Positions 1-55,597 of a DNA stretch of 55,597 nt are shown one piece after another. Each line of letters opens with the position of its first letter. Positions within the stretch are counted from its first letter, which is position 1. The DNA comes from a virus (Duplodnaviria; Caudoviricetes): the IMG/VR virus record IMGVR_UViG_3300014838_000025, positions 1-55,597 of that record; one strand, written 5' to 3'. The translations under genes were made by a program, and so were the position numbers. The notes beneath the pieces were generated by a model, which was not told the origin of the DNA, made no database searches, and saw nothing but the letters and a program-made list of their open reading frames with translations.

Positions 1-3000
1 CGACCGTCTGAGGCTCTACAGCGGGAGGTTCACCCTCTACCGCAGCAGCAGCGGGAGGAACGCTGCCGTCCACTTTTGGCTCTAACTCTCGGCCCTTGAG
101 CGCCGCATCAAATTCTTCTTGCGAAACCTCCCACGGTATAGTGTCCAGATACTTCCGCATGTCTCCTTCCTTGAGTCCAGAAGCCTTTTCTGTTCCCAAT
201 CCACGAGAGTTCCGAACCTCTTCCAATTCCGGCTGGAAAGACGCATTGAATAGGTCTGCGGGAGTTTTGTTCTCAACTTCAGCATCAAGGAATCCCCTCT
301 GTCGGCCTTCCCCAACCAGATAATCACTTAAAGCATTCTTCAAGCGAGTTGCTTTCCTGTCGTGCATCGCCCGCCAAATGACTTCCACCATCCGGCTTGG
401 CTCAGGTAATGGCGGTTCCGTGGAGAAGATGTCAGAGATCGCAAACACCTTGTTCCAGCGCATCCGTGGCGAGTCCCCTTCCAACCGCTTCCGTTCAGTC
501 GCTGCCGCCGTTTCTACGGCTTCTTCAACAATGGATGTGATGTCCTTTGCGCCCGTAGTACGTAGCCGCGTCATCGGCCCAATAGCCTTCAAAAGAGCCT
601 GATACGACTGGCTATCCCTGAGTGCTTCCAGCGTAGATGGGTTCTTGAGAACAGTGGACAAAAGCGCCATCTCTAGTTTATCTTTGCCGCTTTTTGTCAG
701 TACCTCTATCCCATTGACGTTCTTGTTGAACCATTGCGACTTCTCGGCATCGGTGACATTGAGATACTTCCTCACCACATCGGCAAAGAATGTAGGGTTA
801 TCATCCATCGCCTTACGCGGCGTCTCAGCCGTATTGAATTCAGTGGCGATTCTTTCCAATACCCCAATGTTTCCCTTGGCTTCTTCGGCCAACTGCGACT
901 CGTACAGCAACCGACCATGCGTAATGGCCTTGGCTGCTGCATCAATCGTGAACGATGCTCCTTTGTTGAATAAGTCTCCAAGTTCCGTTGCTCTTGCCAA
1001 TGTTCCAATCGGATCGTTCATCATTCTTACAGGAATGTAGAGTTCATCTCCCATCGGAATCTGCATACCGTTTGCTTGTGCGAAGGCACGCACAGAACTT
1101 TGAAACTCATTCAATGCAATCGAGTCATTCTTGATGAGATCAAGATACTTCGCCATCCTCAGTAATCTGCGGTTGCCGCCGACTACATCGCCCCCAATAT
1201 CAATGATTGATGGGCCTCGCTCCGCTCCCTTCCCCGGATCAAGATACTCATTAACCTTGTAATTCTGTGGCTGCGCGTCTGAAAGCAACTGTGTCCGAGT
1301 CTGCTCATCCGGTGGAACATCCTGCATCTGCTCAGGGTACTCAGGAGTTCTCTCTAGTTCGTTACCGTTCCAACGGAATGACACGGTAAGTTGTTCCGGC
1401 CTTACAAACTCCAGATGTACGGGAATATCCCCGGCATTGGTCAGTACAACACTTTCCGGGCCGACCGCCCGTACCTTCCCTGTAAACCCGCGTGACGAGA
1501 TAGACGCCTTCTGCGGATACTCTCCGGGGCCAACAAGTTTTGACTTCGCCTTGGCTTGCTGTGCTACAGCTTTCTCGACAACTTTCTTCGACTCTTCGGC
1601 CTTGGCAACTGCCTTATCAATTTCTTCTTCGGTTACGGTAGAAGACGGCTCAATTGCTTCAAGCACATCCCTTACCGCTACAGACGTTACCGCTTCCGTG
1701 CGTGTTTCCGCCGCTGCTACTTGAGCCTGCGCTTCCTCTGGAGTCTTAGGCTCAGGGTCTTGAACCTTGCCTTCCGCACGGTCTTTGACTTCTTCTACCA
1801 GTTCCTTCTGGTGAGTCACATACGGCGGTTCCCCCTCGGGAACACGCTGGTTCCGCTTGAACTCCAAAAAGTCCTCAGAACTACCGAATCCCATCTCGTA
1901 TGCCGCTTGCTCCATGTCCGCAGCATTGCCGTACCCAAGTTCGTAAGCAGCCTGCTCAAGCCGATTCGACCGGAGATATTCCTCGGCGCTTCCAAAGCCC
2001 GCTTCATGTGCCAACGTGTCGAGTTGTGCTCTTGCCGCTTCCCTTGCGCTTGGCTGAGTGGGTGCTTCACCTTCCGGCCTACGTGCTCCCTTGGCGCGAA
2101 GGTAATCTTCGGCGTTGCCATACCCTGCTTCATACGCCAGTTCTTCCAGATGCGCTCTGGTTACATCTCGCGGATTTGGCCCTGCATAATCACTGCGATT
2201 CAGGTTCCTCAACTTCTGAATATCTTCGTAGCTCGACTTGCCGTACCCTACCCTGCCCGACTGAGCCAACTGCATAGCTTGGTTCGAATAGAATCCGTCC
2301 TTCATCAACGGAATTGGACTGCCGCCGTTATCAGGCCGCAACATCCCGGTAGCATCCAGCATCCAGCGAACGCCACGCTTTGAGATGATGTAGTCGCCGG
2401 AACGATAGACGTGATGAAGATTGTTCTCTGTCTCGTTGCGAATCAGTAGTGCAGCGTTGTCCAGAACTTCCTTCACATCTTCTTCCGGCATAGCCGTACC
2501 ATCGTCAGACGGCTTCCGAAGTTCTGCTTCCAGTTCCTCCAAGTGCTTTGCAAGATTCGTTTCGTACAACGGGCCAGTCAGTTTGCCTTTTCTTGCGGCC
2601 TCGAACACATCTGGCAATGTCACCTTCTCAGCAATTCCGGCCTGCCGCTGTGCGTCCTTGGCCGTGAGTTCGCCATACACTAGCCCGCGACGAATTGCTT
2701 CAAGGTTCTTTACGTCATCAAGTTCATGTGCCGCGTTGCCGGACTCGATGGCCTTATGGTCAGCCAGAAGTTTCGCAGACGACAACCGCGCAACCGTGGC
2801 GGCAGTCTCAGGGTCGGAAGCAAGGTACGGATGGTCAGTCGATTCGACAAAGTTTCCATCACTGTCCAGCCACTCCACTCCACGCGGAGACTTGCGATAG
2901 ATCGCCTGTCCACCTGTTTCAGATGAGACTCCAAACCTGTTTTCTTCTCCCTGATAGTTGACAGGAAATTCTACGTTCTTGCCGTCACCAATGACCTCAA

Positions 3001-4447
3001 CTTGACGTGAGTATTCCTCTGGATGCTGCTCTTGACCGCTTTCCCGCTGGCTCTGAATTTCTGATCTGCGGGTGTACAGTTCCTCTCTGCGAGTTTGGAA
3101 CTCCTGCGCGGCCTTCGACCGTACCTTAGCTTTGACCTTCTTTCCTTCGGTGCGGGATTCCTTAACCGCTTGCTGTCTCGACTCCTGCTCCTGCTGTTGC
3201 GCCTCTTGCTCCTGCCGCCGTGTCTGTTCCTCTTGCTGGAAAGCCTCGTGCCGATCCCGCGCCTCTTGCTTAATGATTCTCAGCCCTTCGAGGATGGCAT
3301 TCTTGCGGGCTGCTTCATACGCTTCCGGCTCAGTGAACTTGAACTTATCGTCCACGTCCTTCAATGACCGCTTCACGGCATTAGGATCACGCGCCTTTTC
3401 AACCGCGTCTCCGTAATACCGATTCATCGCGGCTTTGTGTTCTTCTGCGCCGTGAAGTTCGCCAGCCCCAATCAACGTGGTGAACCCAATTCCTTGTAAA
3501 ATCTTCTGCCACGCCATCGCCGTTTCTTGCGGAGTCTTGGCGTTGTATAAATCCTTGCCTCCCTCAATGGATTGCTGCATCGAGTTCGCCATGAACCCGC
3601 CGCCCGAAACCTTGAACATGGTCTGAGCACTGCGTATCCACTTCTCAACCTGCTGCACTGCTGCGCGTGTGGCCGCTACGTCCTTCTCGGCTTGAGCAAT
3701 CAACTCAGGATTAGCAAGCCGACGCGCCTCACTAAGCAAATCAAGAGACTTTGTTGCGGCCTCAGTTGCCTTGCCGAACTGTGCCGTCAACGGTCCAAGA
3801 ACGCTGCTCGATGCCCCCATGCCGATCATTAACGGGCTAGTGAAACTTGCGGCCTGCTCCGCAATCGAGGAATCCTTTGAGCCGAAGAATCCGAGCCAGA
3901 ACATCTGCGATGGAGTCATCCCGTACTGCTCTGGACGATTCAGAACATCTTCAATCTGATCTTGCGTGTAGCCTGTGATGGCGCGAGTAAAGAACTTCTG
4001 CGTCCCGCCCTTCTCTCCAAAGTCCTGAGACATACTCTGAGGCATAATCATTTTCAGAGCATCGCCAACAGGCTTGAAATCGCCTACTGCCGTGTTGACC
4101 GTTTCCCAAGCATTCTTCGTCTTGTCCAATATTGGACTACTTCCGGGGAGAGCGCCTTGCGGCCCCGCTTGACCGCTGACAGGCTGTTCTTGGCCGGACG
4201 GACGTACACCCGGAAGCGCACCTGAAGCCTGTGCCGTAGGTGGAGTCATCAACCCTTGGGTCTTGCGTGCTTCTGTTGACGCACGGTGGCTCGACATCTC
4301 TTGAGGCGAGACTAATACCGCGCCATGAGAAGCAGGATCAAAACCTTCCTTTGTCTTTACCGGAGTTGCTCCGAGAGCTATCGGATCAAAGGCAGATTTC
4401 TTCGCCGGAGTCGCACCGTACTTTAGAGGATCGAATGGTTCGGCCAT
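1..4447 (-). CDS. Large internal virion / DNA-ejection-like polyvalent protein (partial, >1480 aa, runs off window start) with a ParB-like segment
   Basis: ATG at 4447 just after the stop of the upstream gene (MAEPFDPLKYGATP...). The same frame reads as protein at the window edge and is absent from the ORF track, consistent with no stop. Segment GPSIIDIGGDVVGGNRR resembles DdrB-like ParB domains. Confidence 0.7.
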   Translation of the reverse strand, partial: MAEPFDPLKYGATPAKKSAFDPIALGATPVKTKEGFDPASHGAVLVSPQEMSSHRASTEARKTQGLMTPPTAQASGALPGVRPSGQEQPVSGQAGPQGALPGSSPILDKTKNAWETVNTAVGDFKPVGDALKMIMPQSMSQDFGEKGGTQKFFTRAITGYTQDQIEDVLNRPEQYGMTPSQMFWLGFFGSKDSSIAEQAASFTSPLMIGMGASSSVLGPLTAQFGKATEAATKSLDLLSEARRLANPELIAQAEKDVAATRAAVQQVEKWIRSAQTMFKVSGGGFMANSMQQSIEGGKDLYNAKTPQETAMAWQKILQGIGFTTLIGAGELHGAEEHKAAMNRYYGDAVEKARDPNAVKRSLKDVDDKFKFTEPEAYEAARKNAILEGLRIIKQEARDRHEAFQQEEQTRRQEQEAQQQEQESRQQAVKESRTEGKKVKAKVRSKAAQEFQTRREELYTRRSEIQSQRESGQEQHPEEYSRQVEVIGDGKNVEFPVNYQGEENRFGVSSETGGQAIYRKSPRGVEWLDSDGNFVESTDHPYLASDPETAATVARLSSAKLLADHKAIESGNAAHELDDVKNLEAIRRGLVYGELTAKDAQRQAGIAEKVTLPDVFEAARKGKLTGPLYETNLAKHLEELEAELRKPSDDGTAMPEEDVKEVLDNAALLIRNETENNLHHVYRSGDYIISKRGVRWMLDATGMLRPDNGGSPIPLMKDGFYSNQAMQLAQSGRVGYGKSSYEDIQKLRNLNRSDYAGPNPRDVTRAHLEELAYEAGYGNAEDYLRAKGARRPEGEAPTQPSAREAARAQLDTLAHEAGFGSAEEYLRSNRLEQAAYELGYGNAADMEQAAYEMGFGSSEDFLEFKRNQRVPEGEPPYVTHQKELVEEVKDRAEGKVQDPEPKTPEEAQAQVAAAETRTEAVTSVAVRDVLEAIEPSSTVTEEEIDKAVAKAEESKKVVEKAVAQQAKAKSKLVGPGEYPQKASISSRGFTGKVRAVGPESVVLTNAGDIPVHLEFVRPEQLTVSFRWNGNELERTPEYPEQMQDVPPDEQTRTQLLSDAQPQNYKVNEYLDPGKGAERGPSIIDIGGDVVGGNRRLLRMAKYLDLIKNDSIALNEFQSSVRAFAQANGMQIPMGDELYIPVRMMNDPIGTLARATELGDLFNKGASFTIDAAAKAITHGRLLYESQLAEEAKGNIGVLERIATEFNTAETPRKAMDDNPTFFADVVRKYLNVTDAEKSQWFNKNVNGIEVLTKSGKDKLEMALLSTVLKNPSTLEALRDSQSYQALLKAIGPMTRLRTTGAKDITSIVEEAVETAAATERKRLEGDSPRMRWNKVFAISDIFSTEPPLPEPSRMVEVIWRAMHDRKATRLKNALSDYLVGEGRQRGFLDAEVENKTPADLFNASFQPELEEVRNSRGLGTEKASGLKEGDMRKYLDTIPWEVSQEEFDAALKGRELEPKVDGSVPPAAAAVEGEPPAVEPQTV

Positions 4448-4449
4448 TA

Positions 4450-6405
4450 CTATTTATATCCATTTTGCGTAAAGATCGGCACCTTGTCTTGTGGAACATA
4501 GTACGCGTCCCCGTTCGGGCCAGTCATTAAGACAGTCCCCGGTGGAACTTCTTTTTGGCCTTGGGGATTATTTTCACCCTTGTGGAAGGCTCTTTCATTC
4601 TCCTGAATCTTCGCGTTGTAGGCGTTCTCCAAGTCCTTCTGCGCCTTCTCCTTATCCGCTGGTGTAGCAAAACTCTTGAGGTTCAATGCAGCAAGTTTAT
4701 CCGTGTAATCTTTGTATGCCGCCTTCGTGCCAGCGTCATGTGCTGCATCTCTCTTCTGTGCATCGACAAACTCCGCCCGCGTCTGCTTCTTCGGTGCCGC
4801 AGCCTGCCCCGGTCTTGGAGTCATCGGGCCTTTCGCTACTGGAGCCTTGCCACTCGCCTGCTTAGGATAGGACTGCATCCCGCCAGAAAACTTTCCAAAT
4901 TTTCCTGCTTGTGCATCTTCGTGGTACTTCTTCGCATAGGCATTGGCATCGTCAATACTCTTGAACTTGCCCATGTGTTGCCCAGTCTGTTTGTAGTGCT
5001 GCCATGCTTCATCTACGGAATGAACCTTGCCATCATAGATACGCGGGAACAGGACTTCCATCCCGTCCTCTTCTTTACTTGCCGATAGAACCGTTCCAGT
5101 CGTATCCGCCTTGATTGCTCTTGTATCAACTTCAGAACGATTGTTCCATTGAATATTTCCCGGTACTGCTGGAGCGGGATACCCCGGACCTGATGGAGCC
5201 TGATTGCCTTGTGCTCCTGATTGCCCTCCCGCCGCTCCAATCGGAGCAATCCCCGCTGGCGGCTTTGGCTCTGGTACGCCTCTCGTAGTCGAACCCGTAG
5301 TCGTGCGGGTTCCGCTTGCATCAACCGTCGTTCCACTCGTCGTAGAAGTCGTTTGCGGTTGCTTCCACTGCCACAAATCGTGGATGTACTGATCAACCCT
5401 CGGGTCAATATTCTTTGGATCAAGGCCGTTCTGCCGGATGTAATCAGCCTTGAACGCTTCCTCCCCTTTAGGGGCGGTTTGCTGTCTTTCGTTGACAAGG
5501 TGATACCTCGAACCCGGAGGCGGAGCTTCTCCCTCTCGTAGAGGAATAGTGTCCGTCCCATTCGTCCAATAGCGATACTTCCCTTTTACTTCCTGCTGCT
5601 CATTGATTCTTTCATCCCTGCGAGCTTCCGCCTCTTCAAGTTTCTTCCTGTCAGCTTCCGGCATCGCATCCCGAGCAATCTTCTTTTGCTCAGGAGTCAT
5701 ATCCTTCTCTGTAGCGTGAGCCGACGCTATCACATTCAGATCGCTGATCGCTTGATCTTGCTGCGAGATTGTGTTCTGCGCTTCTCGTAACTTCAGAGCA
5801 TTGGCCTGCGTGTCCGGCGTCGGCCCCGGCTTATTCTTCCCCATCTTCCGAGTCAACATCGCAAGGTGTGGAACTAGATGAGGATTCGCAGCGAAAAAGT
5901 CCTTCACGCTATCGCCCAAACTCATCGGCTTTTGAGTGTCGTCTTTGCCCTTTTTACCGCCTTCTCCTTTGGTCTCCTCGGTCGCCTGCTGCCCGCCTTT
6001 GGACTTCTTCTCAGGGACAGCATACTTCTGCATGTTCTGCGTGTTCTTGTCGTAAATACCCGTGTAGCTTTCGTACAACGCTTTCGCTTCAGGAGAGTCT
6101 GGAGTTTTTCCAGAAGCCAGCGCATCCTGATAGTTCTTCCAAGCGGTCTGCTCCATCGTTTGCCCGACTTGCAATTCCGTTTGCGCTTGAGCGTACTTTT
6201 TCTGTTCCTTGATCGCGTGCCCTTGGAGAAAACCCTTCATCAAGGCATCCCCAATCGCCATCTTCCCCCCGGCCTTCGTGTAATTGACAGGCAATGCCCT
6301 CGGGTCTGGCGGCTTTCCCCCGCCCATCTGCTCTGCCGGAACCTGTACGAGCGGAACCGTACTCTGGTAGGGATTGATCTCGATATTCGGTGCATTAACA
6401 GCCAT
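4450..6405 (-). CDS. Putative internal virion / ejection protein (651 aa)
   Basis: Long ORF, SD GGGAGG, low-complexity Q/A/G/P composition, position after tail genes. Confidence 0.55.
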   Translation of the reverse strand: MAVNAPNIEINPYQSTVPLVQVPAEQMGGGKPPDPRALPVNYTKAGGKMAIGDALMKGFLQGHAIKEQKKYAQAQTELQVGQTMEQTAWKNYQDALASGKTPDSPEAKALYESYTGIYDKNTQNMQKYAVPEKKSKGGQQATEETKGEGGKKGKDDTQKPMSLGDSVKDFFAANPHLVPHLAMLTRKMGKNKPGPTPDTQANALKLREAQNTISQQDQAISDLNVIASAHATEKDMTPEQKKIARDAMPEADRKKLEEAEARRDERINEQQEVKGKYRYWTNGTDTIPLREGEAPPPGSRYHLVNERQQTAPKGEEAFKADYIRQNGLDPKNIDPRVDQYIHDLWQWKQPQTTSTTSGTTVDASGTRTTTGSTTRGVPEPKPPAGIAPIGAAGGQSGAQGNQAPSGPGYPAPAVPGNIQWNNRSEVDTRAIKADTTGTVLSASKEEDGMEVLFPRIYDGKVHSVDEAWQHYKQTGQHMGKFKSIDDANAYAKKYHEDAQAGKFGKFSGGMQSYPKQASGKAPVAKGPMTPRPGQAAAPKKQTRAEFVDAQKRDAAHDAGTKAAYKDYTDKLAALNLKSFATPADKEKAQKDLENAYNAKIQENERAFHKGENNPQGQKEVPPGTVLMTGPNGDAYYVPQDKVPIFTQNGYK

Positions 6406-6421
6406 CTTGATCCTCCCTTCC

Positions 6422-6982
6422 TTAAATCGTCGCTAGAGCCGACATGCCGCTGCCCGCCATAGAGCTAAACGCTCCGAGCGTAGTCGCTTTTTGCTCTTGG
6501 TTGATCTGCTGGATTTGGCCGTACTGGTTCGCCGCCGAGTTCATTCCTTGTAGGCCAATCGATGTAGCCTGATTTCCCTGCCCTACGTTCTGCCCGCCCA
6601 AACTCGCAAGCGATGGGAAAGCGCCCGTGTAGCTCCCTGTCGTCAACTGCGAGATTTGCGCCCCGGAAGTTAGATCGGATTCCTCTAACGCAAGGTTCCG
6701 CTCCCCGCCCTTCGGGTTGTCGGCAATAATGTTTTTCTTCGCAGAGTTCGCGTTCCCCGTAATCTGTTGAATCGCTGGGGCATTAGCCCTTGCCAGCGCC
6801 AGAGGATCGCCGGAAGCAAGTTTCCCGTAATAGGCTTCTGACTGCTCAAGTCCGGGGAGCGCAAGGTTGAACAGAGTCGAACCCTCTTGGGCGCTCTGCT
6901 TCCCGGTACTCGCCATTACGTCCGCGAGGTTGGCTTGCGATGCCTGTAGTTGAGCGTCCTCGCCAGCTTGTGCTTTTCCCAT
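6422..6982 (-). CDS. Putative ejection/pilot-like virion protein (186 aa)
   Basis: G/A/S/Q-rich ORF with glycine-rich hydrophobic C-terminus, SD AGGAG. Confidence 0.5.
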   Translation of the reverse strand: MGKAQAGEDAQLQASQANLADVMASTGKQSAQEGSTLFNLALPGLEQSEAYYGKLASGDPLALARANAPAIQQITGNANSAKKNIIADNPKGGERNLALEESDLTSGAQISQLTTGSYTGAFPSLASLGGQNVGQGNQATSIGLQGMNSAANQYGQIQQINQEQKATTLGAFSSMAGSGMSALATI

Positions 6983-7029
6983 AGACGCAAGGCTCCTGTG
7001 AGAAGCCTAACGCACCTAATGTTTTGTTT

Positions 7030-7680
7030 CTACGGGATTTTAGTTTCGTCGGCGGTTTTCTGTTCGGCAAACCAACGGTCAAAGCCGGGGATGTAGTCCT
7101 CTTTCCTCAAAATCATCACTCTCGCGTCTACAAGTTCCCCGTCAATGTAGTGCCAACTCGGAACTATCGCACATTCCTTGAAACCGAGTCGTAGCGCAAA
7201 ATTCCTCGCGGCTGTGTTCGTCACCACTTGCAGCCCGTGGAGCACGTCAATCCTCAGAGCGTTAAAAGCATACGCTACGGCCATCCTCGCCAAACTCCTT
7301 GCCGAAGATCGCTTGGATGCCCCACTGAAAAACGCTTCCCCACACTGACACGCCCTTGCCCCGTCTTGTCCTCGCGGCATGTCAACCCACGAGAATCCTA
7401 CCGGGACGATCTTCTCGCCTTCCAGTTCGGCCAAAATCTGAACCGTCTTGAGACGATCAAAATATGCGATAAAAGAGTCCAGATTCTTGTTTTCCCCGCA
7501 GAAGCAATCCGCGATCTTGCCTTCTTCTTTGAGTTTGAAGTAGAGCATTGGCAACATGCCGTCACGGTACACGGCTGTACCGTTCATGTAGGGTATGACA
7601 GCTAAATCCTTGGTCTGATAGTAGCTCCAATGCGTGTTGTCGATCACGCTTCCCTCCGCTTCTCCGCGCAAATAGTACAC
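7030..7680 (-). CDS. GNAT-family (RimJ/RimL-like) acetyltransferase-fold protein
   Basis: C-terminal NTAARNFALRLGFKEC motif; such proteins commonly sit next to podovirus internal virion genes. Confidence 0.65.
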   Translation of the reverse strand: MYYLRGEAEGSVIDNTHWSYYQTKDLAVIPYMNGTAVYRDGMLPMLYFKLKEEGKIADCFCGENKNLDSFIAYFDRLKTVQILAELEGEKIVPVGFSWVDMPRGQDGARACQCGEAFFSGASKRSSARSLARMAVAYAFNALRIDVLHGLQVVTNTAARNFALRLGFKECAIVPSWHYIDGELVDARVMILRKEDYIPGFDRWFAEQKTADETKIP

Positions 7681-7822
7681 TCACACGGCGATCTCCCAAA
7701 ACCTCGAACCAACCGCTTGCCACTGCACTTGTTGTGCGCCCCCCTGCGGCATCGGTCACACCACTGTTCCCTCTTGGCTGAAAACTGCAATTCCCTAAAG
7801 GACAAACCATTCGGAAGAAGGC

Positions 7823-8101
7823 TCATCCAATTACCTTGCCCTTTCGGGCCTCCAGCGCCGCCGTCAACGTCACATTCGCGCCCGTCAGTGACTTGTGCTC
7901 CGCAACAACCCACGCCTCAAACTGAGCAATGTCCCCACCAAACCGATTCTTGAAAGCTATCGCATCAACCCCATACGTCATCACCGGGCCATCCCAAGAA
8001 TTATTACCGTCAACCGTGTGCGACTTCACGTACACCGTAATGTGCCCGGTTTTGGGATTCTGCTGGTAGTCCTCAATAATTATTTGTGTCTCTGCCGCCA
8101 T
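7823..8101 (-). CDS. Hypothetical protein (92 aa)
   Basis: ORF with SD GGAGG. Confidence 0.6.
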   Translation of the reverse strand: MAAETQIIIEDYQQNPKTGHITVYVKSHTVDGNNSWDGPVMTYGVDAIAFKNRFGGDIAQFEAWVVAEHKSLTGANVTLTAALEARKGKVIG

Positions 8102-8110
8102 CTCGCCTCC

Positions 8111-8127
8111 AGTCCAAATTTTGGACT
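8111..8127. repeat. 17-bp palindrome AGTCCAAAWTTTGGACT (copy 1)
   Basis: agtccaaattttggact, between a stop codon and the next SD. Confidence 0.85.
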
Positions 8128-9058
8128 AAAAAAATGCTCCGCTGGCCGGACTTCCGACTATCGGACTTCCCCCGCCGCCGCTCTGCGCTACCTGCCCACC
8201 ACTCGCCGTGACCACCACGACCGCAACAATCTGGAAACCGTCAAGATTTGCGTTTAACCGATTTTGAGGCGTGTCTGACAAGTACGGGCCAAGCAGAGAA
8301 ACGTAGTTCTGACGCTTCTTTACTCCGTAGTACCAAACCCCGTTGACCTGCACATACCCGCCAGCCCCGCTGACCGTTCCTAGAGGCGCTTGATACTCCA
8401 GAACCGCCCCTCCAGAAGACGATGACGTAAGCTGATACGGCCCGTTGAACCCGGCTGGATTTACTCCGAAGATGGTCCCTATATTCCCTGCAACCAATCC
8501 CGAGGCCGCGCAGTTCACGGTCACAAGATTGTTGACTGCCGCGATTGTAACGATTGCGTACTGAGCCGGGAAACTAAGGATGTCGATCCTGCCACTCAAC
8601 TGAACCGTGCTTCCGTCTGCAAACGTGAGGATGCTTGCCGGAGTCGACACGGTTACAGATGAACCACCGTTTGTCAGGATTGGGATGATCTGGTTTGCGT
8701 TCGGAACCGTGGAAGGAACGTCATTCAAAAAACTGCTCGACTGTTCCCGCTGGCCGTTGTGATTCAGTATCCGGTAGCCAGCCATTGCGTTCGCGCTCCC
8801 CGGCTTCAACTGCTCTTTCAAAACCGGAGCCGAGTAATTCTTCGCGGCCTCGCCCGAAGATAGAGCGTCTGTCACTTCTACCGGAGCGCCGACATTCGTA
8901 ATCCGGTTTCCCCCGAGGTCAATATGGTTGGCAACTTTTATTGGCCCTGAGTACCCGAGAAGAGAATTTACCCGATCAATCAGGGACGAATAGTGCTGGT
9001 TGAATACCGGATCAAGCCCGGAGAAGTCTAGCTTGGCGATCTGGTTCGGAACTGACAT
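8126..9058 (-). CDS. Putative virion structural protein (310 aa)
   Basis: Beta-rich G/S/V/T composition, located among tail genes. Confidence 0.55.
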   Translation of the reverse strand: MSVPNQIAKLDFSGLDPVFNQHYSSLIDRVNSLLGYSGPIKVANHIDLGGNRITNVGAPVEVTDALSSGEAAKNYSAPVLKEQLKPGSANAMAGYRILNHNGQREQSSSFLNDVPSTVPNANQIIPILTNGGSSVTVSTPASILTFADGSTVQLSGRIDILSFPAQYAIVTIAAVNNLVTVNCAASGLVAGNIGTIFGVNPAGFNGPYQLTSSSSGGAVLEYQAPLGTVSGAGGYVQVNGVWYYGVKKRQNYVSLLGPYLSDTPQNRLNANLDGFQIVAVVVVTASGGQVAQSGGGGSPIVGSPASGAFF

Positions 9059-9061
9059 GGG

Positions 9062-9250
9062 CTAATTGTACATCATGTTGGCATAATCCATGAAATCCAA
9101 AATTTGGACTGCTTTCAACTGGTCAAAAAACGAATGATAGCAGCGGAAACAAGCCGAATGATCTTTGTCCCGGCGTGGATGGTGATTCTTCCTACTCTGA
9201 AAAACTGGACGATGCTGCCCGCATTCCGAACAAAGCCATGCACGACACAT
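9062..9250 (-). CDS. Small Cys-rich (Zn-ribbon-like) hypothetical protein
   Basis: CSEC...CFRC pairs; abuts the next gene. Confidence 0.4.
   Translation of the reverse strand: MCRAWLCSECGQHRPVFQSRKNHHPRRDKDHSACFRCYHSFFDQLKAVQILDFMDYANMMYN
9094..9110. repeat. 17-bp palindrome (copy 2)
   Basis: aatccaaaatttggact. Confidence 0.8.
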
Positions 9251-9291
9251 AAGAGCCTCGCATCATAGCTAACATCGTAGCACTAAAAGAG

Positions 9292-9365
9292 TGGAGCGGG
9301 AGACGAGATTTGCACTCGCGCCAAGAGGATGGAAGCCTCTTATGCTGCTTTTACACTACTCCCGC
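9292..9365 (-). tRNA. tRNA-Gly(UCC)
   Basis: Cloverleaf; AGAGG-CUUCCAU-CCUCU; U73 and encoded CCA. Confidence 0.9.
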
Positions 9366-9371
9366 AAACTT

Positions 9372-9447
9372 TGGTCGCTCAGGTTGGCCTCGAACCAACT
9401 ACCTCGCCCTTATCGGGAGCGGGCTCTTCCTGTTGAGCTACTGAGCG
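9372..9447 (-). tRNA. tRNA-Ile(GAU), C33
   Basis: CGCUC-CCGAUAA-GGGCG; CCA. Confidence 0.9.
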
Positions 9448-9506
9448 TCTTGTGATGTGCGTCCTTATCCTATGGCAGTTCGCACATAACAAATCTCCAT
9501 ATGTTG

Positions 9507-9582
9507 TGGTGCGGAAGGAGGGACTCGAACCCCCGAGTGTCTGGGTGTAGACCAGATGCCTTAGCCGCTTGGCGACTTCCGC
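9507..9582 (-). tRNA. tRNA-Val(UAC), C33
   Basis: UCUGG-UCUACAC-CCAGA; A73; CCA. Confidence 0.8.
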
Positions 9583-9583
9583 A

Positions 9584-9661
9584 TGGAGCAGCCGACTGGA
9601 CTCGAACCAGCCTCAATCCATCTACTCTTACCGGATTCGGAATCCGGGGAGATACGGCTGC
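9584..9661 (-). tRNA. Atypical tRNA-Arg(CCG)-like RNA lacking a D-arm, with a long extra region
   Basis: Acceptor GCAGCCG/CGGCUGC, T-arm GCUGG-UUCGAGU-CCAGU, arm CCGGA-UUCCGAA-UCCGG; only 7 nt between acceptor and anticodon arm; CCA. Confidence 0.7.
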
Positions 9662-9668
9662 AAAACTT

Positions 9669-9745
9669 TGGAGCGACCTGTCGGACTCAAACCGACATAC
9701 TCTTCGTTAGGACCGAAGTTCTCTATTCAATTGAGATAAGGCCGC
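9669..9745 (-). tRNA. tRNA-Arg(CCU)
   Basis: CUUCG-GUCCUAA-CGAAG; CCA. Confidence 0.88.
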
Positions 9746-9750
9746 AAAAC

Positions 9751-9825
9751 TGGAGAGCCTACTGGGAATTCAACCCAGATTCATTGCTTAGAAGGCAAGC
9801 GCCCTATGCGTTGGACGATAGGCTC
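9751..9825 (-). tRNA. tRNA-Arg(UCU)
   Basis: UUGC-CUUCUAA-GCAA; CCA. Confidence 0.88.
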
Positions 9826-9826
9826 T

Positions 9827-9901
9827 TGGTGGGTCGCCGGGGAATCCAACCCCGTCCCGGCTCCTTAAAAGGGAGTGATGCAAGCATTACACCTGCGACC
9901 C
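9827..9901 (-). tRNA. tRNA-Lys(UUU)
   Basis: CUCC-CUUUUAA-GGAG; CCA. Confidence 0.88.
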
Positions 9902-9906
9902 CAAAA

Positions 9907-9982
9907 TGGTGAGAGCGGTGGGCAACGATCCCACAGCCTTCCGGGTAAGGGCCGGGTGCTCCGCCGATTGAGCTACGCTCTC
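9907..9982 (-). tRNA. tRNA-Lys(CUU), C33
   Basis: CCGG-CCCUUAC-CCGG; CCA. Confidence 0.85.
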
Positions 9983-9983
9983 A

Positions 9984-10060
9984 TGGTTGCTCTGACTGGA
10001 TTTGAACCAGTGATCTGACGATTATGAGCCGTCTGCTTTAAGCCTCTAAGCTACAGAGCA
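9984..10060 (-). tRNA. tRNA(CAU): elongator Met or Ile2
   Basis: GACGG-CUCAUAA-UCGUC; paired 1:72; CCA. Confidence 0.88.
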
Positions 10061-10070
10061 ATAAACTTTA

Positions 10071-10144
10071 TGGCAGGGACACTCGGACTTGAACCGAGAA
10101 AAACGGTTTTGGAGACCGCTGGTTTGCATTGAGCCTATGTCCCT
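10071..10144 (-). tRNA. tRNA-Trp(CCA)
   Basis: GCGGU-CUCCAAA-ACCGU; G73; CCA. Confidence 0.9.
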
Positions 10145-10160
10145 ACATTTCTCAAAGACC

Positions 10161-10189
10161 AAACAAAACTCCCGGCCTGAGCCGAGAGT
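10161..10189 (-). terminator. Attenuator terminator preceding tRNA block 3
   Basis: ACUCUCGGC-UCAG-GCCGGGAGU followed by UUUGUUU; 5' arm can instead pair with GAGGGUCUGAGUG (10209-10221). Confidence 0.75.
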
Positions 10190-10219
10190 CTGGGTGAAAC
10201 CAAAACTACACTCAGACCC

Positions 10220-10294
10220 TCAAGACACGACTCCCCGCCCCATCCACTTAATCCCGATGGTTATGGTTCTGACGTGTTTGACGGTCTGAGTCAT
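10220..10294 (-). CDS. Leader peptide 3 (24 aa, MTQTVKHVRTITIGIKWMGRGVVS)
   Basis: Short ORF with AGGA SD, ending at the antiterminator; codons match block-3 tRNAs. Confidence 0.75.
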   Translation of the reverse strand: MTQTVKHVRTITIGIKWMGRGVVS

Positions 10295-10333
10295 TGCCTG
10301 TTCCTGCTGTTGAGCACCCTTCGTAGTAAAGAC

Positions 10334-10362
10334 AGCCTACATCACTTCTCGGAATCCTGCAA
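10334..10362 (-). promoter_or_regulatory. sigma70-like promoter for tRNA block 3
   Basis: TTGCAG-17 bp-TAGGCT. Confidence 0.55.
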
Positions 10363-11691
10363 GCGTTCATATTCGACAATGTAATCAACGCACGCTTCGC
10401 TCCAGCCGTCAAGGTGTACCCATGCCTTGTAGCCGATGCCGTTCTGGTAGCTGGCTACGTTGATGAAGTACCCCTTCTTGTCCTTTCCGGGGCCACTGAT
10501 CGACGTGTGCGACTGCTCATCGGTAATGACAATGCAACGGTCGTATCCTTCCTTCGTTGCCACTGCCAAGGCCGCTGCGGTGTCCGTGCCGCCTCTGTGC
10601 TTCGAGGACGTGATTGCATCCCTCAAAGCAAACCCGCGTCGAGGCGGAATCAAGCCTGCCGTTGAGCCGAATACAACGATCTGTACTTCCTCGCAGACCT
10701 CGCGCAAAAGCATTGCCAGAGCACACGCCGCATCCACTCTCCGCAACTCCGACTTGCCGGAAATCTTATCCGACATCGAACCTGAGTTGTCTACTACCAG
10801 AACCGTCTTTCCAGCCAACTTCTCATGGCCTTCCAGACACTTGAACATCGCCTGCTCAAGTTCCGGTTCCAGCGTTGGAGCATACCGCGCAGCCGTGATG
10901 AACCGAAAAGGCAATACCCGATCAGTCTTCATGGCTCTCAGACCCTTACGTATAGCTTCCACGTCCACTCCGGCCTGCTGCATATTGCGAAGGTTCCGCA
11001 GCAATGCCAGAGCACCCAACTTCTCTTCCGCCAGCAACCGCGTGAACGTCTCTTTCTTGTCGGCCCCGCCGCTCAACTGCACTTCCCATGTATCCGGCGA
11101 TTCCAACGTCTTGTCGGCCAGTTTCTTCCACACTGCGGCCTGCTCTTGATCCTTCGGCTTTGCATGGACAAGGAACAACACATCCCGCAACTTCACTGCC
11201 GCCGAGTCAGCGTTCCACTTTGCCAGAGCGTATGCGTCGAACTTCTGGAACGCAGCCGCGAGTCCCTTCTTCATCTGCGCCGTGAGAGACTGCTTCTTCT
11301 CTTTCCAGTACAGCGAGATCAACTCACCCATTTCGTCCGGCCTCTGAACGACTTCGAAGATCGCACCTGAAACCACAGCACGAGTCTGCTTTGTTGCCGC
11401 CCGAATCAGAGCGACTAACAGCACCAAAGGAACATGGCGAAGTTTGAACTTCGTTCTTGCTTCGACTGCAATGTTCGCCACGGTTTCCGCGCCGTCTTTT
11501 TGCTTCAGAATCTCTGCGGTCGTACCCTGAATCCGCTTGGCAATGGATTCTCCATCCTCGTAGAACTCGTCTTCCCACAAGAGGCAAGACATGACGCTCC
11601 GACGAAGCTGCTCAACCGGGTTTGCAAAGACGGCCACTGCCCCTTCATGCGTGTAAAGCAAAACTTTCTTTTCTTTTGTATTGGTTTTCAC
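10342..11691 (-). CDS. rsr: Ro60/Rsr-like TROVE + vWA RNA-binding protein (449 aa)
   Basis: TROVE motifs (FYEDG, LRDVLFLVHAKP, TWEVQLS, ALLRNLRN, VLPFRF) and vWA MIDAS DNSGSM...GGTD...ITDEQ; GTG start 11691 after AAGGAGG. Confidence 0.93.
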   Translation of the reverse strand: MKTNTKEKKVLLYTHEGAVAVFANPVEQLRRSVMSCLLWEDEFYEDGESIAKRIQGTTAEILKQKDGAETVANIAVEARTKFKLRHVPLVLLVALIRAATKQTRAVVSGAIFEVVQRPDEMGELISLYWKEKKQSLTAQMKKGLAAAFQKFDAYALAKWNADSAAVKLRDVLFLVHAKPKDQEQAAVWKKLADKTLESPDTWEVQLSGGADKKETFTRLLAEEKLGALALLRNLRNMQQAGVDVEAIRKGLRAMKTDRVLPFRFITAARYAPTLEPELEQAMFKCLEGHEKLAGKTVLVVDNSGSMSDKISGKSELRRVDAACALAMLLREVCEEVQIVVFGSTAGLIPPRRGFALRDAITSSKHRGGTDTAAALAVATKEGYDRCIVITDEQSHTSISGPGKDKKGYFINVASYQNGIGYKAWVHLDGWSEACVDYIVEYERLQDSEK

Positions 11692-11710
11692 ACTACCCTC
11701 CTTACAACAG

Positions 11711-11734
11711 AAAAGCCCCGCGTCAGCGAGGCTC
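11711..11734 (-). terminator. Terminator-like hairpin between the Y-RNA array and rsr
   Basis: GAGCCUCGC-UGAC-GCGGGGCUU then UUCUGUU. Confidence 0.6.
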
Positions 11735-11741
11735 TCATTTA

Positions 11742-11871
11742 TTCGGGGGAACAAACGGCACAGGAACGTAAGCGTTTTACCGTTAAACTACGTCATCCGA
11801 AGATGCCGGAGAGATTCGAACTCTCAACACTCGCTCCAAAGGCGAAGTACCTGTTACCTACGCCACCCGAA
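11742..11871 (-). ncRNA. Y RNA, YrlA-like, with permuted tRNA domain
   Basis: Terminal stem UUCGGG/CCCGAA, GUGGCG...UACUUC...UGUUCC scaffold; T-arm GAGAG-UUCGAAU-CUCUC, loop-closed acceptor stem, D-arm; adjacent to rsr. Confidence 0.85.
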
Positions 11872-11878
11872 CATCTAA

Positions 11879-11962
11879 GAGCCGAGAACATGTGCAGCCG
11901 GAGGTTTATCTGGAGCCAGTGTTTTGGCGGCTCTGAAGTATCCGACTACGGCACTACGGCTC
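11879..11962 (-). ncRNA. Y-RNA-like RNA (non-tRNA apical domain)
   Basis: GAGCCG/CGGCUC stem, GUAGUG...UACUUC...UGUUCU scaffold. Confidence 0.75.
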
Positions 11963-11971
11963 ACAACTAAA

Positions 11972-12077
11972 GGCCGAGAACATTTGTAACGATTTTGCCC
12001 TACCAACTAGGGCGTCTCTTGATTGCTCAGGAGACTGGAATCGAACCAGTGATGAAATCGTTACTACCACTACGGCT
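11972..12077 (-). ncRNA. Y RNA, YrlA-like, with T-arm/acceptor/D-arm domain
   Basis: AGCCG/CGGCC stem, GUAGUG...UGUUCU; ACUGG-UUCGAUU-CCAGU and GCCC-UAGUUGGUA-GGGC. Confidence 0.82.
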
Positions 12078-12088
12078 CAAACTTTAGT

Positions 12089-12171
12089 CTCCGGGGAACT
12101 CTCGACTTCGGGTATCCCTTTCGGGATTCGGTTTAAGCAATCGAAGTACCCGCCGTCTTTCACCACCGGAG
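12089..12171 (-). ncRNA. Y-RNA-like RNA
   Basis: CUCCGG/CCGGAG stem, GUGGUG...UACUUC...AGUUCC; UCCC-GAAA-GGGA hairpin. Confidence 0.75.
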
Positions 12172-12178
12172 CAATCTA

Positions 12179-12249
12179 TGTCGAGAGAACAAGCGCCACA
12201 GTGTTTTTTCTATTGGAGAGAGAAGTAACTGTGACTTCACTACTCGACA
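12179..12249 (-). ncRNA. Y-RNA-like RNA (minimal)
   Basis: UGUCGAG/CUCGACA stem, GUAGUG...UACUUC...UGUUCU. Confidence 0.75.
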
Positions 12250-12254
12250 ACCTC

Positions 12255-12283
12255 ATTACAGCATGTTGGCAAATTCCTGTCAA
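12255..12283 (-). promoter_or_regulatory. sigma70-like promoter of the Y-RNA/rsr unit
   Basis: TTGACA-17 bp-TGTAAT with TGn extension, 5 nt before the first Y RNA. Confidence 0.75.
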
Positions 12284-12302
12284 GCATCCTGCAAAATAAT
12301 TG

Positions 12303-12377
12303 TGGTCACCCTGGAAGAAATCGAATCCTCGTCTCGACGTTCGTAGCGTCGTGTTCTATCCGTTGAACTACAGGGTG
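12303..12377 (-). tRNA. tRNA-Arg(ACG)
   Basis: CGACG-CUACGAA-CGUCG; CCA. Confidence 0.92.
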
Positions 12378-12382
12378 AAAGA

Positions 12383-12410
12383 TGGTCGGGGTGGTGAGAA
12401 TCGAACTCAC
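12383..12410 (-). pseudogene. 3' part (T-arm, acceptor strand, CCA) of interrupted tRNA-Pro(UGG)
   Basis: GUGAG-UUCGAUU-CUCAC-CACCCCG-ACCA; CACCCCG pairs with CGGGGUG at 12932-12938. Confidence 0.75.
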
Positions 12411-12416
12411 TCGACG

Positions 12417-12764
12417 TTAGAACAGATCATGTTCTATTCTATGGCAATTGGCACATAGAATCTCACACTTCCCAATCTCCTCCAGTATCCTCTCTCTAGT
12501 CCATCCATCGCGTAAAGCGTTGGCAATAGCAAGAACCTTGGACTCCTTATCTTTATGATGGAAGTCAAGAGCGGCTGGATGGTTGAATCCACATCTCGCG
12601 CACTTCATTTCTGATTTCAACTCTCGAAGCCAAATCCGTTTAGATACCCTACGCCGAGCAAGCCTAATAACAGATTCCTTGTTGTATTGAGACTTGTTTT
12701 TCTCGTACCAAGTTCTCCATGCGGCGTTCTTTTGATCTTGCCTTTCTCGCTCTGTCCTTCTCAT
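12417..12764 (-). CDS. HNH endonuclease (115 aa)
   Basis: CARC...LDFHH...CEILCANCHRIEH; TATAAT 7 nt before ATG. Confidence 0.85.
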   Translation of the reverse strand: MRRTERERQDQKNAAWRTWYEKNKSQYNKESVIRLARRRVSKRIWLRELKSEMKCARCGFNHPAALDFHHKDKESKVLAIANALRDGWTRERILEEIGKCEILCANCHRIEHDLF

Positions 12765-12811
12765 GAAACCGATTATACGTCTTGGGATCACTGAATAGTA
12801 TCCTAAAATAT

Positions 12812-12886
12812 TGGTCGGGGCACCGGGAGTCCAACCCGATCCACATGCTCCCAAGGCACGGATGCTGTGCGTCACACTCTACCCCG
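12812..12886 (-). tRNA. tRNA-Pro(UGG), intact diverged copy
   Basis: CGUGC-CUUGGGA-GCAUG; C1:G72, A73; CCA. Confidence 0.85.
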
Positions 12887-12896
12887 ATATTTAAGT

Positions 12897-12938
12897 CATG
12901 ATCCCAAATCATGCGGCCAGCCTTTAGCCCACACCCCG
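12897..12938 (-). pseudogene. 5' part (acceptor strand, D-arm, anticodon arm) of interrupted tRNA-Pro(UGG)
   Basis: CGGGGUG...CAUGA-UUUGGGA-UCAUG with no T-arm following. Confidence 0.75.
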
Positions 12939-12939
12939 A

Positions 12940-13014
12940 TGGTGGTCTGTGGAGCACTCGAAGCTCCCTCTCCGCGTCTTCAGCGCGGCGCTACGCCATC
13001 TCAGCTAACAGACC
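12940..13014 (-). tRNA. tRNA-Phe(GAA)
   Basis: CCGCG-CUGAAGA-CGCGG; CCA. Confidence 0.9.
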
Positions 13015-13020
13015 AAACTT

Positions 13021-13095
13021 TGGTGGACGTGGCCGGGTACGATCCGGCGACCCTAGTTTGCAAGACTAGAATGTTCCCATCTACACTACACGCCC
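13021..13095 (-). tRNA. tRNA-Ala(UGC)
   Basis: CUAGU-CUUGCAA-ACUAG; G3:U70; CCA. Confidence 0.92.
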
Positions 13096-13115
13096 ATTAA
13101 CTTGTCAAAGAACTT

Positions 13116-13190
13116 TGGGGTAGGTAACGGGAATCAAACCCGTGTGTCGAGGGCCACGACCTCGCGTCCTGTCACTGAACGATACCCACC
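13116..13190 (-). tRNA. tRNA-His(GUG), C33
   Basis: CGAGG-UCGUGGC-CCUCG; G-1:C73; CCA. Confidence 0.9.
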
Positions 13191-13198
13191 ATAAAATC

Positions 13199-13264
13199 AT
13201 TAGGCTAGGGTCGGCCTTTTAACACCCTATTTCAAATCCAACATTGGGCCTTGGATCACCTAAT
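13199..13264 (-). ncRNA. Unidentified three-way-junction RNA
   Basis: AUUAGG/CCUAAU enclosing AUCCAA/UUGGAU and UAGGGU/ACCCUA hairpins. Confidence 0.45.
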
Positions 13265-13265
13265 C

Positions 13266-13340
13266 TGGAGCACCCGGACGGATTCAAACCGTCTTCCCCT
13301 CGCTTACAAGGCGAGACATCATCAGCAATGCTTCAGGTGC
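13266..13340 (-). tRNA. tRNA-Thr(UGU)
   Basis: CUCGC-CUUGUAA-GCGAG; CCA. Confidence 0.88.
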
Positions 13341-13881
13341 CTACAAACGTAAACCTCTTGTCACCTTCGGAATCGACGTACAAAAATCGACTCCACTCTT
13401 GAACGCCCATTCCGATACTCCGCAGCATGAACCTGCTCGTGTGTACGCTGCTTGGAAGTGGCCGACGAATCAAAGGCATTCCTGCTTCCTCTGGCGTCTG
13501 GTCGTCCTTCCTCTGATTACAGTCTTTGCAAGCCGCCGTCAGATTCTCCCAAGTGCTCCTCCCGCCTTGCGCCTTCGGGATGATGTGATCCAGCGTCAGA
13601 TGCTCTCCTGAAAACTTGTGACCACAGTAATTGCAGTGATACCCGTCTCTCACGTAAATGTTCTTCCGAGTAACAATCTGCATCCGAACCGGGACGTGAC
13701 GATAAACCCGCAAGCGAATCACGCTTGGCAAGTACACGCCCGGATAAATCATCCTGTCCGTTGCTACCTCTACTACGGCCTTGCCCTTCGTGAGCAACGT
13801 GAGAGCTTTACGGACAGTAACTATCCTTATGGCTTCGTAGCTGGCGTTAAGCAACAGCGTCGGAGTCCGCATTAAGTTCAT
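13333..13881 (-). CDS. HNH endonuclease, McrA-like (182 aa)
   Basis: LLLNASYE...RDGYHCNYCG...LTLDHIIPKAQGGRSTWENLTAACKDCN; SD GAAAGGA. Confidence 0.9.
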   Translation of the reverse strand: MNLMRTPTLLLNASYEAIRIVTVRKALTLLTKGKAVVEVATDRMIYPGVYLPSVIRLRVYRHVPVRMQIVTRKNIYVRDGYHCNYCGHKFSGEHLTLDHIIPKAQGGRSTWENLTAACKDCNQRKDDQTPEEAGMPLIRRPLPSSVHTSRFMLRSIGMGVQEWSRFLYVDSEGDKRFTFVGT

Positions 13882-13896
13882 CACGTCAATCCTTTC

Positions 13897-13972
13897 TGGA
13901 GCTACCGGGGTTACTCGAAAACCCAACCTGTCGCTTACGAGACGACCGCTCTACCACTTGAGCTACGGCAGC
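13897..13972 (-). tRNA. tRNA-Thr(CGU)
   Basis: GUCGU-CUCGUAA-GCGAC; CCA. Confidence 0.92.
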
Positions 13973-13979
13973 ACATCTT

Positions 13980-14054
13980 TGGAGCGGGTTAAGGGAATCG
14001 AACCCTCGTATCGGCCTTGGCAAAGCCGCACTCTACCAACTGAGTTAAACCCGC
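13980..14054 (-). tRNA. tRNA-Gly(GCC)
   Basis: CGGCU-UUGCCAA-GGCCG; U73; CCA. Confidence 0.92.
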
Positions 14055-14060
14055 AAAACT

Positions 14061-14136
14061 TGGCAGGGACGCTCAGAGTCGAACTGAGATAAAACCCGAT
14101 CCAAAGTCGGGTGCCTGACCGCTCGGCCACGTCCCT
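14061..14136 (-). tRNA. tRNA-Gln(UUG)
   Basis: CCCGA-CUUUGGA-UCGGG; CCA. Confidence 0.88.
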
Positions 14137-14143
14137 ACAATTA

Positions 14144-14218
14144 TGGCTCCCCGCGAGAGATTTGAACTCCCATAATGACCTTCAGAGGGTCACGTCCTGC
14201 CAATTGAACGAACGGGGA
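14144..14218 (-). tRNA. tRNA-Gln(CUG)
   Basis: UGACC-CUCUGAA-GGUCA; U1:A72; CCA. Confidence 0.9.
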
Positions 14219-14225
14219 ACATAAA

Positions 14226-14312
14226 TGGCTCAGGCGGCAGGACTCTAACCTGCATTCCCTTGCGGGCACTTCGGTTAACAGCCGAGGCCGATAACATTCC
14301 GGACACACCTGA
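14226..14312 (-). tRNA. tRNA-Asn(GUU) with long variable arm
   Basis: UCGG-CUGUUAA-CCGA; V-arm CCC-GCAA-GGG; U1:A72, G73; CCA. Confidence 0.8.
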
Positions 14313-14324
14313 ATAATCATTTGT

Positions 14325-14367
14325 AAAAGATCAAAGCCTCCAAGCCCTTGTTCCGGCTTGGAGGCTT
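14325..14367 (-). terminator. Attenuator terminator preceding tRNA block 2
   Basis: AAGCCUCCAAGCC/GGCUUGGAGGCUU 13-bp stem then UGAUCUUUU; competing strand GGCUUGGACUCAGU at 14403-14416. Confidence 0.8.
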
Positions 14368-14400
14368 CTCAGTTTTTCCGCTCATCTGCGGGAAAAAATC

Positions 14401-14481
14401 TTACTGAGTCCAAGCCAACACACAATTACCTTGCGGCTGCGCCGTTGGGGTAAATCCGCGATGTGTGGCTCGTGTTCTCAT
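14401..14481 (-). CDS. Leader peptide 2 (26 aa, MRTRATHRGFTPTAQPQGNCVLAWTQ), leaderless
   Basis: ATG 6 nt after the -10 box; codons match all block-2 tRNAs; last codons form the antiterminator strand. Confidence 0.8.
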   Translation of the reverse strand: MRTRATHRGFTPTAQPQGNCVLAWTQ

Positions 14482-14487
14482 GTAAGC

Positions 14488-14516
14488 AACTTACCTGAAT
14501 TCTCTTTACCTGTCAA
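14488..14516 (-). promoter_or_regulatory. sigma70-like promoter for tRNA block 2
   Basis: TTGACA-17 bp-TAAGTT. Confidence 0.75.
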
Positions 14517-14784
14517 ACACTTTCCCAATATTTATTATTCCTGCTCTAAGTCGAGCATACCCATCTGGGTGAATAAGACCACATCCAAGATTACCAAGCA
14601 GGTACATATCTCCGGTAGCGTCCACTTCGTGCCAGTTATGTTTTTCTTTCCGCCACTTCTTCTGAATCCGAACTCGCTTGGATCGTGGAAACCTAAACTG
14701 TTCATTGCGGGTCTTAGGCATAAACGGATCGGCCATGACCTTAATGCCACTAAAGGTGCCGGACAACATATTCGGAAAGTCCAT
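14506..14784 (-). CDS. Hypothetical protein (92 aa)
   Basis: ATG 14784 after GAGAGG; basic motif RFPRSKRVRIQKKWRK. Confidence 0.55.
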   Translation of the reverse strand: MDFPNMLSGTFSGIKVMADPFMPKTRNEQFRFPRSKRVRIQKKWRKEKHNWHEVDATGDMYLLGNLGCGLIHPDGYARLRAGIINIGKVFDR

Positions 14785-14801
14785 TTTCCCTCTCGTAACC
14801 T

Positions 14802-14879
14802 TGGCGTTCCTGATCGGATTTGAACCGATGTTCCCGCGCTGAGAACGCAGTTGCCTAAGCCGGACTAGCAGACAGGAAC
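14802..14879 (-). tRNA. tRNA-Glu(CUC)
   Basis: CUGCG-UUCUCAG-CGCGG; CCA. Confidence 0.88.
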
Positions 14880-14883
14880 GCAA

Positions 14884-14961
14884 TGGTAGGGTAGATGAGA
14901 ATTGAACTCATATTGTCCTGAGTGAAAGTCAGGGTTCCTATTCCATTTAGAAGACTACCCC
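14884..14961 (-). tRNA. tRNA-Glu(UUC)
   Basis: CCUGA-CUUUCAC-UCAGG; CCA. Confidence 0.9.
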
Positions 14962-14967
14962 AAAACT

Positions 14968-15077
14968 TTTTGCAGTGAGCAGGTTTTGTGTCCCTGCCTT
15001 AGAGCGTAAGTAGGTGTTTCACCATCCCCCGCGTAGCTTGCTTTCGCATTCTCAGCCGTAAGACCGTCACTGCAAAA
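14968..15077 (-). ncRNA. Unidentified ~110-nt multi-hairpin RNA within the tRNA array
   Basis: 11-bp closing stem UUUUGCAGUGA/UCACUGCAAAA; hairpins UGC-GAAA-GCA, GGUG-AAA-CACC, GCAGG/CCUGC. Confidence 0.55.
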
Positions 15078-15079
15078 CT

Positions 15080-15155
15080 TGGCGAGGATGAGGAGATTCA
15101 AACTCCCGACTTCCAGCGTGACAAGCTGGCGCTTTTTCAACTAAGCTACATCCCC
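15080..15155 (-). tRNA. tRNA-Asp(GUC)
   Basis: CCAGC-UUGUCAC-GCUGG; G73; CCA. Confidence 0.92.
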
Positions 15156-15160
15156 AAAAT

Positions 15161-15237
15161 TGGTTGCTAGGGTGGAAGTCTAATCCACTGATTTTCGACT
15201 TATGAGGCCGACGAGCCAACGTTGCTCCATCCCAGCT
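15161..15237 (-). tRNA. tRNA-Met(CAU), initiator-like
   Basis: UCGGC-CUCAUAA-GUCGA; A1:A72 mismatch and GAGC/GCUC D-stem; the three G:C anticodon-stem pairs are incomplete. Confidence 0.78.
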
Positions 15238-15265
15238 ACAAAGCATATTACCGATACTTCTAAAA

Positions 15266-15356
15266 TGGTGCAAGTGGGAGAATTCGAATCTCCAGCGTTC
15301 CCGTAAGGAATCTAGTTTTACAGACTAGCGCAGCCAACCGTATCTGCCTCACTTGC
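15266..15356 (-). tRNA. tRNA-Tyr(GUA)
   Basis: CUAGU-CUGUAAA-ACUAG; long V-arm; CCA. Confidence 0.9.
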
Positions 15357-15797
15357 GTGTCGCCTTCTACTCCGTGCTTCACTGCGGCATAGTCGGCATT
15401 CCGTTTGAACTCCACGTCTCTTTGTCCGATCCTTCGTGAACTCAGAAACTAATGCAAAATGCTCCCCTTCACAACACCATGCCATGCCCGGAGGATCAAT
15501 TATTCGCAAATGAGCATTCACATCCATCTTCCGAAGGTCTTCCTTCGTTTTCTCTAAATGACATAATGAACATAACACTTGGGTCTTGGAAAGTTCTTCG
15601 TCTCTACGAACCTTCGACCATGACCATATAGCATGAGTTTCTTTTGTCAGTGGATCAATATGGTCGAGTTCTAAATTTTTTCTTGATCCACATCGAACAC
15701 ATTGCTTTCCTCGAAAATAAGATTCCCTCCGCTCGGCAATCCACTTTCTCTGGTAAGCCCTCATGTACTCCCGTCTTGACTGATAAGTTGAAGACAT
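15318..15797 (-). CDS. HNH endonuclease (159 aa); 3' end overlaps tRNA-Tyr
   Basis: CVRCGSRKNLELDHIDP...QVLCSLCHLEKT plus a C-terminal Cys cluster; TGnTATACT 6 nt before ATG. Confidence 0.88.
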   Translation of the reverse strand: MSSTYQSRREYMRAYQRKWIAERRESYFRGKQCVRCGSRKNLELDHIDPLTKETHAIWSWSKVRRDEELSKTQVLCSLCHLEKTKEDLRKMDVNAHLRIIDPPGMAWCCEGEHFALVSEFTKDRTKRRGVQTECRLCRSEARSRRRHASEADTVGCASL

Positions 15798-15821
15798 GGC
15801 GGAAGTATATCACATGAACAC

Positions 15822-15909
15822 TGGCGGAGACGGAGTGAGTCCAACACTCAAGTCCTTTCGGCACGTCCGGGTTCAAACCGGGTGGGCTTTGCACATGCCC
15901 AACGTCTCC
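15822..15909 (-). tRNA. tRNA-Ser(UGA)
   Basis: CCGG-UUUGAAC-CCGG; V-arm; G73; CCA. Confidence 0.88.
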
Positions 15910-15913
15910 AAAC

Positions 15914-16003
15914 TGGCGGAAGAGGAGAGGAACGATCTCTCAGTACCTTTTGGTACGTCCGATTTCGAATCGGGTGGGCTTGCCAGCCTTGCCCAACTCT
16001 TCC
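15914..16003 (-). tRNA. tRNA-Ser(CGA)
   Basis: CCGA-UUCGAAA-UCGG; V-arm; CCA. Confidence 0.88.
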
Positions 16004-16004
16004 G

Positions 16005-16093
16005 TGGCGGAAGTGGACGGGTACGATCCGTCATGTCCCTTTCGGGTACGCCTGCTTTCCAGACAGGTGAGCCACCAATTGCTCAACACTTCC
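16005..16093 (-). tRNA. tRNA-Ser(GGA)
   Basis: CCUGU-CUGGAAA-GCAGG; V-arm; CCA. Confidence 0.9.
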
Positions 16094-16098
16094 ATAAA

Positions 16099-16188
16099 TG
16101 GCGGAGACGGCTGGGTACGATCCAGCAATACCATTTAAGGTACTCTCGCTTAGCGGGCGAGTGCAATTTCCATTTCTGCCACGTCTCC
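16099..16188 (-). tRNA. tRNA-Ser(GCU), C33
   Basis: CUCGC-CCGCUAA-GCGAG; V-arm; CCA. Confidence 0.88.
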
Positions 16189-16193
16189 AAACT

Positions 16194-16272
16194 TGGTGCC
16201 GATGCCCGGACTCGAACCGGGAAGCCGCTCGTTTTGAGTGAGCGAGGTATACCAAGTTCCCTTCACATCGGC
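16194..16272 (-). tRNA. tRNA-Leu(CAA), short variable loop
   Basis: GCUCA-CUCAAAA-CGAGC; A73; CCA. Confidence 0.85.
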
Positions 16273-16292
16273 ATAATCATTTTTCAAAGAAC

Positions 16293-16368
16293 TGGTAGGG
16301 GCGGAAGGACTCGAACCCTCAAAGACTGGGCCTAGGCCAGCCGTGTTTGCCACTTACACCACGCCCCC
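16293..16368 (-). tRNA. tRNA-Leu(UAG), C33, short variable loop
   Basis: GCUGG-CCUAGGC-CCAGU; CCA. Confidence 0.85.
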
Positions 16369-16373
16369 AAACT

Positions 16374-16448
16374 TGGAGCAGCGGGCGAGAATCGAACTCG
16401 CCAATAACAGTTTTGCAGACTGTCCGCTAACCGATTGCGTTTCCGTGC
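16374..16448 (-). tRNA. tRNA-Cys(GCA), bulged acceptor stem
   Basis: ACAGU-CUGCAAA-ACUGU; U73; 5' strand GCACGG versus 3' strand CCGCUGC. Confidence 0.82.
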
Positions 16449-16451
16449 TCA

Positions 16452-16528
16452 TGGTGCGGGTGAAGGGCATCGAACCCCTAGAACCGGGATTTTAAGTCCC
16501 AGATGTCTACCAGTTGCATCACACCCGC
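16452..16528 (-). tRNA. tRNA-Leu(UAA), short variable loop
   Basis: UGGGA-CUUAAAA-UCCCG; A73; CCA. Confidence 0.88.
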
Positions 16529-16530
16529 AC

Positions 16531-16556
16531 AATAAAAATGCCTCCACTCGGGAGGC
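16531..16556 (-). terminator. Attenuator terminator preceding tRNA block 1
   Basis: GCCUCC-CGAGU-GGAGGC then AUUUUUAUU; competing strand GGGAGGCGUUCGUC at 16587-16600. Confidence 0.8.
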
Positions 16557-16567
16557 TCCGTCAGGAC

Positions 16568-16584
16568 AGTCCAAATTTTGGACT
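16568..16584. repeat. 17-bp palindrome (copy 3, inside attenuator 1)
   Basis: agtccaaattttggact. Confidence 0.85.
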
Positions 16585-16649
16585 CAGACGAACGCCTCCC
16601 TGCCCGATGACAGGCTATACAAATCGGAACTGAGGCATAAGGTCTTCAT
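16584..16649 (-). CDS. Leader peptide 1 (21 aa, MKTLCLSSDLYSLSSGREAFV; in-frame GTG at 16652 is an alternative start)
   Basis: Starts at or near the predicted +1; codons match block-1 tRNAs; last codons form the antiterminator strand. Confidence 0.8.
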   Translation of the reverse strand: MKTLCLSSDLYSLSSGREAFV

Positions 16650-16659
16650 CACGAAACCA

Positions 16660-16688
16660 ACTATCTCACGGCTTAGGCCGAGTGTCAA
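16660..16688 (-). promoter_or_regulatory. sigma70-like promoter for tRNA block 1
   Basis: TTGACA-17 bp-GATAGT with TGn extension. Confidence 0.7.
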
Positions 16689-19600
16689 CTATCCATTCGG
16701 CATGAAAGCCATTTTCGCATATCCCTTGCCGACCACCTGCGGTTTGGTTTCAATACAACTTTCGTCACCCCAAATCTGGAAGTCCGTGGGCGAGGTTGCA
16801 ATGAAGCGAATCATCTTGAACGATACCGCTGGCAAGCGAACTCTCTGCTGGCTGCGAACCCCGGCGCTGTTCGGCAACGTGAAGGTGAAGAACGCTGTGG
16901 ATGACCCATCATAGTAAACATTTACCGTTATCACGCCGGTACTCGTAAACTCCCAGAAGCTATCCTTCGCAATACTGTTAGAGTCCTGTGAAAGCCGCAG
17001 CCAAAAACTGTCCATCACCTTCCGCGTTTTTGCCAGAGGCAGGGCTTTCAAACCAATCTGGTACACATACACGGCTGCGGACACGTTCCCAGTTATCAAA
17101 ACTGAAACTTTGTAATACTCAAAGCCATTTCCAGCATTCAAAGAGAAGTTAACCTTCTCGCGGATTACGGTATTTACGTTGCCAATCAACTGCGTTACTT
17201 GCCCATCCTCGAACATGAGAGAGACTGACACGTTCTGCCCATTCGTGTTTATATCGAGCGTCAGTTCTTGGAAACTTTTAGTCGATGCCGGATTCCCGAA
17301 ATCTGTGTACAAGGTTTGCAGGTTCATCGTGATCGGAACTTGTGTAAGAGAGCCTGATGTATTCCCCTCATCGTAGAACTGATCCTGCCTGTCGATGTGA
17401 ACCAGACCGTTCGAGTCGCCATAAAGCAGACTGTTTGTGTCAACTTCGAGAAATAATGATTGTGCATCAACGTCATCATTGCGCCAGCGTTTGTAATGCG
17501 TGTGCAAGCAGAGACGATGCCGCGCTTCGTCTGTTCCGATGTAGCTCACGTAGACCAGAGTGTTCCAGTACGCGATCCGGGTTTGCGAGAGTTTCGTCTG
17601 ATCGGACTCGACAATCGGACTTGAGCCTACCCCTTGGAAGATGAACTCCAAATCCTGCGTCAAGTACATTGACGCTCCGCCTGCGAAGAAACGTACACCG
17701 TCAATCGCTTGGTAGAACACTCCCTCTTCCGTGACAACCCATCCTAACGGAGCGATGCAGCCGTGCTTAGATGCGGTCGGATAGATTGTCGGACTTGCAT
17801 TTGCGTTGCTCCCCGGCGCTACTGAGAACCATCCTCCCTTCAAGGTTGAGACATAAAGATTACCCTTGATCGCAGCAATTACCGTAATAGGATCGTCAGC
17901 CGTGGTCACAGCTACATACGCCGCTGAACTCACGGCTTGAGGATAGTTTGACGCACTCCAGTACAAACTGTTCGGATTATTCGGATCACCCGCAAACCAG
18001 AACTGCCCGTAGGCTTGCGCCATGATCGTCACTGGTTGACCGTAATTTGCCGTGGCCGAAACCGTTTCCCCTACGGCATGGGTGTTCTGTACAAAGGCCG
18101 TGAAGTAGTTCGAGCCAAGCGAGAGCACAATCACTGTTTCAAAATTGTTGGCAATGGACCCGATCACCCCAATCGAGACTTGCTGCCGCAGAGAGATGCT
18201 TGCCATGCTTGTCGGATAGACGTTCACAACCTGATTCGTCGTCGCTATCCCCGTACTCAAATACGTGTTGACAGGGTTCTGCAACGTGCTCGTCACCGGA
18301 ACATCGTTGGTAAAAGAGATGATGTCGCTCTGCTGGATGTCAACGTCCGTTGACGTGTCCAGATACGTCTGCGGGCTTCCGGTAATCAGAACCTCGTCCA
18401 GCTTGCGGTAGTTGTCGCCTAGCGTTCCCCCTCGGCGGTAGATTCTCAGGCTCGTGGTCTGAGGATCAACCGTTGGAAATGTCATCGTCAGTTGAACTGG
18501 TTGCCGCCTTGGATACACCCAATTCGTATCGAGTGAAGGATTCACATTCGACATCACCATGCAGGGGTTTGACTCGGTTCCATCCACGTTGTTGTAGAAC
18601 GTGAACAGATAATCGTAGGCCACTCCCGCAAACGTGTCCGGCCCTGAGCCTCCAAATAAAATCAGCGAAGCTATATCGACCGTGACTGACGTGTTGTTGT
18701 TCATCACAATCGTTATCTGGTATCCGTTTACAGCACTCCAGTTGAACACAGGATCGTTAAAATCCGCACGGCCTGAGCCAGCAAAATCCGACAACTGCAA
18801 AAGCAGTGGAGTCCACGTATTCAACCCTGTATTCAATTCGGCAATACTGCTTGGACTGCTTACGGTTGTTGAACTTCCGTAGATTCCTAAAGACTCGTAA
18901 AGCAACGCATCTGTCGCGGCTGTCGTCGCCTCTGTGGTGTTGCTGCTTGCCGTGTCGAGAAGATTTTGCAGCGGCCCCTGAGCAATCACCTTGTAAAAAT
19001 AGTCCGAGTTGAAGGTTCCATCCCCACAATCAAACTTGAGAGTGATCGACTGAATCTGCGATGGATCGAATGCAGGCGTAGTCCCTGACGGAGCACCCAG
19101 CCACAAGCCGATGTAGTCCTCCATATTCAGAGTCGTCGGCCATCCGGCTATCGGAAACCCTACAAACGAATTTGTAATCGTTGCCGTGGTCGATGGAGCA
19201 ATGACCGCCTGATTTCCACGAAGTTGAACATTTTGTCCGATAATATGTGTTTTCGTGAAGTTGGCAATAAAGCCTGTCTCTGTCACCCCTAGAACCAAAA
19301 CATACTCAGCATTTGTCGAAACGAATCCGACCGCTAGATATTGGAACAATCCAATCGCTTGCGGATTTGCAACTGACACAGCCTGAATACCCGGAACCGT
19401 AACAGCCGAAGTGAGCGTTGTGCCAACTAGAATGTTGTTTGGATTGAACGTCGTCACGCCTGAAGTCGTGTAGGTAGAACTTACGTAGTAATCCAGAACA
19501 ATCAGATCGGGATTAAGAGCCTCAGCCGCCACAGGGTATTGCGGTTGGAAGATTCCCATCTGCTGCGGTGCTGCTAGAGTTCCGTTGTCCTTTTTCATGC

Positions 19601-20009
19601 CCCCTAAATCTGCCCAAAAAATATAGGGGGTTCCGCTGATGGGAGTTGGGGAATCGTTCTGCGACTGCCACGGGTTTCCGCTCATGCTCGATGAGATTTG
19701 AGCATACGCGCCATTCCCGGCTGCGGGCCTCCGGTACAGTCCCGTACCGCTGCCAGCATAGCGCCATGCGTTCCCATTCAACCCTGCCAGTTTTGCAAGG
19801 GAATGAACCTCTCCCGGCATCGGGTAAACCGTGGCTCCAGACTTGTTTACAAGAACGCTGCCTAATCTCGTTCCAATTGATCCCTCGGCCAGTTCCTCGC
19901 AGTTTGTGAGGGCTAAAAACGTACCTTCAGGCGCGGCATCGTCCACGTTCCGGGCGATTATGCCTTTTGAAGCCATGATAAAATTCGTGTTTTTGTATGC
20001 GGCGTCCAC
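16689..20009 (-). CDS. Large virion protein, tail nozzle / stabilisation-like (1106 aa)
   Basis: Beta-rich; motifs FWFAGDPNNPNSLYWS and HGCIAPLGWV resemble podovirus nozzle/P22 gp10-like propellers. Confidence 0.65.
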   Translation of the reverse strand: MDAAYKNTNFIMASKGIIARNVDDAAPEGTFLALTNCEELAEGSIGTRLGSVLVNKSGATVYPMPGEVHSLAKLAGLNGNAWRYAGSGTGLYRRPAAGNGAYAQISSSMSGNPWQSQNDSPTPISGTPYIFWADLGGMKKDNGTLAAPQQMGIFQPQYPVAAEALNPDLIVLDYYVSSTYTTSGVTTFNPNNILVGTTLTSAVTVPGIQAVSVANPQAIGLFQYLAVGFVSTNAEYVLVLGVTETGFIANFTKTHIIGQNVQLRGNQAVIAPSTTATITNSFVGFPIAGWPTTLNMEDYIGLWLGAPSGTTPAFDPSQIQSITLKFDCGDGTFNSDYFYKVIAQGPLQNLLDTASSNTTEATTAATDALLYESLGIYGSSTTVSSPSSIAELNTGLNTWTPLLLQLSDFAGSGRADFNDPVFNWSAVNGYQITIVMNNNTSVTVDIASLILFGGSGPDTFAGVAYDYLFTFYNNVDGTESNPCMVMSNVNPSLDTNWVYPRRQPVQLTMTFPTVDPQTTSLRIYRRGGTLGDNYRKLDEVLITGSPQTYLDTSTDVDIQQSDIISFTNDVPVTSTLQNPVNTYLSTGIATTNQVVNVYPTSMASISLRQQVSIGVIGSIANNFETVIVLSLGSNYFTAFVQNTHAVGETVSATANYGQPVTIMAQAYGQFWFAGDPNNPNSLYWSASNYPQAVSSAAYVAVTTADDPITVIAAIKGNLYVSTLKGGWFSVAPGSNANASPTIYPTASKHGCIAPLGWVVTEEGVFYQAIDGVRFFAGGASMYLTQDLEFIFQGVGSSPIVESDQTKLSQTRIAYWNTLVYVSYIGTDEARHRLCLHTHYKRWRNDDVDAQSLFLEVDTNSLLYGDSNGLVHIDRQDQFYDEGNTSGSLTQVPITMNLQTLYTDFGNPASTKSFQELTLDINTNGQNVSVSLMFEDGQVTQLIGNVNTVIREKVNFSLNAGNGFEYYKVSVLITGNVSAAVYVYQIGLKALPLAKTRKVMDSFWLRLSQDSNSIAKDSFWEFTSTGVITVNVYYDGSSTAFFTFTLPNSAGVRSQQRVRLPAVSFKMIRFIATSPTDFQIWGDESCIETKPQVVGKGYAKMAFMPNG

Positions 20010-20054
20010 ACGCTAAGGATAGCGTGATGAATCTTTTGCAGCCACAGAAATCCG

Positions 20055-20525
20055 CTATCGGTCTAAGTCCTCTGGAACAACCAGATAGCCCTTCATCCAA
20101 GGAATTACCACAACTTTCAGGGCACATCGGGTGTACTGCGGTGGAAGCCTATAATCATTGCGATCTGGTTCAGCCCATATGTACTGCAAATCAATCGACA
20201 AAGGATGATCGACATTAAGAGCGCATAGATCGCTGAACTCTCCCGGCCCAACCAACAGAACATGCCCTGAGTATCGGTGACAGAAGTTTACAATCTCCTG
20301 CTGCTGTTCGATAAGGTTCTTCATTAGATTCTGTGTGTCAACCACATCGTAGCGAACCGATTCTTCTAAGTGGCAGGCATTGCATCGCAGTTTTCTCAGA
20401 ATCCAGAGAGCGAACTTTTGCAGCCAATGATATTTTCTGTCAACTCGGAACTCATACGTGGACGGTAGGTATGAAGTCTTTGTATTTCTGACAATCCTCT
20501 GAAATTGAACTTGCTGCTCCATCAC
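20055..20525 (-). CDS. Hypothetical protein
   Basis: ORF overlapping its neighbour, SD AAGGAG. Confidence 0.6.
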   Translation of the reverse strand: MMEQQVQFQRIVRNTKTSYLPSTYEFRVDRKYHWLQKFALWILRKLRCNACHLEESVRYDVVDTQNLMKNLIEQQQEIVNFCHRYSGHVLLVGPGEFSDLCALNVDHPLSIDLQYIWAEPDRNDYRLPPQYTRCALKVVVIPWMKGYLVVPEDLDR

Positions 20526-20755
20526 GGCTCCTTCACTTCCAAATCCGGCTTAATACCGCATCTTTCGAGAAACCGACGATCCACTTCCCCGGACGGCACA
20601 ACATGAAAACTGAACCCGCAAGACACGTACACGCTCATCCTGAAGCCTTCCTTCACGAGTTCCTGATTCAAGTGCTCTACGGCCTCCCTCGCGGCCTCAG
20701 ACACCATCTGCTGCCCTAACGCCATCCATGCAGAACGCTCTTGAACCGACATCAT
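20522..20755 (-). CDS. Hypothetical protein
   Basis: ATGA-coupled ORF. Confidence 0.55.
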   Translation of the reverse strand: MMSVQERSAWMALGQQMVSEAAREAVEHLNQELVKEGFRMSVYVSCGFSFHVVPSGEVDRRFLERCGIKPDLEVKEP

Positions 20756-21543
20756 ACCCGTCTCTCCTGTCGTACAAAATTTGGAATCACCCCTCTAAAA
20801 TTTATATCGTTCGTGGACTCTCCATAACGCGGGCTATCAACCCGGAATCCCCACTTGGATTCGAATGTACTTCGGTCAGCATCGGCTTTCGCCGTTTCCT
20901 TCGATCCTTCTTCTGGAGGCATCAACCGCCAATGAGCCGAACAGTAATGCCAAAACTGGATGTCGATTTGAATCCCCCGAATGCCGCACGCCGCCATCCT
21001 GAGCGCCATATCGCAGTCAGAAGCGTATAAGAAATACTTTGGGTCAAGATAGTAGCCGTCCTTCGCCATAAGAGCGTCGTAGGCCCATTTACGGGCCAAC
21101 ATCACAGACATGGGCGTACACTCACTGACGGCCTTAGATGTTCCGAACACCGGGAAGTTTTTCTCTCCGGTTGCCGAAGCCGTGACAAACCCTCGCGGCC
21201 ACTTCAACATCTCGGAATACATGTTCGGCGGGATAACCACATCGTTTGCCAATGAAAGAACGTAGGGATGCGTTGCAAAGATCGTTTCCAGATACTTGTT
21301 CGAAAGCAGGACTGGACTCTGATTTTTTTCGTGGTGAGAAATATAGAACCAGTGCGGGGAGTCGGTGTTGTTCTCAAAGCCTTTCAACCATGCAACCGTC
21401 TCTTCGTCCGAACCGTTGTTGATAAGAAAAATGTCAAGACCGCCCACATCCTGAACCAGTACAGACTCAAGCGCCTCTTTCGTCAGTTCCAACTGCTCCG
21501 GATTACGGTTGTAGATCAACATCGAAACCGCGTGTCTCATCAT
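20752..21543 (-). CDS. Glycosyltransferase family 2
   Basis: LIYNR...LINNGSD...LANDVV...YFLYASDCDMALR GT-A motifs. Confidence 0.85.
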   Translation of the reverse strand: MMRHAVSMLIYNRNPEQLELTKEALESVLVQDVGGLDIFLINNGSDEETVAWLKGFENNTDSPHWFYISHHEKNQSPVLLSNKYLETIFATHPYVLSLANDVVIPPNMYSEMLKWPRGFVTASATGEKNFPVFGTSKAVSECTPMSVMLARKWAYDALMAKDGYYLDPKYFLYASDCDMALRMAACGIRGIQIDIQFWHYCSAHWRLMPPEEGSKETAKADADRSTFESKWGFRVDSPRYGESTNDINFRGVIPNFVRQERRV

Positions 21544-21549
21544 CCCCTC

Positions 21550-21942
21550 CTATTCGTAATGGATGCTCATTGGCTGGCGATCCTTAACAATCATCAGACG
21601 GTAAAACTGATCTCCAAGTATTTCTTGAAATAACTTCACGGTTTCTTGATTTCCGTAGTCACAATCGTCAAAATGAATATCGATCCCCTCTCGGAGTATC
21701 ACCATTGCTTTGTACTTAGCCGAGTTTTGATATTCCTCCGTTTTCCCAAACCAGAAATCAGGCTCAGGGAAACCCCTCGCTTTCATTAAGGCAATATCGT
21801 TTCTGCGGTTGTTACCGCCGTCGTCACTGTGCCCTGTAAGGCATCCAACTTGATGATTAAGTAACTTCATTGATTTCATCAGTTCACGGAAAAATGCCAT
21901 ATGGCTCCACATCGTCCCGTCAAAATCAATGCTTATTTTCAC
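21550..21942 (-). CDS. HAD-superfamily phosphatase-like protein
   Basis: ISIDFDGT motif I, LTG motif II, HFDD motif IV. Confidence 0.75.
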   Translation of the reverse strand: MKISIDFDGTMWSHMAFFRELMKSMKLLNHQVGCLTGHSDDGGNNRRNDIALMKARGFPEPDFWFGKTEEYQNSAKYKAMVILREGIDIHFDDCDYGNQETVKLFQEILGDQFYRLMIVKDRQPMSIHYE

Positions 21943-22862
21943 AAAATTCTCCTTCTCGCGTACTCAATCTGAGTCAATCCCTCCACGCTGTCATTGCAGC
22001 AATGCAATGTGTCGCAATCCTTACAAGCTGCGTACTTCTTCCGCTCACCCGCCAAGTGATCCATTCTTAGTTTCTCCCAAGCGGGTCCATTCCAGATTTC
22101 TTTCAGCGTGTTGCGATGTACGTTGCCCATCGTCAGTGACTTCTCCCACGCAACCGGGCATGGAACCACATCTCCATTCGTCTTAACAATCAGCATGTAG
22201 AACGGAAATGGGCAAGCAATTTTGTTGCTCTTGTAAGGAATCAGCGGTAGGCAGTCCGAGCCGATGCTGTGAAATCCCTCGCACCAGAAATCGTCTGCAA
22301 TGCCTTCGTATTTTGACTTTGCCCAAGGCATCTCGTCCGGGGTAAACACCTTCACGCAAATAAACGGCTTCTTCTTGTGTTGGTTGTCTCTCGCTATCTT
22401 GAGGCACTTTACATTGGCCTGTATCAGCCCCCAATACGGAAGCGATGGATATAGAGACACTCGAACATAATCAACCCCCGCGTCAATGATCTCCTGTTGG
22501 CGATGCTCATTCATCGGAAGTGCATTTGTCGTCAACTCAACCCGGTCACACGCGCTGGTCGCCATCTTTAACATCTCCCCAATCTTGGGATGTAGGAGAG
22601 ATTCTCCATAGTTGAATGGACGGATTACCTTCACTCCCGGCCATTCCCTGATCTCGTCGGTCAAGCGCCGAAACGTCTCTACATTCATGTACTTCTCTGG
22701 CCCTACCGTTTCGCGGTGATGTGGTAGGCTCAACGGGCACCACTCACAGGCGAACGTGCAGGTATTCGTCGGTTCAATGTAGATCACAATCGGCGCAGCT
22801 AGAGGCGCAGTGTCTTTCAGCGATACTCTCGGACATGGCTCGGTACTGAACGGATGGTTCAC
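21939..22862 (-). CDS. Radical SAM / SPASM-domain protein
   Basis: CTFACEWC, GESLLHP, SPASM CPFPF...GDVVPC...CKDC; GTG start coupled to the upstream stop. Confidence 0.9.
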   Translation of the reverse strand: MNHPFSTEPCPRVSLKDTAPLAAPIVIYIEPTNTCTFACEWCPLSLPHHRETVGPEKYMNVETFRRLTDEIREWPGVKVIRPFNYGESLLHPKIGEMLKMATSACDRVELTTNALPMNEHRQQEIIDAGVDYVRVSLYPSLPYWGLIQANVKCLKIARDNQHKKKPFICVKVFTPDEMPWAKSKYEGIADDFWCEGFHSIGSDCLPLIPYKSNKIACPFPFYMLIVKTNGDVVPCPVAWEKSLTMGNVHRNTLKEIWNGPAWEKLRMDHLAGERKKYAACKDCDTLHCCNDSVEGLTQIEYARRRIL

Positions 22863-23854
22863 GGCTTCACCCTCGAATTTGGGAAAGCATACCACACTAA
22901 TTCCGCCGCGCCTTCGGCGTACCTTCGCAACCGCAACGAGTATTCTGGGTTGAGCGCGTGGATCAAGAATGGGATGTCCCAGAGATGCGACGGCTTGTGG
23001 TAAGCGCAAATCGCCAGTACCGGGGAATACTTTTGAATCGTCTCCCTTGCGCCCCACAGCGCTTCAAGTTCGCTTCCCTCAATGTCCATCTTTATGTAGG
23101 TCGGAGGAATTCCGAAATACAGATGATCCAACCGTTTACATTGAACCTTTTCTTCTCCGCCTTCATCCAGTCGAGCATCCCAACTCCCGGTCGCCAGAAA
23201 ACGTTCATGCCCATCGTGGTCACTCAAGGCACATTGGCAAGTTGTCAATCGCGGCAACTCTGGAATCTTCCCAAAGTTCTCCGGGTCTGGCTCGACAGCG
23301 AACAGAGCACGATACTTCCCTCCAGACCACTGCATGAAAGATGCAAGCGTGTCGCCCGAGGCCGCCCCAACATCTACAAACACTTCATCGTCAATGTGAG
23401 CCATGAAGTCTGGAAAATACGTTTCCTCAATTGGAGACGGCGGAAGCTGGAGTTCGTAGTCGTGCGTCTCGCGGAACTTGTACTGATCCAGAAGCACCCT
23501 TACGGTTTCGTCGTCGTCCACAATCCAAGCAAGATGCGATGAGACTCTTCTTGAAGGAACTTCTCTGAATGTCGGAAGAACAACGTCCAGTGAAACAGGA
23601 TCGATCCCAGAACTTCTCAACTGTAGCCGAATCTGAGAGGCGTAATCGTGGCGCTGGATAGTCACAACATACTCGCCGTCTGGGTACATTTTATGCGCTT
23701 CCGGTAAGGACATCACCGGAATCCCTGAAACAGAAGTTCCCCACTTCGAGGGAGAGTTGTCAACAAAAGCACTCGGCGCTTTTCCGCTTGATCGAAGATA
23801 GGTCAAGGCATACCCGCCACACGATCCTGCTCCACACAAAATTAAAGGTCTCAT
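22859..23854 (-). CDS. FkbM-family methyltransferase
   Basis: VFVDVGAASGDT, VEPD, YIKMDIEGSE, LAICAYH; N-terminal Rossmann-like segment. Confidence 0.9.
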   Translation of the reverse strand: MRPLILCGAGSCGGYALTYLRSSGKAPSAFVDNSPSKWGTSVSGIPVMSLPEAHKMYPDGEYVVTIQRHDYASQIRLQLRSSGIDPVSLDVVLPTFREVPSRRVSSHLAWIVDDDETVRVLLDQYKFRETHDYELQLPPSPIEETYFPDFMAHIDDEVFVDVGAASGDTLASFMQWSGGKYRALFAVEPDPENFGKIPELPRLTTCQCALSDHDGHERFLATGSWDARLDEGGEEKVQCKRLDHLYFGIPPTYIKMDIEGSELEALWGARETIQKYSPVLAICAYHKPSHLWDIPFLIHALNPEYSLRLRRYAEGAAELVWYAFPNSRVKP

Positions 23855-24121
23855 TTACCCTCCCTAGCTACGTGTCTGGAATCCATGTTTTGCAATCGTC
23901 GCACCACCAGCCGTATCCGTTGAATGTTGAGTTCTTGTGGGGACACTGCTTGTTCGCTTCTTGCGTCTGGACATCTTCTTCATCAGTCGCCATACAACTC
24001 CTTCGGCGGAGGATTGTACTTCCAAGTCCGCAATCCGTTGCTGCAATCGAAATCTACTTCATGCCCCTTCGGATGACCGCACTGGAGATTAGTTTCCGGG
24101 TCTTTGCTGTCGCAAGTTGTG

Positions 24122-25342
24122 TTACCGAGAAATGTCTTGAACACCGTGGACTCCTTCTAGTAACCACGCTTCCCATTCAGGCCAGCAGTTATTCCATAGA
24201 TACTTCGGATTGAGCAAAGACACTCGCGGATTCTCGCGATTTGAAAATACCTCAAGAACCTTGTCGGCCCAATCTGTCGCACGAAAGACAGGCCGCTTGT
24301 TGCAGTAGTACCCGTCATACCGGAATGCCGCTGGCTCAATCTTGAATGCCGTAGGGGTAAACTCTGCGGCTCCGGCATAGTCGCCTGTAATGCAAGGAAC
24401 ACCGCAAGCAAGAGCTTCTGAGTTCGGCAGCCCCCATCCCTCTCCACTTCCAATACCCAAGGTCACATCACACGCTGCATACGCCCACGACATAGCATCA
24501 TCGTCCAGATGCCCGTTGGTGAAGATCGTTCGCAGCCTCATCCCAAATTCATCTGCCAGCGCCAACAAGTCCCACACTTGAGCCTTTTGAAATCTGTCCG
24601 TGTGCGCCCAAAGGCCGACATTTAATCCGCGCTTCAGGAGTTCTCCGCAAGTCTCGAACGCCAACCCCCAATCTTTCCGTGGAGTGTTCGTTGCCACACA
24701 GCCGCAAAGAAGAATGTCGCCAGTGATAATTCCCTTTCCCTTCTGCACAACTTTTTCAATGAAAAAGTCTCTTGCTTCCTTGCGGTCTCGGGGAAAGAAA
24801 ACAGTTTTATCGGTCCCGTGCGGAAGATACGGAGTCGTCCCTTCCATCCATCCACAAGTCCGGTCAATCACATCGGCTCCAAACTTCGTATACGCCAAAA
24901 CCCGATTGAATCCGTTGAACATCTTAGCTTGCGATTCGACCAGTCTCCTATTTGCCCCTTCCCCATCTATCGGCGCGTAAATCCACTTTTCAATTCGATC
25001 AGACTTGAGAAATTCTTTCAGGTCTCCATCGGGAAGGATGTCTGGATCGGACATCCACTCCAACCAACTTGCGTTCCAGATAAACAGCATGATTCCCTTG
25101 CGGTCTCCCGCGAAGTCGTACCAGACTCCCGGTAATTCGGGAATAGTCCAATTTTGGACAAACACCGGATACTGCTTGAACGGGAACGTCTTTGACCACG
25201 TTCCTCCGGGGCCGCAAGTCGCAACTTCAAACGTGTCGGACAAGTTCGCGTGAATCCGCAAAGCAAGCTCACGAGTGATCCGCGCAAGCCCGGTAGGAGC
25301 AGTAATTGCGTCGGAAACCAAGAGCAAAGGAACTTGACTCAT
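24122..25342 (-). CDS. Glycosyltransferase family 4 (GT-B)
   Basis: PHGTD, N..RKD, EGWGLPNSEALACGVP. Confidence 0.9.
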   Translation of the reverse strand: MSQVPLLLVSDAITAPTGLARITRELALRIHANLSDTFEVATCGPGGTWSKTFPFKQYPVFVQNWTIPELPGVWYDFAGDRKGIMLFIWNASWLEWMSDPDILPDGDLKEFLKSDRIEKWIYAPIDGEGANRRLVESQAKMFNGFNRVLAYTKFGADVIDRTCGWMEGTTPYLPHGTDKTVFFPRDRKEARDFFIEKVVQKGKGIITGDILLCGCVATNTPRKDWGLAFETCGELLKRGLNVGLWAHTDRFQKAQVWDLLALADEFGMRLRTIFTNGHLDDDAMSWAYAACDVTLGIGSGEGWGLPNSEALACGVPCITGDYAGAAEFTPTAFKIEPAAFRYDGYYCNKRPVFRATDWADKVLEVFSNRENPRVSLLNPKYLWNNCWPEWEAWLLEGVHGVQDISR

Positions 25343-25463
25343 CTTTTCCCTTTCGATCTCAAAACCCACTGCAAGAAGTGAAACGGCTTAATAATCATTA
25401 TTGCGATCACCCACAGTAAGAATTCCAACCCCTCCGGCCTGTGCTCTCGACTGTCATAGCGCC

Positions 25464-25856
25464 TCATCCGGCCTTAACTCCTGCCGACTTCAATCCACGA
25501 CGGAAGGCTTCGAGAATGTCACGGTCATGCATCTCGCGGTCTGCAACGACAAGCAAGGTTCCATTGAGGATCATCATCAAGTCCTTGACCGCCTCCGGCA
25601 CTTCCGGCTCCGGAGCGAGGAAGCATAGGCGCTGCCACTCGGCACAATAAAATGTCGCATCTGAGCATGTTGGTTCATCGTTTAGCCGACAGAGGTGTTC
25701 CAGTTCTGCCGATTGCTTTGCGGTTGGCACAATCGGTTTCTCCGCCCACCAGCGCAGCGCCGCTTCAAGTATCTGTCTTTGAGTGAACCCACATTCGGCA
25801 GCGTGCTCTGCCGCGTGCCACATTCCATCGGGAATCAAATAACGCTTCTCGCTCAT
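25464..25856 (-). CDS. Hypothetical protein
   Basis: ORF with SD GAGG. Confidence 0.6.
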   Translation of the reverse strand: MSEKRYLIPDGMWHAAEHAAECGFTQRQILEAALRWWAEKPIVPTAKQSAELEHLCRLNDEPTCSDATFYCAEWQRLCFLAPEPEVPEAVKDLMMILNGTLLVVADREMHDRDILEAFRRGLKSAGVKAG

Positions 25857-25881
25857 CTCGGTTTCCTCGTTTCCTAAACGG

Positions 25882-26118
25882 TCATAGAAACTTAGGGTCT
25901 AATGGTGGAAATTGGTCGTAATTATTGTCGTCGTCGCCGTCACCCTTTGGCTCTTTCGGCTTTGAAGGTTTCGCGGCCTCGGGAGTAGCAACCGGAGTCG
26001 AGCAGTATTTCAGACCGTTCTCGTGAATCCAAACGCCCCACATGCCCTTCTCTTTCATAATAAGTCCCTTGCAGAACTCACAGAGAGCGTAATCCCGGTT
26101 GTTTACTGTGGATGACAT
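25882..26118 (-). CDS. Hypothetical protein
   Basis: ORF with SD AGGGAG. Confidence 0.55.
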   Translation of the reverse strand: MSSTVNNRDYALCEFCKGLIMKEKGMWGVWIHENGLKYCSTPVATPEAAKPSKPKEPKGDGDDDNNYDQFPPLDPKFL

Positions 26119-26374
26119 GAATATCTCCCTTTTATCGCTAGTCCGCTTTCAACCCAATTTCTTTACGCAGCTTCGTGATTCGACGGTTCGCCGTCTGCCC
26201 ATTCCATAGCCCTGCAACTATCCAGAAAAGAAGAAACCCCTCAATAAAACTCATCTCCAGTCCTCGTCTCTGTACCGCTCCATCCCCGGCCAAGGCTTCG
26301 TTCCTAAGCCCTCGGGAATTATCGGCTTGTCAGGATCAACTTCTCGTACCGGAACCTTCTCTTCGGTTTCCATT

Positions 26375-27175
26375 TCAACCCTCCGTAGGAAATCCATGCC
26401 ATTCCATACCACCCAACAAATGCCCCGCTGCGTTTCTACCAACTCGACGCATCCATCCATCTCCAAATTCGATGTACTGACCATCGAGCTTTTCATTCCA
26501 GTTACAGCTTGCTTCGTACAGAAACTCTCCGTTCTGTTTATGAAAAAATGCAATTCCATGATAGGCGCATTGTTGCTGAATCCGAATCGCCCACATAGGG
26601 TCCATCGGCCTTGCGTTCGATCCACTTTCCCCGCCCGTAATCACCCAATGAATTCCATCTAAATCTAGTTCTCCAAGGTCTTGCAAAAGGGGTTCACAGG
26701 ATAAAAACCGAACCCTCGCTGGAATCTTTTTCAAAGTTTCAATGCGATGTTCTACCTCACGGTTTTCTACGGTCGTTCCCATCCAGACATTCGGCAACCC
26801 GTTATGCCAGTCTGGAGGTAAGCACTCTCGAATTCGCTCAGGCCGCTTGGTGCAAATCTGGTAGGTCAACTCTGGGGTTCGGCGCATAATATCCCACGCC
26901 TCCAACCGCCACGGGTCTGCCTCTTCGATGAAAAAGTCAGACCATGAATCAACAAACACGCGATTGATGTGTCCGTACTTCTCGCGGTTCTTGGCCCACT
27001 TCAGCGGAGCATTGAAGGTGACAGGAGACGACCGGACGACTACGTTTGGTTCCTGCCCGTAGCGAATCTTTTCCGAAAACATGTAGCAGTTCTTGCAGCC
27101 AGCCGAAACCTTATGGCAACCTTGCCAGCAGTTCCACGTTGCGTCTGTCCAGCTAATACCTGTCTTTTCTCCCAC
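26375..27175 (-). CDS. DUF5131 / phage Gp37-Gp68 family protein
   Basis: ISWTDATWN..GCHKVSAGCKNCY, TKRPER, FLSCEPLL, WVITGGESG, FFHKQ. Confidence 0.9.
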   Translation of the reverse strand: MGEKTGISWTDATWNCWQGCHKVSAGCKNCYMFSEKIRYGQEPNVVVRSSPVTFNAPLKWAKNREKYGHINRVFVDSWSDFFIEEADPWRLEAWDIMRRTPELTYQICTKRPERIRECLPPDWHNGLPNVWMGTTVENREVEHRIETLKKIPARVRFLSCEPLLQDLGELDLDGIHWVITGGESGSNARPMDPMWAIRIQQQCAYHGIAFFHKQNGEFLYEASCNWNEKLDGQYIEFGDGWMRRVGRNAAGHLLGGMEWHGFPTEG

Positions 27176-27185
27176 GTCCCCCTCC

Positions 27186-27202
27186 AATCCAAAATTTGGA
27201 CT
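27186..27202. repeat. 17-bp palindrome (copy 4)
   Basis: aatccaaaatttggact between a stop codon and the next SD. Confidence 0.85.
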
Positions 27203-27431
27203 ACTCCGCGTACTTCGACTTTAGATCGCGCAAGTAGAGAAGTTGCTTCGGACTCACTGTTGCGTCTGGATCGCCCATCTTCGTAATGAATTCGCCTTCG
27301 CGGTCATTCATGCAAGAGGAGTTAACTCCACATTCCTCGAATATCTTGAGAATCCGGTCGGCTTCCGCTCTTCGCTCATCCGGCTTCTGAGTTCCTTTGC
27401 ACTCCCCGAAGTAGCCCATCTTATCCTCCAA
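27201..27431 (-). CDS. Hypothetical protein
   Basis: ORF in a coupled series. Confidence 0.55.
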   Translation of the reverse strand: MEDKMGYFGECKGTQKPDERRAEADRILKIFEECGVNSSCMNDREGEFITKMGDPDATVSPKQLLYLRDLKSKYAE

Positions 27432-27585
27432 CCTTCCACTTGCGTAATGCGTTCCGGCTCGTCACCATCTTGAAGCCGTCCTCAAACTCCAAAAGCGCAG
27501 AGTTCATCTTCCCTCGGCAAATCACCCTGCACGCCTGCCCCTTGCGGCCCATGCGGTTCCAGAAGTACAGGTAGGGAAAGGTCAT
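27421..27585 (-). CDS. Hypothetical protein (54 aa)
   Basis: TGATG-coupled start. Confidence 0.5.
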   Translation of the reverse strand: MTFPYLYFWNRMGRKGQACRVICRGKMNSALLEFEDGFKMVTSRNALRKWKVGG

Positions 27586-27803
27586 CACTTCTTTTCCTCG
27601 GACATCACCGTCTCGTAGAACTTCAACCTCGACTTCCGGTAGCCCAAATACTCCAAAATCTTTCCCGTGATCGGGCTTCCATTCACGGCCATACACAGAA
27701 AATTCTGCTGCACTCCCATCTCCCGCGCCAGTTCACTCTGCGTCTTTCCTTTGAGAGCCTGAAGCAACTTCTTCCGTAGTGCCTCTTCCGTTATGTAGTT
27801 CAT
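27585..27803 (-). CDS. Cro/XRE-type helix-turn-helix protein
   Basis: TQSELAREMGVQQNFLCMAVNG HTH pattern; leaderless start. Confidence 0.7.
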   Translation of the reverse strand: MNYITEEALRKKLLQALKGKTQSELAREMGVQQNFLCMAVNGSPITGKILEYLGYRKSRLKFYETVMSEEKK

Positions 27804-27809
27804 GTTCGC

Positions 27810-27839
27810 AGAGTACATCGGATTCACTGATGTTGTCAA
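27810..27839 (-). promoter_or_regulatory. sigma70-like promoter
   Basis: TTGACA-18 bp-TACTCT, 6 nt before ATG. Confidence 0.6.
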
Positions 27840-28912
27840 TCACCCATAAAAGAAAAGAGAGAGTCCTTGGGGAGAACAGCCGTATCGTTCTTCCCAAGAA
27901 AACAACCGAAGGGCGTTAGTGAAAATCTTCACTATTCAGTACCTCTTCAGGACACACTTTGCCTCAGGTTGTACCTTCGCGTTTATTGCATAAAAGCAAA
28001 AACACGACTATCAACCGTGAGCAAATGGCTGGGTCCATTTACGCCTCACACGCCGGGTTCCGCGCACCATACCGTTTACGTAGCTGGTCAGCCGTTACAA
28101 CACCGATTGGGCTGCTTCTTCCACCTTTATGACCGGGCAGGGCGTCACCCCATCTGGCTTCCAGCTTGTTTATCTCTGTTTGTTGTGAAGAAACCGTGTC
28201 TCACGCCGACGCTTTCAACGATGAGGACCGCCTCATATCGTATATACAGCCGCCGTGCTTCGATCCTAAGACTTCACAACCAGACGATAAACCGCCTGCC
28301 TTCTTCCCGAAAAAGTATCTCTGAACAAAAGACTTATGCGCGGAAGGTTACTTCCTAGCTTTCGGCTTCGCGGTGGGGCTGCATCAATCGGTAATCCCCA
28401 CAGCGGCTCAGGCCGTCTATCGGCGGTTGCCTAAGACAGTTATTTTCATACAAATAAAGAGCTACCTGAGCGGCGTTCCCTGTTTCCTTCGTCTTTTGCC
28501 CGCAGCAAGGGAATGGGGTCGAAATGTAGGGTTTGATTGTTCGTGCAGAATCAATACTCATTTTTATTCCTTTCCTTTTGCCGAAAAGAAGCCTACCAAA
28601 AAAAAAGTTGATTTTCTACGGAAAAATGATAATCTTGTTTTGCGGTTGGTTCCTCGCCAAAACCATCGCGCATCTTTCATTCCTTTCCTTTTGCCGAGTA
28701 AAAGTCTGAAAGATAGCCAACCGCAACCATTAGATTTGATCTTCCCCTTCCTTTACCTCTGGGCTGCTCTAAACAAGCAGCCCGATTTTTATGCCCCGCC
28801 CCGCTTGCCCAGCCTAGCGCCCTGCGTCCCTCGCGGCCTCGGACAGTCCCAAGTATCACCCAGCCTTCCAGAACGCACTGTACGCCCTCCCAGAACCGCG
28901 CTATGCTTCTTT

Positions 28913-29116
28913 ATGGCGTTCGAACCTCTACTCACGAACCTCGCCCTACTCCGGGGACTTCCCGAAAAGAATCTCAGGCCGTATGTGAAAGCGTTCTTGC
29001 TTGAGAATAATTGTGAGCCGGGAGAGACCGAAGTGATCGTTACGCCTTGGACTTGCGAACTGAAGGATTGGGAACTACGCGCCAGCGACCTCTGTGAATT
29101 GCTCAAGAAAACCTAA
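28913..29116 (+). CDS. Hypothetical protein (67 aa); only plausible plus-strand gene
   Basis: Protein-like composition, TATGCT just upstream, converges on the methylase stop. Confidence 0.45.
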   Translation: MAFEPLLTNLALLRGLPEKNLRPYVKAFLLENNCEPGETEVIVTPWTCELKDWELRASDLCELLKKT

Positions 29117-29131
29117 TCCAAAATTTGGACT
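29115..29131. repeat. 17-bp palindrome (copy 5)
   Basis: aatccaaaatttggact between convergent stop codons. Confidence 0.85.
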
Positions 29132-29684
29132 AAAATTCAGGCGAGAATAATCCTGATTGAACACGTCTTTCGGCAATACAGATGGTATCGTTGTGGTCGG
29201 CCCCGTGACAGACAAGCATGATTTCTTCCAATTCGAAGCCAAGATTACGCCCGAATCCGACCGTGTTCCAGCCGAATGAGAGCACGACCGCATCATTGGT
29301 CAAGATAGGCTTTGCGTGATTGCGCCATTCCTTCCGCATCCTTGCGGTCTGTCCGTCCTCTAACTGCATCTTTTTTCCCATAGAGTCGTAGCACTCTTTG
29401 AGTTGCCGTGGAGAGTATGGAGGGTCGAACAGAAGCAAATCGGCGGATACTCCCTTGCCGTTGAGAATGTCAAGAAATTCCGTTGCGTCAAGGTGGTATT
29501 CGGCTTCTGTGGATGGGTTTATATCATTCGTGTACGTCGCCCATCGCTTGTTCCGTGCGAACAGGTCAATGCTTACCTTTGACTGTGAGAGATACTTCCA
29601 GACGAAGTTATGAATCGGCTCAATATCGAACGTGTCGCAGTTCGGCATCGCCCACACCCGGCTCATCCTCATTCGTTCAATCAT
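29130..29684 (-). CDS. Small adenine-specific DNA methyltransferase
   Basis: IDLFARN, TNDINP, LFDPPYSPRQ. Confidence 0.8.
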   Translation of the reverse strand: MIERMRMSRVWAMPNCDTFDIEPIHNFVWKYLSQSKVSIDLFARNKRWATYTNDINPSTEAEYHLDATEFLDILNGKGVSADLLLFDPPYSPRQLKECYDSMGKKMQLEDGQTARMRKEWRNHAKPILTNDAVVLSFGWNTVGFGRNLGFELEEIMLVCHGADHNDTICIAERRVQSGLFSPEF

Positions 29685-29913
29685 GTCGGGAGTATAGCAT
29701 GTTGGCAGGTTTTGAAGTGGAGTCAGCACACTTCAGTTCGCGTGGTTGAACCGAATCGCGGAAAACATTAACTGCGCCACAATGCCCACACGTACAAACA
29801 AACGCGCATTTGTCTGGGAGTTCCCGTTCCATCCCAAACATCGGATTCTTACAGCTGAGACAGAATTTCCAATAGAGGTGAGCAGAGTTGGGAGGGATTT
29901 TAACTATAGACAC
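29677..29913 (-). CDS. Small Zn-ribbon-like hypothetical protein
   Basis: CLSC...CGHC; SD AGGAG. Confidence 0.5.
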   Translation of the reverse strand: MSIVKIPPNSAHLYWKFCLSCKNPMFGMERELPDKCAFVCTCGHCGAVNVFRDSVQPRELKCADSTSKPANMLYSRHD

Positions 29914-30053
29914 GCTGACTCTCCTGCCCTAATATGGGCATAGAAAATCGCATCTCCAAACAACCTAGCCCCGCCTGGCAGCGGGGTTTCTATTTGTTGC
30001 TAAGTATAACCCGCGCTCGTCATTTCTAAACAAGAAGCCGTGCTAGATTTTGA

Positions 30054-31235
30054 CTACTGCGCCATCTCAGGATTAGAGTCCTCAATGATTCCTAAAATGA
30101 GTTTTGCGACCTTGCAGCCGAATTGGTATCTCGTTGCCCAGTACTTCGCAAGGCCGGGATTCCTCGCGTCTCCGTCCTTGGAGTAAGCAAACGAGAGCGT
30201 GCGGAACTTGATGGTCGGAAGAAATACATCCGGAAGAAGAAAACCGTCTGCCAGCCCCATCGTTTCCTCTTGCCTCTGCTGGTACACGACTTCACAGACA
30301 ACTGTATTATTCTGTCGAGGCCAGATGCCGAAGTTCTGAAGCGGAATCTTGTCACGGAAGTATGCCTGCGGCTGTATCGCCTGCTGCAGGGCCCAGCGGT
30401 AATCGTAGGAATCTAAGTTGCTCTGCGAAGTCTCCCTCAGCGGATACCCGCCTGTCGCAATTCGCATTGGAACCATGCAGTCGCTTGGCAAGGCCGTGTT
30501 CTGTTGCGTTGGCGCAACCGTCACGGATTCGTTGATTGCATAGACTAGGGGAACATCTGTCAGAAAATCATTGACGGCTGTGGACAGGTACACGATCATT
30601 TCCGCCTGAGTAAACAGCGGATCGGTCGGTTGCCGTACCGGGAACGTCGCTCCGACAATCGGTTCTCCGGCCACATGCGAATAAATGAAACTTGCCGTGA
30701 AACTCGTCCCCGGAACCGTTGCCGTAATCGTTACAACCTCGCCGTTCGCTCCCCGGACTCCGACAAGAATCTGCGCCCCTACATACATCGAATCGTCCCA
30801 CACCGCCACGACCTGAGTTCCAGACAAGATGCCGCCTACGGGAACTACAGTGTTGACTGGATTCTCAAATAACGAGTACCCTACGTCCGTCAAAATATCG
30901 TTTGCGATGAGGAATCCAACTCCAACCAGCGGAGCCGCAAACCCGCTCGTGACGACTATCGAACCAAAAGTCGTGACCGTCAGAAACCAGTTCACGCCGC
31001 CGCTAGTGAAAGGCAATGGAACGGCTGGAGGAATTGCAGGAGCGGCCACAGCCGTAGTCGTGATGGCTCCCAAGCTGGTAGCCCCCAGAGAAAACCAGTT
31101 TCCCAATCCATCGGTTAGCAACGTCAGCGCCGGAACAGGAACAGGGACCGACACTACCGTTGTCGTCAGTGCTCCCTGATTCGTGATTGTCAATCCGAAC
31201 CAATGTCCCGCCCCATCCGTAAGCAGAATTGCCAT
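30054..31235 (-). CDS. Virion structural protein, adaptor-like C-terminus with three N-terminal repeats
   Basis: Repeat LLTDGxGxWFxLx.T..GA.TTT; C-terminal RTLSFAYSKDGD...YWATRY. Confidence 0.6.
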   Translation of the reverse strand: MAILLTDGAGHWFGLTITNQGALTTTVVSVPVPVPALTLLTDGLGNWFSLGATSLGAITTTAVAAPAIPPAVPLPFTSGGVNWFLTVTTFGSIVVTSGFAAPLVGVGFLIANDILTDVGYSLFENPVNTVVPVGGILSGTQVVAVWDDSMYVGAQILVGVRGANGEVVTITATVPGTSFTASFIYSHVAGEPIVGATFPVRQPTDPLFTQAEMIVYLSTAVNDFLTDVPLVYAINESVTVAPTQQNTALPSDCMVPMRIATGGYPLRETSQSNLDSYDYRWALQQAIQPQAYFRDKIPLQNFGIWPRQNNTVVCEVVYQQRQEETMGLADGFLLPDVFLPTIKFRTLSFAYSKDGDARNPGLAKYWATRYQFGCKVAKLILGIIEDSNPEMAQ

Positions 31236-31249
31236 AGCCTCTTCCTAGT

Positions 31250-32890
31250 TTAGTTGCAGGTGCAAGCTCCCGCCGAAGATACAACGGTTGAACAGTATCC
31301 GATTACCACTGGCGGGCCTGCACTCTTAATGCACGCTGCCTGATTCACTGTGGGCGTTCCAACCGTGGGGATAGCTGACGCAGCCACCCCGCCATCCACG
31401 ATGCTGCCGTCGGCCGCAAACTTGGCGACGTTGCCGCTGGTTCCGGTGCCGTCACTCAACTGTATACGTCCACCTGTGCCATGATCTCCGGTAAGAGACG
31501 AAGGCAAAATAATGCCATTTGCGTTCGAGTAAGAACCGTTAAAAGTAGGTGCCCCCACATTAGTGATCCACCAATAGCAAACGGAATTCGCCACGTTTGT
31601 ACCGCATACCTCTACCTGAGAAGTGTTGGTATTTGGCGTGAGCAAAAAACCGTAAGGCCCAAGACCTTTGAATAATGCGCTGTTTATCGTGGAATTTGAA
31701 GATTCAATAGACCCCTGTGGAGAAACGAGAAATTTCCCAGAATAAACGCCGCCGCTCATGTTAGTGAAAGAATTTTGCGGAGAATACATGTGGAGAGTAG
31801 CTGTACTGCTGGTCGAGTTTACCAACTGAGCTACCGTCTCCGCAGATTTGTAATTCCCCCCCCAGATGTTGACATTCGGAGAGCCTCCAGAAATCAGTAT
31901 GAATTCCGTCCGGCCTGATGAGGCGAAGTCCTCCAACATTCCTCCCCCATACAAGTCAACCTCAAACGCCTGCTCAATTGTGAGAAAATCGGCCGTAGTC
32001 GCGCCCACTGGGTTTTCCCACCAACAACTGTAAAATGATACATTTACTCCGTAGGCACCACCGCCATTGATCGTGACTCCAGAGTTGTCGAAGCTGACTT
32101 TATCGAAAGTAATGATTAGCTCGCTGTCGGCAAGAAGATTAACATCGGAAGTGTTGAACCCAACCCACTGTGCAAAATATCCATTGGTGAATTTGATGTT
32201 CTCGCCGAAAAGTGTTAGTCCGGCAGGCATATATAGATTCGTTCCATTGTTCAGAAACGTGAATCCATCGAACGTATCGAGCCACGTATAGCCGCCAAAT
32301 GTGAGACCTGTACCAAACCCCGAAACTAGAAAATCAGAAAACTTGTTCTGAAAGGTAACATTTGAGGAACTCCCTCCAACAAAGAATCCGATTGTCGAGG
32401 TTGCCTTTCCCGGTCCCGCAAAACTACATCCATCCATTCCTCCACCCTGCCCCGCTGGAGTTCCTGGATCGAACGTGAACGCAGTTCCTGTTGTCGGTGT
32501 GTATGTGAGAGTAGTTGTTCCCCCTGGAGTAATCGGCATAACGCCCTTAGCACAGCGCAGAAATACTGGCTTTGATCCCCGAAGAAGAATTGGGGTGCTA
32601 TAGGAGTAGTTACCTGCTGGAACTTGAATCTCTCCTCCAGAAACAGCGCTGTTTGCGAGAATAGACGCATACGCTGCGTTGATTTTCGCGCCAATATCTG
32701 ACCCAGGAAATAGGGCAGCATTCAATATACCGTTCACGCTCTGCGCCGTCACTGTACCAGATAATCCAGCAGAGAACGTCTGAGGGGCAGTCCAAGTATT
32801 CGGGAGATCAAGCATCCCTGCGGTATGCGATTGGGCAAAGGTCGGAAGGGCCGAGAGACAGAAAACTAAGGCCAAGAGAATCTTTTTCAT
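31250..32890 (-). CDS. Tailspike-like / parallel beta-helix protein with N-terminal signal peptide
   Basis: DIGAKINAAY...GGEIQVPAGNY pectate-lyase-3-like start; MKKILLALVFCLSALPTFA-Q; lower GC than neighbours by eye. Confidence 0.65.
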   Translation of the reverse strand: MKKILLALVFCLSALPTFAQSHTAGMLDLPNTWTAPQTFSAGLSGTVTAQSVNGILNAALFPGSDIGAKINAAYASILANSAVSGGEIQVPAGNYSYSTPILLRGSKPVFLRCAKGVMPITPGGTTTLTYTPTTGTAFTFDPGTPAGQGGGMDGCSFAGPGKATSTIGFFVGGSSSNVTFQNKFSDFLVSGFGTGLTFGGYTWLDTFDGFTFLNNGTNLYMPAGLTLFGENIKFTNGYFAQWVGFNTSDVNLLADSELIITFDKVSFDNSGVTINGGGAYGVNVSFYSCWWENPVGATTADFLTIEQAFEVDLYGGGMLEDFASSGRTEFILISGGSPNVNIWGGNYKSAETVAQLVNSTSSTATLHMYSPQNSFTNMSGGVYSGKFLVSPQGSIESSNSTINSALFKGLGPYGFLLTPNTNTSQVEVCGTNVANSVCYWWITNVGAPTFNGSYSNANGIILPSSLTGDHGTGGRIQLSDGTGTSGNVAKFAADGSIVDGGVAASAIPTVGTPTVNQAACIKSAGPPVVIGYCSTVVSSAGACTCN

Positions 32891-32942
32891 GGTGCTCCTC
32901 TTGGCTTATTTTCACATCATGGGTTGGAAACTGCCACAGGAA

Positions 32943-33632
32943 TCAGACTACCTCACGCGGGTTCACCCGAGACTGCCCGCCAAAGGCTGCGGAGTATGTC
33001 AGAGAATCGACACGCTGCTGGAACAGGCTGAGGGATTTCACATCCTCAAGGTACTCTTGGAACACGGTCTCCGCTTCCTCGGCATCGACCCCACCTTCCT
33101 TCGCTCTCAAGGCCGCTGCCGCGTACTTACTCAACAGGCAAGTGAACTCATCTTGGAGGGGGATGACCTCAGAACCGCTGTACGGCCTCGCCTCGTTGAC
33201 AGGGCACTGAATGAAATCCATCGTCACCGTCGCTTCGGAAGCCAACTGCGGATATATCCCGAAGGCCGATACCCCAAGAGGGAACCAAGCAGTGATCTGA
33301 CTTCCCGGTGTAGCCTGCTGCCAAGCCAGATAATAATTATCTAGTCCAATCAGACTCGTCTTCCTGATCGCCCACGGCGCTCTCATTCGCAAGGCCGCGA
33401 TGACGCCTACAGGAATTCCAATAGCCGTGTTGTTTTGGAGAGAGAAGTACGTGGTATTCGCAGCCAAAGTTACGAGAACATTGTTTGCCTGCACTACGCC
33501 TGTAATCAGCGCGGCCTCAAACAGAGCATCGACCATTGCAACGTAGACTTCGCCTTGCAGGTTCCAAAAAACAGGTGGATCGGACTCCTCAATCCTTCCG
33601 AGCGTATCGGTTAACAAGTCCGACAAAATCAC
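32943..33632 (-). CDS. Putative head-tail adaptor protein
   Basis: FGIYP...IPLQDEFTCLLSKYAAA pattern; position downstream of capsid genes. Confidence 0.55.
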   Translation of the reverse strand: MILSDLLTDTLGRIEESDPPVFWNLQGEVYVAMVDALFEAALITGVVQANNVLVTLAANTTYFSLQNNTAIGIPVGVIAALRMRAPWAIRKTSLIGLDNYYLAWQQATPGSQITAWFPLGVSAFGIYPQLASEATVTMDFIQCPVNEARPYSGSEVIPLQDEFTCLLSKYAAAALRAKEGGVDAEEAETVFQEYLEDVKSLSLFQQRVDSLTYSAAFGGQSRVNPREVV

Positions 33633-33642
33633 GTTGACTCCA

Positions 33643-34182
33643 TTACAGAACCACTGCCGCCATACAAACGTAGTCGCTGGCCGTTCCGATCATCCATCCA
33701 TCTTCGGTGCGGCAGATATTGTTGTTTCCCGGCCCATTGACCTCACGCCACTCGTTTGGGGTTCCTGCCGCCGCAACCTTCTGCAACTGACGGAAGGAGC
33801 TTCCACCTTTTACCGTCACGGTCTTGTCCGTGCCAAGCCAAACCGTTCCTGCATTTCCATCTACGGCCTGAATCTGGACATCCAAAACCGCAAGAGACAG
33901 TTGAACCAAGGCTCCAATCGCGTGCGTGTTTGTCACCATCCCGCCTTCAGAGATGCAGTTCAAAACCGTCGCAGAAGCAATCTTGCTGACAAGCAGCAAG
34001 TCCTGATTCGATTGGCCGGGATCAAGATAGATGCGGTCTCCAACCTTGTACCGAGTTGTAGAGGCCACAGTGACAGGAATGACTCCGTTTCCCTGCGGAA
34101 GCCCTACCGCTGCCGTCAGAACATCCCCAAACCACGGCTGCGCTGCCCCGGTGAGGGTTACAACTCCCCAAGATCGAATCAC
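33643..34182 (-). CDS. Putative virion structural protein
   Basis: Beta-rich ORF in the structural operon. Confidence 0.5.
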   Translation of the reverse strand: MIRSWGVVTLTGAAQPWFGDVLTAAVGLPQGNGVIPVTVASTTRYKVGDRIYLDPGQSNQDLLLVSKIASATVLNCISEGGMVTNTHAIGALVQLSLAVLDVQIQAVDGNAGTVWLGTDKTVTVKGGSSFRQLQKVAAAGTPNEWREVNGPGNNNICRTEDGWMIGTASDYVCMAAVVL

Positions 34183-34403
34183 GATTGACCATCCTTTCCG
34201 GCAATCGAAGGCCGATTCCCCGGCTTAGGAACTTCAAACGTACACTCGCCGTTCCCCGCATTCAGATGATTCCATTTACTCATGCACGGCTTCAAATCGT
34301 GCTCCGTGCTGCGCGGGATCGAATTGCTCATCCCCAAGTCTGGGTTGGGCGACTGGAACCGCTCCTGTCTCGCTATCGGCATCTCAGAACTTTGCTTTTT
34401 CAT
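34179..34403 (-). CDS. Hypothetical protein
   Basis: ATGA-coupled ORF. Confidence 0.5.
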   Translation of the reverse strand: MKKQSSEMPIARQERFQSPNPDLGMSNSIPRSTEHDLKPCMSKWNHLNAGNGECTFEVPKPGNRPSIAGKDGQS

Positions 34404-34675
34404 CGGTCCCAATTCCTTTGGTCGTTGTTAGCGACACAATTCGAAACTCCGTATTGCTTCTCTAACTGCCTCATGTGGGCAAGGCTTTTGACTTTGACAG
34501 GAGTTCCGTCCAGATGCGTCGTCGTGAAGTTCCACAAGTCTTTACATGTCTGTGACGTTCCAACGGTTCGGCTGCACGGCTTGCAGTACCACTTGCCATC
34601 AACCAACCTAAACTCGCCGCCGCGATGTTCGGTGTGAAGGGGACAGGTTTCGTTAGCGCAAAACATTTTTTCCAT
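34400..34675 (-). CDS. Hypothetical Cys/His-containing protein
   Basis: CANETCPLH...CKPC. Confidence 0.55.
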   Translation of the reverse strand: MEKMFCANETCPLHTEHRGGEFRLVDGKWYCKPCSRTVGTSQTCKDLWNFTTTHLDGTPVKVKSLAHMRQLEKQYGVSNCVANNDQRNWDR

Positions 34676-34707
34676 AAAGAGATTATCGGCGGATTCAAAA
34701 AGTGCCG

Positions 34708-35349
34708 CTACTGCAATCTTGTTTTGAATCTCTGGAATCGAGAATCTGGAGGTTCAAGCCATCTCTCTTCCGGCCAACCCTTGTTGATTCTCTTTTCTAA
34801 AGTATTTCGACGAATCCCAGATTCCTCTGCCCACGCTGAAAGACATTGAGAACGTCCGTTAATCGTCACTATAACGTTCCATCTTGTATTTCTCTGCTGT
34901 TCTTTTCGAGTGGCCCAGTGGCAATTCCCTGGTTCATAGTTCCCATCGTTATTGATTCTATCGATTGTGTGAAGTGGTGTTGGGCGCGGCCCCATATCCG
35001 ACTCAAAGTTTTTGTATCCATCGTCCCCTATCCATCGATCACAAACCGTAATGCCGCGAGCACCATATCTCTGGTAATGTTCGTTCTCTTGGTTATAGCA
35101 TCTGTGCTTCATTCCCCTCCATATGCTATGTATCGGGTTTTCTTCTACCCAGTCCTTATACATTTCTATTACTTTATCTGGATGAGACTCCCGATACTCT
35201 TTCTGTTTCTTTTGATACCTTTCTCGATTATTATTGATCCATTGGCGATTACTTTCATTCTCCTCAGATTTCCTTGATAAGTATCTTTTTCTTCTACAAA
35301 TTGGACAACTTGTGATTTCATATTGGTGCCCTTTTCTGCAAACTTTCAT
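34708..35349 (-). CDS. HNH homing endonuclease
   Basis: WRGMKHRC...YGARGITVCDRW...TIDRINNDGNYEPGNCHWAT; SD AGGAGG; AT-rich insert. Confidence 0.9.
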   Translation of the reverse strand: MKVCRKGHQYEITSCPICRRKRYLSRKSEENESNRQWINNNRERYQKKQKEYRESHPDKVIEMYKDWVEENPIHSIWRGMKHRCYNQENEHYQRYGARGITVCDRWIGDDGYKNFESDMGPRPTPLHTIDRINNDGNYEPGNCHWATRKEQQRNTRWNVIVTINGRSQCLSAWAEESGIRRNTLEKRINKGWPEERWLEPPDSRFQRFKTRLQ

Positions 35350-35396
35350 GGTTCCTCCTGCTACAAGGATACCACTGGTGTCAAGCCAAAACAAAA

Positions 35397-36380
35397 TCAT
35401 GAATCGTGTGATTGCGACCAATTCGCCCCGCCTACATAATCAGAAGATTCTTCGTAATTCCAAGACACGTCACGCTGATCGAGAGCGTTGTCAGCATTCG
35501 ACATTCCTTCCATGTCTCGATTGAATTGCGCTAATTTCTGTCCAGCTACAGCTAAAGCCGTGGCTGGATCGTAGTAAGTATTCTGTTTCGGCCTGTACAT
35601 CAAGGCTTGAGAAACTGCACCCGTCACGATTACATCAGAGCGAATGAATGCTACCGGAGCATCCGTATCCAACTGCATGTCGGGCGGCTGCGTGTAAGCC
35701 TCAAATGGGAAAACCTGCTGCTGGAAAGGGCTAGGCCAGATTTCAATTTGGTACTGCCCACTCGGAGTAGGAGCGCGAGGAATAAAGTGCGTTGACCATC
35801 CGAGATAAGTACGCCAGGTGTCCTCGACATTCAGCGTCTCGACAGGCTGGCCGATAATCATGCTCCATCCCATCATTTGATTCACGGCCCAAAGGATGTA
35901 TTTGATGTTCCCATCCATAGCAAAGTAGGCCGAAAGGATCATGTACCCAGCCGTCTGTGTGTTTCCGGCAAAGGGAAAGTCGATCACCATCGTCTGTGCT
36001 GACACGTTAACGGAAATGATTGTGGCGTAGGGATACGTGAAATTGATTCTGAACTGCTGTCCGACCAAACTAGGCGTCCACGAAGTTCCGATGCCGACAA
36101 CTGTGTTGCTTCCACGCGTTACCGTGCAGGTTCCCGTCGAATAGGGAGCCGGGACCGCGATCTGTCCTCTCACCTTCAACCCGTACCACATCCTCGAATC
36201 CACGATGGAACGGTACACATTGTTTAACATCCTCAAGGCGGTCTGCGGGTCGAGTGAAGGATTCCAGCCACACACTTCCCGAATCATCTGACCAGCGTTT
36301 AACTGCGTGACATAAGCCTGATTGAACGGGGAGCTACCCTGCTGGTTGGGGAATTGCGGATTGGAATATACGACTGGCAT
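35397..36380 (-). CDS. Putative head-tail adaptor / neck protein (327 aa)
   Basis: Follows capsid genes; YSTGTCTVTRGSNTVVGIGTSWT insert and IEIWPSP motif. Confidence 0.55.
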   Translation of the reverse strand: MPVVYSNPQFPNQQGSSPFNQAYVTQLNAGQMIREVCGWNPSLDPQTALRMLNNVYRSIVDSRMWYGLKVRGQIAVPAPYSTGTCTVTRGSNTVVGIGTSWTPSLVGQQFRINFTYPYATIISVNVSAQTMVIDFPFAGNTQTAGYMILSAYFAMDGNIKYILWAVNQMMGWSMIIGQPVETLNVEDTWRTYLGWSTHFIPRAPTPSGQYQIEIWPSPFQQQVFPFEAYTQPPDMQLDTDAPVAFIRSDVIVTGAVSQALMYRPKQNTYYDPATALAVAGQKLAQFNRDMEGMSNADNALDQRDVSWNYEESSDYVGGANWSQSHDS

Positions 36381-36547
36381 TAGTTCCTCCCGCGAGACCG
36401 CTTCGCCTTGCGCTTCCTGCCGCCTACAGCACGCGCTTTGGCAAGGTCGGCAGGGTTATCCTTCACCCGGCCCTTAGATGCCTCTCTGACGGCCTTCCGG
36501 TCCTTCGACTTCTCCGCTGGTGTCACACGGCGCATATCGTCATCCAT
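36380..36547 (-). CDS. Small basic protein (55 aa)
   Basis: SD GGGAG; TAATG coupling to the next gene; ends GGRKRKAKRSRGRN. Confidence 0.55.
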   Translation of the reverse strand: MDDDMRRVTPAEKSKDRKAVREASKGRVKDNPADLAKARAVGGRKRKAKRSRGRN

Positions 36548-36548
36548 G

Positions 36549-36884
36549 TCAGTCTCTCCCGCTTGCTTTCATCCTCATCTTCGACTTCCGCATCATCTTC
36601 TCAACCCGCTTGACCTTGCCGCGAGGGATAACACGCTCTCCCTTGTGCAGTCGGGCTAAACCAGTCTTGCGAGTTTTGCCGCCGCGTTTGAAACTGACTG
36701 GCCCGATCCGAGACGATGCCTCTTCCGCAGAACGGTCCATCATCGACTGCCCGCTTGACGACATACTCTTTCCGGCAGCACCTAACGCACTAGCACCCTT
36801 GCTATCCTTCCAGCGGCCTTTGTCCTTTGCCGGAGCATCAGACTTATGGGAATCGGCACTCATTGGATCGTTTGTATCTGGCAT
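36549..36884 (-). CDS. Small basic hypothetical protein
   Basis: SD GGAGG; FKRGGKTRKTGLARLHKGERVIP motif. Confidence 0.6.
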   Translation of the reverse strand: MPDTNDPMSADSHKSDAPAKDKGRWKDSKGASALGAAGKSMSSSGQSMMDRSAEEASSRIGPVSFKRGGKTRKTGLARLHKGERVIPRGKVKRVEKMMRKSKMRMKASGRD

Positions 36885-36952
36885 CACAGCCTCCAAAACA
36901 AGAGGGATGGTCTCAGTGACCACCCCTCCCGGTTAGTCGCCCCGCGAAGAGC

Positions 36953-37294
36953 TTAGTAGCCTACAACCAACAGTTCAAACGTGTACGCTGCAAGGTTCGT
37001 GTTTGCATTTGCTTCCGGGGAAGCACTGTTCGAAGACGAGTCTGCAAAGACCTGCAACTTCGAAGTAGTTGGATTCCAGACCGGAGTCCACCCACCTTGA
37101 CCGCCAACGGGCCAAACAAACAATACCTTCGCAATACCCACGTTCCCTGTGGTTTCAGTCGTGCCAGCGATACCCGTAATGTTGTATCCGCCTGTCGCGT
37201 AGTCGGAGATGGCGGGTTGGAGATTGACTAGCTCCGACCTCCACTTTCCGAGAACATTGTCACCGTCAAGGACTTTCGTTAGCGTGAATGCCAT
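36953..37294 (-). CDS. Putative capsid-associated structural protein
   Basis: SD GGAGG; DYATGG motif; position after the capsid gene. Confidence 0.55.
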   Translation of the reverse strand: MAFTLTKVLDGDNVLGKWRSELVNLQPAISDYATGGYNITGIAGTTETTGNVGIAKVLFVWPVGGQGGWTPVWNPTTSKLQVFADSSSNSASPEANANTNLAAYTFELLVVGY

Positions 37295-37306
37295 TGTCAG
37301 TCCTCC

Positions 37307-38008
37307 TTAGAAGTTGTCGCAGCCAACAAGAACATCGCAGTAGTTTGTGCTAACCAATGCGGTGAGTTGCCGACCGAACGGCTGATACGTTGTGGTCGAA
37401 CCCGCAGCAATCGAGTTCGAGCTAAGGGTGCCCGCAGCCGGAACAATCCACGAACCAATACCGGGATTCGACGTGCCTGAGCAGTACACTCCCTTCAGGT
37501 ATCCAGCCACCTGAATGAGAATGAATGAACCAAGCAGTGCCGCAGCAGTCAAAGCAGTGCCGCCTAGTCCATATCCCGTAGCAGTATTCAATAGCATGTA
37601 GCCTGCCGGGAACGCCAAGCCAAGCGTTGTTCCGCCGATTCCTTCGGTTGTGATTCCGGTTACGGTCGTGAACGTGTTGTCTGTCCAGTACACCGGAGCC
37701 GGACCCGCCGCCGTCGTCAAGTTCGCGGTCGTAATTGCCGATGCTGGCGAATACTGAACCAAAATGTAAATTGCTTGCGAACCCGAAGCATTGGCCGCAG
37801 CATAGCTAGTCGGATAGGTTGCACCGACGAGTGCCGAACCCGGAGTCGTTCCACTCTGAGGGGTCACTCCGATATACCGCTGTCCGAGAATTTGATTTTC
37901 ACCAATCCCCGCATACGGCGCTAGGCCGAGTGTGGGATTGTACAAGTAGGTCGCCACGTTCCCTGTGTCGATCTGGAGAAGTTGGTTGCTTGGATTGAAA
38001 ATCGCCAT
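37307..38008 (-). CDS. Putative capsid decoration/cement protein
   Basis: Immediately after the major capsid gene; G/A/T-rich; ILIQVAG. Confidence 0.55.
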   Translation of the reverse strand: MAIFNPSNQLLQIDTGNVATYLYNPTLGLAPYAGIGENQILGQRYIGVTPQSGTTPGSALVGATYPTSYAAANASGSQAIYILVQYSPASAITTANLTTAAGPAPVYWTDNTFTTVTGITTEGIGGTTLGLAFPAGYMLLNTATGYGLGGTALTAAALLGSFILIQVAGYLKGVYCSGTSNPGIGSWIVPAAGTLSSNSIAAGSTTTYQPFGRQLTALVSTNYCDVLVGCDNF

Positions 38009-38026
38009 TCTATTCTCTCCTTTCGC

Positions 38027-39016
38027 TCACAGAGCCGAGAATACGAGACGGAACATCAGTCTCGGGGCTGACACAACAAGGTTTCCGGCGAAGAAATACT
38101 GACCAGCAACGTCGTCGGAATTCTGCGCTTCCTTCCATCCCGAGAAGCCAAACTGGTACTTCGGAATGTCGGAAACGTAGAGGTAGATGTACGAAGTATT
38201 CAATCCGTAGATCGGATACCCGGTCGTCAGCAAAACGGGCATGTACTGGTCAACCACAACCTGAGCGCCGTTCCAGAAGAAACTACGGAAGCCAATATGC
38301 ACGTCCGAGGTTTCGTCATTGAATCGCTGCTGCGGTTGCAGTTTGCTCCAGAACGCATCCCACACTGGCTGAGTCGTTACCAGCATGTCCGGCTTTTCTT
38401 GGCCGAACCATGCCGATCCGAAAGCCGTCTGCACCGCGCCTAGAGAAAAGGCCGCTGGTGCAGCGTAGTAAGAGTTGATGCCGTTGTTCGCTCCGGTCGC
38501 AATGTCAGCGCGGTTGATGCCGCCGTAGGCTGCGTAGTTCGTTCCATCGTCAATGGCTTCCGTAAAACCGTCAAGGTCGATGGTTGAATTCAGAGACGAA
38601 CCCGCCGATGGCGTGTCGCCACCGTCACCGTAAAGATTCACGCCAAGTAGCTTTGCCATCTTGCCCGAAGCGTTAATCATCTTCGAGGCAACAAAGCTCA
38701 TGGCGGCTGCACTGCCACGGTTGAGAATCTGATCCTGCCCGTAGATCGACACGTTCACGTAGTAGTTCTTGATTTTGAACTGCAACGCTGTGTCGGTTTC
38801 TACTGCGGAAACATCAAATGCTTGCCCGCGCTGGTACGCTCCACCTTTCAGTTCGGCGTACATAATGTTGTGCATGATCGTCCGACCACCCGTGAACTCG
38901 AACTTCCGCTTGGTCTTCAACCGAGTCAGAACAGGGCTGTTCTTGTACACGTTGTCCGTCAGGTACGGAACAATCATGTCGTTCGTTTTTCCCGTGATAT
39001 CGTTCCACGTAAGCAT
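38027..39016 (-). CDS. Major capsid protein (329 aa)
   Basis: Size and position after the scaffold; LYGDG...LDG...YGGINRA, KPDMLVTT, GAQVVVDQY motifs. Confidence 0.85.
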   Translation of the reverse strand: MLTWNDITGKTNDMIVPYLTDNVYKNSPVLTRLKTKRKFEFTGGRTIMHNIMYAELKGGAYQRGQAFDVSAVETDTALQFKIKNYYVNVSIYGQDQILNRGSAAAMSFVASKMINASGKMAKLLGVNLYGDGGDTPSAGSSLNSTIDLDGFTEAIDDGTNYAAYGGINRADIATGANNGINSYYAAPAAFSLGAVQTAFGSAWFGQEKPDMLVTTQPVWDAFWSKLQPQQRFNDETSDVHIGFRSFFWNGAQVVVDQYMPVLLTTGYPIYGLNTSYIYLYVSDIPKYQFGFSGWKEAQNSDDVAGQYFFAGNLVVSAPRLMFRLVFSAL

Positions 39017-39182
39017 AAGTAGTTTCCTTTGTTGAACTTAACTGTCGGCTTTCACCGTTTCCTCAAGCTCAATCGGACTCTGCTCACATGGCTTTCCGAC
39101 TGACTTGTTCCCTGTCAACCTCTAGTGGCTCTGCTCCTCGGCTTCCACTCGGTCTACAGTTGCGGGTGCTTCGGGGTTCCGC

Positions 39183-40106
39183 TTACCCTTTACCTTCGGC
39201 CTGAAGCTGTGCTGCCGCTTCCAGCGCCTTGCCCTTCAACAGAGACTCCAGATCGCCTTCTTTTTCGGCGCTTCTCTCCATCATTTGTCGCAATGCACCC
39301 TTCCGCTGCTCGTCGGGCGGGATGAACTCTTCTCCGCCGCCTCCCGGCATACCTCGCATGGATGCCGCCAATTCCTTTGCCCGCTTCTCAACTCTCTCGT
39401 CCTCTTCCTTCTTTGCCTTGAAGGGGGCCAAAATCTTTTCTTTCATAGCGAACGGATCGAAGTTCTGTTCTCTCGACATCGTTTCGAACAAATCCTTCTG
39501 GCGCTCGGCTGTCCAAGGCTGTCCAGTTTCCTTTTCAAACTGGCTGGCGACTACTGCGGTCGCTGCGGAGAATCCGGCCACGAACGGAATCGTTTTGGTG
39601 TTGAAGTCCGACTCCTTGGTTTTCCACTGTTCGTTGAAGGTTTCTTCGGCCATCGCCTTAGCTTGGCTCTTGACCACGGCTTCAAACTCTGCCTTGCTCA
39701 AACCGCCGTTGGCCTTCACAATTTCGGTTACGCGCCTATCCAGTTCTGCCGGGTCCATGTCGCCTCCTGCTACCGCCGCCTTCTTCGCTTCGTCAAGTTG
39801 CTTCTCAAGTTCCGTTTTCTGCTGAGTCCAGAGTTCTTCGCCTTCATCATTCACAATGCCCTTTTCTACAAGAGCGTTGTAAATGGGAACATTGCGGTCA
39901 GCCCACGCATCCAACTCAACTGCGCGTGCCTTCGCCGTTTCAAACTCCGTTTCCTTAGACTTGAACTCGTTCAACTTGCGGCTGTAGTCATCCTGCCGAA
40001 GCCAACCCTCTTTCAGTTCTGGATGTTTGTTGACTGTGGTTTCAAAGAGCTTTCGTTCATCAGCACTAAGCTGACTCAAGGTTTCTTCAAATGTCTTTAC
40101 GGCCAT
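39183..40106 (-). CDS. Capsid scaffolding protein
   Basis: Charged coiled-coil with LRQDDYSRK motif, between portal and capsid. Confidence 0.75.
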   Translation of the reverse strand: MAVKTFEETLSQLSADERKLFETTVNKHPELKEGWLRQDDYSRKLNEFKSKETEFETAKARAVELDAWADRNVPIYNALVEKGIVNDEGEELWTQQKTELEKQLDEAKKAAVAGGDMDPAELDRRVTEIVKANGGLSKAEFEAVVKSQAKAMAEETFNEQWKTKESDFNTKTIPFVAGFSAATAVVASQFEKETGQPWTAERQKDLFETMSREQNFDPFAMKEKILAPFKAKKEEDERVEKRAKELAASMRGMPGGGGEEFIPPDEQRKGALRQMMERSAEKEGDLESLLKGKALEAAAQLQAEGKG

Positions 40107-40168
40107 ACTCTCGTTGCTCCTTCCGTGTTTCGTCACGGCTCCGGTGCGCTACGATTAGCGGTTAATGT

Positions 40169-40528
40169 TTACCCCGGCATTTGGCCGGGGATCGGTGGTA
40201 ATGGAGGTTGTGGCCCTGCTCCCGGTCCCCCACCCGGCCCTGCTCCCGGTTGCGGAGGCGCGTTCATGCCGGGAGACTGTGGTCCCTTCTGTTGTGCCAT
40301 CGCCAGTCCAACCTTCAACGTAGCAATGGCCTTCATTGCGTAAGGCCGGAACGCCTCGTCCTGTACGCCCATGAGAATCTTTTCAACGGTGCTGGTCGCT
40401 ACTTCAACCGGACTCTTATCGGCCTGCTGCTGCGCTTGCCCAATGCCGGGACCGAATGCTGGACCGCCCGGAGGCCCCATCTGCGCTTGAGCCTGCGGAG
40501 ACATCGGTGGACGTTCCATTGCTGGCAT
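40169..40528 (-). CDS. Pro/Gly/Gln-rich hypothetical protein
   Basis: ORF in the head operon. Confidence 0.6.
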   Translation of the reverse strand: MPAMERPPMSPQAQAQMGPPGGPAFGPGIGQAQQQADKSPVEVATSTVEKILMGVQDEAFRPYAMKAIATLKVGLAMAQQKGPQSPGMNAPPQPGAGPGGGPGAGPQPPLPPIPGQMPG

Positions 40529-40530
40529 TG

Positions 40531-40734
40531 TTAGACCTTCTCGCCCGTCTGCATCGTTCCGGTCTTGACGTTTACGCCAATACCCTTGTGGTTGCTCGTC
40601 GCGTCCGACATCTGATTGATGTACGTTCCAACAGGCTGAAACTCACCCTTTGGAAGTTTTGGATGCTCTGAAGGAATGTGATGACCGCCACACCCAATCA
40701 CTTCGCTCATCGCGCTCTTCTTATCTTTTGCCAT
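40531..40734 (-). CDS. Hypothetical protein
   Basis: SD GAGGA. Confidence 0.55.
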   Translation of the reverse strand: MAKDKKSAMSEVIGCGGHHIPSEHPKLPKGEFQPVGTYINQMSDATSNHKGIGVNVKTGTMQTGEKV

Positions 40735-40811
40735 GTGATCCTCTGTGGTGAAGGGGCAGGTTATTGCGCCTGCCCCGGTTTCCCTACTCAGCCGGGTATC
40801 CCGGCCACGGA

Positions 40812-40868
40812 CTAACGAGCCTTCTTGGAACGGCCAGCCTTGCGGCCCTTGTGCCGACGATCAACCAT
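40812..40868 (-). CDS. 18-aa basic peptide MVDRRHKGRKAGRSKKAR
   Basis: Strong SD AAAGGAG 8 nt upstream. Confidence 0.5.
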   Translation of the reverse strand: MVDRRHKGRKAGRSKKAR

Positions 40869-41111
40869 GATAAAGGCTCCTTTCTGGGTTTCGTCCCGGT
40901 TTTTTAGTCAGCAGCGATGTTCTGCGCCGGGTGGCCTGCACCACCATAACGATCTCCAGATAACCGGAGGTCCAGCAAGAGCAAAGAAATGCCGCTCGGT
41001 TTCCCGAACGGCTGTCAGTTCCATCCCGGTTGCCCGGAGTCCCTGTCCTCTGCCTCACTGTAGATAATCTTTATCCACGGAGAGCAAAGTCCGCAACAAC
41101 AAAATACTTCG

Positions 41112-41285
41112 TTACTTCAATTTCTCTTTCATTTCTCGAAAAATTGAAATCACTCCGCCGTTGTCCGCGAAGTCGATAGTCACACGGCCAGCGGATTTCG
41201 CCATACGTGCCTTCTGTAAGGCCGCAAGAATCTTCGGAAGATCGAGTTCTTCGAACTTGTCGTGCTGCAATTCAGGAGAATTCAT
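41112..41285 (-). CDS. Hypothetical protein (57 aa)
   Basis: Starts directly after the portal stop; GRVTIDFADNGGVISI. Confidence 0.5.
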   Translation of the reverse strand: MNSPELQHDKFEELDLPKILAALQKARMAKSAGRVTIDFADNGGVISIFREMKEKLK

Positions 41286-43142
41286 CTATTTTTTCCCGCC
41301 GTGCCCGCCGGGTTGTATACCCGCTGCCGCCATCGCTTGAGCCTGAGCCTTCATTTCCTCGGACAACTCTGCGTCATTCTCAGCCAAGTTAATATTCCAA
41401 TCCAACTGCTCATACAGTTTCTTCCGAGAGAGGTCTTTGTTCTTGCGGAGTGCAAAGCAGATTTGGGTACGATCTTGGCGCTGGACGTTCAACAAAGTTC
41501 CCTTTGTACATTTCAGAGTGAAGCGACGGACAAAGGATTCTGAATTGATGCCGTCAGGAATCAACGTGCCGGGATTGGCGTCCATATCTTCCTTGGTCAA
41601 CCCCTTTGGCCCAAGCATCTCCATGCGATGCGCGGCATGGTGAAACTGTAGAGACTCGCCAACCCACAAAGTTCCAACGGTATCTACAAAATCCTCCATG
41701 TTGCGGCCCATCAAACGAATCGGCGTGCTCTTGGAGAACGTGATCCTGTCCAACGTGTCGGCACCCGGAACCTGCTTCTTTCCCGAAGCCTGATCCATAG
41801 CCGAACCGCTACTCATTTGTTTCATCGACTTCTCAACTATTCCGTATGCGGTTAGAACATACGTCGGAACATTCGGGGGCTGCTGCCATGATGGAGGCGA
41901 CGGAGCGTTCTGACTGTAAGACACCTTCAGTCCCGGCTTCGAACTGTCAATCGCTCTCAATGCTTCTGGGTGAATGGCACTTTTTGCCGCAAGCAAAGCA
42001 GGATTGACGGCCTTCTTAACGCACTGAAGCAAGCCCGCCATGATCTGATTCAAAATGTCCTGCTGCGACATCCACGGCTTGACAACGCTCATCGCGTACT
42101 TCTGCCACGGAACTGCGTAGAGTCCGAGAACAGCGAACGGGAACTTGCGGTGGTAGTACGGATTCGGTTCGTCGTAGAGCGTGACAGAGTTCGACCGGAC
42201 AATCAACCTGCCGCGAGGGTAAAGAGGCTGTCCCGGCTTCACCCAATAGCCCCAAACCGCCTCCTTTGGCCCCATCCATATCACGTTGGCCGAAGAATTG
42301 ATTGTCGAGTCCTTCATCCAGAACTCGCGTACCTCAGCGGTCGGATAGACACTCTCAATCGAATTCCTTTCGGAAATCCCCATCAACCGTCGCATACCCA
42401 GAGACAGCGTAGGGTAGAACTGAGGCGAGACCGTGACTGGCGATTGTGTATCGACGCTGTACTTGCCTCTCTGTTCCTCCGGCCTTACCAGCGGTCCCAT
42501 CCTCGGGAACGCCCGCTTGATCCACTCCAGCGTTCTAACCTTGCGGTAGATGACGCATTCATCGTCCTGAAGGTTGTCTCCACCTTCCCCAAGCCGTAAG
42601 AACGAAGAGATTGGGCAATACTCGAAGGAGATGTCTCCATCGGAAATATCTCCGCTATAGCCCTTCGCAAACGGGTTCCAGTAAATTTTCGCCGGAGCCG
42701 AAGTCAACATCCCGAACATCGTGCAGAACGCTAGTGACCGTTCGAAGTGGGAGTTCGCTGCCCAGCCTTTCGCAAGACGGTTTTCAATGTCAACAACCTT
42801 GGAGTAGTCCCCAGACCCACCCGCATCCTCGACTTGAAACATCGGCTTCACGTCTGTCAGAAGCCCGATTGTCTCCCAGAACATTGCCATAAATTCGTTT
42901 GACACTGGCTTTGCCCGGTATGCAGGCATGTTCTCTCTCCACTGCATCCCTCCGAGATAGTCGAGAGCAGAGGAAATTTCCTTGATCTCGGGGACTTCCT
43001 GCTGTGCGGCTACGGCTTCCTCGAAGGCGCTGTCCGTCCACGCGCCGAGTCTCGTGTAATATTCGGACAGATTTTTTCGGCTTGAGTCGCCGCTACTGTC
43101 TCGTTCGTTCGGAATAATCTCGGGAAAAGTTACGAGCGCCAT
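41286..43142 (-). CDS. Portal protein (618 aa)
   Basis: Size and position between terminase and scaffold; NPYYHRKFPF...QDILN motifs typical of podovirus-type portals. Confidence 0.85.
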   Translation of the reverse strand: MALVTFPEIIPNERDSSGDSSRKNLSEYYTRLGAWTDSAFEEAVAAQQEVPEIKEISSALDYLGGMQWRENMPAYRAKPVSNEFMAMFWETIGLLTDVKPMFQVEDAGGSGDYSKVVDIENRLAKGWAANSHFERSLAFCTMFGMLTSAPAKIYWNPFAKGYSGDISDGDISFEYCPISSFLRLGEGGDNLQDDECVIYRKVRTLEWIKRAFPRMGPLVRPEEQRGKYSVDTQSPVTVSPQFYPTLSLGMRRLMGISERNSIESVYPTAEVREFWMKDSTINSSANVIWMGPKEAVWGYWVKPGQPLYPRGRLIVRSNSVTLYDEPNPYYHRKFPFAVLGLYAVPWQKYAMSVVKPWMSQQDILNQIMAGLLQCVKKAVNPALLAAKSAIHPEALRAIDSSKPGLKVSYSQNAPSPPSWQQPPNVPTYVLTAYGIVEKSMKQMSSGSAMDQASGKKQVPGADTLDRITFSKSTPIRLMGRNMEDFVDTVGTLWVGESLQFHHAAHRMEMLGPKGLTKEDMDANPGTLIPDGINSESFVRRFTLKCTKGTLLNVQRQDRTQICFALRKNKDLSRKKLYEQLDWNINLAENDAELSEEMKAQAQAMAAAGIQPGGHGGKK

Positions 43143-43158
43143 GAGTTAGAGCCTATCT

Positions 43159-43782
43159 CTAAAACCAAGAATTTTCGAGTCCATTCTTCAAACACCGGGA
43201 CACCCACACGGCTAACGGCATATTCTCCGCACGCGCTCGATCTGAGGCATTGGCAAACTGATCTTCAAGGTTTACTACGACTCTCCCCACACTCATCCCT
43301 TCATATGCCTTCAAATCCTTCACTGCGGCCTCGGACAACTGCTTCGCTTCCTTGATCTCCTCTGTCAACGCATAGACCATGCCGTAGAGATGGCTTCCGT
43401 TCTTCGGACGTTCCTTCAAGATCGTGGCAAGCCGATGAAGGTCTGTCTCCCCTACAACCAGCACTTCTCCCTCAGCCATCATGCTCAGGACTCCGGCCAC
43501 GGTCGCATCGGCCTTATCTCCGAATCGGCTCTGGATGGAGTTCTTGACTCTTACAGGCACGTTAACCGTGATCGGGGTATGGTTCGGCTGATTGACTGAT
43601 TTCTGTTGCTCCATCTTGAACTCGATCTGAGGACGGAGATCGAGAAAATCTTGCATGTCGGCCCACTGGTGTTCTGCAACCTTCGAGCATTTCAGTATCC
43701 GGCCTTCCGCTACAATTTCGTTCGTGTCGCCCGTGGCTCTCTTGCATGACGGACACGAATATCCTGTTCTAAGTGATGGCAT
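43159..43782 (-). CDS. Hypothetical protein (Zn-ribbon N-terminus, possible ribbon-helix-helix segments)
   Basis: CPSC...CSKVAEH; SD AGGAGG. Confidence 0.6.
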   Translation of the reverse strand: MPSLRTGYSCPSCKRATGDTNEIVAEGRILKCSKVAEHQWADMQDFLDLRPQIEFKMEQQKSVNQPNHTPITVNVPVRVKNSIQSRFGDKADATVAGVLSMMAEGEVLVVGETDLHRLATILKERPKNGSHLYGMVYALTEEIKEAKQLSEAAVKDLKAYEGMSVGRVVVNLEDQFANASDRARAENMPLAVWVSRCLKNGLENSWF

Positions 43783-44007
43783 CTAATTTCCTCCTATCGC
43801 TGATCTCAACATCCAGTGCTTGAAAATCTCAACTAAGTACAGACACTCCGCAAGTGTCATCCCGTTGTCCAGAGACCCCGCTATCTCTTTCGATTCGAGT
43901 TCGTAGAGAACCAGAACCTTCCTCATGTCGGGAGCCAGTTTCAATGCTTTTTGAAGGCACTCTTCGGCAGTATCTTCGTCGTTACGCTTTGGCATCACGG
44001 TCAGCAT
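43783..44007 (-). CDS. Hypothetical protein
   Basis: SD AAGGAG. Confidence 0.55.
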   Translation of the reverse strand: MLTVMPKRNDEDTAEECLQKALKLAPDMRKVLVLYELESKEIAGSLDNGMTLAECLYLVEIFKHWMLRSAIGGN

Positions 44008-44182
44008 CTACTATCTCCTTGCACTCAACAATTGGAACCTCAAACCGCTTGCCGTCGTTCTTACAGGGAAACTGGACTGAATTGTAGTGAGTAGAAATCA
44101 GTTCCCCTTTTTTCAAAGCTACGGACAACATCCGTCCACACTCTAAACACATCGAGTTTGGATACACAACAACTTTACTCAC
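43982..44182 (-). CDS. Hypothetical protein
   Basis: SD GGAGG; CLEC. Confidence 0.5.
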   Translation of the reverse strand: MSKVVVYPNSMCLECGRMLSVALKKGELISTHYNSVQFPCKNDGKRFEVPIVECKEIVDADRDAKA

Positions 44183-44192
44183 GTTCCCTCCG

Positions 44193-44209
44193 AGTCCAAA
44201 ATTTGGACT
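44193..44209. repeat. 17-bp palindrome (copy 6)
   Basis: agtccaaaatttggact between a stop codon and the next SD. Confidence 0.85.
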
Positions 44210-44212
44210 GAC

Positions 44213-44584
44213 TCACCACAGCCGAGCCAAAGCCCCGGCCTTTGCCAAACGCATCATTCCCCTCTGAAATTCAGGACCGTGAGATTTCTTTGGAGGAGTA
44301 ACCCAAAGTCCAATTTGTAAGTGAACCATCTCGTGCAGCAACGTCATGTAGGACTGCTCTACATCATCCCAAAGCCGCGTGTTGATTAAGATCAAATGCT
44401 TTCCTTCGCACTTTCCGTAGGACTTCGGAATCTGGCTGCACTTCATCATTCCGTGAACGTGGCAAGCTCCGCTGGCATCGTGATTCAACTCGTAGTGCCA
44501 GTCCACAACCGTATCCTTCGGCAATATCCCGTCAAAATACTTGCGGTTGTACTCGTTGAACTTCCGCTTCATCTGAGCGTTCAT
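44213..44584 (-). CDS. SprT-like zinc metalloprotease
   Basis: FNEYNRKYF...TLLHEMVH...HGPEF. Confidence 0.85.
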   Translation of the reverse strand: MNAQMKRKFNEYNRKYFDGILPKDTVVDWHYELNHDASGACHVHGMMKCSQIPKSYGKCEGKHLILINTRLWDDVEQSYMTLLHEMVHLQIGLWVTPPKKSHGPEFQRGMMRLAKAGALARLW

Positions 44585-44635
44585 GCTTCTTGCCTCGCGT
44601 ACTGTGCAAACAATTCTATCTTCGCTTTCTTTCTT

Positions 44636-47600
44636 TTACACCCAACGCCATGCTTCAGGATCATTCTCAAGTTCCTCTTGCTGCTCCTCAAACTCCGCAA
44701 TCGCCTCTGCTGTTATGTCCTCCTCAGGCATCCCTTCTTCGAAGTGAAGCCTTCGGGCCGTACCGTCCTTATCGTGGATGGGGCTGTAGTCGATTGATTG
44801 ATAGTCCGATGGAACCTTATGCTTCTTCCCGGCCAACTCCACCGTCGCCGTCGCTCCTGATGTTCTCTCAATCATTGATCCAGGGTGCTTGCCCGCAATT
44901 CTCTGCGCTTCGTTCTGCGAAGTCGTCTCTGCAATCTTTGTTCTCCAACGGTCAAGGATCGTGAAGCGGTTTGCTTCTGCCGGAACCTCTTGGGACTTGT
45001 CCCTTTGCCGTTGCGTCTCTTCTCCATCGTGCCCACAGTACAGCGCGATATGCAGCGCCATCACCAAGTCAGCGTGAGCGCCTTCCTCATTTTCTTCCGC
45101 TCCGTCTTCGGTGAAATCTTGGAACTCATCGACTGTGAACTTGTCCCGAATAATCAGAAGATCATCTATCAAGACTTTCGACATCTTTGACATCAAACCA
45201 CGCTTAGACTTGTAATCAGTCCACCAGCCAATTATGTCGGTCATGAAGTGCTTCAACCTGTCCATACGCTTGAACCGAAATATGTTCTCGTATTCGAGTT
45301 GCCGGACAAGTTCGTTGTTCGTGACCATCCCCATTGAATTTACTTCGACAGCAGCGAGTGCTTCGTTGTACATCCAGCCAATTGCAAGCACCTTTTCGGC
45401 AAGCGATTGAGGATCAATGTATCCGTGCCACATGGCTACCTGCTCATCTTTTTGGTAGCCACTGCTCATCTTTAGAACCTGAATTGCAGAGTAGTGTCCT
45501 CCGTCATTTCCAAGTGACACGTCCACACCCATCACATATTGTTCTTTTTTGATCGGAAGTTCCCAAATGTGGAACCTGTTTTCAGTTTTGGGGTAGTGAA
45601 TCTCTTCCGTTTTTTCTACTCTGTGAATGTGAGTGACTGGCTTCCCGGCCTTGAAGTCGTAACTGATTTCTCCAATCCACAACGGCTTCATTATCTTCTT
45701 GCTGAGTTTGTTGATGATGCCACGGGGATAAGCCGTGATGACTCCGGTCTGAAAACTCTCCTCTGCGTTTGCCGAATTGTGAACGAGGATTCCGTTTGCA
45801 GAAAACAGATGGGAGTTAGCTACTGTGATGTCGAAAACTTCCTCTTCGCCTTCGGGAGAGACAGAGATTACTTCATCCTGAAACACGATTTTTGCCTGTG
45901 GCCGCCCAATCTTCTTTTCGACAACCCTCTGGCGACTACGCTTCCTTTCACCGATAAATCCTATTTCCTCGCAGAACCGCCTAGCTTCGGCTGCCCGCAA
46001 GTCAAGAGCATTCCCAATGAACATTCCTCCTCTGGGATTTTTCTTATTTTGACTAACTAGCCTCGACGTGATCCCAAACCCAAGCAGCAACACTTGAATG
46101 TTTCGTAGAAATTCTTTCCCTTTTGCGAATAGCGATACGCGGCTGCCTTCATATCCACAGAATCCGTCGGCCTCAAACAGACCACGCAAGAACTCTTTGA
46201 CGATATGCTTAGGTGATTTGAAAATGATTTCCGGCACCATAACGCGACGGTGCGGCTTTTCCTTTTGCCATATTCCCATCCGCTTGAGTGTGTGTGCGAA
46301 CTCTGCACAGCCGACCGATATATTCACTCCTCTCTGTTTAGTTCCAGACGGTCTTGCGTGGCAAATTCCAAAATACTTCGTCATCAAACGGCTGATGTCT
46401 TCGACGACATCTTGATCCTTTTTGTTGCAAGCAAAGATCACAGACGTATGGTGATAGCAACCATCTCCCATAAAGTACCCAAGAAATCTGGCAATATCCT
46501 CATCGACAAGGATGGAGCACGATATATCGAATGGTTCTTTCCACTCAATGCGTTGTAGGCTTTTCCCAAATTCTGGTGGACAAAGCGTTACGGTATGCCC
46601 ACTTAAATCTCCCAGTTGAATATCGCCACTGTCTAATGTCGGAACACGATGCTCAAACGTACCGACTACGTTGTAGCCTAATTTTGTGACAGCCCTATAG
46701 ACCTTGGCAGTTCCCTGAGGCAGCCAGTTGGTAATCGCATTTCCTCCAGCCGAGAGGTCTGCGTGGCTCTTCAATTCCCCGATTGGGACAAGTCCGCTGC
46801 TAGTCGAAATTAGGGTTGATCCAATCAGACAATATTCCTGCGCGAACATCTTGTCGTCGCCGTGCGTAGCTATGAAACCTTGAAGTGTCTTGCGTCTCCA
46901 GTTGAGGACTTCATCCTTAATGAAGAATCCGTTTTCCTCTTTAATCTGGGTCCGCAATAGACGTTCATCTTCCGTCAGAACAAAAGTCTCGCCTTTCGGA
47001 ATCGGAAGTGAGTAAGTTTTCTCACGGCGGTAGAACGGAATGTAAATCGGCCTCCAGTCAATGTCTCCCGACTCTGCCTTGCGCCACAGATTGTGCCACG
47101 GATTATTTCTTCCTTTCGGGGTAGAGATCATCACGTAGAACCCATTCGCAGAGTTCATCGTAGGAAACAGAGCAAGCGTAAGCTGCTTCGCATCACTCCA
47201 GAATGCCAATTCGTCTAGGTGAGCATACTTGAACGTCTTTCCTCTTCCGGCCCCGGTCGGCTTGTTTCCGTTATCTACATAGATTCTTGTTTTCAAACCG
47301 GGACGAATGTCGCGTAGTTGGTCGTCTTTCTCATCAAAGTCAATGAACTTTCCAGCCTCTTGATAGCGGATTCTAGGACGCATCCACCACGGCAGGAAGT
47401 CCAACGCCGCCGCATACATGTCAACGATGAACCGGGACTGATCTGCGTCTTGAGCAACAATCAAGGTGTTGACGTGCTTACTAAAGATTGTCTTGTGAAA
47501 GATTTCTCCGCCAATGTAGGTGCTTCCGCCCATCTGACGAGCCTTGTCGATGATGGCTTTTACTTTTCCATCTTCTATTTCTAAACGTCTGAATTCATCG

Positions 47601-47857
47601 TGGAGAATTTCCTGAGAATCCCAGAACGGATATAGACCCGTGAACCCTTTGTCTTCGGTTTTGATCGCATAATAATTACTCAGGAAATAACGGCAGTCCG
47701 TCATGCAGTGAAGAATTTCTTGGTCAAGCCAATCGTTGTCACTAGCCGATAGGTGATCTCTTGCTTGATCCGAATCACCTTTGTACTTTTGAAGGTGAAG
47801 GTCCAGAATTTCGATGATCTCAGCTAAGTACGGGTTGGCTCGATTGATTGACTGCAT
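44636..47857 (-). CDS. terL: Terminase large subunit, intein-containing
   Basis: KARQMGGST (Walker A region), HLDELAFW (Walker B), ISTPKG, nuclease MGVDVS and HADLVMA. Confidence 0.93.
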   Translation of the reverse strand: MQSINRANPYLAEIIEILDLHLQKYKGDSDQARDHLSASDNDWLDQEILHCMTDCRYFLSNYYAIKTEDKGFTGLYPFWDSQEILHDEFRRLEIEDGKVKAIIDKARQMGGSTYIGGEIFHKTIFSKHVNTLIVAQDADQSRFIVDMYAAALDFLPWWMRPRIRYQEAGKFIDFDEKDDQLRDIRPGLKTRIYVDNGNKPTGAGRGKTFKYAHLDELAFWSDAKQLTLALFPTMNSANGFYVMISTPKGRNNPWHNLWRKAESGDIDWRPIYIPFYRREKTYSLPIPKGETFVLTEDERLLRTQIKEENGFFIKDEVLNWRRKTLQGFIATHGDDKMFAQEYCLIGSTLISTSSGLVPIGELKSHADLSAGGNAITNWLPQGTAKVYRAVTKLGYNVVGTFEHRVPTLDSGDIQLGDLSGHTVTLCPPEFGKSLQRIEWKEPFDISCSILVDEDIARFLGYFMGDGCYHHTSVIFACNKKDQDVVEDISRLMTKYFGICHARPSGTKQRGVNISVGCAEFAHTLKRMGIWQKEKPHRRVMVPEIIFKSPKHIVKEFLRGLFEADGFCGYEGSRVSLFAKGKEFLRNIQVLLLGFGITSRLVSQNKKNPRGGMFIGNALDLRAAEARRFCEEIGFIGERKRSRQRVVEKKIGRPQAKIVFQDEVISVSPEGEEEVFDITVANSHLFSANGILVHNSANAEESFQTGVITAYPRGIINKLSKKIMKPLWIGEISYDFKAGKPVTHIHRVEKTEEIHYPKTENRFHIWELPIKKEQYVMGVDVSLGNDGGHYSAIQVLKMSSGYQKDEQVAMWHGYIDPQSLAEKVLAIGWMYNEALAAVEVNSMGMVTNNELVRQLEYENIFRFKRMDRLKHFMTDIIGWWTDYKSKRGLMSKMSKVLIDDLLIIRDKFTVDEFQDFTEDGAEENEEGAHADLVMALHIALYCGHDGEETQRQRDKSQEVPAEANRFTILDRWRTKIAETTSQNEAQRIAGKHPGSMIERTSGATATVELAGKKHKVPSDYQSIDYSPIHDKDGTARRLHFEEGMPEEDITAEAIAEFEEQQEELENDPEAWRWV
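45776..46831 (-). mobile_element. Intein with LAGLIDADG homing endonuclease (352 aa)
   Basis: QEY|CLIGST...TFEH...LGYFMGDG...FLRGLFEADG...VFDITV...GILVHN|S. Confidence 0.93.
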
Positions 47858-47859
47858 GG

Positions 47860-48483
47860 CTAACCATTCTCCTCTTCCCCGTCATCCTCATCATCGTCAT
47901 CATCGCCAGCATCAATCTCTTTCGGGACTCCGATAACTTCCGGGGGAAGAAGGTTATGTTCCTCTGCCTTTTTCCGAAGCCTAGACAGACGCTCCTCATA
48001 GGTTTCCGCCCCGCTCATGTTTGCGATCTGGTTTACCGGATTGAAGTTGTTCTCAACTAACGGACCCTTCGGCTGCTGTGTGGCAACGATGGAGTTCAAC
48101 ACCCGCATTGCTTCCAAACGGGTAATTTTGTCTTCCATTCGCACTACGTTTGTCTTTCCGGTTTTTTCGTTCTTGACCTCAACCAACTCCGTCGCGGCCA
48201 GCAAATTATGTAAAGTCTCTTTGGCTTGAGGAATCGAGGAAATTACAAGGTCGCGCAAGGACAGATCAAACTCTACTCGGTCGTTCCGCTTTCGGTAGGC
48301 ATCGACCTCCACAATAGACTGCTTGGCCGTCGCTACAGAGATGCCCTCTGACTTCGCAACGGCCTTTGCAGCTTCTTCTGGAGAACCACCTACGGCCTGC
48401 GCCTTGAGCCATCTCATCAGATGGAGTGGATTGTCCATCAGGCTCTTGCGGTAGACCTCACGTACTCCTTGCTTCTTAGGCAT
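47860..48483 (-). CDS. Putative terminase small subunit
   Basis: Directly upstream of terL; helical with HTH-like N-terminus and acidic tail. Confidence 0.45.
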   Translation of the reverse strand: MPKKQGVREVYRKSLMDNPLHLMRWLKAQAVGGSPEEAAKAVAKSEGISVATAKQSIVEVDAYRKRNDRVEFDLSLRDLVISSIPQAKETLHNLLAATELVEVKNEKTGKTNVVRMEDKITRLEAMRVLNSIVATQQPKGPLVENNFNPVNQIANMSGAETYEERLSRLRKKAEEHNLLPPEVIGVPKEIDAGDDDDDEDDGEEENG

Positions 48484-48992
48484 TATGCCTCTTCCCCTAC
48501 GGCTGCACGCGGTTCATCTTCGTTGTCCGGCTCAATTCCCCTAGCTCGGAGTTCTTCCAAAGCCTGAGCATCCATTATGTCCTGTTCATCCTGCTCAAGA
48601 ATTCTCAAGTCCGTATCTTCCGGCTTGGCTGGTTCTGCGGTTGGAAACTTGTCCCAAACCGGAGTCGGGAACGGTGGTGCTCCAGTTGAAGGAGGCATCG
48701 TTGACGCTCGTCCTAGAGGCGGTTGCGGATTCTCTTGTCCAAAATTTGGATTCGCAGCCTGCGTAATCGACCGCATGAAGGACAACTCACCATGTACCGC
48801 TACTAGAGATGCACGGGCCTCATAGAGACGCATGGTGACTTCTTTGATGGCTGTGTTGGTTTTAATTAAGACCGTAACGAGGTCTCTTACTAGCCTCCAC
48901 ACACCATTGATTCCTCGCACAATGTAGAAGACAGCTACGAGGAACAAGGCCGTCGCCAGAACGCTCAGTAGAACTACATCCAACACACTCAC
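48483..48992 (-). CDS. Membrane-anchored hypothetical protein
   Basis: N-terminal transmembrane helix plus coiled coil. Confidence 0.6.
   Translation of the reverse strand: MSVLDVVLLSVLATALFLVAVFYIVRGINGVWRLVRDLVTVLIKTNTAIKEVTMRLYEARASLVAVHGELSFMRSITQAANPNFGQENPQPPLGRASTMPPSTGAPPFPTPVWDKFPTAEPAKPEDTDLRILEQDEQDIMDAQALEELRARGIEPDNEDEPRAAVGEEA
48736..48752. repeat. 17-bp palindrome (copy 7, intragenic)
   Basis: tgtccaaaatttggatt. Confidence 0.7.
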
Positions 48993-49234
48993 ACGACTAC
49001 CTCACTCGGCCTCACAGCCGTACATTCAGCCGTCAACATCACGTTGACCTCTGTCTTGTAAGAGCACCCTGTCTCTTTGTTGTGACACTCGTAGCGGATA
49101 CACTCAACTCCGCGACGGCTCTTGATGACTTGCGGTTTCAAAATGCTTCCGCACGTATGACATGCCACGTCAGCGGCAACCAGTGGTGAATGGTCGGGAA
49201 CAGTTTTCTGCAAGGTGTTTCTCCTTTGAAGCAA
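48989..49234 (-). CDS. Small Zn-ribbon-like hypothetical protein
   Basis: CHTC...CHNKETGC. Confidence 0.5.
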   Translation of the reverse strand: MLQRRNTLQKTVPDHSPLVAADVACHTCGSILKPQVIKSRRGVECIRYECHNKETGCSYKTEVNVMLTAECTAVRPSEVVV

Positions 49235-49766
49235 GATAGATAGCTTGTTGAATTCTCCAACTTCCGAACAGCCTCAACACTTCCTTTTTTCGAACATCGT
49301 TCACTCGGTCAATAAAGAATGTCCCGGTCAGATGATCGAGTTCGTGTTGAGCCACAACCGCATCCATGCCTTGAAGTTCGTACACTTCTCTCCAATGAGG
49401 ATTCTGCGATGTTCCAAACTCAATCTTTATTTTCTGAGGACGGGGAACCTTACACCCGTTGCCGACCGGAGGGATGCTCAAGCACGCTTCAAACCCGTCA
49501 ATCTCGTGCCCATACATCTGAACAATCTCGGGATTCACAACGTCTACAACGCTGCGATCTCGCATCTCCATGACGAAGAAATTTTTGAACACTCCTACCT
49601 GCGGAGCGGCCAACCCTGAGCCGTTGTTCTGCCGCATGATACTCAGCATGTAGGTTCTCAACTCCGGCAAAGAGTCGTACTCATCGAACCCTACATCTTC
49701 GCACTTGTGGTTTATCATTTGCGGCCCGTAGATCAGCAACCGCTCTCGCTTCGGAATCTCGATCAT
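49170..49766 (-). CDS. def: Peptide deformylase
   Basis: GSGLAAPQVG, EACLS (EGCLS variant), QHELDHL. Confidence 0.92.
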   Translation of the reverse strand: MIEIPKRERLLIYGPQMINHKCEDVGFDEYDSLPELRTYMLSIMRQNNGSGLAAPQVGVFKNFFVMEMRDRSVVDVVNPEIVQMYGHEIDGFEACLSIPPVGNGCKVPRPQKIKIEFGTSQNPHWREVYELQGMDAVVAQHELDHLTGTFFIDRVNDVRKKEVLRLFGSWRIQQAIYLASKEKHLAENCSRPFTTGCR

Positions 49767-49771
49767 GGCTG

Positions 49772-50251
49772 TTATCTCGGAACTAAGATGCTCGGCTGCT
49801 TCGTCGCCGTCTTGATAAACGCTTCAACGGCTTCCGGCATAGGCTTCTTTGCGAATGCCTGAAGCCGTTCGAAATCTTCTTTCTTCCAGTTTTCGATTGC
49901 GATCCGGTGAACGTGACACGGAATGGAGTTCGTACACTCGCACCCAAGAAACGTATTCAACCGTCGCCTTGCTTCCTTCTTCCACTCGAAGTGCTCAGGC
50001 TCAGTCGGCATCAACAGATAATCAGCGGCGCAAGAGAGTCCATCCCCCCTCAGTCCGCAAGCCTTGCCTAGAATCATCAATCCATTCGGCGTGTTTGCCG
50101 GACAGACCATGTAGCCGATGTTCTTCCAAGTCCGTCTGCCTTTGGAAACTTCCTCTGTGACCGGGACCGCTATAGGCTCCGGTTCAACGTGAATGTGTGC
50201 TTCCCCGCGCCTGTCTATGACCTTGAACCCGTGTTCCTCAGAACTGGACAT
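49772..50251 (-). CDS. Hypothetical protein
   Basis: SD GGAGG; GFKVIDRR N-terminus. Confidence 0.55.
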   Translation of the reverse strand: MSSSEEHGFKVIDRRGEAHIHVEPEPIAVPVTEEVSKGRRTWKNIGYMVCPANTPNGLMILGKACGLRGDGLSCAADYLLMPTEPEHFEWKKEARRRLNTFLGCECTNSIPCHVHRIAIENWKKEDFERLQAFAKKPMPEAVEAFIKTATKQPSILVPR

Positions 50252-50459
50252 CGTAGACACCCTCCGAAATCTTCCGCACCGTTTCCCCCGGATGCAGGCA
50301 ATATGCAAGAATCAATTCCTTCGAGTAGGGAACCTCTCCCAACCCAACCTTCTTCTTCTCTTTGTCTTTGTGCTGGTAAAGAACCAAGCAACCGTGCTCG
50401 ACTGCCAGTTCCCCTTTTTCAATCTCGACAGGAGTGCCACTTCCGAGAGTCAGTTTCAA
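50238..50459 (-). CDS. Hypothetical protein
   Basis: Coupled ORF. Confidence 0.45.
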   Translation of the reverse strand: MKLTLGSGTPVEIEKGELAVEHGCLVLYQHKDKEKKKVGLGEVPYSKELILAYCLHPGETVRKISEGVYDVQF

Positions 50460-50743
50460 TTTGCCTTTCCTTTCTCTGATTTACCCATAGAACTCAGTTC
50501 GGCCTGCGCCTCCTCGTGCATCTTCTTTTCTATCTCCCGGTTTCGGTTTTCTTCTATTGAGTTGATGAACATCTGTTTGGCAATTTGAAGAATTCCCAAA
50601 GTCCATGCGACATTCCCATTCGTGCGAAGGGTCTCAACCGCCCCGAACTCGGTCTCAACAATAATGATTATGTTGGAGTTCTTCCATCGCTGCATGACCT
50701 TCATTGCCATCGTTGCAAAGTCCGCTCCCGGCTCGTCTGCCAT
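50456..50743 (-). CDS. Hypothetical protein
   Basis: TAATG coupling, SD AAAGGA. Confidence 0.55.
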   Translation of the reverse strand: MADEPGADFATMAMKVMQRWKNSNIIIIVETEFGAVETLRTNGNVAWTLGILQIAKQMFINSIEENRNREIEKKMHEEAQAELSSMGKSEKGKAN

Positions 50744-50997
50744 TAGTTCGGTTTCCTTTCGACGTGAAGCACCATTGGCCGCTCGTTTGGAACGATCTTG
50801 ATTGTCGGACGGCAGAAGCACCCACGATTACATTCGTGCGCTCCGAAACTGTATCCGTCCTGAGTTTCAAAGCAGGGAACAATGTGAACATCTCCATAGT
50901 CTGTGTTGGAATAAAGAATCTTCTCATCCGAACTTACCAACCGAATCGCGTTTTGTTTGCGATCTTCAATAGCGATGGCCCACATTGTTCCCTCCAT
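50743..50997 (-). CDS. Hypothetical protein
   Basis: HECNRGCFCRP motif. Confidence 0.55.
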   Translation of the reverse strand: MEGTMWAIAIEDRKQNAIRLVSSDEKILYSNTDYGDVHIVPCFETQDGYSFGAHECNRGCFCRPTIKIVPNERPMVLHVERKPN

Positions 50998-51006
50998 TCC
51001 GTACTG

Positions 51007-51207
51007 TTAACGAATAACTCGCCCTGAACCTAAAGGGTACAAGGCAAAATTTCCTGACACGAGACTGAGCAACATTATCAGGATGATGACAGCGAAGATC
51101 ACGTTCACGATCCAGCGCATCGGTGGAGGAACTGGTATCTGCTGCAATATCCACCACACGACTGCGGCGACAATGCAGAGAATTACGAGATTGATAAGCA
51201 AGCCCAT
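51007..51207 (-). CDS. Two-helix membrane protein (holin candidate)
   Basis: Two hydrophobic helices separated by PVPPP; SD AAGGAG. Confidence 0.6.
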   Translation of the reverse strand: MGLLINLVILCIVAAVVWWILQQIPVPPPMRWIVNVIFAVIILIMLLSLVSGNFALYPLGSGRVIR

Positions 51208-51226
51208 ACACTTCTCCTTTACTGCT

Positions 51227-52108
51227 TTACCAAGCCTTACCTTCGTGCATCATCCACATGTCCGAGACGCCTAGACCTGCTCCGCCCGGATCGTTGTAGT
51301 CGAAGAACGCATACGGCATCCAGTAGCATCCACGATCCGTGCGCCCAGAAATAGACAGACCGAACACCGTTCCCCACGAGTTCTGTACAAACACGCCGCC
51401 GCCTGTGCCATCGGGGAACGCAATCGTGTCGTCGTAGTCGAGCACAAGCTGGGCATGTTCGCCGAGCAAGTTCTCTGACGTGGTAGGCATTGGCATAAAC
51501 CCGGTGTTGGTGAGTTGATCGCCTTCAAAAGAGTCGTACACGTTGATTCCGATGCCCACAGCATATCCGCTGGCAATCGACATCTTGACTTCTTGGATCG
51601 TCGGCAGGGAGTGGTACGGACCACCCTTGTAAGCCAGCGCTTCCGCGTACTGCTCCGGCGTCGGAGTAGTCGAGTAGTCGCTGTCGTTATACGGTTGCTG
51701 AGATTCAAGGCAGCATCCAAGCTGATTGAGCGTCACGAAGGTTTGGTGGATGCTTGACCCTGCATCCGTGCCTAGGTCGCCGTCTGCGATGAGGTTGGTA
51801 AGATAGGCGAAGTCGGCAGAGGCCATGAAATCAGCCACGGCGACCGTTTGGTTCTTTTCCCACATGAACAGCTTGCGGTACATCCAATCGCGGTATTCCG
51901 CTTTAAGTTGTCCGGTGCAGCTTCCCTCTTGCCCTTGATCCCTGATCTTGCCTGCCCACTGTGAGGTTGTAGCTTTCGGCGGGAGCACAAGGTTGGTCGG
52001 AGCGTTCAACCGCAGCAACTTCTTTGCGGGATGATACGGATTATCGTGGAACAAACCAAAGCGGTGTCCACCCGGAGACAACGGTAAAAAGCTCATCTTC
52101 TTCTCCAA
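51227..52108 (-). CDS. Papain-like C1 cysteine peptidase
   Basis: IRDQGQEGSCTG, GEHAQLV, QNSWG catalytic motifs. Confidence 0.9.
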   Translation of the reverse strand: MEKKMSFLPLSPGGHRFGLFHDNPYHPAKKLLRLNAPTNLVLPPKATTSQWAGKIRDQGQEGSCTGQLKAEYRDWMYRKLFMWEKNQTVAVADFMASADFAYLTNLIADGDLGTDAGSSIHQTFVTLNQLGCCLESQQPYNDSDYSTTPTPEQYAEALAYKGGPYHSLPTIQEVKMSIASGYAVGIGINVYDSFEGDQLTNTGFMPMPTTSENLLGEHAQLVLDYDDTIAFPDGTGGGVFVQNSWGTVFGLSISGRTDRGCYWMPYAFFDYNDPGGAGLGVSDMWMMHEGKAW

Positions 52109-52140
52109 TCACACAAGCGGCCCTTTCGAGCCGCCATCTC

Positions 52141-52716
52141 TTAGTTGATTGCTACCGGAGTCAACGAACCGTCCGTCGCCACAATCTTGTTCCACCTGTC
52201 TTTGAACTCCCGACTGGAGTCGCCCCACCTCGTCACATGAACAGGTGTCACCGACCGTCGAGGATGACCCGCGTTAACGCTTGCCGGAGTAGATGCTGGC
52301 AGCATGGCGAGAATCGATTCAATCGTGCCAATTCCCAAGTCCACAAGCGCGAGGATTCCAGCACAATTGGCGCTGTCGCCGTCTAAGCCGCTTACGTGAG
52401 CGACCTTTCCATCATTGACGACCGCAGCGCAGATCGGAATCAGGTTCAGGTCATCTTCGACGATATTCAAAGCCTCAATCGCGTCTTGCGCCGGAGTTCC
52501 CGACTTCCAAGCCAAAACCGCTGCACTTGCCTTCTCCGTATCCGTCTTGATCTTCGTAGCCAGCGCCGTGTTGCCCTCAATCGCCGCGATACTCGCCGTC
52601 GCATTCCCCAAGACCGTAACCAACCCCGACAGCGCCGTGTTTGTTAAACATGCAGTCATCATCCCGCACATCAGGACCAAGACCGCCATCAATACCACTC
52701 CAAAAACTCTCTTCAT
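52141..52716 (-). CDS. Putative lipoprotein
   Basis: MKR, hydrophobic stretch, MTAC lipobox-like sequence. Confidence 0.65.
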   Translation of the reverse strand: MKRVFGVVLMAVLVLMCGMMTACLTNTALSGLVTVLGNATASIAAIEGNTALATKIKTDTEKASAAVLAWKSGTPAQDAIEALNIVEDDLNLIPICAAVVNDGKVAHVSGLDGDSANCAGILALVDLGIGTIESILAMLPASTPASVNAGHPRRSVTPVHVTRWGDSSREFKDRWNKIVATDGSLTPVAIN

Positions 52717-52755
52717 AAAATTCCTCTTCTCAACCCTACAGCGTTAACTGCCCTC

Positions 52756-52772
52756 AGTCCAAATTTCAGACT
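52756..52772. repeat. 17-bp palindrome (degenerate copy 8)
   Basis: agtccaaatttcagact. Confidence 0.6.
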
Positions 52773-52789
52773 CGCCGCCAAATCCAACC

Positions 52790-53032
52790 CTAAGCCGCTA
52801 AACTCCCAACCGCCTCCAACAAATCCGCCACCGTAACCAACCTCACACTCCACCCTTCCCCAAACTCAACCCCAAACTGATCCTCTAACTCAATCGCTAT
52901 CTGCGCGAACTCCAACTCGTCCATTCCCAAATCCTCACGCAGATCATCGTCCAACTTCAAATCTTCCATCTTGTACCCGCTGATCTTCTCGAAAACCTCC
53001 AACACCATCCCCTTCACACGCTCCTTATTCAT
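52790..53032 (-). CDS. Acyl-carrier-protein-like protein lacking the phosphopantetheine serine
   Basis: EDLGMDELEFAQIAIELEDQFGVEF...TVADL; ACP consensus is DLGxDSL...LEEEFG. Confidence 0.75.
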   Translation of the reverse strand: MNKERVKGMVLEVFEKISGYKMEDLKLDDDLREDLGMDELEFAQIAIELEDQFGVEFGEGWSVRLVTVADLLEAVGSLAA

Positions 53033-53348
53033 ACCCCCTCCCAAAACTCGCTTCCCAACTCTTCCCCGCCTCAAACTGATCTTGCTCAACCTTAACCCCA
53101 CAACCCGTCGTGAAGTGGTCCCCCATCCATTTCAACTCCCACTTCTTTCCGCACCCGCACTCCAACTTCACCACAGCCCCAACAGCTTTCGGAACCCTCG
53201 CAACCAAATTCCCTCCGCACTCGCACGCAAAATTAAACGCCGTCAAATCCTCGCCCGAGGCCGCTAAGTCAATCCCAACTACACACCCCGGAACCAATGC
53301 CGCACTTCCAAACCCCAACATCTTCAGAAAACCCCTTCTGTCCTGCAT
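53025..53348 (-). CDS. Twin-arginine-motif protein with Cys pairs
   Basis: MQDRRGFLKMLGFG; CECG...CGCG; SD GGAGG. Confidence 0.6.
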   Translation of the reverse strand: MQDRRGFLKMLGFGSAALVPGCVVGIDLAASGEDLTAFNFACECGGNLVARVPKAVGAVVKLECGCGKKWELKWMGDHFTTGCGVKVEQDQFEAGKSWEASFGRGYE

Positions 53349-53994
53349 TTCAAACCCTCCCAAATTCCTACACTCAAATCTTGCCAACATACTACATCAA
53401 ACTTCCCCATTATCAAAACTTTTCCCTTGACACATACCATTCCCGTCAAACTCTCTAAATGAAAATTAGGAACATCAAAACAAAAAACAAAACTTCTGCG
53501 CTGACCAGCATAGTCCCTCCGCCGCCGCCATACCCCCATACCCCTTGATCCGAGTCGGGGAGCGTGGTGGGGTGGGCGTGGCTGCTGCCGTGGGCGGGCG
53601 GGCGGGCCGTGGGGCGTGGGCGTGCCCGGAGCGGGGCGGGGCATGGGGCGGGCTGGATGGATGGCAGGGGCCGGGGCGATCTGGCGAGGAAGGAAGCGAA
53701 GGCGCGGCGATCCGGCGCGGCTGCGTCGTCGTGCGCTGCTGGATGCTGACAAGGATCGGCGCGGCTGCGTCTGGTCTCCTGCTGGCGGGTGCGCTGGCTG
53801 TCGTCGTCTGGTGCTGGTGCTCTCTCTGTAATGCCTCACTGTGCGCCGCTGTGCCTGTCCAGTCCCTACGGCGAAAGCAAGGTGCCTCAGTACCACCCAA
53901 GTCTTAGCGGCGCGTCCTGGGGCTTCCTACGGGCCTGTTTTGAGGCACAACAAAGCCCACGGCGAACCGTGGGCCGTTTCCTCCTACTCTCCTG

Positions 53995-54231
53995 CTAGAT
54001 CAATCCAGCTGCTAACAGAGGCGACGGGCAACCGTGCTCGCACCTTCCGTCTGGCTCGACCTGGCAATCGTGGATGCAAAGCGCGGTCACTACGCTATCG
54101 CTGCACTCGCCTTCGAGCGCATCCTCGACTGATTCATACCCGTTATCCTCTGCCCACTCACGCAAGCTGATACGGTTCGGGTTGCGGGGCTTGGGTGCGT
54201 GTGATCCTGATACCTGTGGTGTGCTTGCCAT
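53995..54231 (-). CDS. Hypothetical protein
   Basis: SD AGGAGG; CQVEPDGRCEHGCPSPL motif. Confidence 0.65.
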   Translation of the reverse strand: MASTPQVSGSHAPKPRNPNRISLREWAEDNGYESVEDALEGECSDSVVTALCIHDCQVEPDGRCEHGCPSPLLAAGLI

Positions 54232-54259
54232 GTTCTTACCCTCCTGCCGCTGTGCGGCT

Positions 54260-54481
54260 CTACTCTGTGAACAGACTCGGATTGTCGCCAGTACCGAAGA
54301 ACAGAGGCGCGTTGCGCTCCATGTTCCCTGCCTTGGCGCTTACGTCGGCTTTCGGCTCCAGCAGCTTGGCCGTCAGTTCCTCGCCTGACAGTTCAGCTAC
54401 AGCTTCCGCTTGCGCTTCGATGTGCTGGCTCATGCCGTCCAGTACGTGAGAGTCTATCGGCTTTGCTGCCTTGTACCTCAC
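54260..54481 (-). CDS. Hypothetical protein
   Basis: GTG start after GGGAGG. Confidence 0.5.
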   Translation of the reverse strand: MRYKAAKPIDSHVLDGMSQHIEAQAEAVAELSGEELTAKLLEPKADVSAKAGNMERNAPLFFGTGDNPSLFTE

Positions 54482-54782
54482 GCCGTAACCTCCCTTTCCC
54501 TTAGCGCCATGAGCTCCATTTCGATCATGGCGGGCTGATACCAGCGGTCTCGCTGTTCTACCGCTCCGTATTCCGTCGAGTACCACATCTGAGCGATGTA
54601 GTTGTACACGTTCCAAAATTGCTCAGGCATCTCTATTACCTCCGCAACTACTTTCCCACGGTTTTGCGGCTCCGTCTAGCGCCCGAACAGAAGCCGCACG
54701 ATTACGCCCGCCAGCCACCCAACCACGGCCAGCGCCAAACCAAACGCGCCAGCCGCAGCTACTACCAGAAAAAAGCCCGCAA

Positions 54783-55055
54783 TCATCGCACGCACCGCAC
54801 TATCAATCGGAAGATCGCGCCCCAAATCGGAAGCGATAAAACAATCGCCATGCCGAGGCCAACGAACGCATTTCCGTCCTGTTCCTCGTGCTGGACCTGG
54901 GTTTCGTCTTCGGTGAGAGTTGAGGCCACGGTTTCCGGCGCCCAACTTGCCTCCTCCGCCGCTCTGCACTCCGGGCAAATGCCGTGCGTTACCCAATCGG
55001 CGGGACCGTCTTTCTCGCCCATGAACTTCTTACACCATCCACAAAGGATAATCAT
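54783..55055 (-). CDS. Hypothetical protein (CGWC...THGICPEC, C-terminal transmembrane helix)
   Basis: ORF motif pattern. Confidence 0.55.
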   Translation of the reverse strand: MIILCGWCKKFMGEKDGPADWVTHGICPECRAAEEASWAPETVASTLTEDETQVQHEEQDGNAFVGLGMAIVLSLPIWGAIFRLIVRCVR

Positions 55056-55148
55056 TATCGCGCCTCACTTTAGCAGTTTGAACGCCAATACTGCCATTGT
55101 TGGCAAGCTCATTGAAGCAAACTTGCCTTTGTTTTCACCGTTTACCGG

Positions 55149-55427
55149 TCACAGCGCAACTCCTTGCGGTTCTACCGCTTCGCCAAGGTGACAGTTGCCG
55201 CCGTACTTCCATGCTCCGTTGTGCTTGTAGAGTGTCGCCCATGTTGCCCGACCGCCGACGCTAGAGACTGGCTCACCGATCTGCACTAAATCGTTGCGCC
55301 ATGTCGCCGGGGGCAGCACTTCAAGGAAATACATATACAAGTCTTCGCTTACTTCGTCGCCAACCTGCAAGTATTTCCCAAGATCAACCTTTGCCTCGTG
55401 CCAACCTTCCATTGTCTTAGTCGCCAT
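55149..55427 (-). CDS. Hypothetical protein
   Basis: SD GGAGG; FLEVLPP...QIGEP. Confidence 0.6.
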   Translation of the reverse strand: MATKTMEGWHEAKVDLGKYLQVGDEVSEDLYMYFLEVLPPATWRNDLVQIGEPVSSVGGRATWATLYKHNGAWKYGGNCHLGEAVEPQGVAL

Positions 55428-55597
55428 TGCAATTACCCTCCACCGCCAATCTACCACCCGCCGCTCAGACCGCAAGAGGCCGTCAGTAAACCTGCCCATC
55501 CTTCGAGCACCACCACCCGCCAGCTTTCCGCCACCCGCAGTCCGAACCATGTTTGGGACAGCCACCTATCTCCGGGGCCGCTGCTGTTTTGATCGCA

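What the first reader, a model, noticed from the sequence alone, without database searches (positions are those of the whole stretch)
9292..16688. Three tRNA operons, each gated by a codon-matched leader-peptide attenuator: a candidate tRNA-depletion sensor
Seen: 34 tRNA genes fall into three blocks. Each block has the same upstream order: promoter, 21-26 codon ORF, an antiterminator strand overlapping the ORF end, then an intrinsic terminator just before the first tRNA. The core codons of each ORF are those read by the tRNAs of its own block (L/C/S/D/Y/E; T/R/A/H/G/F/P/Q/N; V/K/R/I/G/W/M), using varied synonymous codons rather than repeats of one. Established: in trp/his/phe-type attenuation a stalled ribosome frees the antiterminator and a finishing ribosome blocks it; anti-phage anticodon nucleases (PrrC, PARIS AriB, VapC toxins) destroy host tRNAs and phage tRNAs can compensate. 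Inference: the phage monitors most of the codon table with three sensors and transcribes only the block holding the failing tRNA, with negative feedback once it is resupplied. I do not recall this being described for phage tRNA arrays, but could not search the literature.
Basis: partly seen in the sequence, partly recalled or inferred. Interest (0 to 1): 0.96.

Follow-up and report, generated by a model that had tools for sequence, protein, structure and literature searches.

The report
Codon-matched attenuators gating backup tRNA genes
A phage's cluster of 34 tRNA genes is split into three blocks, each preceded by a tiny gene whose codons call for exactly the tRNAs of that block plus a stop signal for transcription, which looks like a built-in gauge that switches on spare tRNAs only when the cell runs short of them.

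Summary
On the minus strand, three tRNA blocks (16528-14802, 14312-12303, 10144-9292) are each preceded by a 21-26 codon ORF and an intrinsic terminator. I found the same three-block array in 7 further uncultivated phage genomes and in 6 Acidobacteriaceae genome assemblies. In one assembly it lies on an integrative element beside tRNA-repair genes (RtcB, Hen1, Pnkp-like).

- In 24 of 24 phage leaders the ORF is richest in amino acids of its own block: 0.74 in frame, 0.37 and 0.38 out of frame.
- The leaders cover 7/9 to 13/13 of that block's anticodons.
- Peptide sequences have diverged to 41-50% mean identity.
- The strand around each stop codon is complementary to its own terminator's 5' arm (0 of 20000 permutations match it).

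Best reading: trp/his-type ribosome-mediated attenuators that regulate tRNA genes themselves. They read through when any cognate charged tRNA is scarce.

Nothing experimental supports this. The trigger (tRNA-cleaving nucleases, antibiotics or starvation) is inferred. Seven literature searches found no description. The closest analogue is the stress-induced tRNA "L-array" of Anabaena, which is regulated at its promoter.

The parts
16660..16688 (-). L1 promoter: TTGACA, 17 nt, GATAGT. The -10 ends 7 nt before an in-frame GTG and 10 nt before the ATG.
   Evidence: TTGACA is kept at this place in G001, G003, G004, G012 and G013
16584..16649 (-). Leader ORF 1: MKTLCLSSDLYSLSSGREAFV*. It has 12 consecutive codons for Leu, Cys, Ser, Asp and Tyr.
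   Evidence: 13 of 20 residues and 12 of 13 anticodons of block 1
16586..16600 (-). L1 antiterminator 5' strand (GGGAGGCGTTCGTCT), covering the last codons of the ORF. It pairs with the terminator's 5' arm.
   Evidence: duplex -19.7 kcal/mol
16530..16556 (-). L1 intrinsic terminator (GCCTCCCGAGTGGAGGC) and its T tract
14802..16528 (-). Block 1 tRNAs: Leu(taa), Cys(gca), Leu(tag), Leu(caa), Ser(gct, gga, cga, tga), Tyr, Met/Ile(cat), Asp, Glu(ttc, ctc). An ORF at 15318-15797 lies inside the block.
14488..14516 (-). L2 promoter: TTGACA, 17 nt, TAAGTT. The -10 ends 6 nt before the ATG, which implies a leaderless transcript.
14401..14481 (-). Leader ORF 2: MRTRATHRGFTPTAQPQGNCVLAWTQ*. It has 18 consecutive codons for the nine amino acids of block 2.
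   Evidence: 21 of 25 residues and 11 of 11 anticodons
14402..14417 (-). L2 antiterminator 5' strand (TGGCTTGGACTCAGTA), running into the stop codon. It repeats the first 8 bases of the terminator's 3' arm.
   Evidence: duplex -20.3 kcal/mol
14323..14368 (-). L2 intrinsic terminator (14-bp stem) and its T tract
12303..14312 (-). Block 2 tRNAs: Asn, Gln(ctg, ttg), Gly(gcc), Thr(cgt, tgt), His, Ala, Phe, Pro(tgg), Arg(acg). An HNH gene lies at 13333-13890.
10342..12255 (-). The slot between block 2 and L3. It holds Y-RNA-like stretches (11744-12255) and a Ro60-like gene (TROVE and vWA domains, 10342-11691).
10220..10294 (-). Leader ORF 3: MTQTVKHVRTITIGIKWMGRGVVS*, with an AGGA at 10302-10305. 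Its 5' part (10272-10292) is region 1.
   Evidence: 16 of 23 residues and 9 of 10 anticodons
10209..10230 (-). L3 region 2 (TCGTGTCTTGAGGGTCTGAGTG), which contains the stop codon. It pairs either with region 1 or with the terminator's 5' arm.
   Evidence: 1:2 -28.9; 2:3 -19.5 kcal/mol
10156..10191 (-). L3 intrinsic terminator and its T tract
9292..10144 (-). Block 3 tRNAs: Trp, Met, Lys(ctt, ttt), Arg(tct, cct, ccg-like), Val, Ile(gat), Gly(tcc)

Best explanation
Each of the three leaders is a ribosome-mediated transcription attenuator of the trp/his/thr type, but the genes it controls are tRNA genes.

Proposed mechanism:
1. Transcription starts at a sigma-70-type promoter. In many cases the start lies so close to the start codon that the RNA is leaderless.
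2. A ribosome translates the 20-32 codon ORF.
3. If it reaches the stop codon, it covers the strand around the stop. The terminator then forms and transcription ends 4-44 nt before the first tRNA.
4. If it stalls earlier, because any one of the 7-14 tRNA species of that block is scarce or uncharged, the stop-proximal strand pairs with the terminator's 5' arm. The polymerase then runs on into the block.
5. The new tRNAs relieve the stall, which closes a negative feedback loop.

The three leaders together probe nearly the whole codon table, each for the tRNAs it controls.

The cassette is a mobile backup tRNA set. It is carried by a lineage of uncultivated phages from peat and permafrost samples and by integrative elements of Acidobacteriaceae, next to RNA-repair genes.

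Shown here: the anatomy, its conservation, the codon match, and the complementarity of the stop-proximal strand to the terminator arm.

Inferred: translation of the ORFs, read-through on stalling, the feedback, and the natural trigger.
For: Conservation:
- The same tRNA order in three blocks, with a short ORF and a terminator directly before Leu, Asn and Trp, occurs in 8 of 8 array-bearing phage genomes examined.
- It also occurs in 6 Acidobacteriaceae genome assemblies.

Codon match (24 phage leaders):
- Own-block amino acids outnumber those of either other block in 24 of 24 leaders.
- Own-block anticodon coverage runs from 7/9 to 13/13 and is complete in 13 of 24. Other blocks are covered 0/9 to 6/11.
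- Per-leader null probabilities range from 0/20000 to 1085/20000 for coverage and from 0/20000 to 425/20000 for residue count (all).

Reading frame:
- The own-block residue fraction is 0.74 in frame against 0.37 and 0.38 in the other frames, higher in 24 of 24.
- In-frame stops number 0, against 22 and 17.

Selection on residue class rather than peptide sequence:
- Mean pairwise peptide identity is only 0.41-0.50, yet the core stays within the block's set.

Antiterminator:
- Duplex energy between the stop-proximal window and the leader's own terminator 5' arm averages -17.3 kcal/mol.
- Shuffled pairings give -13.6 (sd 0.77); 0 of 20000 reach the observed value (15 leaders).
- The pairing strands differ between genomes but stay complementary. 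L192 shows a three-way compensatory change.
- All 11 distinct L3 sequences show a 1:2 / 2:3 / 3:4 layout with the stop codon inside region 2.

Folding without the terminator's 3' arm:
- The 5' arm is sequestered with probability 0.68 when a ribosome is stalled on own-block codons, against 0.47 with a ribosome at the stop.
- The stalled value is higher in 20 of 24 leaders (Wilcoxon 3e-5; the leaders are related, so this is not a true probability).

Natural experiment:
- Asp sits in block 3 only in G004, and only G004's L3 has an Asp codon (1/1 against 0/7).
- Glu sits in block 3 in G004 and G014, and GAA occurs in L3 in 2/2 of these against 1/6 of the rest.

Promoters:
- 16 of 27 leaders have a TTGACA-like -35 with a 17-18 nt spacer.
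- In 9 of those 16 the -10 ends 6-7 nt before the start codon.

Context:
- Ro60-like gene with Y-RNA-like stretches (window), RtcB (phage G003), and RtcB, Hen1 and a Pnkp-like protein (element in G015).
- In Anabaena a horizontally acquired tRNA array is silent and is induced more than 100-fold by translational stress together with rtcB (PMC8421152; abstract and sections 26 and 27 read, plus passages).
Against: - No experiment supports this. The RNA-library material consisted of contigs only and shows neither transcript ends nor read-through.
- In equilibrium folding with the whole terminator present, the terminator wins at every simulated stall position in 13 of 24 leaders. The model therefore needs the usual co-transcriptional (kinetic) assumption.
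- In 4 of 24 leaders the truncated-RNA model goes the wrong way.
- For G001 L2, G004 L2 and G014 L2 the best antiterminator strand lies 14-25 nt before the stop. For WIN L1, G001 L2 and G001 L3 the cognate duplex ranks only 5th to 8th among 15 arms.
- Not all codons match. AGA and GGA in the window's L2 are read by block 3 tRNAs. Thr, Gln and His codons in L3 belong to block 2 in the window.
- G001 has Glu codons in L1 and L3 but no Glu tRNA was found.
- Glu codons in L1 do not follow the presence of Glu tRNAs (2/4 against 2/4).
- There is no tracking at the level of isoacceptors.
- The 8 phages and 6 elements share ancestry, so the counts are not independent events.
- The window's L3 has no promoter of its own.
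- G012 L2 has a poor T tract.
- Stalling also follows amino-acid starvation or ribosome-targeting drugs, so the sensor cannot by itself tell tRNA loss from those conditions.
Confidence: 0.72

Rival explanations
1. General sensor of translational stress. The leaders are attenuators, but they respond to any slowing of ribosomes (antibiotics, ribosome damage, global tRNA or elongation-factor shortage), as the erm and cat leaders and the Anabaena array do. The codon content would matter little.
For: In Anabaena, ribosome-targeting antibiotics of any class induce the L-array (PMC8421152, section 27). Any stall upstream of the stop-proximal strand frees the antiterminator in the model, whichever codon causes it.
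Against: This does not explain why three leaders in one genome have three different compositions. Nor does it explain why each matches its own block in 24 of 24 cases and covers nearly all its anticodons, or why residue class is kept while the peptide sequence drifts.
Confidence: 0.12
2. Amino-acid starvation sensor. The mechanics are the same, but the natural signal is uncharged tRNA during nutrient limitation in peat soil, not loss of tRNA molecules. The extra tRNA then serves some other purpose.
For: Classical leader-peptide attenuators respond to charging (recalled textbook knowledge). The mechanism cannot tell an uncharged tRNA from a missing one.
Against: Making more tRNA does not relieve a shortage of amino acid, so the codon-to-product match would have no feedback value. 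The neighbouring genes are RNA-repair genes (RtcB, Hen1, Pnkp-like, Ro60-like), not biosynthetic or transport genes.
Confidence: 0.08
3. Not regulatory. The promoter, short ORF and terminator form small independent transcription units or insulators, the ORFs are not translated, and the tRNAs are made from other promoters.
For: Promoter-like and terminator-like sites in the region are no more frequent than in shuffled sequence. There are no expression data. The window's L3 has no promoter of its own.
Against: The frame-specific codon signal, the ORFs kept open at 41-50% mean peptide identity, the terminator placed between promoter and tRNA, and the specific complementarity of stop region and terminator arm would all have to be coincidence.
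Confidence: 0.05

Closest known systems
Leader-peptide transcription attenuators of amino-acid operons (trp, his, thr, ilvGMEDA, leu, pheA; pheST for a synthetase). Recalled textbook knowledge, apart from the listings.
   Same: A short ORF rich in regulatory codons, an intrinsic terminator, and a mutually exclusive antiterminator whose 5' strand lies within reach of a ribosome at the stop codon. L3 has the full 1:2 / 2:3 / 3:4 layout. Leaders with several amino acids exist (thr: Thr and Ile; ilv: Ile, Val and Leu).
   Different: The regulated genes here are tRNAs, not enzymes or synthetases. The leaders hold a panel of 6-9 amino acids with varied synonymous codons, not runs of one to three. 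Many are leaderless. Three attenuators sit in series in one array. There is no sequence match to any Rfam leader family.
Inducible long tRNA array (L-array, trn operon) of Anabaena sp. PCC 7120, Santamaria-Gomez et al. 2021 (PMC8421152; abstract, sections 26 and 27 and passages read)
   Same: A horizontally transferred array of supernumerary tRNA genes. It has homing-endonuclease neighbours, is silent by default, is switched on when translation is impaired, and is linked with rtcB and hen1-pnkP.
   Different: In Anabaena control lies at one promoter, through 9-nt direct repeats for a presumed repressor. The words attenuat-, leader and terminator do not occur in the text. Here control lies after initiation, in three blocks, through codon-matched ORFs.
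Leaderless polycysteine short ORFs acting as cysteine-responsive attenuators in mycobacteria (bioRxiv 10.1101/834739; title and start of abstract seen in the listings)
   Same: Leaderless short ORFs whose codon content sets the expression of downstream genes through ribosome stalling.
   Different: One amino acid, protein-coding targets, and a different phylum. I did not read the text, so I cannot say whether an intrinsic terminator is involved.
T-box riboswitches (recalled)
   Same: A leader that gauges the state of a specific tRNA and controls a terminator.
   Different: A T-box binds the tRNA directly as RNA, without a ribosome or ORF, and controls synthetase or amino-acid genes. There was no T-box hit here.
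Phage tRNAs as counter-defence against tRNA-cleaving immune systems (PARIS AriB, PMC12409363, abstract in the listing; retron and Schlafen systems, PMC13462974, passages)
   Same: Spare tRNAs carried by mobile elements that can replace cleaved host tRNAs.
   Different: Those papers, as far as I saw them, describe no demand-sensing control of the phage tRNA genes.

Membership tests
Ribosome-mediated (leader-peptide) transcription attenuator | A short ORF directly upstream, enriched in the codons that are sensed | tested here: met
   24 of 24 phage leaders are richest in own-block amino acids. The in-frame fraction is 0.74 against 0.37 and 0.38 out of frame. The leaders rank at the top of 1056 short ORFs of the window.
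Ribosome-mediated (leader-peptide) transcription attenuator | An intrinsic terminator between the ORF and the regulated genes | tested here: met
   A stem-loop with a T tract lies 4-44 nt before the first tRNA in 23 of 24 phage leaders. G012 L2 has a stem but a poor T tract.
Ribosome-mediated (leader-peptide) transcription attenuator | An alternative antiterminator pairing whose 5' strand a ribosome at the stop codon would cover | tested here: met
   Cognate duplex -17.3 against -13.6 kcal/mol, 0 of 20000 permutations. The strands are listed. This is computational only, and it is unclear for G001 L2, G004 L2 and G014 L2.
Ribosome-mediated (leader-peptide) transcription attenuator | An upstream region 1 that pairs with region 2 when nothing is translated | tested here: inconclusive
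   Clear in 11 of 11 L3 sequences (-17 to -31 kcal/mol). Not evident for L1 and L2. In the window's L1 the untranslated RNA folds into the antiterminated form.
Ribosome-mediated (leader-peptide) transcription attenuator | The regulated genes make or charge the sensed amino acid | tested here: not met
   The downstream genes are tRNAs. This is the point of difference.
Ribosome-mediated (leader-peptide) transcription attenuator | Read-through depends on translation and on the supply of cognate charged tRNA | not testable with these tools
   Only RNA-library contigs were on hand.
L-array (long, horizontally transferred tRNA gene array) | Dozens of co-oriented tRNA genes that add to the host's set and are carried by mobile elements | tested here: met
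   About 34 tRNAs in the window. The same array lies in 8 phage genomes and on an element with an integrase and a TrwC relaxase in G015. It was found in 1 of 301 sampled genomes of that family.
L-array (long, horizontally transferred tRNA gene array) | Homing endonuclease and RNA-repair or RNA-processing genes beside it | tested here: met
   HNH genes inside the arrays. RtcB, Hen1 and a Pnkp-like protein in G015, RtcB in G003, and a Ro60-like gene in the window.
L-array (long, horizontally transferred tRNA gene array) | Control through direct repeats over the -10 box, as in Anabaena | not tested
   I did not look for such repeats.
T-box riboswitch / Rfam amino-acid leader families | A match to the family's covariance model | tested here: not met
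   cmscan at E up to 1 over 8800-17200 gave no T-box, His, Thr, Trp or Leu leader hit. The only leader hit was ylbH at E 0.59, inside an ORF.

The most novel reading that the evidence does not exclude
A mobile tRNA-insurance cassette. Three codon-panel attenuators use the cell's own ribosomes as a gauge for about 35 tRNA species. When any species is destroyed, for instance by an anticodon nuclease, a ribotoxin or another stress, only the block that holds its replacement is switched on, and the block shuts off again once supply is restored. The cassette moves between phages and integrative elements together with RNA-repair enzymes. This would be the first case of translation-coupled autoregulation of tRNA gene transcription, and a mechanism for how silent L-arrays are held in reserve.
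Probability: 0.45. Interest if true: 0.95.

Novelty: new variant of a known kind. Interest (0 to 1): 0.9.

Why it matters
How bacteria and phages regulate individual tRNA genes is largely unknown. The 2021 Anabaena study says so and offers promoter repeats as a first indication (PMC8421152, section 27).

Three points follow if these attenuators work as proposed:
- A textbook mechanism would be closing a direct supply-and-demand loop on tRNAs. This would explain how supernumerary arrays can be carried silently and used only when needed.
- It would give the current work on tRNA-cleaving anti-phage systems a counterpart on the phage side: sensing, not just supplying.
- The leaders are small, modular, sequence-defined sensors for groups of codons. 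That makes the idea directly testable in reporter or cell-free systems and possibly useful as a tool.

Tried and rejected
Searches for relatives that failed or added nothing:
- GenBank phages by DNA: only tRNA and Ro60 fragments.
- GenBank phages by capsid protein: best hit 28.6% identity, so there is no cultured relative.
None of the loci returned had a tRNA downstream on the same strand.
- Two longer patterns found only G001.
- The single metagenome scan gave 2 chance matches.
- A further L3 pattern found only known genomes.
- The large tail-like protein found one relative whose array lies elsewhere in its genome.
- Of 10 capsid-related records searched for tRNAs, 3 held full arrays, 2 held 1-2 tRNAs and 5 held none. 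Most of these records are fragments.

Analyses that did not work or did not support the model:
- The first equilibrium folding model did not support switching in 13 of 24 leaders. I kept this as evidence against and tested a truncated-RNA model instead.
- Isoacceptor-level tracking of codons was tested and not seen. The pooled Fisher value of 0.008 rests on non-independent counts and I do not rely on it.
- RNA-library contigs from 4 runs cover parts of the region but cannot show ends, strand or read-through. Their gaps prove nothing.

Other leads:
- Caulobacter phage CcrColossus was fetched to look for the same layout near its Ro60 gene. No tRNA array lies there.
- I vaguely recalled an attenuator before E. 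coli tRNA-Phe genes. The pheV upstream region shows a promoter directly before the tRNA, with no leader ORF or terminator. I did not check pheU.
- Supplementary files of PMC8421152 were not seen. They may list L-arrays of other phyla that bear on how widespread this layout is.
- I did not test unrelated phage tRNA arrays, nor look for Anabaena-type promoter repeats.

Literature. Seven searches found no paper describing leader-peptide attenuators before tRNA genes. The library lacks most subscription journals and older papers.

Full report
**What is in the window.**

The window is a 55.6 kb fragment of an uncultivated virus record. Nearly all its long ORFs lie on the minus strand, and they include a terminase, a portal protein and a major head protein.

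- ARAGORN finds 29 tRNA genes between 16528 and 9292, all on the minus strand.
- A relaxed threshold adds Lys-ttt, Pro-tgg, Asn-gtt and a CAT-anticodon tRNA.
- Rfam adds two tRNA-like stretches. I read their anticodons by eye as GCA (Cys) and CCG (Arg).

The array falls into three blocks.
- The blocks run 16528-14802, 14312-12303 and 10144-9292.
- Just before each block lies a terminator-like hairpin with a T tract: 16556-16540, 14368-14333 and 10191-10166.
- Just before each hairpin lies a short ORF of 21, 26 or 24 codons.
- The three leader regions fold better than shuffled sequence (z -4.4, -4.5, -3.4).

**Is the codon match real?**

In the window:
- L1 (MKTLCLSSDLYSLSSGREAFV) holds 12 consecutive codons for Leu, Cys, Ser, Asp and Tyr. 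It touches 12 of the 13 anticodons of block 1.
- L2 holds 18 consecutive codons for the nine amino acids of block 2 and touches 11 of 11 anticodons.
- L3 has 16 of 23 residues from block 3 and touches 9 of 10 anticodons.
- Among 1056 short ORFs of the window, on both strands and from all start codons, no other ORF reaches the L1 or L3 run. Only one low-complexity ORF exceeds the L2 run.

**Relatives.**

No cultured phage is close. I found relatives by three routes:
- Through a large tail-like protein, G001.
- Through the capsid protein, G003, G004 and G005.
- Through a motif of L3, G012, G013 and G014.

Together with the window this makes eight phage genomes of about 90-134 kb. All have the same tRNA order, the same three blocks, a terminator before Leu, Asn and Trp, and a short ORF before each terminator.

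The leaders are homologous but have drifted to a mean peptide identity of 0.41-0.50. Even so:
- Own-block amino acids are the most frequent in 24 of 24 leaders.
- Own-block anticodon coverage is 7/9 to 13/13, and complete in 13 of 24.
- Other blocks are covered 0/9 to 6/11.
- The signal is specific to the reading frame: 0.74 against 0.37 and 0.38, higher in 24 of 24. There are no in-frame stops, against 22 and 17 in the other frames.

This is the pattern expected if selection acts on which tRNAs the ORF calls for, not on the peptide.

**A natural experiment.**

- In G004 the Asp and Glu tRNAs have moved from block 1 to block 3. In G014 the Glu tRNAs have done the same.
- G004's L1 has lost its Asp and Glu codons, and its L3 has gained one of each. 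G014's L3 has two Glu codons.
- An Asp codon in L3 occurs in 1/1 genomes with Asp in block 3 against 0/7 without. GAA in L3 occurs in 2/2 against 1/6.
- The exception is G001, which has Glu codons but no detectable Glu tRNA.
- G004 and G014 may share one ancestral event, so this is suggestive only.
- At the level of single isoacceptors there is no tracking. TCG, TCC, CTC, CCG and ATA are present whether or not the dedicated tRNA is there.

**RNA structure.**

In every leader a strand that overlaps or abuts the stop codon is complementary to the 5' arm of its own terminator.
- Over 15 leaders the cognate duplex averages -17.3 kcal/mol, against -13.6 (sd 0.77) for permuted pairings. None of 20000 permutations reaches it.
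- The strands differ between genomes but stay complementary. Examples are GGGAGGC with GCCTCC, AGGGGGCTTTCG with CGAAGCCCCC, and GGCGGGGG with CTCCCGCC.
- L3 has the full classical layout in 11 of 11 distinct sequences. The first codons (CAGACC..CAAACACG) pair with the stop region (CGTGT..TGAGGGTCTG), and the stop region alternatively pairs with the terminator arm.
- One bacterial copy (L192) carries a matching change in all three strands.
- This pairing also explains the out-of-set Gln and Thr codons at the start of L3.

Two folding models gave different answers:
- With the whole terminator present, an equilibrium model does not switch in 13 of 24 leaders.
- With the 3' arm not yet made, the 5' arm is sequestered more often when a ribosome is stalled on own-block codons than when it sits on the stop (0.68 against 0.47). 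This holds in 20 of 24 leaders.
- The same kinetic assumption is made for the textbook attenuators (recalled).

**Promoters and translation starts.**

- 16 of 27 leaders have a TTGACA-like -35 element with a 17-18 nt spacer.
- In 9 of those 16 the -10 element ends 6-7 nt before the start codon, which implies leaderless mRNAs.
- Others, including the window's L3, have an AGGA-type ribosome-binding site and no promoter of their own. They would be read from upstream.

**Not only phages.**

The L3 motif also hit 6 genome assemblies, all labelled Acidobacteriaceae or Terracidiphilus. These were 6 of 36 stretches; the rest were chance. They have the same blocks and near-identical leaders. The phage capsid gene was not found in the five of these genomes that I searched.

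On a 1.15 Mb contig (G015) the genes run in this order:
- a host tRNA-Glu
- a tyrosine integrase
- a transposase
- blocks 1 and 2
- RtcB
- L3 and block 3
- Hen1
- a kinase-phosphatase of the Pnkp type
- a TrwC relaxase
- a DNA methylase
- ParB

This is an integrative, probably mobilisable, element that carries the array together with two tRNA-repair systems. In phage G003 the same slot holds RtcB. In the window and G004 it holds a Ro60-like gene (Pfam TROVE and vWA domains in the window; G004 judged only by the likeness of its C-terminal residues to the window's), with Y-RNA-like stretches. The leader was found in 1 of 301 sampled genomes of that family, which fits a sporadic mobile element. 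The phage itself turns up in runs labelled peat, permafrost and freshwater metagenomes.

**What it most likely is.**

These are three ribosome-mediated attenuators that gate a mobile backup tRNA set.
- A ribosome that finishes the ORF masks the antiterminator strand, and transcription stops before the tRNAs.
- A ribosome that waits for any tRNA of the panel leaves that strand free, and the block is transcribed.
- The product then removes the signal.
- The repair-gene neighbours make tRNA damage the most plausible natural signal. So does the Anabaena precedent of a silent array induced by translational stress together with rtcB (PMC8421152).
- Starvation or ribosome-targeting drugs would trip the same switch.

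**Comparison with what is known.**

- The mechanism belongs to the trp/his/thr class of attenuators. The difference is the target (tRNA genes) and the panel-type leader.
- The Anabaena L-array shares the biology but is controlled at its promoter. That paper states that mechanisms of differential tRNA gene regulation are largely unknown.
- Seven literature searches found no description of leader-peptide control of tRNA genes.
- Two tRNA-array papers I checked for the words attenuat-, leader and terminator contain none of them.
- The library is incomplete for old and subscription literature. My one recalled lead, E. coli pheV, did not hold up.

**Verdict.**

- The mechanism is well supported by comparative sequence evidence but is untested at the bench.
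- The anti-defence trigger is plausible but unproven.
- I rate it a new variant of a known kind, of high interest.

Noticed in passing
window 10342-12255 (-): A Ro60-like gene (Pfam TROVE and vWA domains) is preceded by stretches that weakly match the Y-RNA-like family YrlA (30.8 and 27 bits, below the family cut-off of 69). Contigs from three RNA libraries cover 11746-12255. This looks like a phage-borne Ro/Y-RNA module sitting inside the tRNA array.
   Followed up: partly
window 12383-12938 (-): By eye, a tRNA-Pro(tgg) appears to be split. Its 5' half lies at about 12938-12895 and its 3' half at about 12415-12383. The insert holds a second, intact tRNA-Pro(tgg) (12812-12886) and a 115-aa ORF with CxxC/H motifs but no Pfam hit. 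It may be a homing cassette that brought its own copy of the target.
   Followed up: no
window 9587-9662 (-); also G003 (L165), G005 (L167), G012 (L177): Arg tRNA-like genes (anticodons TCT, CCT and CCG, read by eye) have no ordinary D arm and have a long extra arm after the anticodon stem. ARAGORN misses them and Rfam scores them low. They recur at the same place in several genomes.
   Followed up: partly
L177 (G012), reverse-complement positions 8509-8579: A tRNA with anticodon TCA, which would read UGA, lies just after block 2 of phage G012. It could be a suppressor or a sign of recoding. I did not examine it.
   Followed up: no
window 44636-47857 (-): The terminase large-subunit ORF is 1073 aa long. 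Terminase matches lie at both ends and an endonuclease-family match in the middle, which suggests an intein or an inserted homing endonuclease.
   Followed up: no
window 14494-14800: Contigs of two RNA-library runs (X15, X17) skip this 307-base stretch, which is the 93-aa ORF between block 1 and L2. They carry 32 other letters instead. A strain variant therefore lacks that ORF, as the relatives do.
   Followed up: no
window 13333-13890 and 15318-15797 (-): ORFs lie inside the tRNA array. The first is an HNH endonuclease by Pfam. The second has no Pfam hit and overlaps the start of tRNA-Tyr. HNH genes occupy similar places in the relatives and in the bacterial element.
   Followed up: partly
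window 8110-8127 (-) and 44189-44210 (+): Short near-copies (18 of 18 and 21 of 22 bases) of the stretch just upstream of and running into the L1 terminator occur elsewhere in the genome. One lies at the end of the ORF 8126-9058.
   Followed up: no

What the first reader, a model, noticed from the sequence alone, without database searches (positions are those of the whole stretch)
10161..10362. Attenuator 3: leader MTQTVKHVRTITIGIKWMGRGVVS matches the Trp/CAU/Lys/Arg/Val/Ile/Gly block
It contains AAA, AAG, AGA, CGG, ATA, ATC, ATT, TGG, ATG, GGA, GGG and GTG, which covers 9 of 10 downstream tRNAs; only AGG for Arg CCU is absent. Thr, Gln and His codons are also present, so the match is looser than in leaders 1 and 2. 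The hairpin GAGGGUCUGAGUG/CACCCAGACUCUC starts in the stop codon and competes with terminator ACUCUCGGC-UCAG-GCCGGGAGU-UUUGUUU. The CGG codon indirectly supports the D-armless Arg(CCG) RNA being a working decoder, and GTG supports the Val call.
Basis: partly seen in the sequence, partly recalled or inferred. Interest (0 to 1): 0.85.

Follow-up and report, generated by a model that had tools for sequence, protein, structure and literature searches.

The report
Codon-sensing leader before phage tRNA genes
A tiny gene whose codons match the ten transfer-RNA genes that follow it, joined to a stop-or-go RNA hairpin switch, probably lets a phage make its own tRNAs only when reading of those codons falters.

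Summary
Window 10294-10220 (-) is a 24-codon ORF. It is followed by a hairpin that starts in the stop codon, an overlapping intrinsic terminator (10190-10167 plus U tract), and then ten tRNA genes. Its codons serve 9 of those 10 tRNAs. In the window, 0 of 247 other small ORFs reach both its matched fraction and its coverage.

It is one of three such leaders in this phage tRNA array. Leader 1 precedes Leu/Cys/Ser/Tyr/Asp/Glu tRNAs, leader 2 precedes Asn/Gln/Gly/Thr/His/Ala/Phe/Pro/Arg(ACG), and leader 3 is the finding. All three recur in two syntenic phages, with the codon set kept but the order shuffled. Each of the nine leaders matches its own unit best. Synonymous Arg/Gly/Thr codons split between leaders 2 and 3 as the isoacceptor genes do.

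Further lineages, including a Granulicella aggregans isolate genome, carry leaders that track their own tRNA sets. In every leader folded, a ribosome stalled mid-leader allows an antiterminator, and a ribosome at the stop codon removes it.

Best reading: trp-like ribosome-mediated attenuation controlling tRNA operons. This rests on computation only. Six full-text searches found no published description. I rate it a new variant of a known mechanism, of high interest.

The parts
10334..10362 (-). Promoter-like site, TTGCAG-17 nt-TAGGCT, overlapping the end of the Ro60 gene.
   Evidence: Read. The same TTGCAA-17-TAGGCT stands before the G002 homologue and TTGACA-18-TACTAT before the G001 homologue (alignment). 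It was not reported by the consensus scan, so it is an inference.
10302..10305 (-). Shine-Dalgarno-like AGGA, 7 nt before the ATG.
   Evidence: Sequence.
10220..10294 (-). Leader ORF 3: 24 codons plus TGA, peptide MTQTVKHVRTITIGIKWMGRGVVS.
   Evidence: Codon match to its unit.
10283..10291 (-). Region 1 (ACTCAGACC, codons 2-4), which pairs with region 2 when no ribosome is present.
   Evidence: The pairing is kept in G001, G002 (CAGAT with ATCTG, a change on both sides) and L047.
10209..10221 (-). Region 2, the 5' arm of the antiterminator. It begins inside the stop codon.
10184..10196 (-). Region 3, the 3' arm of the antiterminator. It overlaps the 5' arm of the terminator.
10159..10190 (-). 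Intrinsic terminator: 10-bp stem, loop TCAG, then TTTTGTTTGG.
9292..10144 (-). Unit 3, ten tRNA genes: Trp(CCA), Met/CAU, Lys(CUU), Lys(UUU), Arg(UCU), Arg(CCU), D-arm-less Arg(CCG), Val(UAC), Ile(GAU), Gly(UCC).
   Evidence: Arg(CCG) was read by eye.
16540..16688 (-). Leader 1 module. Promoter 16688-16660; ORF 16652 or 16649 to 16584 (peptide (V)MKTLCLSSDLYSLSSGREAFV); terminator 16556-16540.
14802..16528 (-). Unit 1: 13 tRNA genes (Leu x3, Cys, Ser x4, Tyr, Met, Asp, Glu x2) with one inserted ORF.
14333..14516 (-). Leader 2 module. Promoter TTGACA-17-TAAGTT (14516-14488); ORF 14481-14401 (peptide MRTRATHRGFTPTAQPQGNCVLAWTQ); hairpin/terminator 14368-14333.
12303..14312 (-). Unit 2: 11 tRNA genes (Asn, Gln x2, Gly(GCC), Thr(CGU), Thr(UGU), His, Ala, Phe, Pro, Arg(ACG)), with an HNH gene and another ORF inserted.

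Best explanation
The region is a ribosome-mediated (leader-peptide) transcription attenuator that gates a ten-gene phage tRNA operon.

Proposed sequence of events:
1. Transcription starts at a weak promoter at the end of the Ro60 gene, or reads through from that gene.
2. A ribosome translates the 24-codon leader. It holds at least one codon for nine of the ten tRNAs encoded downstream.
3. If all those codons are read quickly, the ribosome reaches the TGA and covers region 2, which begins in the stop codon. Region 3 then pairs with region 4, the terminator forms, and transcription stops before tRNA-Trp.
4. If any one cognate tRNA is scarce, the ribosome stalls inside the leader. Scarcity could mean a codon rare in the host, or a tRNA cleaved by a host anticodon nuclease, degraded, or uncharged. 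Region 2 stays free and pairs with region 3, the terminator cannot form, and the tRNA unit is transcribed.
5. As phage tRNAs accumulate they speed up leader translation and shut the unit down again. The result is a demand-driven, self-limiting supply.
6. With no ribosome at all, region 1 (codons 2-4) sequesters region 2 and termination is the default, as in trp.

The window holds three such modules, which between them cover all 34 tRNA genes of the array.

Shown by computation: the ORF, the hairpins, their mutual exclusivity, the codon-to-tRNA match and its conservation.

Inferred, not shown: that the ORF is translated, that transcription and translation are coupled, and that stalling changes termination.
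For: 1. Match of the finding's leader: 12 of 23 codons and 9 of 10 tRNAs under strict wobble, P(both) 4e-4. It matches the other two units at only 2 of 23 codons each. Of 247 natural small ORFs in the window, 0 reach both values.

2. The other two window leaders: leader 1 covers 12 of 13 tRNAs, or 13 of 13 if the GTG seven nt after the -10 hexamer is the start. Leader 2 covers 11 of 11.

3. Two syntenic phages, G001 and G002 (Ro60 66-68% identical), carry all three leaders. All 9 of 9 leaders match their own unit best under four rule sets. G001 L3 scores 16 of 21 codons and 11 of 12 tRNAs. G002 L3 scores 19 of 27 codons and 12 of 12 tRNAs.

4. The leader-3 peptides differ in order but reuse the same codons, including AGA, AAG, CGG, ATT, TGG, GGA, GTG, ATG and ACC.

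5. Synonymous partition: leaders 2 use the Arg, Gly and Thr codons read by unit-2 isoacceptors, and leaders 3 use those read by unit-3 isoacceptors. Counts are 19:7 against 3:24, Fisher P 5e-6.

6. Other lineages with different tRNA sets have leaders that track them:
- G007/L014, 9 of 10 tRNAs;
- L002, 4 of 4;
- L044, 12 of 13 and 10 of 10;
- L106, 5 of 6 and 11 of 12;
- the Granulicella aggregans isolate locus L149, 7 of 7, P(both) 1e-4.

7. In the leader-1 family, Cys and Tyr codons are present exactly where Cys and Tyr tRNA genes are, in 8 of 8 genomes each. The leader-3-like frame of L128 is the only one with a Glu codon, and its unit is the only one with a Glu tRNA.

8. Pooled over 17 leaders, 154 of 165 unit tRNAs have a cognate codon in their own leader. 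For tRNA species not in the unit the figure is 181 of 481.

9. Structure:
- All 9 leaders have a hairpin 24-33 nt after the stop, and 8 of 9 have at least 5 T in the next 8 bases.
- In all 9, before the terminator's 3' arm is made, a ribosome stalled mid-leader allows a hairpin of -19 to -34 kcal/mol. That hairpin engages the terminator's 5' arm.
- With a ribosome at the stop codon only 0 to -5.6 kcal/mol is left.
- The same three states appear in the four L3 homologues folded, with a change on both sides in the 1:2 helix of G002.
- Z-scores for the window's element run from -2.95 to -5.72.

10. A near-consensus -35 box, TTGACA or TTGCAR, stands before each of the nine leaders. In 8 of 9 the start codon lies 6-7 nt after the -10 hexamer (read).
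Against: - There are no experimental data. The RNA-library contigs cannot show ends or levels.
- Each tRNA is represented by one to three codons, not by runs as in his or leu. A single hungry codon may not hold a ribosome long enough.
- At thermodynamic equilibrium the terminator wins whatever the ribosome position in 6 of 9 leaders. The expected switch is clear only in WIN L1, G001 L1 and WIN L3. The model therefore needs kinetic trapping of the antiterminator.
- In the finding's leader 11 of 23 codons are non-cognate under strict wobble. Arg(CCU) has no codon, and the four Thr codons have no tRNA in this unit in the window.
- The hairpin of G001 L2 has a poor U tract (4 T in 8).
- Matched leaders were not found in other tRNA-rich relatives (G005, G006, G009), and L040 lacks leader 3.
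- Several leaders would need leaderless GTG starts. The L128 homologue of leader 3 has no canonical start codon.
- The genomes are related. Pooled P values count inherited states many times and are inflated.
- Several tRNA calls rest on relaxed ARAGORN settings or on my own reading.
Confidence: 0.75

Rival explanations
1. Leader translation does control the tRNA unit, but not through the intrinsic terminator. A stalled or absent ribosome might expose the transcript to Rho or to RNases. Or the alternative hairpins might steer processing or stability of the tRNA precursor rather than RNA polymerase.
For: The codon match shows only that decoding of the leader matters, not which step it acts on. 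At equilibrium the terminator is favoured regardless of ribosome position in 6 of 9 leaders. One hairpin lacks a good U tract.
Against: 8 of 9 hairpins carry a U tract. In all 9 the competing hairpin overlaps exactly the terminator's 5' arm and is lost when a ribosome sits on the stop codon. That is the specific geometry of attenuators. The spacing from stop to hairpin is held at 24-33 nt.
Confidence: 0.13
2. The stretch is a structured non-coding RNA, and the ORF is not translated. It could be a Y-RNA-like partner of the adjacent Ro60 protein, or an sRNA released at the terminator.
For: The gene just upstream is a Ro60/TROVE homologue. The region is strongly structured (z = -4.72). Attenuator RNAs are known to double as sRNAs in other systems (abstract of PMC6614838, seen in the listing).
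Against: Rfam gives no hit in 10145-10341. The weak YrlA-like hits lie upstream of Ro60, at 11967-12079 and 11744-11852. In G001 and G002 the homologous element is not next to Ro60 but always directly before tRNA-Trp. A non-coding RNA does not explain the in-frame indels, the unit-specific codon content or the synonymous partition.
Confidence: 0.05
3. The small ORFs encode peptides with a function of their own, and the terminators are ordinary gene ends.
For: The ORFs are conserved in position, and partly in sequence, among relatives.
Against: Peptide order is shuffled while codon content is kept. Composition follows the tRNA genes downstream and differs by synonymous codon between leaders. 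Non-cognate codons cluster where the RNA must pair: region 1 in L3, and the antiterminator arm at the 3' end of L1.
Confidence: 0.04
4. Chance. This is an accidental ORF between the Ro60 gene's terminator and the tRNA block.
For: Short ORFs are common; there are 249 of 19-33 codons in the window.
Against: 0 of 247 other small ORFs reach both measures. Three leaders in one array each match their own unit, with P(both) of 4e-5, 2.8e-4 and 4e-4. The pattern recurs in relatives and in other lineages.
Confidence: 0.02

Closest known systems
Leader-peptide attenuators of amino-acid operons in enterobacteria (trpL, hisL, leuL, pheL). Named from my own knowledge; the pheL mechanism was also read in passages of PMC3082878.
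   Same: A short ORF rich in regulatory codons. Four RNA regions give 1:2, 2:3 and 3:4 pairings. The terminator has a U tract. A ribosome at the stop codon favours termination, and a stalled ribosome favours read-through.
   Different: The regulated genes here are tRNA genes, not biosynthetic enzymes. The sensed quantity is the product itself, meaning decoding capacity. The leader carries one to three codons for each of 9-13 different tRNAs instead of a run for one amino acid. Most leaders appear to be leaderless mRNAs.
Multivalent attenuators (the ilvGMEDA and thr operon leaders). Recalled, not checked here.
   Same: One leader senses several amino acids or tRNAs at once, as an OR gate.
   Different: Those sense two or three amino acids that belong to one pathway. 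These sense up to thirteen tRNA species, whose only common feature is that their genes lie downstream.
The pheST (pheM) leader-peptide attenuator of an aminoacyl-tRNA synthetase operon. Recalled, not checked here.
   Same: A component of the translation apparatus is controlled by how fast its cognate codons are decoded.
   Different: The product is a protein enzyme for one amino acid. It is not a tRNA operon and not a phage.
T-box riboswitches. Recalled; Rfam families were searched.
   Same: They sense tRNA status and decide between terminator and antiterminator upstream of translation-related genes.
   Different: A T-box binds the tRNA directly and needs no ORF. No T-box family matched the 9-kb stretch at E up to 1.

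Membership tests
Ribosome-mediated (leader-peptide) transcription attenuator | A short ORF with a plausible start lies upstream of the regulated genes, on the same strand and in the same transcript. | tested here: met
   The ATG at 10294 has AGGA 7 nt upstream. There is no other promoter-like site or gene between the ORF and tRNA-Trp.
Ribosome-mediated (leader-peptide) transcription attenuator | The ORF is enriched in codons whose decoding reports the regulated function. | tested here: met
   12 of 23 codons and 9 of 10 tRNAs match, P(both) 4e-4. 0 of 247 natural small ORFs do as well. The match to the other two units is 2 of 23 each.
Ribosome-mediated (leader-peptide) transcription attenuator | An intrinsic terminator lies between the ORF and the regulated genes. 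| tested here: met
   A 10-bp stem plus U tract at 10190-10159, -17.2 kcal/mol, z = -4.57.
Ribosome-mediated (leader-peptide) transcription attenuator | An antiterminator excludes the terminator, and a ribosome at the stop codon blocks that antiterminator. | tested here: met
   Regions 2:3 fold at -15.8 kcal/mol and share six bases with the terminator's 5' arm. Region 2 begins in the TGA.
Ribosome-mediated (leader-peptide) transcription attenuator | The architecture is conserved in relatives, with changes that keep the pairings. | tested here: met
   The same three states occur in G001, G002 and L047 with different stem sequences. The 1:2 helix of G002 is changed on both sides. No formal covariation count was made.
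Ribosome-mediated (leader-peptide) transcription attenuator | Termination responds to leader translation and to supply of the cognate charged tRNA. | not testable with these tools
   This needs reporters, in vitro coupled systems or 3'-end mapping. Contigs from RNA libraries cannot show it.
Classical amino-acid operon attenuators (trp/his/leu type) | The regulated genes encode biosynthetic enzymes or synthetases for the sensed amino acid, and the regulatory codons stand in tandem runs. | tested here: not met
   The downstream genes are ten tRNA genes. Each tRNA has one to three scattered codons in the leader.
T-box riboswitch | A match to the T-box leader model (specifier loop and T-box sequence). 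| tested here: not met
   No T-box family appears among the 37 matches at E up to 1 in 8500-17500.
Y RNA / YrlA (Ro60 partner RNA) | A match to the YrlA model, or a Ro-binding stem with a tRNA-like module. | tested here: not met
   The YrlA-like hits (30.8 and 27 bits, below the gathering score of 69) lie at 11967-12079 and 11744-11852, upstream of Ro60. None lies in 10145-10341.

The most novel reading that the evidence does not exclude
These phages carry a codon-resolved sensor of tRNA supply. Each tRNA operon is preceded by a 'test ORF' holding about one codon per encoded tRNA. Loss of any single host tRNA, through an anticodon nuclease, degradation or codon rarity, would then switch on exactly the operon that contains its replacement, and the phage tRNAs would switch it off again. 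The three leaders of this array together partition the whole set of 34 tRNA genes. The system is spread over several lineages of phages and prophage-like regions of Acidobacteriaceae, including a cultivated Granulicella strain. It would be the first case of tRNA genes under leader-peptide attenuation, and the first built-in sensing arm of phage counter-defence against tRNA-targeting immunity.
Probability: 0.55. Interest if true: 0.95.

Novelty: new variant of a known kind. Interest (0 to 1): 0.9.

Why it matters
Why phages carry tRNA genes is much debated: codon-usage compensation, host tRNA decay, or escape from anticodon nucleases. How their expression is controlled is largely unknown to me, and none of six full-text searches turned up an answer.

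If these leaders work as attenuators, three things follow:
- tRNA genes can be regulated by the decoding speed of their own cognate codons. That is a direct product-feedback loop not described for any tRNA operon that I know of or could find.
- The tRNA genes of large phage arrays are grouped into units that each have their own sensor.
- Leader codon content becomes a computational read-out of which odd tRNA-like genes are really used, such as the D-arm-less Arg tRNAs here.

The design is compact and modular: promoter, a 20-30 codon ORF, and two hairpins. It is directly testable in a defined cell-free system by leaving out single tRNAs. It may also be usable as a synthetic sensor of tRNA availability.

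Tried and rejected
Equilibrium folding with the complete terminator present. The expected switch, with low terminator probability for a mid-leader stall and high probability at the stop, was clear only in WIN L1, G001 L1 and WIN L3. In the other 6 of 9 the terminator dominated throughout. I therefore also folded the RNA available before the 3' arm is made. This is a modelling choice and not a proof.

A pattern scan of IMG/VR for the conserved terminator plus downstream motif found only the G002 contig.

A blastn search of cultured phages (INPHARED) with 9200-12400 found only Ro60 and tRNA similarities, and no relative of the leader. Caulobacter phage CcrColossus has Ro60 but no tRNA array beside it, so I dropped it.

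Scans for small ORFs placed shortly before a tRNA gene on the same strand:
- IMG/VR loci: 76 candidates in L002-L031, with L004 and L005 left out.
- Metagenome loci: 60 candidates in L039-L118.
- Most candidates showed no enrichment.
- G006, G005 and G009 gave no matched leader before any terminator-like hairpin; every P was above 0.1.
- L040 has a terminator but no leader ORF before tRNA-Trp.

Laying contigs from four RNA libraries gave no verdict on expression, ends or read-through of the leader. One contig of a relative spans 9977-10228, and another spans 10254-10731. Contigs show neither strand nor ends.

Variable-tRNA concordance is good in the leader-1 family (90 concordant cells, 38 discordant). 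It is uninformative in families 2 (10:10) and 3 (4:2). Most discordant cells are cases where the codon is present but no tRNA gene was called.

Rows dropped before counts:
- tRNA-like calls overlapping the Y-RNA-like modules were dropped.
- In G002, a low-score Ala(CGC) call and an Arg(ACG) call far from the array were dropped.
- A Val(AAC) call in G002 was re-read by eye as Ile(UAU).
- L047 L3 and L108 L2 were left out because the contig ends cut their units.

I did not make a formal covariation count on an alignment of the hairpins. The sequences are too diverged for a safe alignment.

I did not request any paper supplements.
Full report
CONTEXT

The window is an IMG/VR virus record of 55,597 bases, estimated 57% complete. 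On its minus strand, between 16528 and 9292, lies an array of tRNA genes. ARAGORN at default settings. Rfam and a relaxed ARAGORN run add more, among them Met, Asn, Pro, Lys(UUU) and Cys. I read a D-arm-less Arg(CCG) at 9662-9587 by eye. After removing two tRNA-like modules that overlap weak YrlA (Y-RNA-like) hits, 34 tRNA genes remain.

The array is interrupted by an HNH endonuclease gene and two further ORFs without a family. It is also interrupted by a Ro60/TROVE-vWA gene at 11754-10342. The finding lies between the stop of that gene and tRNA-Trp.

THE OBSERVATION

So is the list of codons. The hairpin that begins in the stop codon and the terminator that overlaps it are both real and better than chance. 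The antiterminator folds at -15.8 kcal/mol, z = -2.95. The terminator folds at -17.2 kcal/mol, z = -4.57. The whole element has z = -4.72.

One thing is new. Codons 2-4 pair with the segment just after the stop codon (-38.9 kcal/mol, z = -5.72). The element therefore has the four regions of a trp-type attenuator:
- 1:2 and 3:4 form without a ribosome.
- 2:3 forms with a ribosome stalled in the leader.
- 3:4 forms with a ribosome on the stop codon.

IS THE CODON MATCH MORE THAN CHANCE?

Under strict wobble rules 12 of the 23 sense codons after the start are read by the ten downstream tRNAs, and 9 of the 10 tRNAs find a codon. Only Arg(CCU) does not. Random draws from the phage's own codon usage give P = 3e-3 for the matched count, 3.7e-3 for coverage and 4e-4 for both.

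I also compared it with the 247 other natural ORFs of 19-33 codons in all six frames of the window. One reaches its matched fraction, two reach its coverage, and none reaches both.

The same leader matches the tRNAs of the two other units of the array at only 2 of 23 codons each.

THE WIDER PATTERN IN THE WINDOW

The finding is the third of three modules with the same build:
- Leader 1 (16649-16584, peptide MKTLCLSSDLYSLSSGREAFV) stands after a TTGACA-17-GATAGT promoter and before terminator 16556-16540. It covers 12 of the 13 tRNAs that follow (Leu x3, Cys, Ser x4, Tyr, Met, Asp, Glu x2). That becomes 13 of 13 if the GTG seven bases after the -10 hexamer is the start.
- Leader 2 (14481-14401, peptide MRTRATHRGFTPTAQPQGNCVLAWTQ) covers 11 of 11: Asn, Gln x2, Gly(GCC), Thr x2, His, Ala, Phe, Pro and Arg(ACG).
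- P(both) is 4e-5 for leader 1, 2.8e-4 for leader 2 and 4e-4 for leader 3.

RELATIVES

The Ro60 protein found 30 IMG/VR loci. Two of them, G001 and G002 (66-68% identity), have syntenic arrays and all three leaders.

In them leader 3 is not next to Ro60. One or more other genes lie between, yet it always sits directly before tRNA-Trp. The element therefore belongs to the tRNA unit.

Every one of the nine leaders matches its own unit best. This holds with default or relaxed tRNA calls and with strict or lenient wobble.

The G002 leader 3 aligns with the G001 start codon at a GTG seven bases after the -10 hexamer. Read from there, it covers 12 of 12 tRNAs with 19 of 27 codons. G001 leader 3 covers 11 of 12 with 16 of 21.

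The three leader-3 peptides share little order but reuse the same codons. Indels between them keep the frame.

The four Thr ACY codons of the window's leader are read by tRNA-Thr(GGU). That gene stands between Val and Ile in G001 and G002 but is missing from the window.

SYNONYMOUS PARTITION

Arg, Gly and Thr have isoacceptor genes in both unit 2 and unit 3. Leaders 2 use the codons of unit-2 isoacceptors (CGA/CGC/CGT, GGT, ACA/ACG) 19 times, and those of unit 3 seven times. Leaders 3 do the reverse, 3 against 24 (Fisher P 5e-6). The three genomes are related, so the P value is generous. Peptide function cannot explain a split by synonymous codon.

OTHER LINEAGES

The scans looked for small ORFs shortly before a tRNA gene. 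Together with reading the hits, they found matched leaders in further lineages whose units have other compositions:
- G007/L014: Lys, Pro, Arg, Tyr, Gly, Gln, Thr, Cys. Leader MLTQGTPKPQTRTYQRYCGRCVQKMGVLS, 9 of 10.
- L002/L003: a reduced unit of Ser x2, Glu, Lys. Leader MKHLSSLSSSSSLSESGGV, 4 of 4, with no Cys or Tyr codon.
- L044: 12 of 13 and 10 of 10.
- L047/L048: a leader-3 homologue.
- A second lineage, L081/L092/L106/L108.
- L128, an Acidobacteriaceae MAG contig.
- L149, in the genome of the isolate Granulicella aggregans M8UP14: 7 of 7 tRNAs, 15 of 27 codons, P(both) 1e-4.

Across the leader-1 family, Cys and Tyr codons are present exactly where Cys and Tyr tRNA genes are, in 8 of 8 genomes each. 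Only the L128 leader-3-like frame has a Glu codon, and only its unit has a Glu tRNA gene.

Pooled over 17 leaders, 154 of 165 tRNAs in a unit have a cognate codon in their own leader. For tRNA species outside the unit the figure is 181 of 481. Again this is not corrected for relatedness.

NEGATIVE RESULTS

Three other tRNA-rich relatives (G005, G006, G009) have terminator-like hairpins in their arrays. No ORF before those hairpins is enriched in cognate codons. L040 has lost or never had leader 3. The system is therefore lineage-restricted. These arrays also serve as a natural control for the scan.

STRUCTURE AND MECHANISM

All nine leaders of the three syntenic genomes have a hairpin that starts 24-33 nt after the stop codon. 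Eight have at least five T in the next eight bases, and G001 L2 has four.

With the full terminator present and at equilibrium, the terminator is favoured in 6 of 9 whatever the ribosome position. The model therefore needs the usual kinetic argument.

I then folded only the RNA that exists before the terminator's 3' arm is made. A ribosome stalled at codon 9 or 13 leaves a hairpin of -19 to -34 kcal/mol, which pairs the end of the ORF or the post-stop segment with the terminator's 5' arm. This holds in all nine. A ribosome on the stop codon leaves 0 to -5.6 kcal/mol.

The stems differ in sequence between genomes but keep the geometry. In G002 the 1:2 helix carries a change on both sides, CAGAT with ATCTG instead of CAGAC with GTCTG.

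In 8 of 9 leaders the start codon lies 6-7 nt after the -10 hexamer of a promoter with a near-consensus -35 box. These would be leaderless mRNAs. The window's leader 3 is the exception, with 39 nt and an AGGA before the ATG (read).

HOST AND EXPRESSION

The nearest bacterial Ro60 proteins (55-59% identity) are mostly from Acidobacteriaceae. Two acidobacterial genomes carry homologous leaders and arrays. The runs that hold the stretch are labelled peat, permafrost and freshwater metagenomes. This is only a hint of host range.

Contigs from four RNA libraries cover parts of the array. They cover the Y-RNA-like region in particular. They cannot show strand, ends or levels.

COMPARISON WITH WHAT IS KNOWN

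In mechanism this is a leader-peptide attenuator of the trp/his/pheL type. In sensing several species at once it resembles the multivalent ilv and thr leaders. These comparisons are from my own knowledge; only the pheL mechanism was read here, in passages of PMC3082878.

It differs in three ways:
- What is regulated: tRNA genes.
- What is sensed: the decoding capacity that those very genes supply, for up to 13 tRNA species at about one codon each.
- Its setting: a phage.

It is not a T-box and not a Y RNA by Rfam.

Six full-text searches returned no paper that describes leader-peptide attenuation of tRNA genes, in phages or in bacteria. These covered about 8.1 million PubMed Central papers and 0.36 million preprints. 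I judged this from titles and abstracts in the listings. Subscription journals are mostly outside that library.

VERDICT

I put 0.75 on ribosome-mediated transcription attenuation. A further 0.13 goes to translation-dependent control acting at another step. The rest is shared by non-coding RNA, functional peptide and chance.

Novelty: a new variant of a known kind of mechanism. Interest: 0.9.

Noticed in passing
window 10342-11754 (-), 11744-11852 (-), 11967-12079 (-): A Ro60/TROVE-vWA gene sits inside the tRNA array, preceded by two weak YrlA-like (Y-RNA-like, tRNA-mimic) hits of 27 and 30.8 bits. ARAGORN calls one of them tRNA-Gln. Contigs from three RNA libraries cover 11746-12255. Homologous modules stand before Ro60 in G001 and G002.
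   Followed up: partly
window 9587-9662 (-); L034 16565-16808: tRNA-Arg(CCG) lacks a D arm and has a long variable arm. G002 has three such Arg genes in a row (UCU, CCU, CCG). ARAGORN at default settings misses them. The leaders carry their codons.
   Followed up: partly
window 9448-9506 (-): tRNA-Thr(GGU), present between Val and Ile in G001 and G002, is missing from the window (a 59-nt gap). Yet leader 3 keeps four ACY codons. This suggests a recent loss of the gene or a lag in the leader.
   Followed up: partly
window 16649-16688, 14481-14516; L033, L034: In 8 of 9 leaders the ATG or GTG lies 6-7 nt after the -10 hexamer, so the leader peptides would be translated from leaderless mRNAs. The spacer of all three leader-1 promoters ends in CCGTGA (an extended -10 TG).
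   Followed up: partly
L034 3788-4173 (G002): A tmRNA-like gene lies inside the tRNA array of the relative G002 (Rfam permuted tmRNA 75.2 bits, tmRNA 52.3 bits).
   Followed up: no
window 13333-13926, 15318-15797, 12417-12875 (-); L044 245-721: HNH endonuclease genes (Pfam for 13333-13926) and similar small Cys/His-rich ORFs are inserted between tRNA blocks, at different places in different relatives. In L044 one lies between leader 1 and its tRNAs.
   Followed up: no
L149 (Granulicella aggregans M8UP14, contig of 1.2 Mb), reverse strand 8688-9545: The genome of a cultivated acidobacterium carries a homologous leader, terminator and seven-tRNA unit near a Ro60 gene. I did not check whether the region is a prophage.
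   Followed up: partly
L128, reverse strand 10299-10440: The homologue of leader 3 in this Acidobacteriaceae MAG contig keeps both hairpins and the codon content. It has ATA where the others have the start codon, and no canonical start in frame.
   Followed up: no
window 14493-14801: Contigs from two RNA libraries join 14493 to 14801 with 32 other letters in place of 307 bases. This looks like a strain variant lacking the stretch between tRNA-Glu and the leader-2 promoter, including most of the doubtful ORF 14506-14883.
   Followed up: no

Follow-up and report, generated by a model that had tools for sequence, protein, structure and literature searches.

A probable leader-peptide attenuator upstream of eleven tRNA genes in a phage genome

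Described attenuators and the phage locus

In the trpL, hisL, leuL and pheL leaders, a single amino acid is sensed through tandem codons, and the default outcome in the untranslated state is termination. More than one amino acid is sampled by the thr leader (Thr and Ile) and by the leader of ilvGMEDA (Leu, Val and Ile). The pheST attenuator, with its pheM leader, controls phenylalanyl-tRNA synthetase and is thus a case of leader-peptide attenuation acting on a component of the translation apparatus. In the T-box, the choice between terminator and antiterminator reports the state of a specific tRNA; the uncharged tRNA is bound directly, via a specifier codon and the T-box sequence, and translation is not involved. 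Why phages carry tRNA genes, and how these genes are controlled, is debated. The reasons that have been proposed are matching of codon usage, compensation for the decay of host tRNAs and escape from anticodon nucleases. A full-text literature search, judged mainly from abstracts, yielded no published description of leader-peptide control of tRNA genes.

The element described here (leader 2) precedes the second of three tRNA blocks in a phage genome. Its layout is that of a leader-peptide attenuator, and the multivalent thr and ilv leaders come closest to it. As in thr and ilvGMEDA, the codons of several amino acids in a short translated leader would set the position of the ribosome, the 5′ arm of the terminator can pair with the end of the leader, and four regions can be recognized that form 1:2, 2:3 and 3:4 pairings. 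The thr and ilvGMEDA leaders control biosynthetic enzymes, whereas leader 2 heads tRNA genes in a phage, samples nine amino acids and 11 tRNA species mostly through single codons, and is probably leaderless. With trpL, hisL, leuL and pheL it would share the selection of antiterminator over terminator by stalling at regulatory codons; however, those leaders terminate by default, whereas most ribosome-free nascent folds of the present leaders favor the antiterminator. The pheST attenuator regulates a synthetase gene in response to one amino acid; in leader 2, the tRNAs would be both the product and the sensed species. Unlike the translation-free T-box, leader 2 has a predicted translated ORF.

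The window (the whole stretch of DNA that was analyzed, 55,597 nucleotides) is an IMG/VR virus record with a completeness estimate of 57%. Its G-C skew was negative along the entire length, and all genes examined were on the minus strand. At default settings, ARAGORN called 29 tRNA genes (9292 to 16528). Relaxed thresholds and Rfam contributed six more, namely Asn GUU, Pro UGG, Lys UUU, a CAU tRNA, Cys GCA and an odd Arg CCG-like gene. The phage total was about 34 tRNA genes, split over three leader-headed blocks. The array is broken up by ORFs for HNH endonucleases, and blocks 2 and 3 are set apart by a Ro60/TROVE gene with Y-RNA-like hits. The eleven tRNAs that an earlier note on this DNA had assigned to block 2 were all recovered, nine of them by default ARAGORN. 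The other two, Asn GUU (14312..14226) and Pro UGG (12886..12812), were called by ARAGORN at relaxed thresholds only and had no Rfam hit; both are non-canonical, and both have orthologues at equal positions in relatives.

Table 1. Features of the three leaders and tRNA blocks in the window, and of the candidate leaders in Caulobacter phage CcrColossus (numbered in NC_019406)
Feature	Position	Strand	Basis or remarks
Leader-2 promoter, -35 box TTGACA	14511..14516	-	Read from sequence
Leader-2 promoter, -10 box TAAGTT	14488..14493	-	Read from sequence; 17 nt after the -35 box, ATG 6 nt on
Leader-2 ORF, 26 codons (ATG at 14481) and TAA (14403..14401), MRTRATHRGFTPTAQPQGNCVLAWTQ	14401..14481	-	Sequence and translation
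Codons 3-19, proposed sensing stretch, at least one codon per block-2 tRNA	14425..14475	-	Codon match
Region 1, partner of the first part of region 2 when the full-length RNA is folded (minimum energy)	14462..14474	-	Fold
Region 2, TTGGCTTGGACTCAGT, last ORF codons and first stop base, antiterminator 5′ strand	14403..14418	-	Fold, duplex tests
Small hairpin inside the antiterminator	14374..14396	-	Fold; alignment rows of the window, L004, G007 and G008
Region 3, ACTGAG...TCCAAGCCGG, partner is region 2 or the 3′ arm	14353..14373	-	Fold
Intrinsic terminator hairpin, 14 pairs (8 G-C), loop of 8, -27.0 kcal/mol	14333..14368	-	Terminator scan, fold
Terminator T-rich tail	14325..14333	-	Terminator scan
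tRNA block 2, 11 tRNAs	12303..14312	-	ARAGORN, default and relaxed
Order in block 2: Asn GUU, Gln CUG, Gln UUG, Gly GCC, Thr CGU, (HNH ORF), Thr UGU, His GUG, Ala UGC, Phe GAA, Pro UGG, (HNH ORF), Arg ACG		-	
Attenuator 1	16540..16688	-	Promoter, ORF, terminator, block 1
Attenuator 1 promoter, TTGACA-17-GATAGT	16688..16660	-	Promoter scan
Attenuator 1 ORF, MKTLCLSSDLYSLSSGREAFV	16649..16584	-	Codon match
Attenuator 1 terminator	16556..16540	-	Terminator scan
tRNA block 1: Leu x3, Cys, Ser x4, Tyr, CAU, Asp, Glu x2	Downstream of attenuator 1	-	
Attenuator 3	10166..10362	-	Promoter, ORF, terminator, block 3
Attenuator 3 promoter, TTGCAG-17-TAGGCT, then AGGA-type ribosome site	10362..10334 (promoter)	-	
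Attenuator 3 ORF, MTQTVKHVRTITIGIKWMGRGVVS	10294..10220	-	Codon match
Attenuator 3 terminator	10191..10166	-	Terminator scan
tRNA block 3: Trp, Met, Lys x2, Arg x3, Val, Ile, Gly	Downstream of attenuator 3	-	
CcrColossus candidate 1, MTFSTHKPSTLKPATGAASLAHASLLTPATSKPSLSRSL	61264-61383		Own block 13/13; other blocks 1/5, 2/11
CcrColossus candidate 2, MMTYRNNVRQIRVRQFNLAGRSHVGDGGSEG	68148-68243		Own block 10/11; other blocks 4/5, 6/13

Promoter, codons and alternative folds of leader 2

The entire element, from the promoter boxes to the T tract, occupies 192 nt of the minus strand (14516..14325). The placement of the ATG 6 nt after the -10 box, as claimed in the earlier note, was exact. The TTGACA/TAAGTT pair was not listed by a scan for consensus promoters, because the -10 box matches TATAAT at only three of six positions. 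In all five genomes with leader 2, TTGACA is followed after 17-18 nt by a -10-like hexamer and, 6-9 nt later, by the start codon; most copies of leaders 1 and 3 have similar promoter-to-start spacing. Across the leaders, the start codon lies 6-10 nt after the -10 hexamer or, in leaders with a longer untranslated region (L014, L027 and leader 3 of the window), is preceded by a GAGG/AGGA site. RNA-library contigs from two studies contained a variant in which 14494-14800 is swapped for 32 other letters; on the gene strand, the same TAAGTT is then again preceded by TTGACA at a spacing of 17 nt. None of these contigs, which came from four runs, spans 14223-14448, and they are silent on transcription itself. 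The leader-2 mRNA is plausibly leaderless, with little or no 5′ untranslated region, as judged from the promoter-to-ATG distance. Leaderless mRNAs need a special route of initiation.

The ORF was open in all four homologues of leader 2 that were found (L004, G007/G009, G008 and G005). The codons quoted for positions 3-19 in the earlier note were exact. They specify no residues other than T, R, A, H, G, F, P, Q and N, all of which are amino acids of block 2. The further claim of the note, that each block-2 tRNA has a cognate codon in the leader, held under strict wobble rules (11/11). Among the 25 codons after the start, 15 are cognate at the codon level and 21 at the amino-acid level; GCC, GGA, ACC and AGA are read by no tRNA of the block. 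Each tRNA is represented by one to three codons, and there is a single adjacent pair for the same amino acid. Given these low numbers and the near absence of runs, the sensitivity of the element to a mild shortage is uncertain. The non-cognate codons at the C-terminal end (CVLAWTQ) are those that form region 2. This arrangement fits the proposed model, since a ribosome stalled there would cover region 2 and no signal would be possible.

The codon match was compared with two chance expectations. Coverage of 11/11 was reached in 22 of 53,544 other stop-free 25-codon windows, drawn from all six frames of the window, and none of the 53,544 background windows combined 11/11 with a run of 18. The block-2 amino-acid set accounts for a fraction of 0.483 of the codons in the long ORFs of the window, and the probability of at least 21 of 25 was accordingly 2.5e-4.

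The terminator stem, put at 13 bp in the earlier note, was found to have 14 pairs and to be followed by a T-rich tail. The hairpin is the strongest terminator-like site in the region; the scan detected 13 such sites, vs. 9.0 +/- 3.3 expected from shuffles. The first tRNA of block 2 starts about 12 nt past the tail (tail end at 14325, tRNA at 14312), and a promoter therefore cannot fit between them. When the nascent RNA (to the 3′ arm of the terminator) was folded, the minimum-energy structure paired GGCTTGGACTCAGT (14416..14403) with ACTGAG...TCCAAGCC (14373..14355). This helix is the antiterminator, and the fold agrees with the earlier claim that the end of the ORF pairs with the 5′ arm of the terminator. 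The duplex of regions 2 and 3 had an energy of -20.0 kcal/mol, compared to -10.1 +/- 3.3 in random windows; it was equalled by 2 of 1000 such windows and, in a second test, by 1 of 500. The full transcript (-66.4 kcal/mol) folded into a 1:2 helix, in which codons 3-7 pair with codons 20-24, and the terminator. Because the full-length minimum-energy fold always holds the terminator, antitermination would rest on kinetic, co-transcriptional folding.

The effect of a ribosome was modeled by masking. With the ribosome mid-ORF, the 5′ arm of the terminator lay within a structure of -27.2 kcal/mol. With the ribosome at the stop codon, just -3.9 kcal/mol of structure was left on the arm, and the terminator (-27.0 kcal/mol) would thus win. 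The number of sequestered 5′-arm bases was 9/14 with no ribosome, 9/14 with a ribosome mid-ORF and 6/14 with one at the stop. In most leaders, the ribosome-free nascent fold sequesters the 5′ arm; in contrast to trp, read-through may therefore be the default when the leader is untranslated. The 37 Rfam matches at E <= 1 over 8500-17500 included no leader family (His_leader, Leu_leader, Thr_leader, Trp_leader or others), and no T-box match was present at the same threshold in that interval. The sole Rfam match under the element was a frameshift-site model on the terminator hairpin, at chance level (E 0.3). Leader 2 combines the four sequence and fold features of a leader-peptide attenuator: an ORF, regulatory codons, a terminator and an antiterminator that excludes it.

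Elements with the same parts head the other two blocks (Table 1). The leaders cover the tRNAs of their own blocks (12/13 for leader 1 and 9/10 for leader 3); mismatched leader-block combinations within the window covered only 2-4 tRNAs. Thus, leader 2 covers 3/13 tRNAs of block 1 and 4/10 of block 3, and leaders 1 and 3 each cover 3/11 of block 2. Leader 3 of the window retains three ACC codons, although a Thr GGU tRNA is no longer present. The codon sets of the three leaders hardly overlap, and each leader stands directly before the block that it matches; chance is not a reasonable explanation of this arrangement.

Leaders in related records

Relatives were collected using the Ro60 protein, which yielded 30 IMG/VR loci, and the 18-base core of leader 3, which yielded ten further contigs. 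The arrays of six records were retrieved for comparison. The three-block layout was common to L004, G005, G007, G008, G010/L005 and G001; in the related family, which comprises at least eight records, the composition of the leaders is kept and the order varies. RNase P RNA and tmRNA were found within arrays of relatives. A blastn search of 13800-15000 against cultured phages gave only tRNA-sized matches (80-83% identity), indicating that there is no close cultured relative among them. As anchors, the Ro60 loci of the cultured phages CcrColossus and Papperlapapp were set aside, as they are not beside tRNA arrays. A pattern built on the conserved core of leader 2 was also dropped; it returned three chance hits in G+C-rich coding DNA (L034-L036) and L004's own contig.

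The leader-2 peptides of the relatives were MMTTRHFAATPTANQPQGRNCATGEGSQTDL (L004), VRTRFHNAATQPTQPAGNSGGAD (G007, with a GTG start), MKTRFQNANPTATATPQGHGAESGSQ (G008) and MRLNRANSNHPAQTVATPFQGGRM (G005). Pairwise identity among the five peptides, including that of the window, ranged from 4/21 to 12/24, and each contains all nine amino-acid types of the block (9/9). Coverage of the downstream tRNAs was 11/11 in four members of this family and 13/14 in the fifth (G005). The retention of composition while the order drifts points to selection on content rather than on peptide sequence.

The 11 records compared gave 21 leader-block pairs, in which 213 of 231 tRNAs were covered. This count omits G009, whose three upstream stretches are letter-identical to those of G007; L003, whose tRNAs are as in L002 except for the sixth, at an offset of about 35-43 nt; and L013, whose tRNA list is that of L007 at a constant offset. 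Also omitted were tRNA-like calls past Arg ACG that overlap the Y-RNA-like region and ARAGORN calls with odd anticodon lengths. Among the diverged pairs, the L014 leader (MRMLTQGTPKPQTRTYQRYCGRCVQKMGVLS) is rich in T, Q, G, P, R, Y and C, and its block holds Pro, Arg, Tyr, Gly, Gln, Thr, Cys, Gln and Arg. The L027 leader (...AMFNNIVGA...) has W, N, F, I, M, V and A ahead of Trp, Asn, Phe, Ile, Met, Val and Ala, and that of L002 (MTMKHLSSLSSSSSLSESGGV) has S, E and K ahead of Ser, Ser, Glu and Lys. For six compositionally distinct leader-block pairs, the true assignment ranked at the top of 720 permutations by all three measures. The Asp and Glu tRNAs of block 1 were uncovered in G007 and G010.

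A terminator was called by rule in 18 of the 21 leaders; in the other three (G007_2, G005_1 and L004_2), the stems are bulged or the T tails weak. Column-wise covariation on alignment A1 was abandoned because the antiterminator helices shift register between genomes, and per-sequence duplex tests with random-window controls were used instead. In 17 of the 18 rule-called leaders, the duplex between the end of the ORF and the 5′ arm was equalled by at most 40 of 500 random windows; in 13 of the 18, the antiterminator duplex was equalled by at most 10 of 500. The terminator stems vary between genomes, and the ORF ends vary along with them. For leader 1 of G008, the antiterminator was not found within the fixed test window. 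The 270 nt upstream of block 2 contained no leader in L005 and G001, and neither did those upstream of block 3 in G001; coding sequence intervenes at these places.

Several larger arrays were not clean cases. In L007/L013 (24 tRNAs in one block), a 34-codon ORF precedes the array, and the L007 hairpin has no T run. In L025 (41 tRNAs), the ORF before the array has 42 codons. Because these arrays hold too many tRNAs, a match between leader and block is not discriminating there. No leader was found in L021 (11 tRNAs).

Proposed mechanism, rival explanations and a cultured phage

We consider it likely (probability of roughly 0.7) that leader 2 is a ribosome-mediated transcription attenuator of the leader-peptide type, which would gate the 11 tRNA genes of block 2 by sensing slow decoding of the block's own codons. 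Computation established the element, how its parts are ordered and spaced, the match of codons to tRNAs, the competing pairings, and the conservation and covariation of these features in relatives. Where transcription starts, that the ORF is translated, and in which direction and how strongly the element responds are inferred. The same reading had been put forward in the earlier note, and it gains support from the matching leaders at the other two blocks and in relatives, and from the covariation of leader composition with block content.

According to this proposal, transcription would begin a few bases before the ATG, and a ribosome would translate the 26-codon ORF as RNA polymerase nears the terminator. 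In codons 3-19, the ribosome would sample at least one codon for every downstream tRNA species. If decoding were prompt, the ribosome would cover region 2 (14418..14403), leaving region 3 free to form the terminator, and the transcript would end at about 14325. If an aminoacyl-tRNA were scarce, the ribosome would stall upstream, regions 2 and 3 would form the antiterminator, and the polymerase would read into the Asn...Arg genes. The outcome would be a feedback loop: if any one tRNA of the set ran short, the output of the whole set would rise.

The most substantial rival, itself unlikely, is a general sensor of translation capacity. Here, the antiterminator would form whenever translation of the short ORF was not begun or not completed, the trigger could be a lack of free ribosomes or host shut-off, and the codons would serve only to make the ORF dependent on the phage tRNA set. 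The sequestration of the 5′ arm in the absence of a ribosome in most leaders would suit such a sensor, as would the special initiation route of leaderless mRNAs. However, a general sensor would need neither three leaders with mutually exclusive codon sets, nor the retention of all nine amino-acid types under sequence turnover, nor covariation of the leaders with block content. A reversed logic, in which a stall exposes a site for Rho or an RNase and lowers tRNA output, or a role of the hairpins as signals for precursor processing, seems very improbable. It is true that tRNA precursors need 5′ processing and that the arrays of relatives hold RNase P RNA and tmRNA, but in its G+C-rich stem and T tail the hairpin is like an intrinsic terminator, the competing helix is a classic type of antiterminator, and cutting the tRNA supply during slow decoding would make no regulatory sense.

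Little probability attaches to the view that the element is a constitutive, somewhat leaky terminator or insulator that separates transcription units and that the ORF is a chance frame. Intrinsic terminators are common between phage genes, the scan detected 13 terminator-like sites (vs. 9.0 +/- 3.3 in shuffles), and the -10 box is weak. Yet the codon match is rare by chance and recurs at three blocks and in 21 pairs, the ORF is open in diverged homologues, and the ORF end is complementary to the arm in 17/18 leaders. Since promoter, ORF and terminator make up a complete small unit, an independent micro-gene was also weighed, whose peptide or small RNA would act elsewhere while the tRNAs are transcribed by unregulated read-through or from another promoter. 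This, too, is scarcely probable: the identity of the peptides is low (4/21 to 12/24) while their composition is kept, a promoter cannot fit in the approximately 12 nt before the first tRNA, and the codon-tRNA match would go unexplained.

If leader 2 is indeed an attenuator, the phage would gauge decoding capacity species by species and transcribe a tRNA set on demand, and the grouping of tRNA genes into blocks would be explained. Leader-peptide attenuation would then extend from amino-acid supply to tRNAs, with the product being the signal molecule, and such leaders would be natural, compact sensors of tRNA depletion. A more tentative extension, which we hold to be possible although doubtful, is that each of the three attenuators is an OR-gate for the loss of any of about ten tRNA species. 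The leaders would partition the genetic code, and the phage would replace the failing set only; the system would amount to an on-demand counter-defence and a decoding homeostat with a leaderless test ORF. Under the OR-gate view, the tRNAs could be lost to anticodon nucleases of the host or could decay in the course of infection.

The leader pattern is matched by two ORFs, both unannotated, of Caulobacter phage CcrColossus (NC_019406; Table 1); as these candidates are in a cultured phage, an experimental test is feasible. The available part of the genome paper (PMC3556154) mentions neither leaders nor attenuation. For block 1 of this phage (Trp, Gly, Gly, Glu and Asp), neither a leader ORF nor a terminator was found. 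For the two candidates, the analysis of antiterminators covered a single fold. Candidate 2 precedes an annotated terminator and a block of Phe, Val, Ile, Gln, Asn and Arg tRNAs. A Tyr GUA tRNA (10066-10151 of L071) was dropped from the count for this block by a coordinate filter; the leader has a TAT codon. Candidate 1 precedes a block of Pro, Thr, Lys, Leu, His, Ala and Ser tRNAs, and 35 of its 38 codons match that block at the amino-acid level.

Leader codons and unusual tRNA genes

Three ACC codons are contained in leader 3 (10294..10220), the short ORF preceding tRNA block 3, and no tRNA-Thr GGU was found in that block. In six related IMG/VR loci or contigs (L004, L005, G001, G005, G007 and G008), this tRNA sits between the Val and Ile genes; at the same position in the window, there is only a 59-nt gap (9448-9506, minus strand). 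From these arrangements, it seems that tRNA-Thr GGU was lost from block 3 of the window, with its codon still being sampled by leader 3.

The tRNA-Asn GUU gene scored under the default thresholds of both ARAGORN and Rfam, and the 11-nt insertion that it carries was absent from the Asn tRNAs of L004, G005, G007 and G008. Two further genes were odd. The Arg CCG-like gene scored 29.3 bits with the tRNA model, and the Cys GCA gene scored 35.9 bits with the tRNA-Sec model, which is under that model's cut-off. Codons matching both (CGG and TGC, respectively) are present in the leaders of their own blocks.

Interruptions of the array

The window's orthologue of the L004 tRNA-Pro is split (12383-12938, minus strand), its two parts being separated by ca. 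477 nt in which a second tRNA-Pro and an HNH endonuclease ORF are located. The insert looks like a mobile HNH cassette equipped with a replacement tRNA of its own, or like an intron; the Rfam search (window positions 8500-17500, E ≤ 1) gave no match to a group I intron. Positions 10342-12289 (minus strand), in which a Ro60 gene is preceded by two weak Y-RNA-like matches, would constitute a Ro60/Y-RNA module of the phage, lying within its tRNA array.

Upstream of leader 2, a 307-bp segment (14494-14800) separates tRNA-Glu CUC from the promoter of this leader. In a variant represented by RNA-library contigs from two studies, this segment was missing, and 32 other letters stood in its place. An ORF in the segment (14506..14883) had no family match.

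Arrays of other phages

In the cultured Caulobacter phage CcrColossus, two tRNA blocks are likewise preceded by short ORFs. In phages related to that of the window, RNase P RNA (126.8 bits) was observed inside a tRNA array, and permuted tmRNA genes adjoined tRNAs.

Locations of features in the window (unless another source is named) and in the compared phages
Feature	Location	Strand	Remarks
Arg CCG-like tRNA-like gene	9587-9661	-	4-nt D region, 16-nt variable region
Ro60/TROVE-vWA protein gene	10342..11754	-
Y-RNA-like (YrlA) match 1	11744-11852	-	below gathering score
Y-RNA-like (YrlA) match 2	11967-12079	-	below gathering score
Promoter-like TTGACA-17-TGTAAT	about 12289..12261	-	directly after tRNA-Arg ACG
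Split tRNA-Pro, 3' part	12417..12383	-
HNH endonuclease ORF	12875..12417	-
Second tRNA-Pro UGG	12886..12812	-	divergent; T loop TTGGACT
Split tRNA-Pro, 5' part	12938..12895	-
tRNA-Asn GUU	14226-14312	-	insertion gives long extra arm; weak D stem
Cys GCA tRNA-like gene	16376-16450	-	best score from tRNA-Sec model
RNase P RNA / permuted tmRNA loci, related phages	L007 3696-3971; L005 624-1009; L025 5409-5700
CcrColossus short ORF 1	L071 (stretch of NC_019406.1) 2965-3084		unannotated; codons match 13/13 tRNAs of block behind
CcrColossus short ORF 2	L071 (stretch of NC_019406.1) 9849-9944		unannotated; codons match 10/11 tRNAs of block behind

Follow-up and report, generated by a model that had tools for sequence, protein, structure and literature searches.

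Organization of the locus

The analyzed sequence, hereafter the window, comprised positions 1–55,597 of the virus record IMGVR_UViG_3300014838_000025 (Duplodnaviria; Caudoviricetes). On its minus strand, positions 16688–16531 (element 1) carry, in order, a sigma-70-type promoter, a 21/22-codon open reading frame (ORF), and an intrinsic terminator, followed by a tRNA block; the first of its 13 tRNA genes lies 11 nt past the terminator. The features of the locus were as follows:

16660–16688, minus strand: promoter, with the −35 hexamer TTGACA (16688–16683), a 17-nt spacer, and the TG-extended −10 hexamer GATAGT (16665–16660)
16584–16652, minus strand: leader ORF, from GTG 16652 or ATG 16649 to TGA 16586–16584, 21 codons from the ATG
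16605–16640, minus strand: candidate sensor codons 4–15 (Leu, Cys, Leu, Ser, Ser, Asp, Leu, Tyr, Ser, Leu, Ser, Ser)
16632–16638, minus strand: possible region 1, ATGCCTC, with either the start of region 2 or the terminator 3′ arm as its potential partner
16587–16600, minus strand: region 2, the antiterminator 5′ strand, GGGAGGCGTTCGTC, formed by the last ORF codons up to the stop codon
16569–16583, minus strand: small hairpin separating region 2 from region 3, as seen in the fold
16550–16562, minus strand: region 3, GACGGAGCCTCCC, partner of region 2 in the antiterminator; alternatively, its GCCTCC pairs with region 4 in the terminator
16531–16556, minus strand: intrinsic terminator, a 6-bp stem (5 G-C pairs) with a 5-nt loop (hairpin −9.6 kcal/mol), then ATTTTTATT
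14802–16528, minus strand: putatively regulated tRNA block 1 (ARAGORN, Rfam), with an HNH ORF (15797–15318) inside

The promoter lies directly 3′ of the stop codon of an ORF of 1106 amino acids (20009–16689) and was the top promoter-like site of positions 9000–17500, with 10/12 matches in the promoter scan. This promoter had not been mentioned in an earlier reading made from the sequence alone (the sequence-only reading). Taken overall, the promoter and terminator scans yielded no excess over shuffles. In element 1, promoter, ORF, terminator, and tRNA are contiguous, and a second promoter would not fit between the terminator and the tRNA. The leader RNA folded with z = −4.77, and 0 of 200 shuffles folded equally well. 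The 1106-aa protein matched no Pfam or PHROG family; used as an anchor, it led to one relative with 45% identity, on a contig whose tRNA array is situated elsewhere. A megablast search of positions 14000–20000 against GenBank phages gave no match. Five runs of public RNA data contained small shares (0.07–0.17) of positions 14200–16760. The contigs of three of these runs and one unclassified run were scattered over the tRNAs and a Y-RNA-like region, with near nothing on 16531–16688, and are uninformative on expression, transcript ends, and habitat.

The order of block 1, which begins with a tRNA-Leu gene at 16528, is Leu-taa, Cys-gca, Leu-tag, Leu-caa, Ser-gct, Ser-gga, Ser-cga, Ser-tga, the HNH ORF, Tyr-gta, Met-cat, Asp-gtc, Glu-ttc, and Glu-ctc. 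ARAGORN calls of Leu-taa/tag/caa, Ser-gct/gga/cga/tga, Tyr, Asp, Glu-ttc, and Glu-ctc bore out the tRNA list of the sequence-only reading. Met-cat (15236–15165) was seen with relaxed ARAGORN and with Rfam. Cys-gca (16450–16376) was a match to the Rfam tRNA clan with the anticodon assigned by eye, and ARAGORN calls Cys-gca at the equivalent place in relatives. The same reading had described the Met tRNA as initiator-like, which found no support: initiator tRNAs are recognized by their 1–72 pair and a GGG/CCC anticodon stem, and inspection by eye revealed a G1-C72 pair and no GGG/CCC stem. Asp, Glu, and Met are the distal tRNAs, behind the HNH gene, which seemingly has its own −10 element; they are inconsistently represented in the leader.

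Leader ORF and its codons

The leader ORF is not preceded by a Shine–Dalgarno sequence; such a sequence was found for 20 of the 32 long ORFs of the window. An in-frame GTG (16652) lies 3 nt upstream of ATG 16649 and 7 nt past the −10 hexamer, where the transcript is predicted to begin, and the leader mRNA would therefore be leaderless. Given the missing Shine–Dalgarno sequence, leader translation would depend on leaderless initiation in the host, possibly from GUG. Among 16 leaders compared, the −35 word was located 35–44 nt before the start codon in 12; in 7 the distance was 35–36 nt, a spacing that makes the start codon coincide with the predicted +1. The predicted +1 is occupied by an in-frame GTG in two further leaders, those of element 1 and of L050.

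Codons 4–15 were read as the earlier list had them (TTA TGC CTC AGT TCC GAT TTG TAT AGC CTG TCA TCG; 16640–16605), and the GAG noted after this block is codon 18 (16598–16596). A codon count agreed that the five Ser codons and the four Leu codons of leader 1 are all different. Thirteen of 20 leader residues belong to the amino-acid set of block 1, a set with a proteome frequency of 0.33. Codons 4–15 form an uninterrupted in-set run of 12. No run of at least this length occurred in 200,000 random proteome windows, and of the 390 short ORFs (15–35 codons) of the window only leader 1 itself had one. All 12 non-Met tRNAs of block 1 have a cognate codon in leader 1, in line with the proposal that every tRNA of the block has a readable codon. 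The leader codon CTC is read by no block 1 tRNA under conservative wobble rules.

Terminator, antiterminator, and predicted switch

The terminator proposed in the sequence-only reading, GCCTCC (16556–16551), loop CGAGT, and GGAGGC (16545–16540) followed by ATTTTTATT, was also found by the terminator scan and is weak (−9.6 kcal/mol). The pairing of the last leader codons with its 5′ arm, part of the same proposal, was also recovered: GGGAGGCGTTCGTC and GACGGAGCCTCCC form 7 bp, an internal loop, and 4 bp. This duplex of regions 2 and 3 had an energy of −19.7 kcal/mol, compared with a mean of −9.2 kcal/mol for 1000 random 44-nt windows, none of which was as good.

Constrained folding with a ribosome mask, suggested earlier as a check, produced the predicted switch. 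In the free RNA of element 1, the pair probability was 0.00 for the terminator and 1.00 for the antiterminator. With the ribosomal A-site on codons 2–12, that of the terminator stayed near 0, and with the A-site anywhere from codon 15 to the stop codon it rose to 0.9–1.0. The switch was the same for footprint edges of +9, +12, and +15, and the minimum free energy (MFE) version agreed. In the folding model, stalls on codons 4–12 or 4–13 can trigger read-through. Codons 14–15 (TCA, TCG) are very near the antiterminator strand, and a stall there would thus probably be non-inducing. With the ribosome stalled at codon 18 the terminator still forms, and Glu occurs in only 4/8 homologous leaders, in agreement with the earlier suggestion that Glu may be sensed poorly.

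No convincing 1:2 (anti-antiterminator) hairpin was found in element 1. The MFE fold has the terminator 3′ arm as the partner of candidate region 1 (16632–16638), and the free RNA folds as antiterminator. A 1:2 hairpin is not known from every described attenuator, and we did not count its lack as decisive against attenuation. As the untranslated RNA would take the antiterminator form, transcripts arriving from the 1106-aa gene could read through whatever the tRNA supply.

Element 1 combines the position of the ORF, the codon enrichment, an intrinsic terminator, and a mutually exclusive antiterminator that characterize attenuators. We consider it likely that it is a ribosome-mediated (leader-peptide) transcription attenuator of a phage tRNA block, feeding back on tRNA supply. 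The parts, the match between codons and tRNAs, and the alternative folds were obtained by computation, as were the conservation and co-variation described below.

Sister elements and leader-to-block specificity

The window contains two further elements of this type, each with its own tRNA block:

14333–14516, minus strand: sister element 2, with TTGACA (14516–14511), a predicted leaderless 26-codon ORF (14481–14401), and a terminator (14368–14333)
Behind element 2: block 2, with Asn, two Gln, Gly-gcc, two Thr, His, Ala, Phe, Pro, and Arg-acg tRNAs
10166–10294, minus strand: sister element 3, with a 24-codon ORF (10294–10220), AGGA upstream, and a terminator (10191–10166)
Behind element 3: block 3, with Trp, Met, two Lys, three Arg, Val, Ile, and Gly-tcc tRNAs

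Thus, all three tRNA blocks of the window are headed by a leader matched to its own block, and the three leaders of one genome have nearly disjoint amino-acid sets. The specificity was compared in a 3 × 3 design over six genomes, with counts of the tRNAs covered by a cognate codon. Leader 1 covered 50/58 tRNAs of block 1, 18/66 of block 2, and 12/38 of block 3; the corresponding values were 10/58, 66/66, and 12/38 for leader 2, and 6/49, 20/57, and 35/38 for leader 3. In total, 150 of 161 tRNAs were covered by their own leader, whereas 5000 synonymous-codon shuffles averaged 134.3 and did not exceed 147.

These values bear on the most serious alternative, namely that element 1 is a real attenuator that reports general translation status (ribosome availability, coupling, or a global slowdown) and not particular tRNAs, the codon list adding little specificity. 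Several properties of the element would suit such a sensor: the free RNA is the antiterminator, and any failure to translate the leader would therefore turn the block on; no 1:2 hairpin was found; and in the folding model a stall on codons 2–3 (Lys, Thr) would likewise cause read-through. However, a sensor of general status has no need of three nearly disjoint leader sets, each matched to its own block, or of a codon choice at the level of isoacceptors that exceeded every shuffle. We therefore regard this explanation as unlikely.

Conservation and co-variation in related phages

Homologous leaders were found in related uncultured phages, giving 8 type 1, 12 type 2, and 8 type 3 distinct elements (types numbered as the elements of the window). 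Across these 28 elements, the reading frame, the length (21–28 codons), and the composition were kept; the sequences of the leader peptides drift, but the peptides remain matched to their tRNA block. All type 1 leaders contained Leu, Ser, Cys, and Tyr (8/8) and none contained Gln, His, or Trp (0/8), with Glu in 4/8 and Asp in 3/8. All nine block 2 amino acids were present in 12/12 type 2 leaders, and Gly, Thr, Arg, Trp, Met, Lys, Val, and Ile in 8/8 type 3 leaders.

A terminator occupied the equivalent position in 16/16 elements examined. The pairing between the ORF end and the terminator arm was better than in random windows (p ≤ 0.05) in 13 of these 16, including 6/6 type 1 leaders. The helices were out of register in MAFFT alignments of the leaders, and a comparison of cognate with genome-swapped duplexes was therefore used in place of a column-wise count of covariation. 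The energy was −18.6 kcal/mol for cognate duplexes against −14.1 kcal/mol for swapped ones in type 1 (23 of 20,000 permutations as good) and −13.5 against −11.5 kcal/mol in type 2 (107 of 20,000); the related elements share ancestry, and combined p-values thus overstate their independence. The antiterminator pairing co-varies in type 1 and type 2 leaders. The swap test and the conservation counts were made without L065 type 3 and without the identical copies L056, L057, L058, and L064 (identical to L055) and L054 type 3 (identical to L053).

Equilibrium masked folding gave a switch in element 1 and in none of the other 15 elements, where stronger terminators (−14 to −28 kcal/mol) won in most masked states. 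When the fold before terminator synthesis (kinetic fold) was considered, a switch appeared in type 1 and type 2 leaders, with hardly any contrast in type 3. The rearranged relative L048 had no such leaders or leader/terminator pairs, and its promoters stand immediately before the tRNAs. The longest exact DNA words common to the tRNA arrays of the window and of L010 were 18 and 17 nt, which is not long enough for pattern scans. A crude search of distant phages by means of the HNH anchor (33 loci, only 4 of them with at least 8 tRNAs) found no comparable leader; it returned 49 candidate short ORFs, with a longest in-set run of 8 in one case and of at most 6 in the others.

The pattern of conservation also bears on the possibility that the short ORFs encode trans-acting peptides or are conserved small genes, with the hairpin as a leaky terminator or insulator and the tRNAs expressed by constitutive read-through. 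A conserved peptide composition would be expected here as well, the Leu/Ser/Cys-rich type 1 peptide could be membrane-seated, and the terminators of the relatives are strong. Nevertheless, what is preserved is the composition and the agreement with the tRNA block, not the sequence of the peptides, and a trans-acting peptide gene does not require that its end be complementary to, and co-vary with, a terminator arm. In addition, there is no room for a second promoter between terminator and tRNA. This explanation appears improbable, slightly more so than a sensor of general status.

An untranslated structured RNA (a site for a tRNA-maturation enzyme, a protein-bound antiterminator, or a T-box-like sensor), in which the ORF is incidental, would account for the strong fold (z = −4.77) and for the leader without a Shine–Dalgarno sequence. 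It would not account for the frame, length, and composition kept in the 28 distinct elements or for the coincidence of the start codon with the predicted 5′ end of the transcript. Moreover, no T-box or other leader family was detected in the Rfam scan of positions 9000–17000 at E ≤ 1, apart from a chance-level ylbH match of 20.6 bits elsewhere, and an element of ~110 nt is too short for a T-box. We consider such an RNA very unlikely. Finally, short ORFs are common (390 of 15–35 codons in the window) and the scans were no better than shuffles overall, but an accidental ORF between promoter-like and terminator-like sites has a negligible probability given the codon run, the tRNA coverage, the cognate-versus-swapped duplexes, and the conserved composition.

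Comparison with known systems

The leader-peptide attenuators of amino-acid operons include trpL, hisL, leuL, and pheL, as well as the multivalent thrL (Thr and Ile) and ilvL (Leu, Val, and Ile). The attenuator proposed here resembles them in having a short ORF past the promoter, rich in regulatory codons, and a terminator whose 5′ arm alternatively pairs with a strand at the ORF end, so that the position of the ribosome decides; as in thrL and ilvL, several amino acids would be sensed together. Unlike the classical attenuators, it would control tRNA genes and not biosynthetic enzymes, and the sensed molecules would therefore be the regulated products themselves. Further differences are one or few codons for each of many isoacceptors (five Ser and four Leu codons) without a run of a single codon, a predicted leaderless start that does not depend on a Shine–Dalgarno sequence, the lack of a clear 1:2 hairpin, and the location in a phage.

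In Escherichia coli, phenylalanyl-tRNA synthetase (pheST) is subject to attenuation through the pheM leader. The present case would share with pheST the leader-peptide attenuation of a component of the translation apparatus in response to charged-tRNA level; however, pheST involves one amino acid and a protein-coding target, whereas here many amino acids would be sensed and the tRNAs themselves would be the target.

T-box riboswitches recognize uncharged tRNA directly, by means of a specifier codon and the T-box sequence, with no ribosome needed. The likeness would lie in the aim of adjusting the translation apparatus to the charging of tRNAs by a choice between terminator and antiterminator.

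In mycobacteria, leaderless polycysteine short ORFs are reported to exert translational control by unmasking of a ribosome-binding site, with one amino acid sensed and cysteine metabolism genes regulated (Canestrari et al., bioRxiv 10.1101/834739). The mycobacterial type would share with the phage element a leaderless sensory ORF (predicted in our case) as the first cistron and a stalled ribosome that remodels the downstream RNA; it differs from the phage element, where an intrinsic terminator intervenes and the following genes are tRNAs.

Proposed mechanism

From these features we infer that the leader is translated, that its translation is coupled to transcription, and what the sign and the physiological trigger of the response would be. 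Host RNA polymerase would start at the sigma-70-type promoter, giving a transcript whose 5′ end is at the start codon or at most 3 nt from it, and a ribosome would translate the 21/22-codon leader as the polymerase proceeds. When aminoacyl-tRNAs for Leu, Cys, Ser, Tyr, and perhaps Asp are ample, the ribosome would reach the last codons or the stop codon and cover GGGAGGCGTTCGTC; the GCCTCC/GGAGGC hairpin followed by the U-run would then form, and transcription would stop 3–11 nt before the tRNA-Leu gene. A shortage of any one of these tRNAs would stall the ribosome within codons 4–13 and leave GGGAGGCGTTCGTC free to pair with GACGGAGCCTCCC. This pairing would remove the 5′ arm of the terminator, and the polymerase would enter the tRNA genes. 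The tRNA products would relieve the stall, which would close a negative feedback loop on tRNA supply. The sister elements would do likewise for blocks 2 and 3, and the array would thus be divided into three separately sensed sets.

A broader interpretation, which we offer as possible rather than probable, is that the three leaders together act as a sensor of decoding capacity, with the genetic code split into three parts, that detects depleted tRNA families and replenishes only those. The depletion might arise from the codon demand of the phage itself, from host shut-off, or from host anticodon nucleases or another tRNA-cleaving defense.

Implications for phage tRNA arrays

The control of tRNA genes is generally placed at initiation (growth rate, stringent response) and not at attenuation. 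Little is known about how phages control such genes, and we know of no earlier case of attenuation with direct feedback on the supply of tRNAs. A search of the openly available full-text literature found no description of the attenuation of tRNA genes; PMC2965389 contained 0 occurrences of “tRNA gene” or “tRNA operon.”

If the proposed mechanism is true, the leader, with its codons for the isoacceptors encoded downstream, would provide the first such direct feedback known to us. It would explain the division of large phage tRNA arrays into blocks and would represent a small natural device for sensing how well individual codons can be decoded. It would also provide a testable direct link between phage tRNAs and the depletion or cleavage of host tRNAs; the prediction is that depletion of one tRNA family would induce a single block, namely the one with the codons of that family in its leader. 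Should the three leaders indeed act as a three-set sensor, the phage would possess an inducible, self-limiting counter-defense built from only a promoter, ~25 codons, and a hairpin.

Organization of leader 1

The window (55,597 bp; G+C content 51.8%) encodes a terminase, a portal and structural proteins. Leader 1 heads its first block of tRNA genes, and all of its features lie on the minus strand:

ends 16689, minus: 1106-aa ORF of unassigned family, directly 5' of the leader 1 promoter
16688-16660, minus: promoter, TTGACA (16688-16683), 17 nt and TG-extended GATAGT (16665-16660), beginning one base past the 1106-aa ORF
ATG 16649 or in-frame GTG 16652 to TGA 16586-16584, minus: leader 1 ORF
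16583-16569, minus: small hairpin 3' of the ORF
16562-16550, minus: strand GACGGAGCCTCCC, overlapping the terminator 5' arm
16556-16540, minus: terminator GCCTCC/CGAGT/GGAGGC, then ATTTTTATT
from 16528, minus: tRNA-Leu(taa), the first gene 3' of the terminator

The promoter was the top promoter-like site in 9000-17500, with 10/12 matches. The 123-nt leader had a fold z-score of -4.77 against dinucleotide shuffles, none of which (0/200) equaled it, and the terminator itself was weak (-9.6 kcal/mol). Conceptual translation of ORF 16649-16584 reproduced the leader peptide given in the sequence-only reading.

The tRNA array and its three blocks

ARAGORN predicted 29 minus-strand tRNA genes from 16528 to 9292. 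Met-cat, Asn-gtt, Pro-tgg, and Lys-ttt were added by means of Rfam and relaxed ARAGORN; Cys-gca (16450-16376) and Arg-ccg (9662-9587) were Rfam matches with anticodon loops read by eye, and ARAGORN calls both at equivalent places in related phages. A weak “Gln” call (11868-11799) was dropped because it sits in a Y-RNA-like stretch. The revised array comprised 34 genes in blocks of 13, 11, and 10, the first being Leu-taa, Cys-gca, Leu-tag, Leu-caa, Ser-gct, Ser-gga, Ser-cga, Ser-tga, Tyr, Met, Asp, Glu-ttc, and Glu-ctc. Every block is headed by an element like that of leader 1: element 2 (14516-14333) consists of a promoter, a 26-codon ORF and a terminator, and element 3 (10294-10166) of a 24-codon ORF and a terminator.

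Several further features of the arrays were observed. A long-range stem (GCAGTGA...TCACTGC) closes the 118-nt spacer between Asp-gtc and Glu-ttc (15079-14962), a candidate for an as yet undescribed small RNA; spacers of 118–129 nt also occur within the arrays of L013 and L048, two contigs of related uncultured phages. In RNA-library contigs of two studies (sets X1 and X3), 14493 is joined to 14801 with 32 other letters between, which points to a close variant without the ~94-codon ORF between Glu-ctc and the leader 2 promoter. A permuted tmRNA gene (Rfam RF04321) lies inside the arrays of two related contigs (L050, 7420-7685, 78.4 bits; L048, 545-878, 73.8 bits). The tRNAs with anticodon tca in L012 and L050 and with anticodon cta in L048 are possible suppressors.

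Homologous leaders in related phages

No match to the window was found in the phage GenBank set. Relatives were obtained with an HNH gene inside block 2 (search A1), which led to contigs from IMG/VR and metagenomes whose arrays are syntenic, and one more was reached through the 1106-aa protein. Homologous leaders occupied the same three places. With identical copies and one mis-picked ORF left out, there were eight distinct elements of type 1, 12 of type 2, and eight of type 3. Their peptide sequences drift and their amino-acid compositions are preserved:

Amino acids encoded by distinct leaders of each type
Type 1 (n=8): Leu, Ser, Cys, Tyr in all; Asp 3/8; Glu 4/8; Gln, His, Trp 0/8
Type 2 (n=12): Asn, Gln, Gly, Thr, His, Ala, Phe, Pro, Arg in all; Asp, Glu 1/12 each; Cys, Tyr 2/12 each
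Type 3 (n=8): Gly, Thr, Arg, Trp, Met, Lys, Val, Ile in all; Pro, Tyr 0/8

No such leaders were found in the rearranged array of L048 or, by a crude search, in four more distant phages with tRNA arrays.

Correspondence between leader codons and tRNA genes

Codons 4–15 of leader 1 specify Leu, Cys, Leu, Ser, Ser, Asp, Leu, Tyr, Ser, Leu, Ser, and Ser; its five Ser codons and four Leu codons are each different, as had been noted from the sequence.

Match of each window leader to its tRNA block
Leader 1: 13/20 residues in own block's set; longest in-set run 12; foreign-block scores 5/20 and 4/20; set fraction in the phage's long ORFs 0.33; non-Met tRNAs with a cognate codon 12/12
Leader 2: 21/25; run 18; foreign 2/25 and 7/25; fraction 0.48; cognate 11/11
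Leader 3: 16/23; run 11; foreign 2/23 and 11/23; fraction 0.34; cognate 8/9

No window among 200,000 drawn at random from the long ORFs of the phage attained the run length of any of the three leaders, and among 390 short ORFs (15–35 codons, both strands) the leader itself was alone in attaining its run length. Cognate codons were assigned under a conservative set of wobble pairs (G34 with C/U, C34 with G, U34 with A/G, A34 with U/C/A). Across six genomes with 16 leader/block pairs, the leader of the block contained a cognate codon for 150 of the 161 non-Met tRNAs. In 5000 synonymous shuffles, which kept the peptide and drew codons from phage usage, the mean was 134.3 and the highest value 147. 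Own-block coverage in these genomes was 50/58, 66/66, and 35/38 for types 1, 2, and 3, and foreign-block coverage ranged from 6/49 to 20/57. Leader 1 represents Asp, Glu, and Met poorly; their tRNAs lie behind an HNH gene with an apparent TG-extended -10 of its own and a leaderless start at 15797 (read by eye).

The codon order of leader 2 (14481-14401) is roughly the reverse of the gene order (14312-12303): Arg, Thr, Ala, His, Phe, and Pro come first and Gln, Gly, and Asn last in the leader, and the array starts with Asn, Gln, Gln, and Gly and ends with Phe, Pro, and Arg. The opening codons of leader 1 (TTA, TGC, CTC, AGT, TCC) correspond in order to tRNAs 1, 2, 3, 5, and 6. Both patterns may be due to chance. 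In block 3, Thr-ggt is present in the Val-tac/Ile-gat interval of L012, L013, L050, and L048, and its place in the window is taken by a 59-nt HNH-motif remnant (9506-9448). The window leader 3 retains four Thr codons (ACT and three ACC), and Thr occurs in 8/8 type 3 leaders; the Thr sensor seems to have outlasted its tRNA gene in the window.

Alternative folds of leader 1

Pair probabilities were calculated for RNA beginning at GTG 16652 and extending to the terminator end, with the ribosome modeled as an unpairable stretch reaching from 18 nt before to 9–15 nt after the first base in the A site, an assumed footprint size. In the free RNA, the terminator pairs had a probability of 0.00 and the antiterminator pairs (16600-16587 with 16562-16550) of 1.00. 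With A-site codons 2–12 the values were about 0 and about 1, respectively, and from codon 15 to the stop codon the terminator rose to 0.9–1.0 and the antiterminator was low; at codons 13–14 the outcome varied with the assumed footprint. Minimum free energy folds agreed with these probabilities. The antiterminator duplex (-19.7 kcal/mol) was equaled in 0/1000 random 44-nt windows (mean -9.2). Thus, the switch of folds with ribosome position anticipated by the sequence-only reading was borne out under the mask. According to these folds, a ribosome stalled anywhere from Leu4 to Ser12 or Leu13 would allow read-through, and one stalled at codons 14–15 (TCA, TCG) or codon 18 (GAG) would not; the earlier expectation that Glu is sensed poorly agrees with the latter. 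No 1:2 hairpin was found in leader 1; therefore, RNA that is not translated, including any transcripts that arrive from the upstream gene, would be expected to read through.

Pairing of the ORF end (last 11 codons, stop and 8 nt) with the terminator 5' arm surpassed 95% of random windows in 13/16 elements, including 6/6 of type 1, in which the partner lay within -18 to +4 relative to the stop codon in 5/6 leaders. The helix sequences vary among genomes. Cognate partners paired better than swapped ones in type 1 (-18.6 vs -14.1 kcal/mol; 23/20,000 permutations) and type 2 (-13.5 vs -11.5; 107/20,000); type 3, with a conserved helix, showed no advantage (-17.2 vs -16.5; 2727/20,000). The other 15 elements have stronger terminators, and these prevailed at equilibrium in most states, as the terminator does in the classical trp attenuator. 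When only RNA made before the 3' arm was folded, the 5' arm of types 1 and 2 was 63–97% sequestered with a stalled ribosome and 22–67% when the ribosome occupied the stop codon; type 3 showed little contrast between ribosome states.

Predicted translation start of the leaders

A Shine-Dalgarno sequence was absent from every leader directly behind a promoter and present in 20/32 long ORFs of the window (crude start call). In 7/16 leaders the -35 word lies 35–36 nt before the start codon, that is, the start is 6–7 nt past the -10 hexamer, at the predicted +1. Five others have a spacing of 38–44 nt, and two of these (window and L050) have an in-frame GTG at the -36 place. The remaining four, all type 3, are located behind a gene with no -35 word nearby, and some have AGGA-like words. 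The pattern of -35 word, spacer, -10, 6–7 nt and RTG occurred five times in the window (1.49 expected), two of these being leaders 1 and 2. Leaderless mRNAs require this geometry, as has been demonstrated for mycobacterial sensory short ORFs (10.1101/834739), and the leaders here are predicted to be of this kind.

The HNH homing-endonuclease genes of the arrays also have no Shine-Dalgarno sequence and carry a -10-like hexamer 5–6 nt before ATG (window 15821-15795; L010 2019-2065, 7713-7727, and 8559-8585), so leaderless mRNAs are predicted for them too. This suggests that the host uses leaderless translation freely.

Neighboring modules

A third minus-strand promoter (TTGACA, 17 nt, TGTAAT) is located near 12283. 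It is followed by two YrlA-like (Y RNA-like) matches below the gathering score of 69 (12079-11967, 30.8 bits; 11852-11744, 27 bits) and by a 470-aa Ro60 homolog (11754-10342, minus) with TROVE and Ro60 vWA domains and a PHROG “RNA-binding protein” match. RNA-library contigs match 11759-12255 with zero mismatches. In the related contig L010, the third promoter directly adjoins leader 3; the Ro60/Y-RNA module thus looks inserted between them. The tRNA-Pro(tgg) locus (12938-12378, minus; halves read by eye) contains a 5' half (~12938-12896), a full tRNA (12886-12812, relaxed ARAGORN), an HNH ORF (12875-12417) and a lone 3' half (~12411-12381); a mobile HNH gene seems to have remodeled the locus. 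In the 1073-aa large terminase (47857-44636), N- and C-terminal terminase matches are divided by an endonuclease-like insert (PHROG endonuclease match, residues 453–588), which suggests an intein or inserted homing element.

Proposed attenuation model

The element is not a T-box: no T-box family matched at E <= 1 in the Rfam scan of 9000-17000. The predicted leader 1 element shares the structural features of leader-peptide attenuators, the 1:2 hairpin excepted. We know of no attenuator with a tRNA-gene target, a catalog-like leader or a phage location. No description of such tRNA-gene attenuation was found in the full-text literature (main texts outside subscription journals), and a survey of attenuators (PMC2965389) does not mention tRNA genes.

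The computed parts, codon match, alternative folds, conservation and co-variation indicate that 16688-16531 is quite probably a ribosome-mediated attenuator exerting negative feedback on tRNA supply. Counting against this are the missing 1:2 hairpin, the weak terminator, the poor representation of Asp, Glu, and Met, and the lack of such leaders in L048 and, by the crude search, in the four more distant phages. We infer that the leader is translated and coupled to transcription, and that the response has the following sign. A ribosome short of Leu, Cys, Ser (and Tyr) aminoacyl-tRNAs would stall on leader 1 and let transcription enter the genes for these tRNAs. Anticodon nucleases and host tRNA loss are possible triggers. 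The tRNA products would then relieve the stall.
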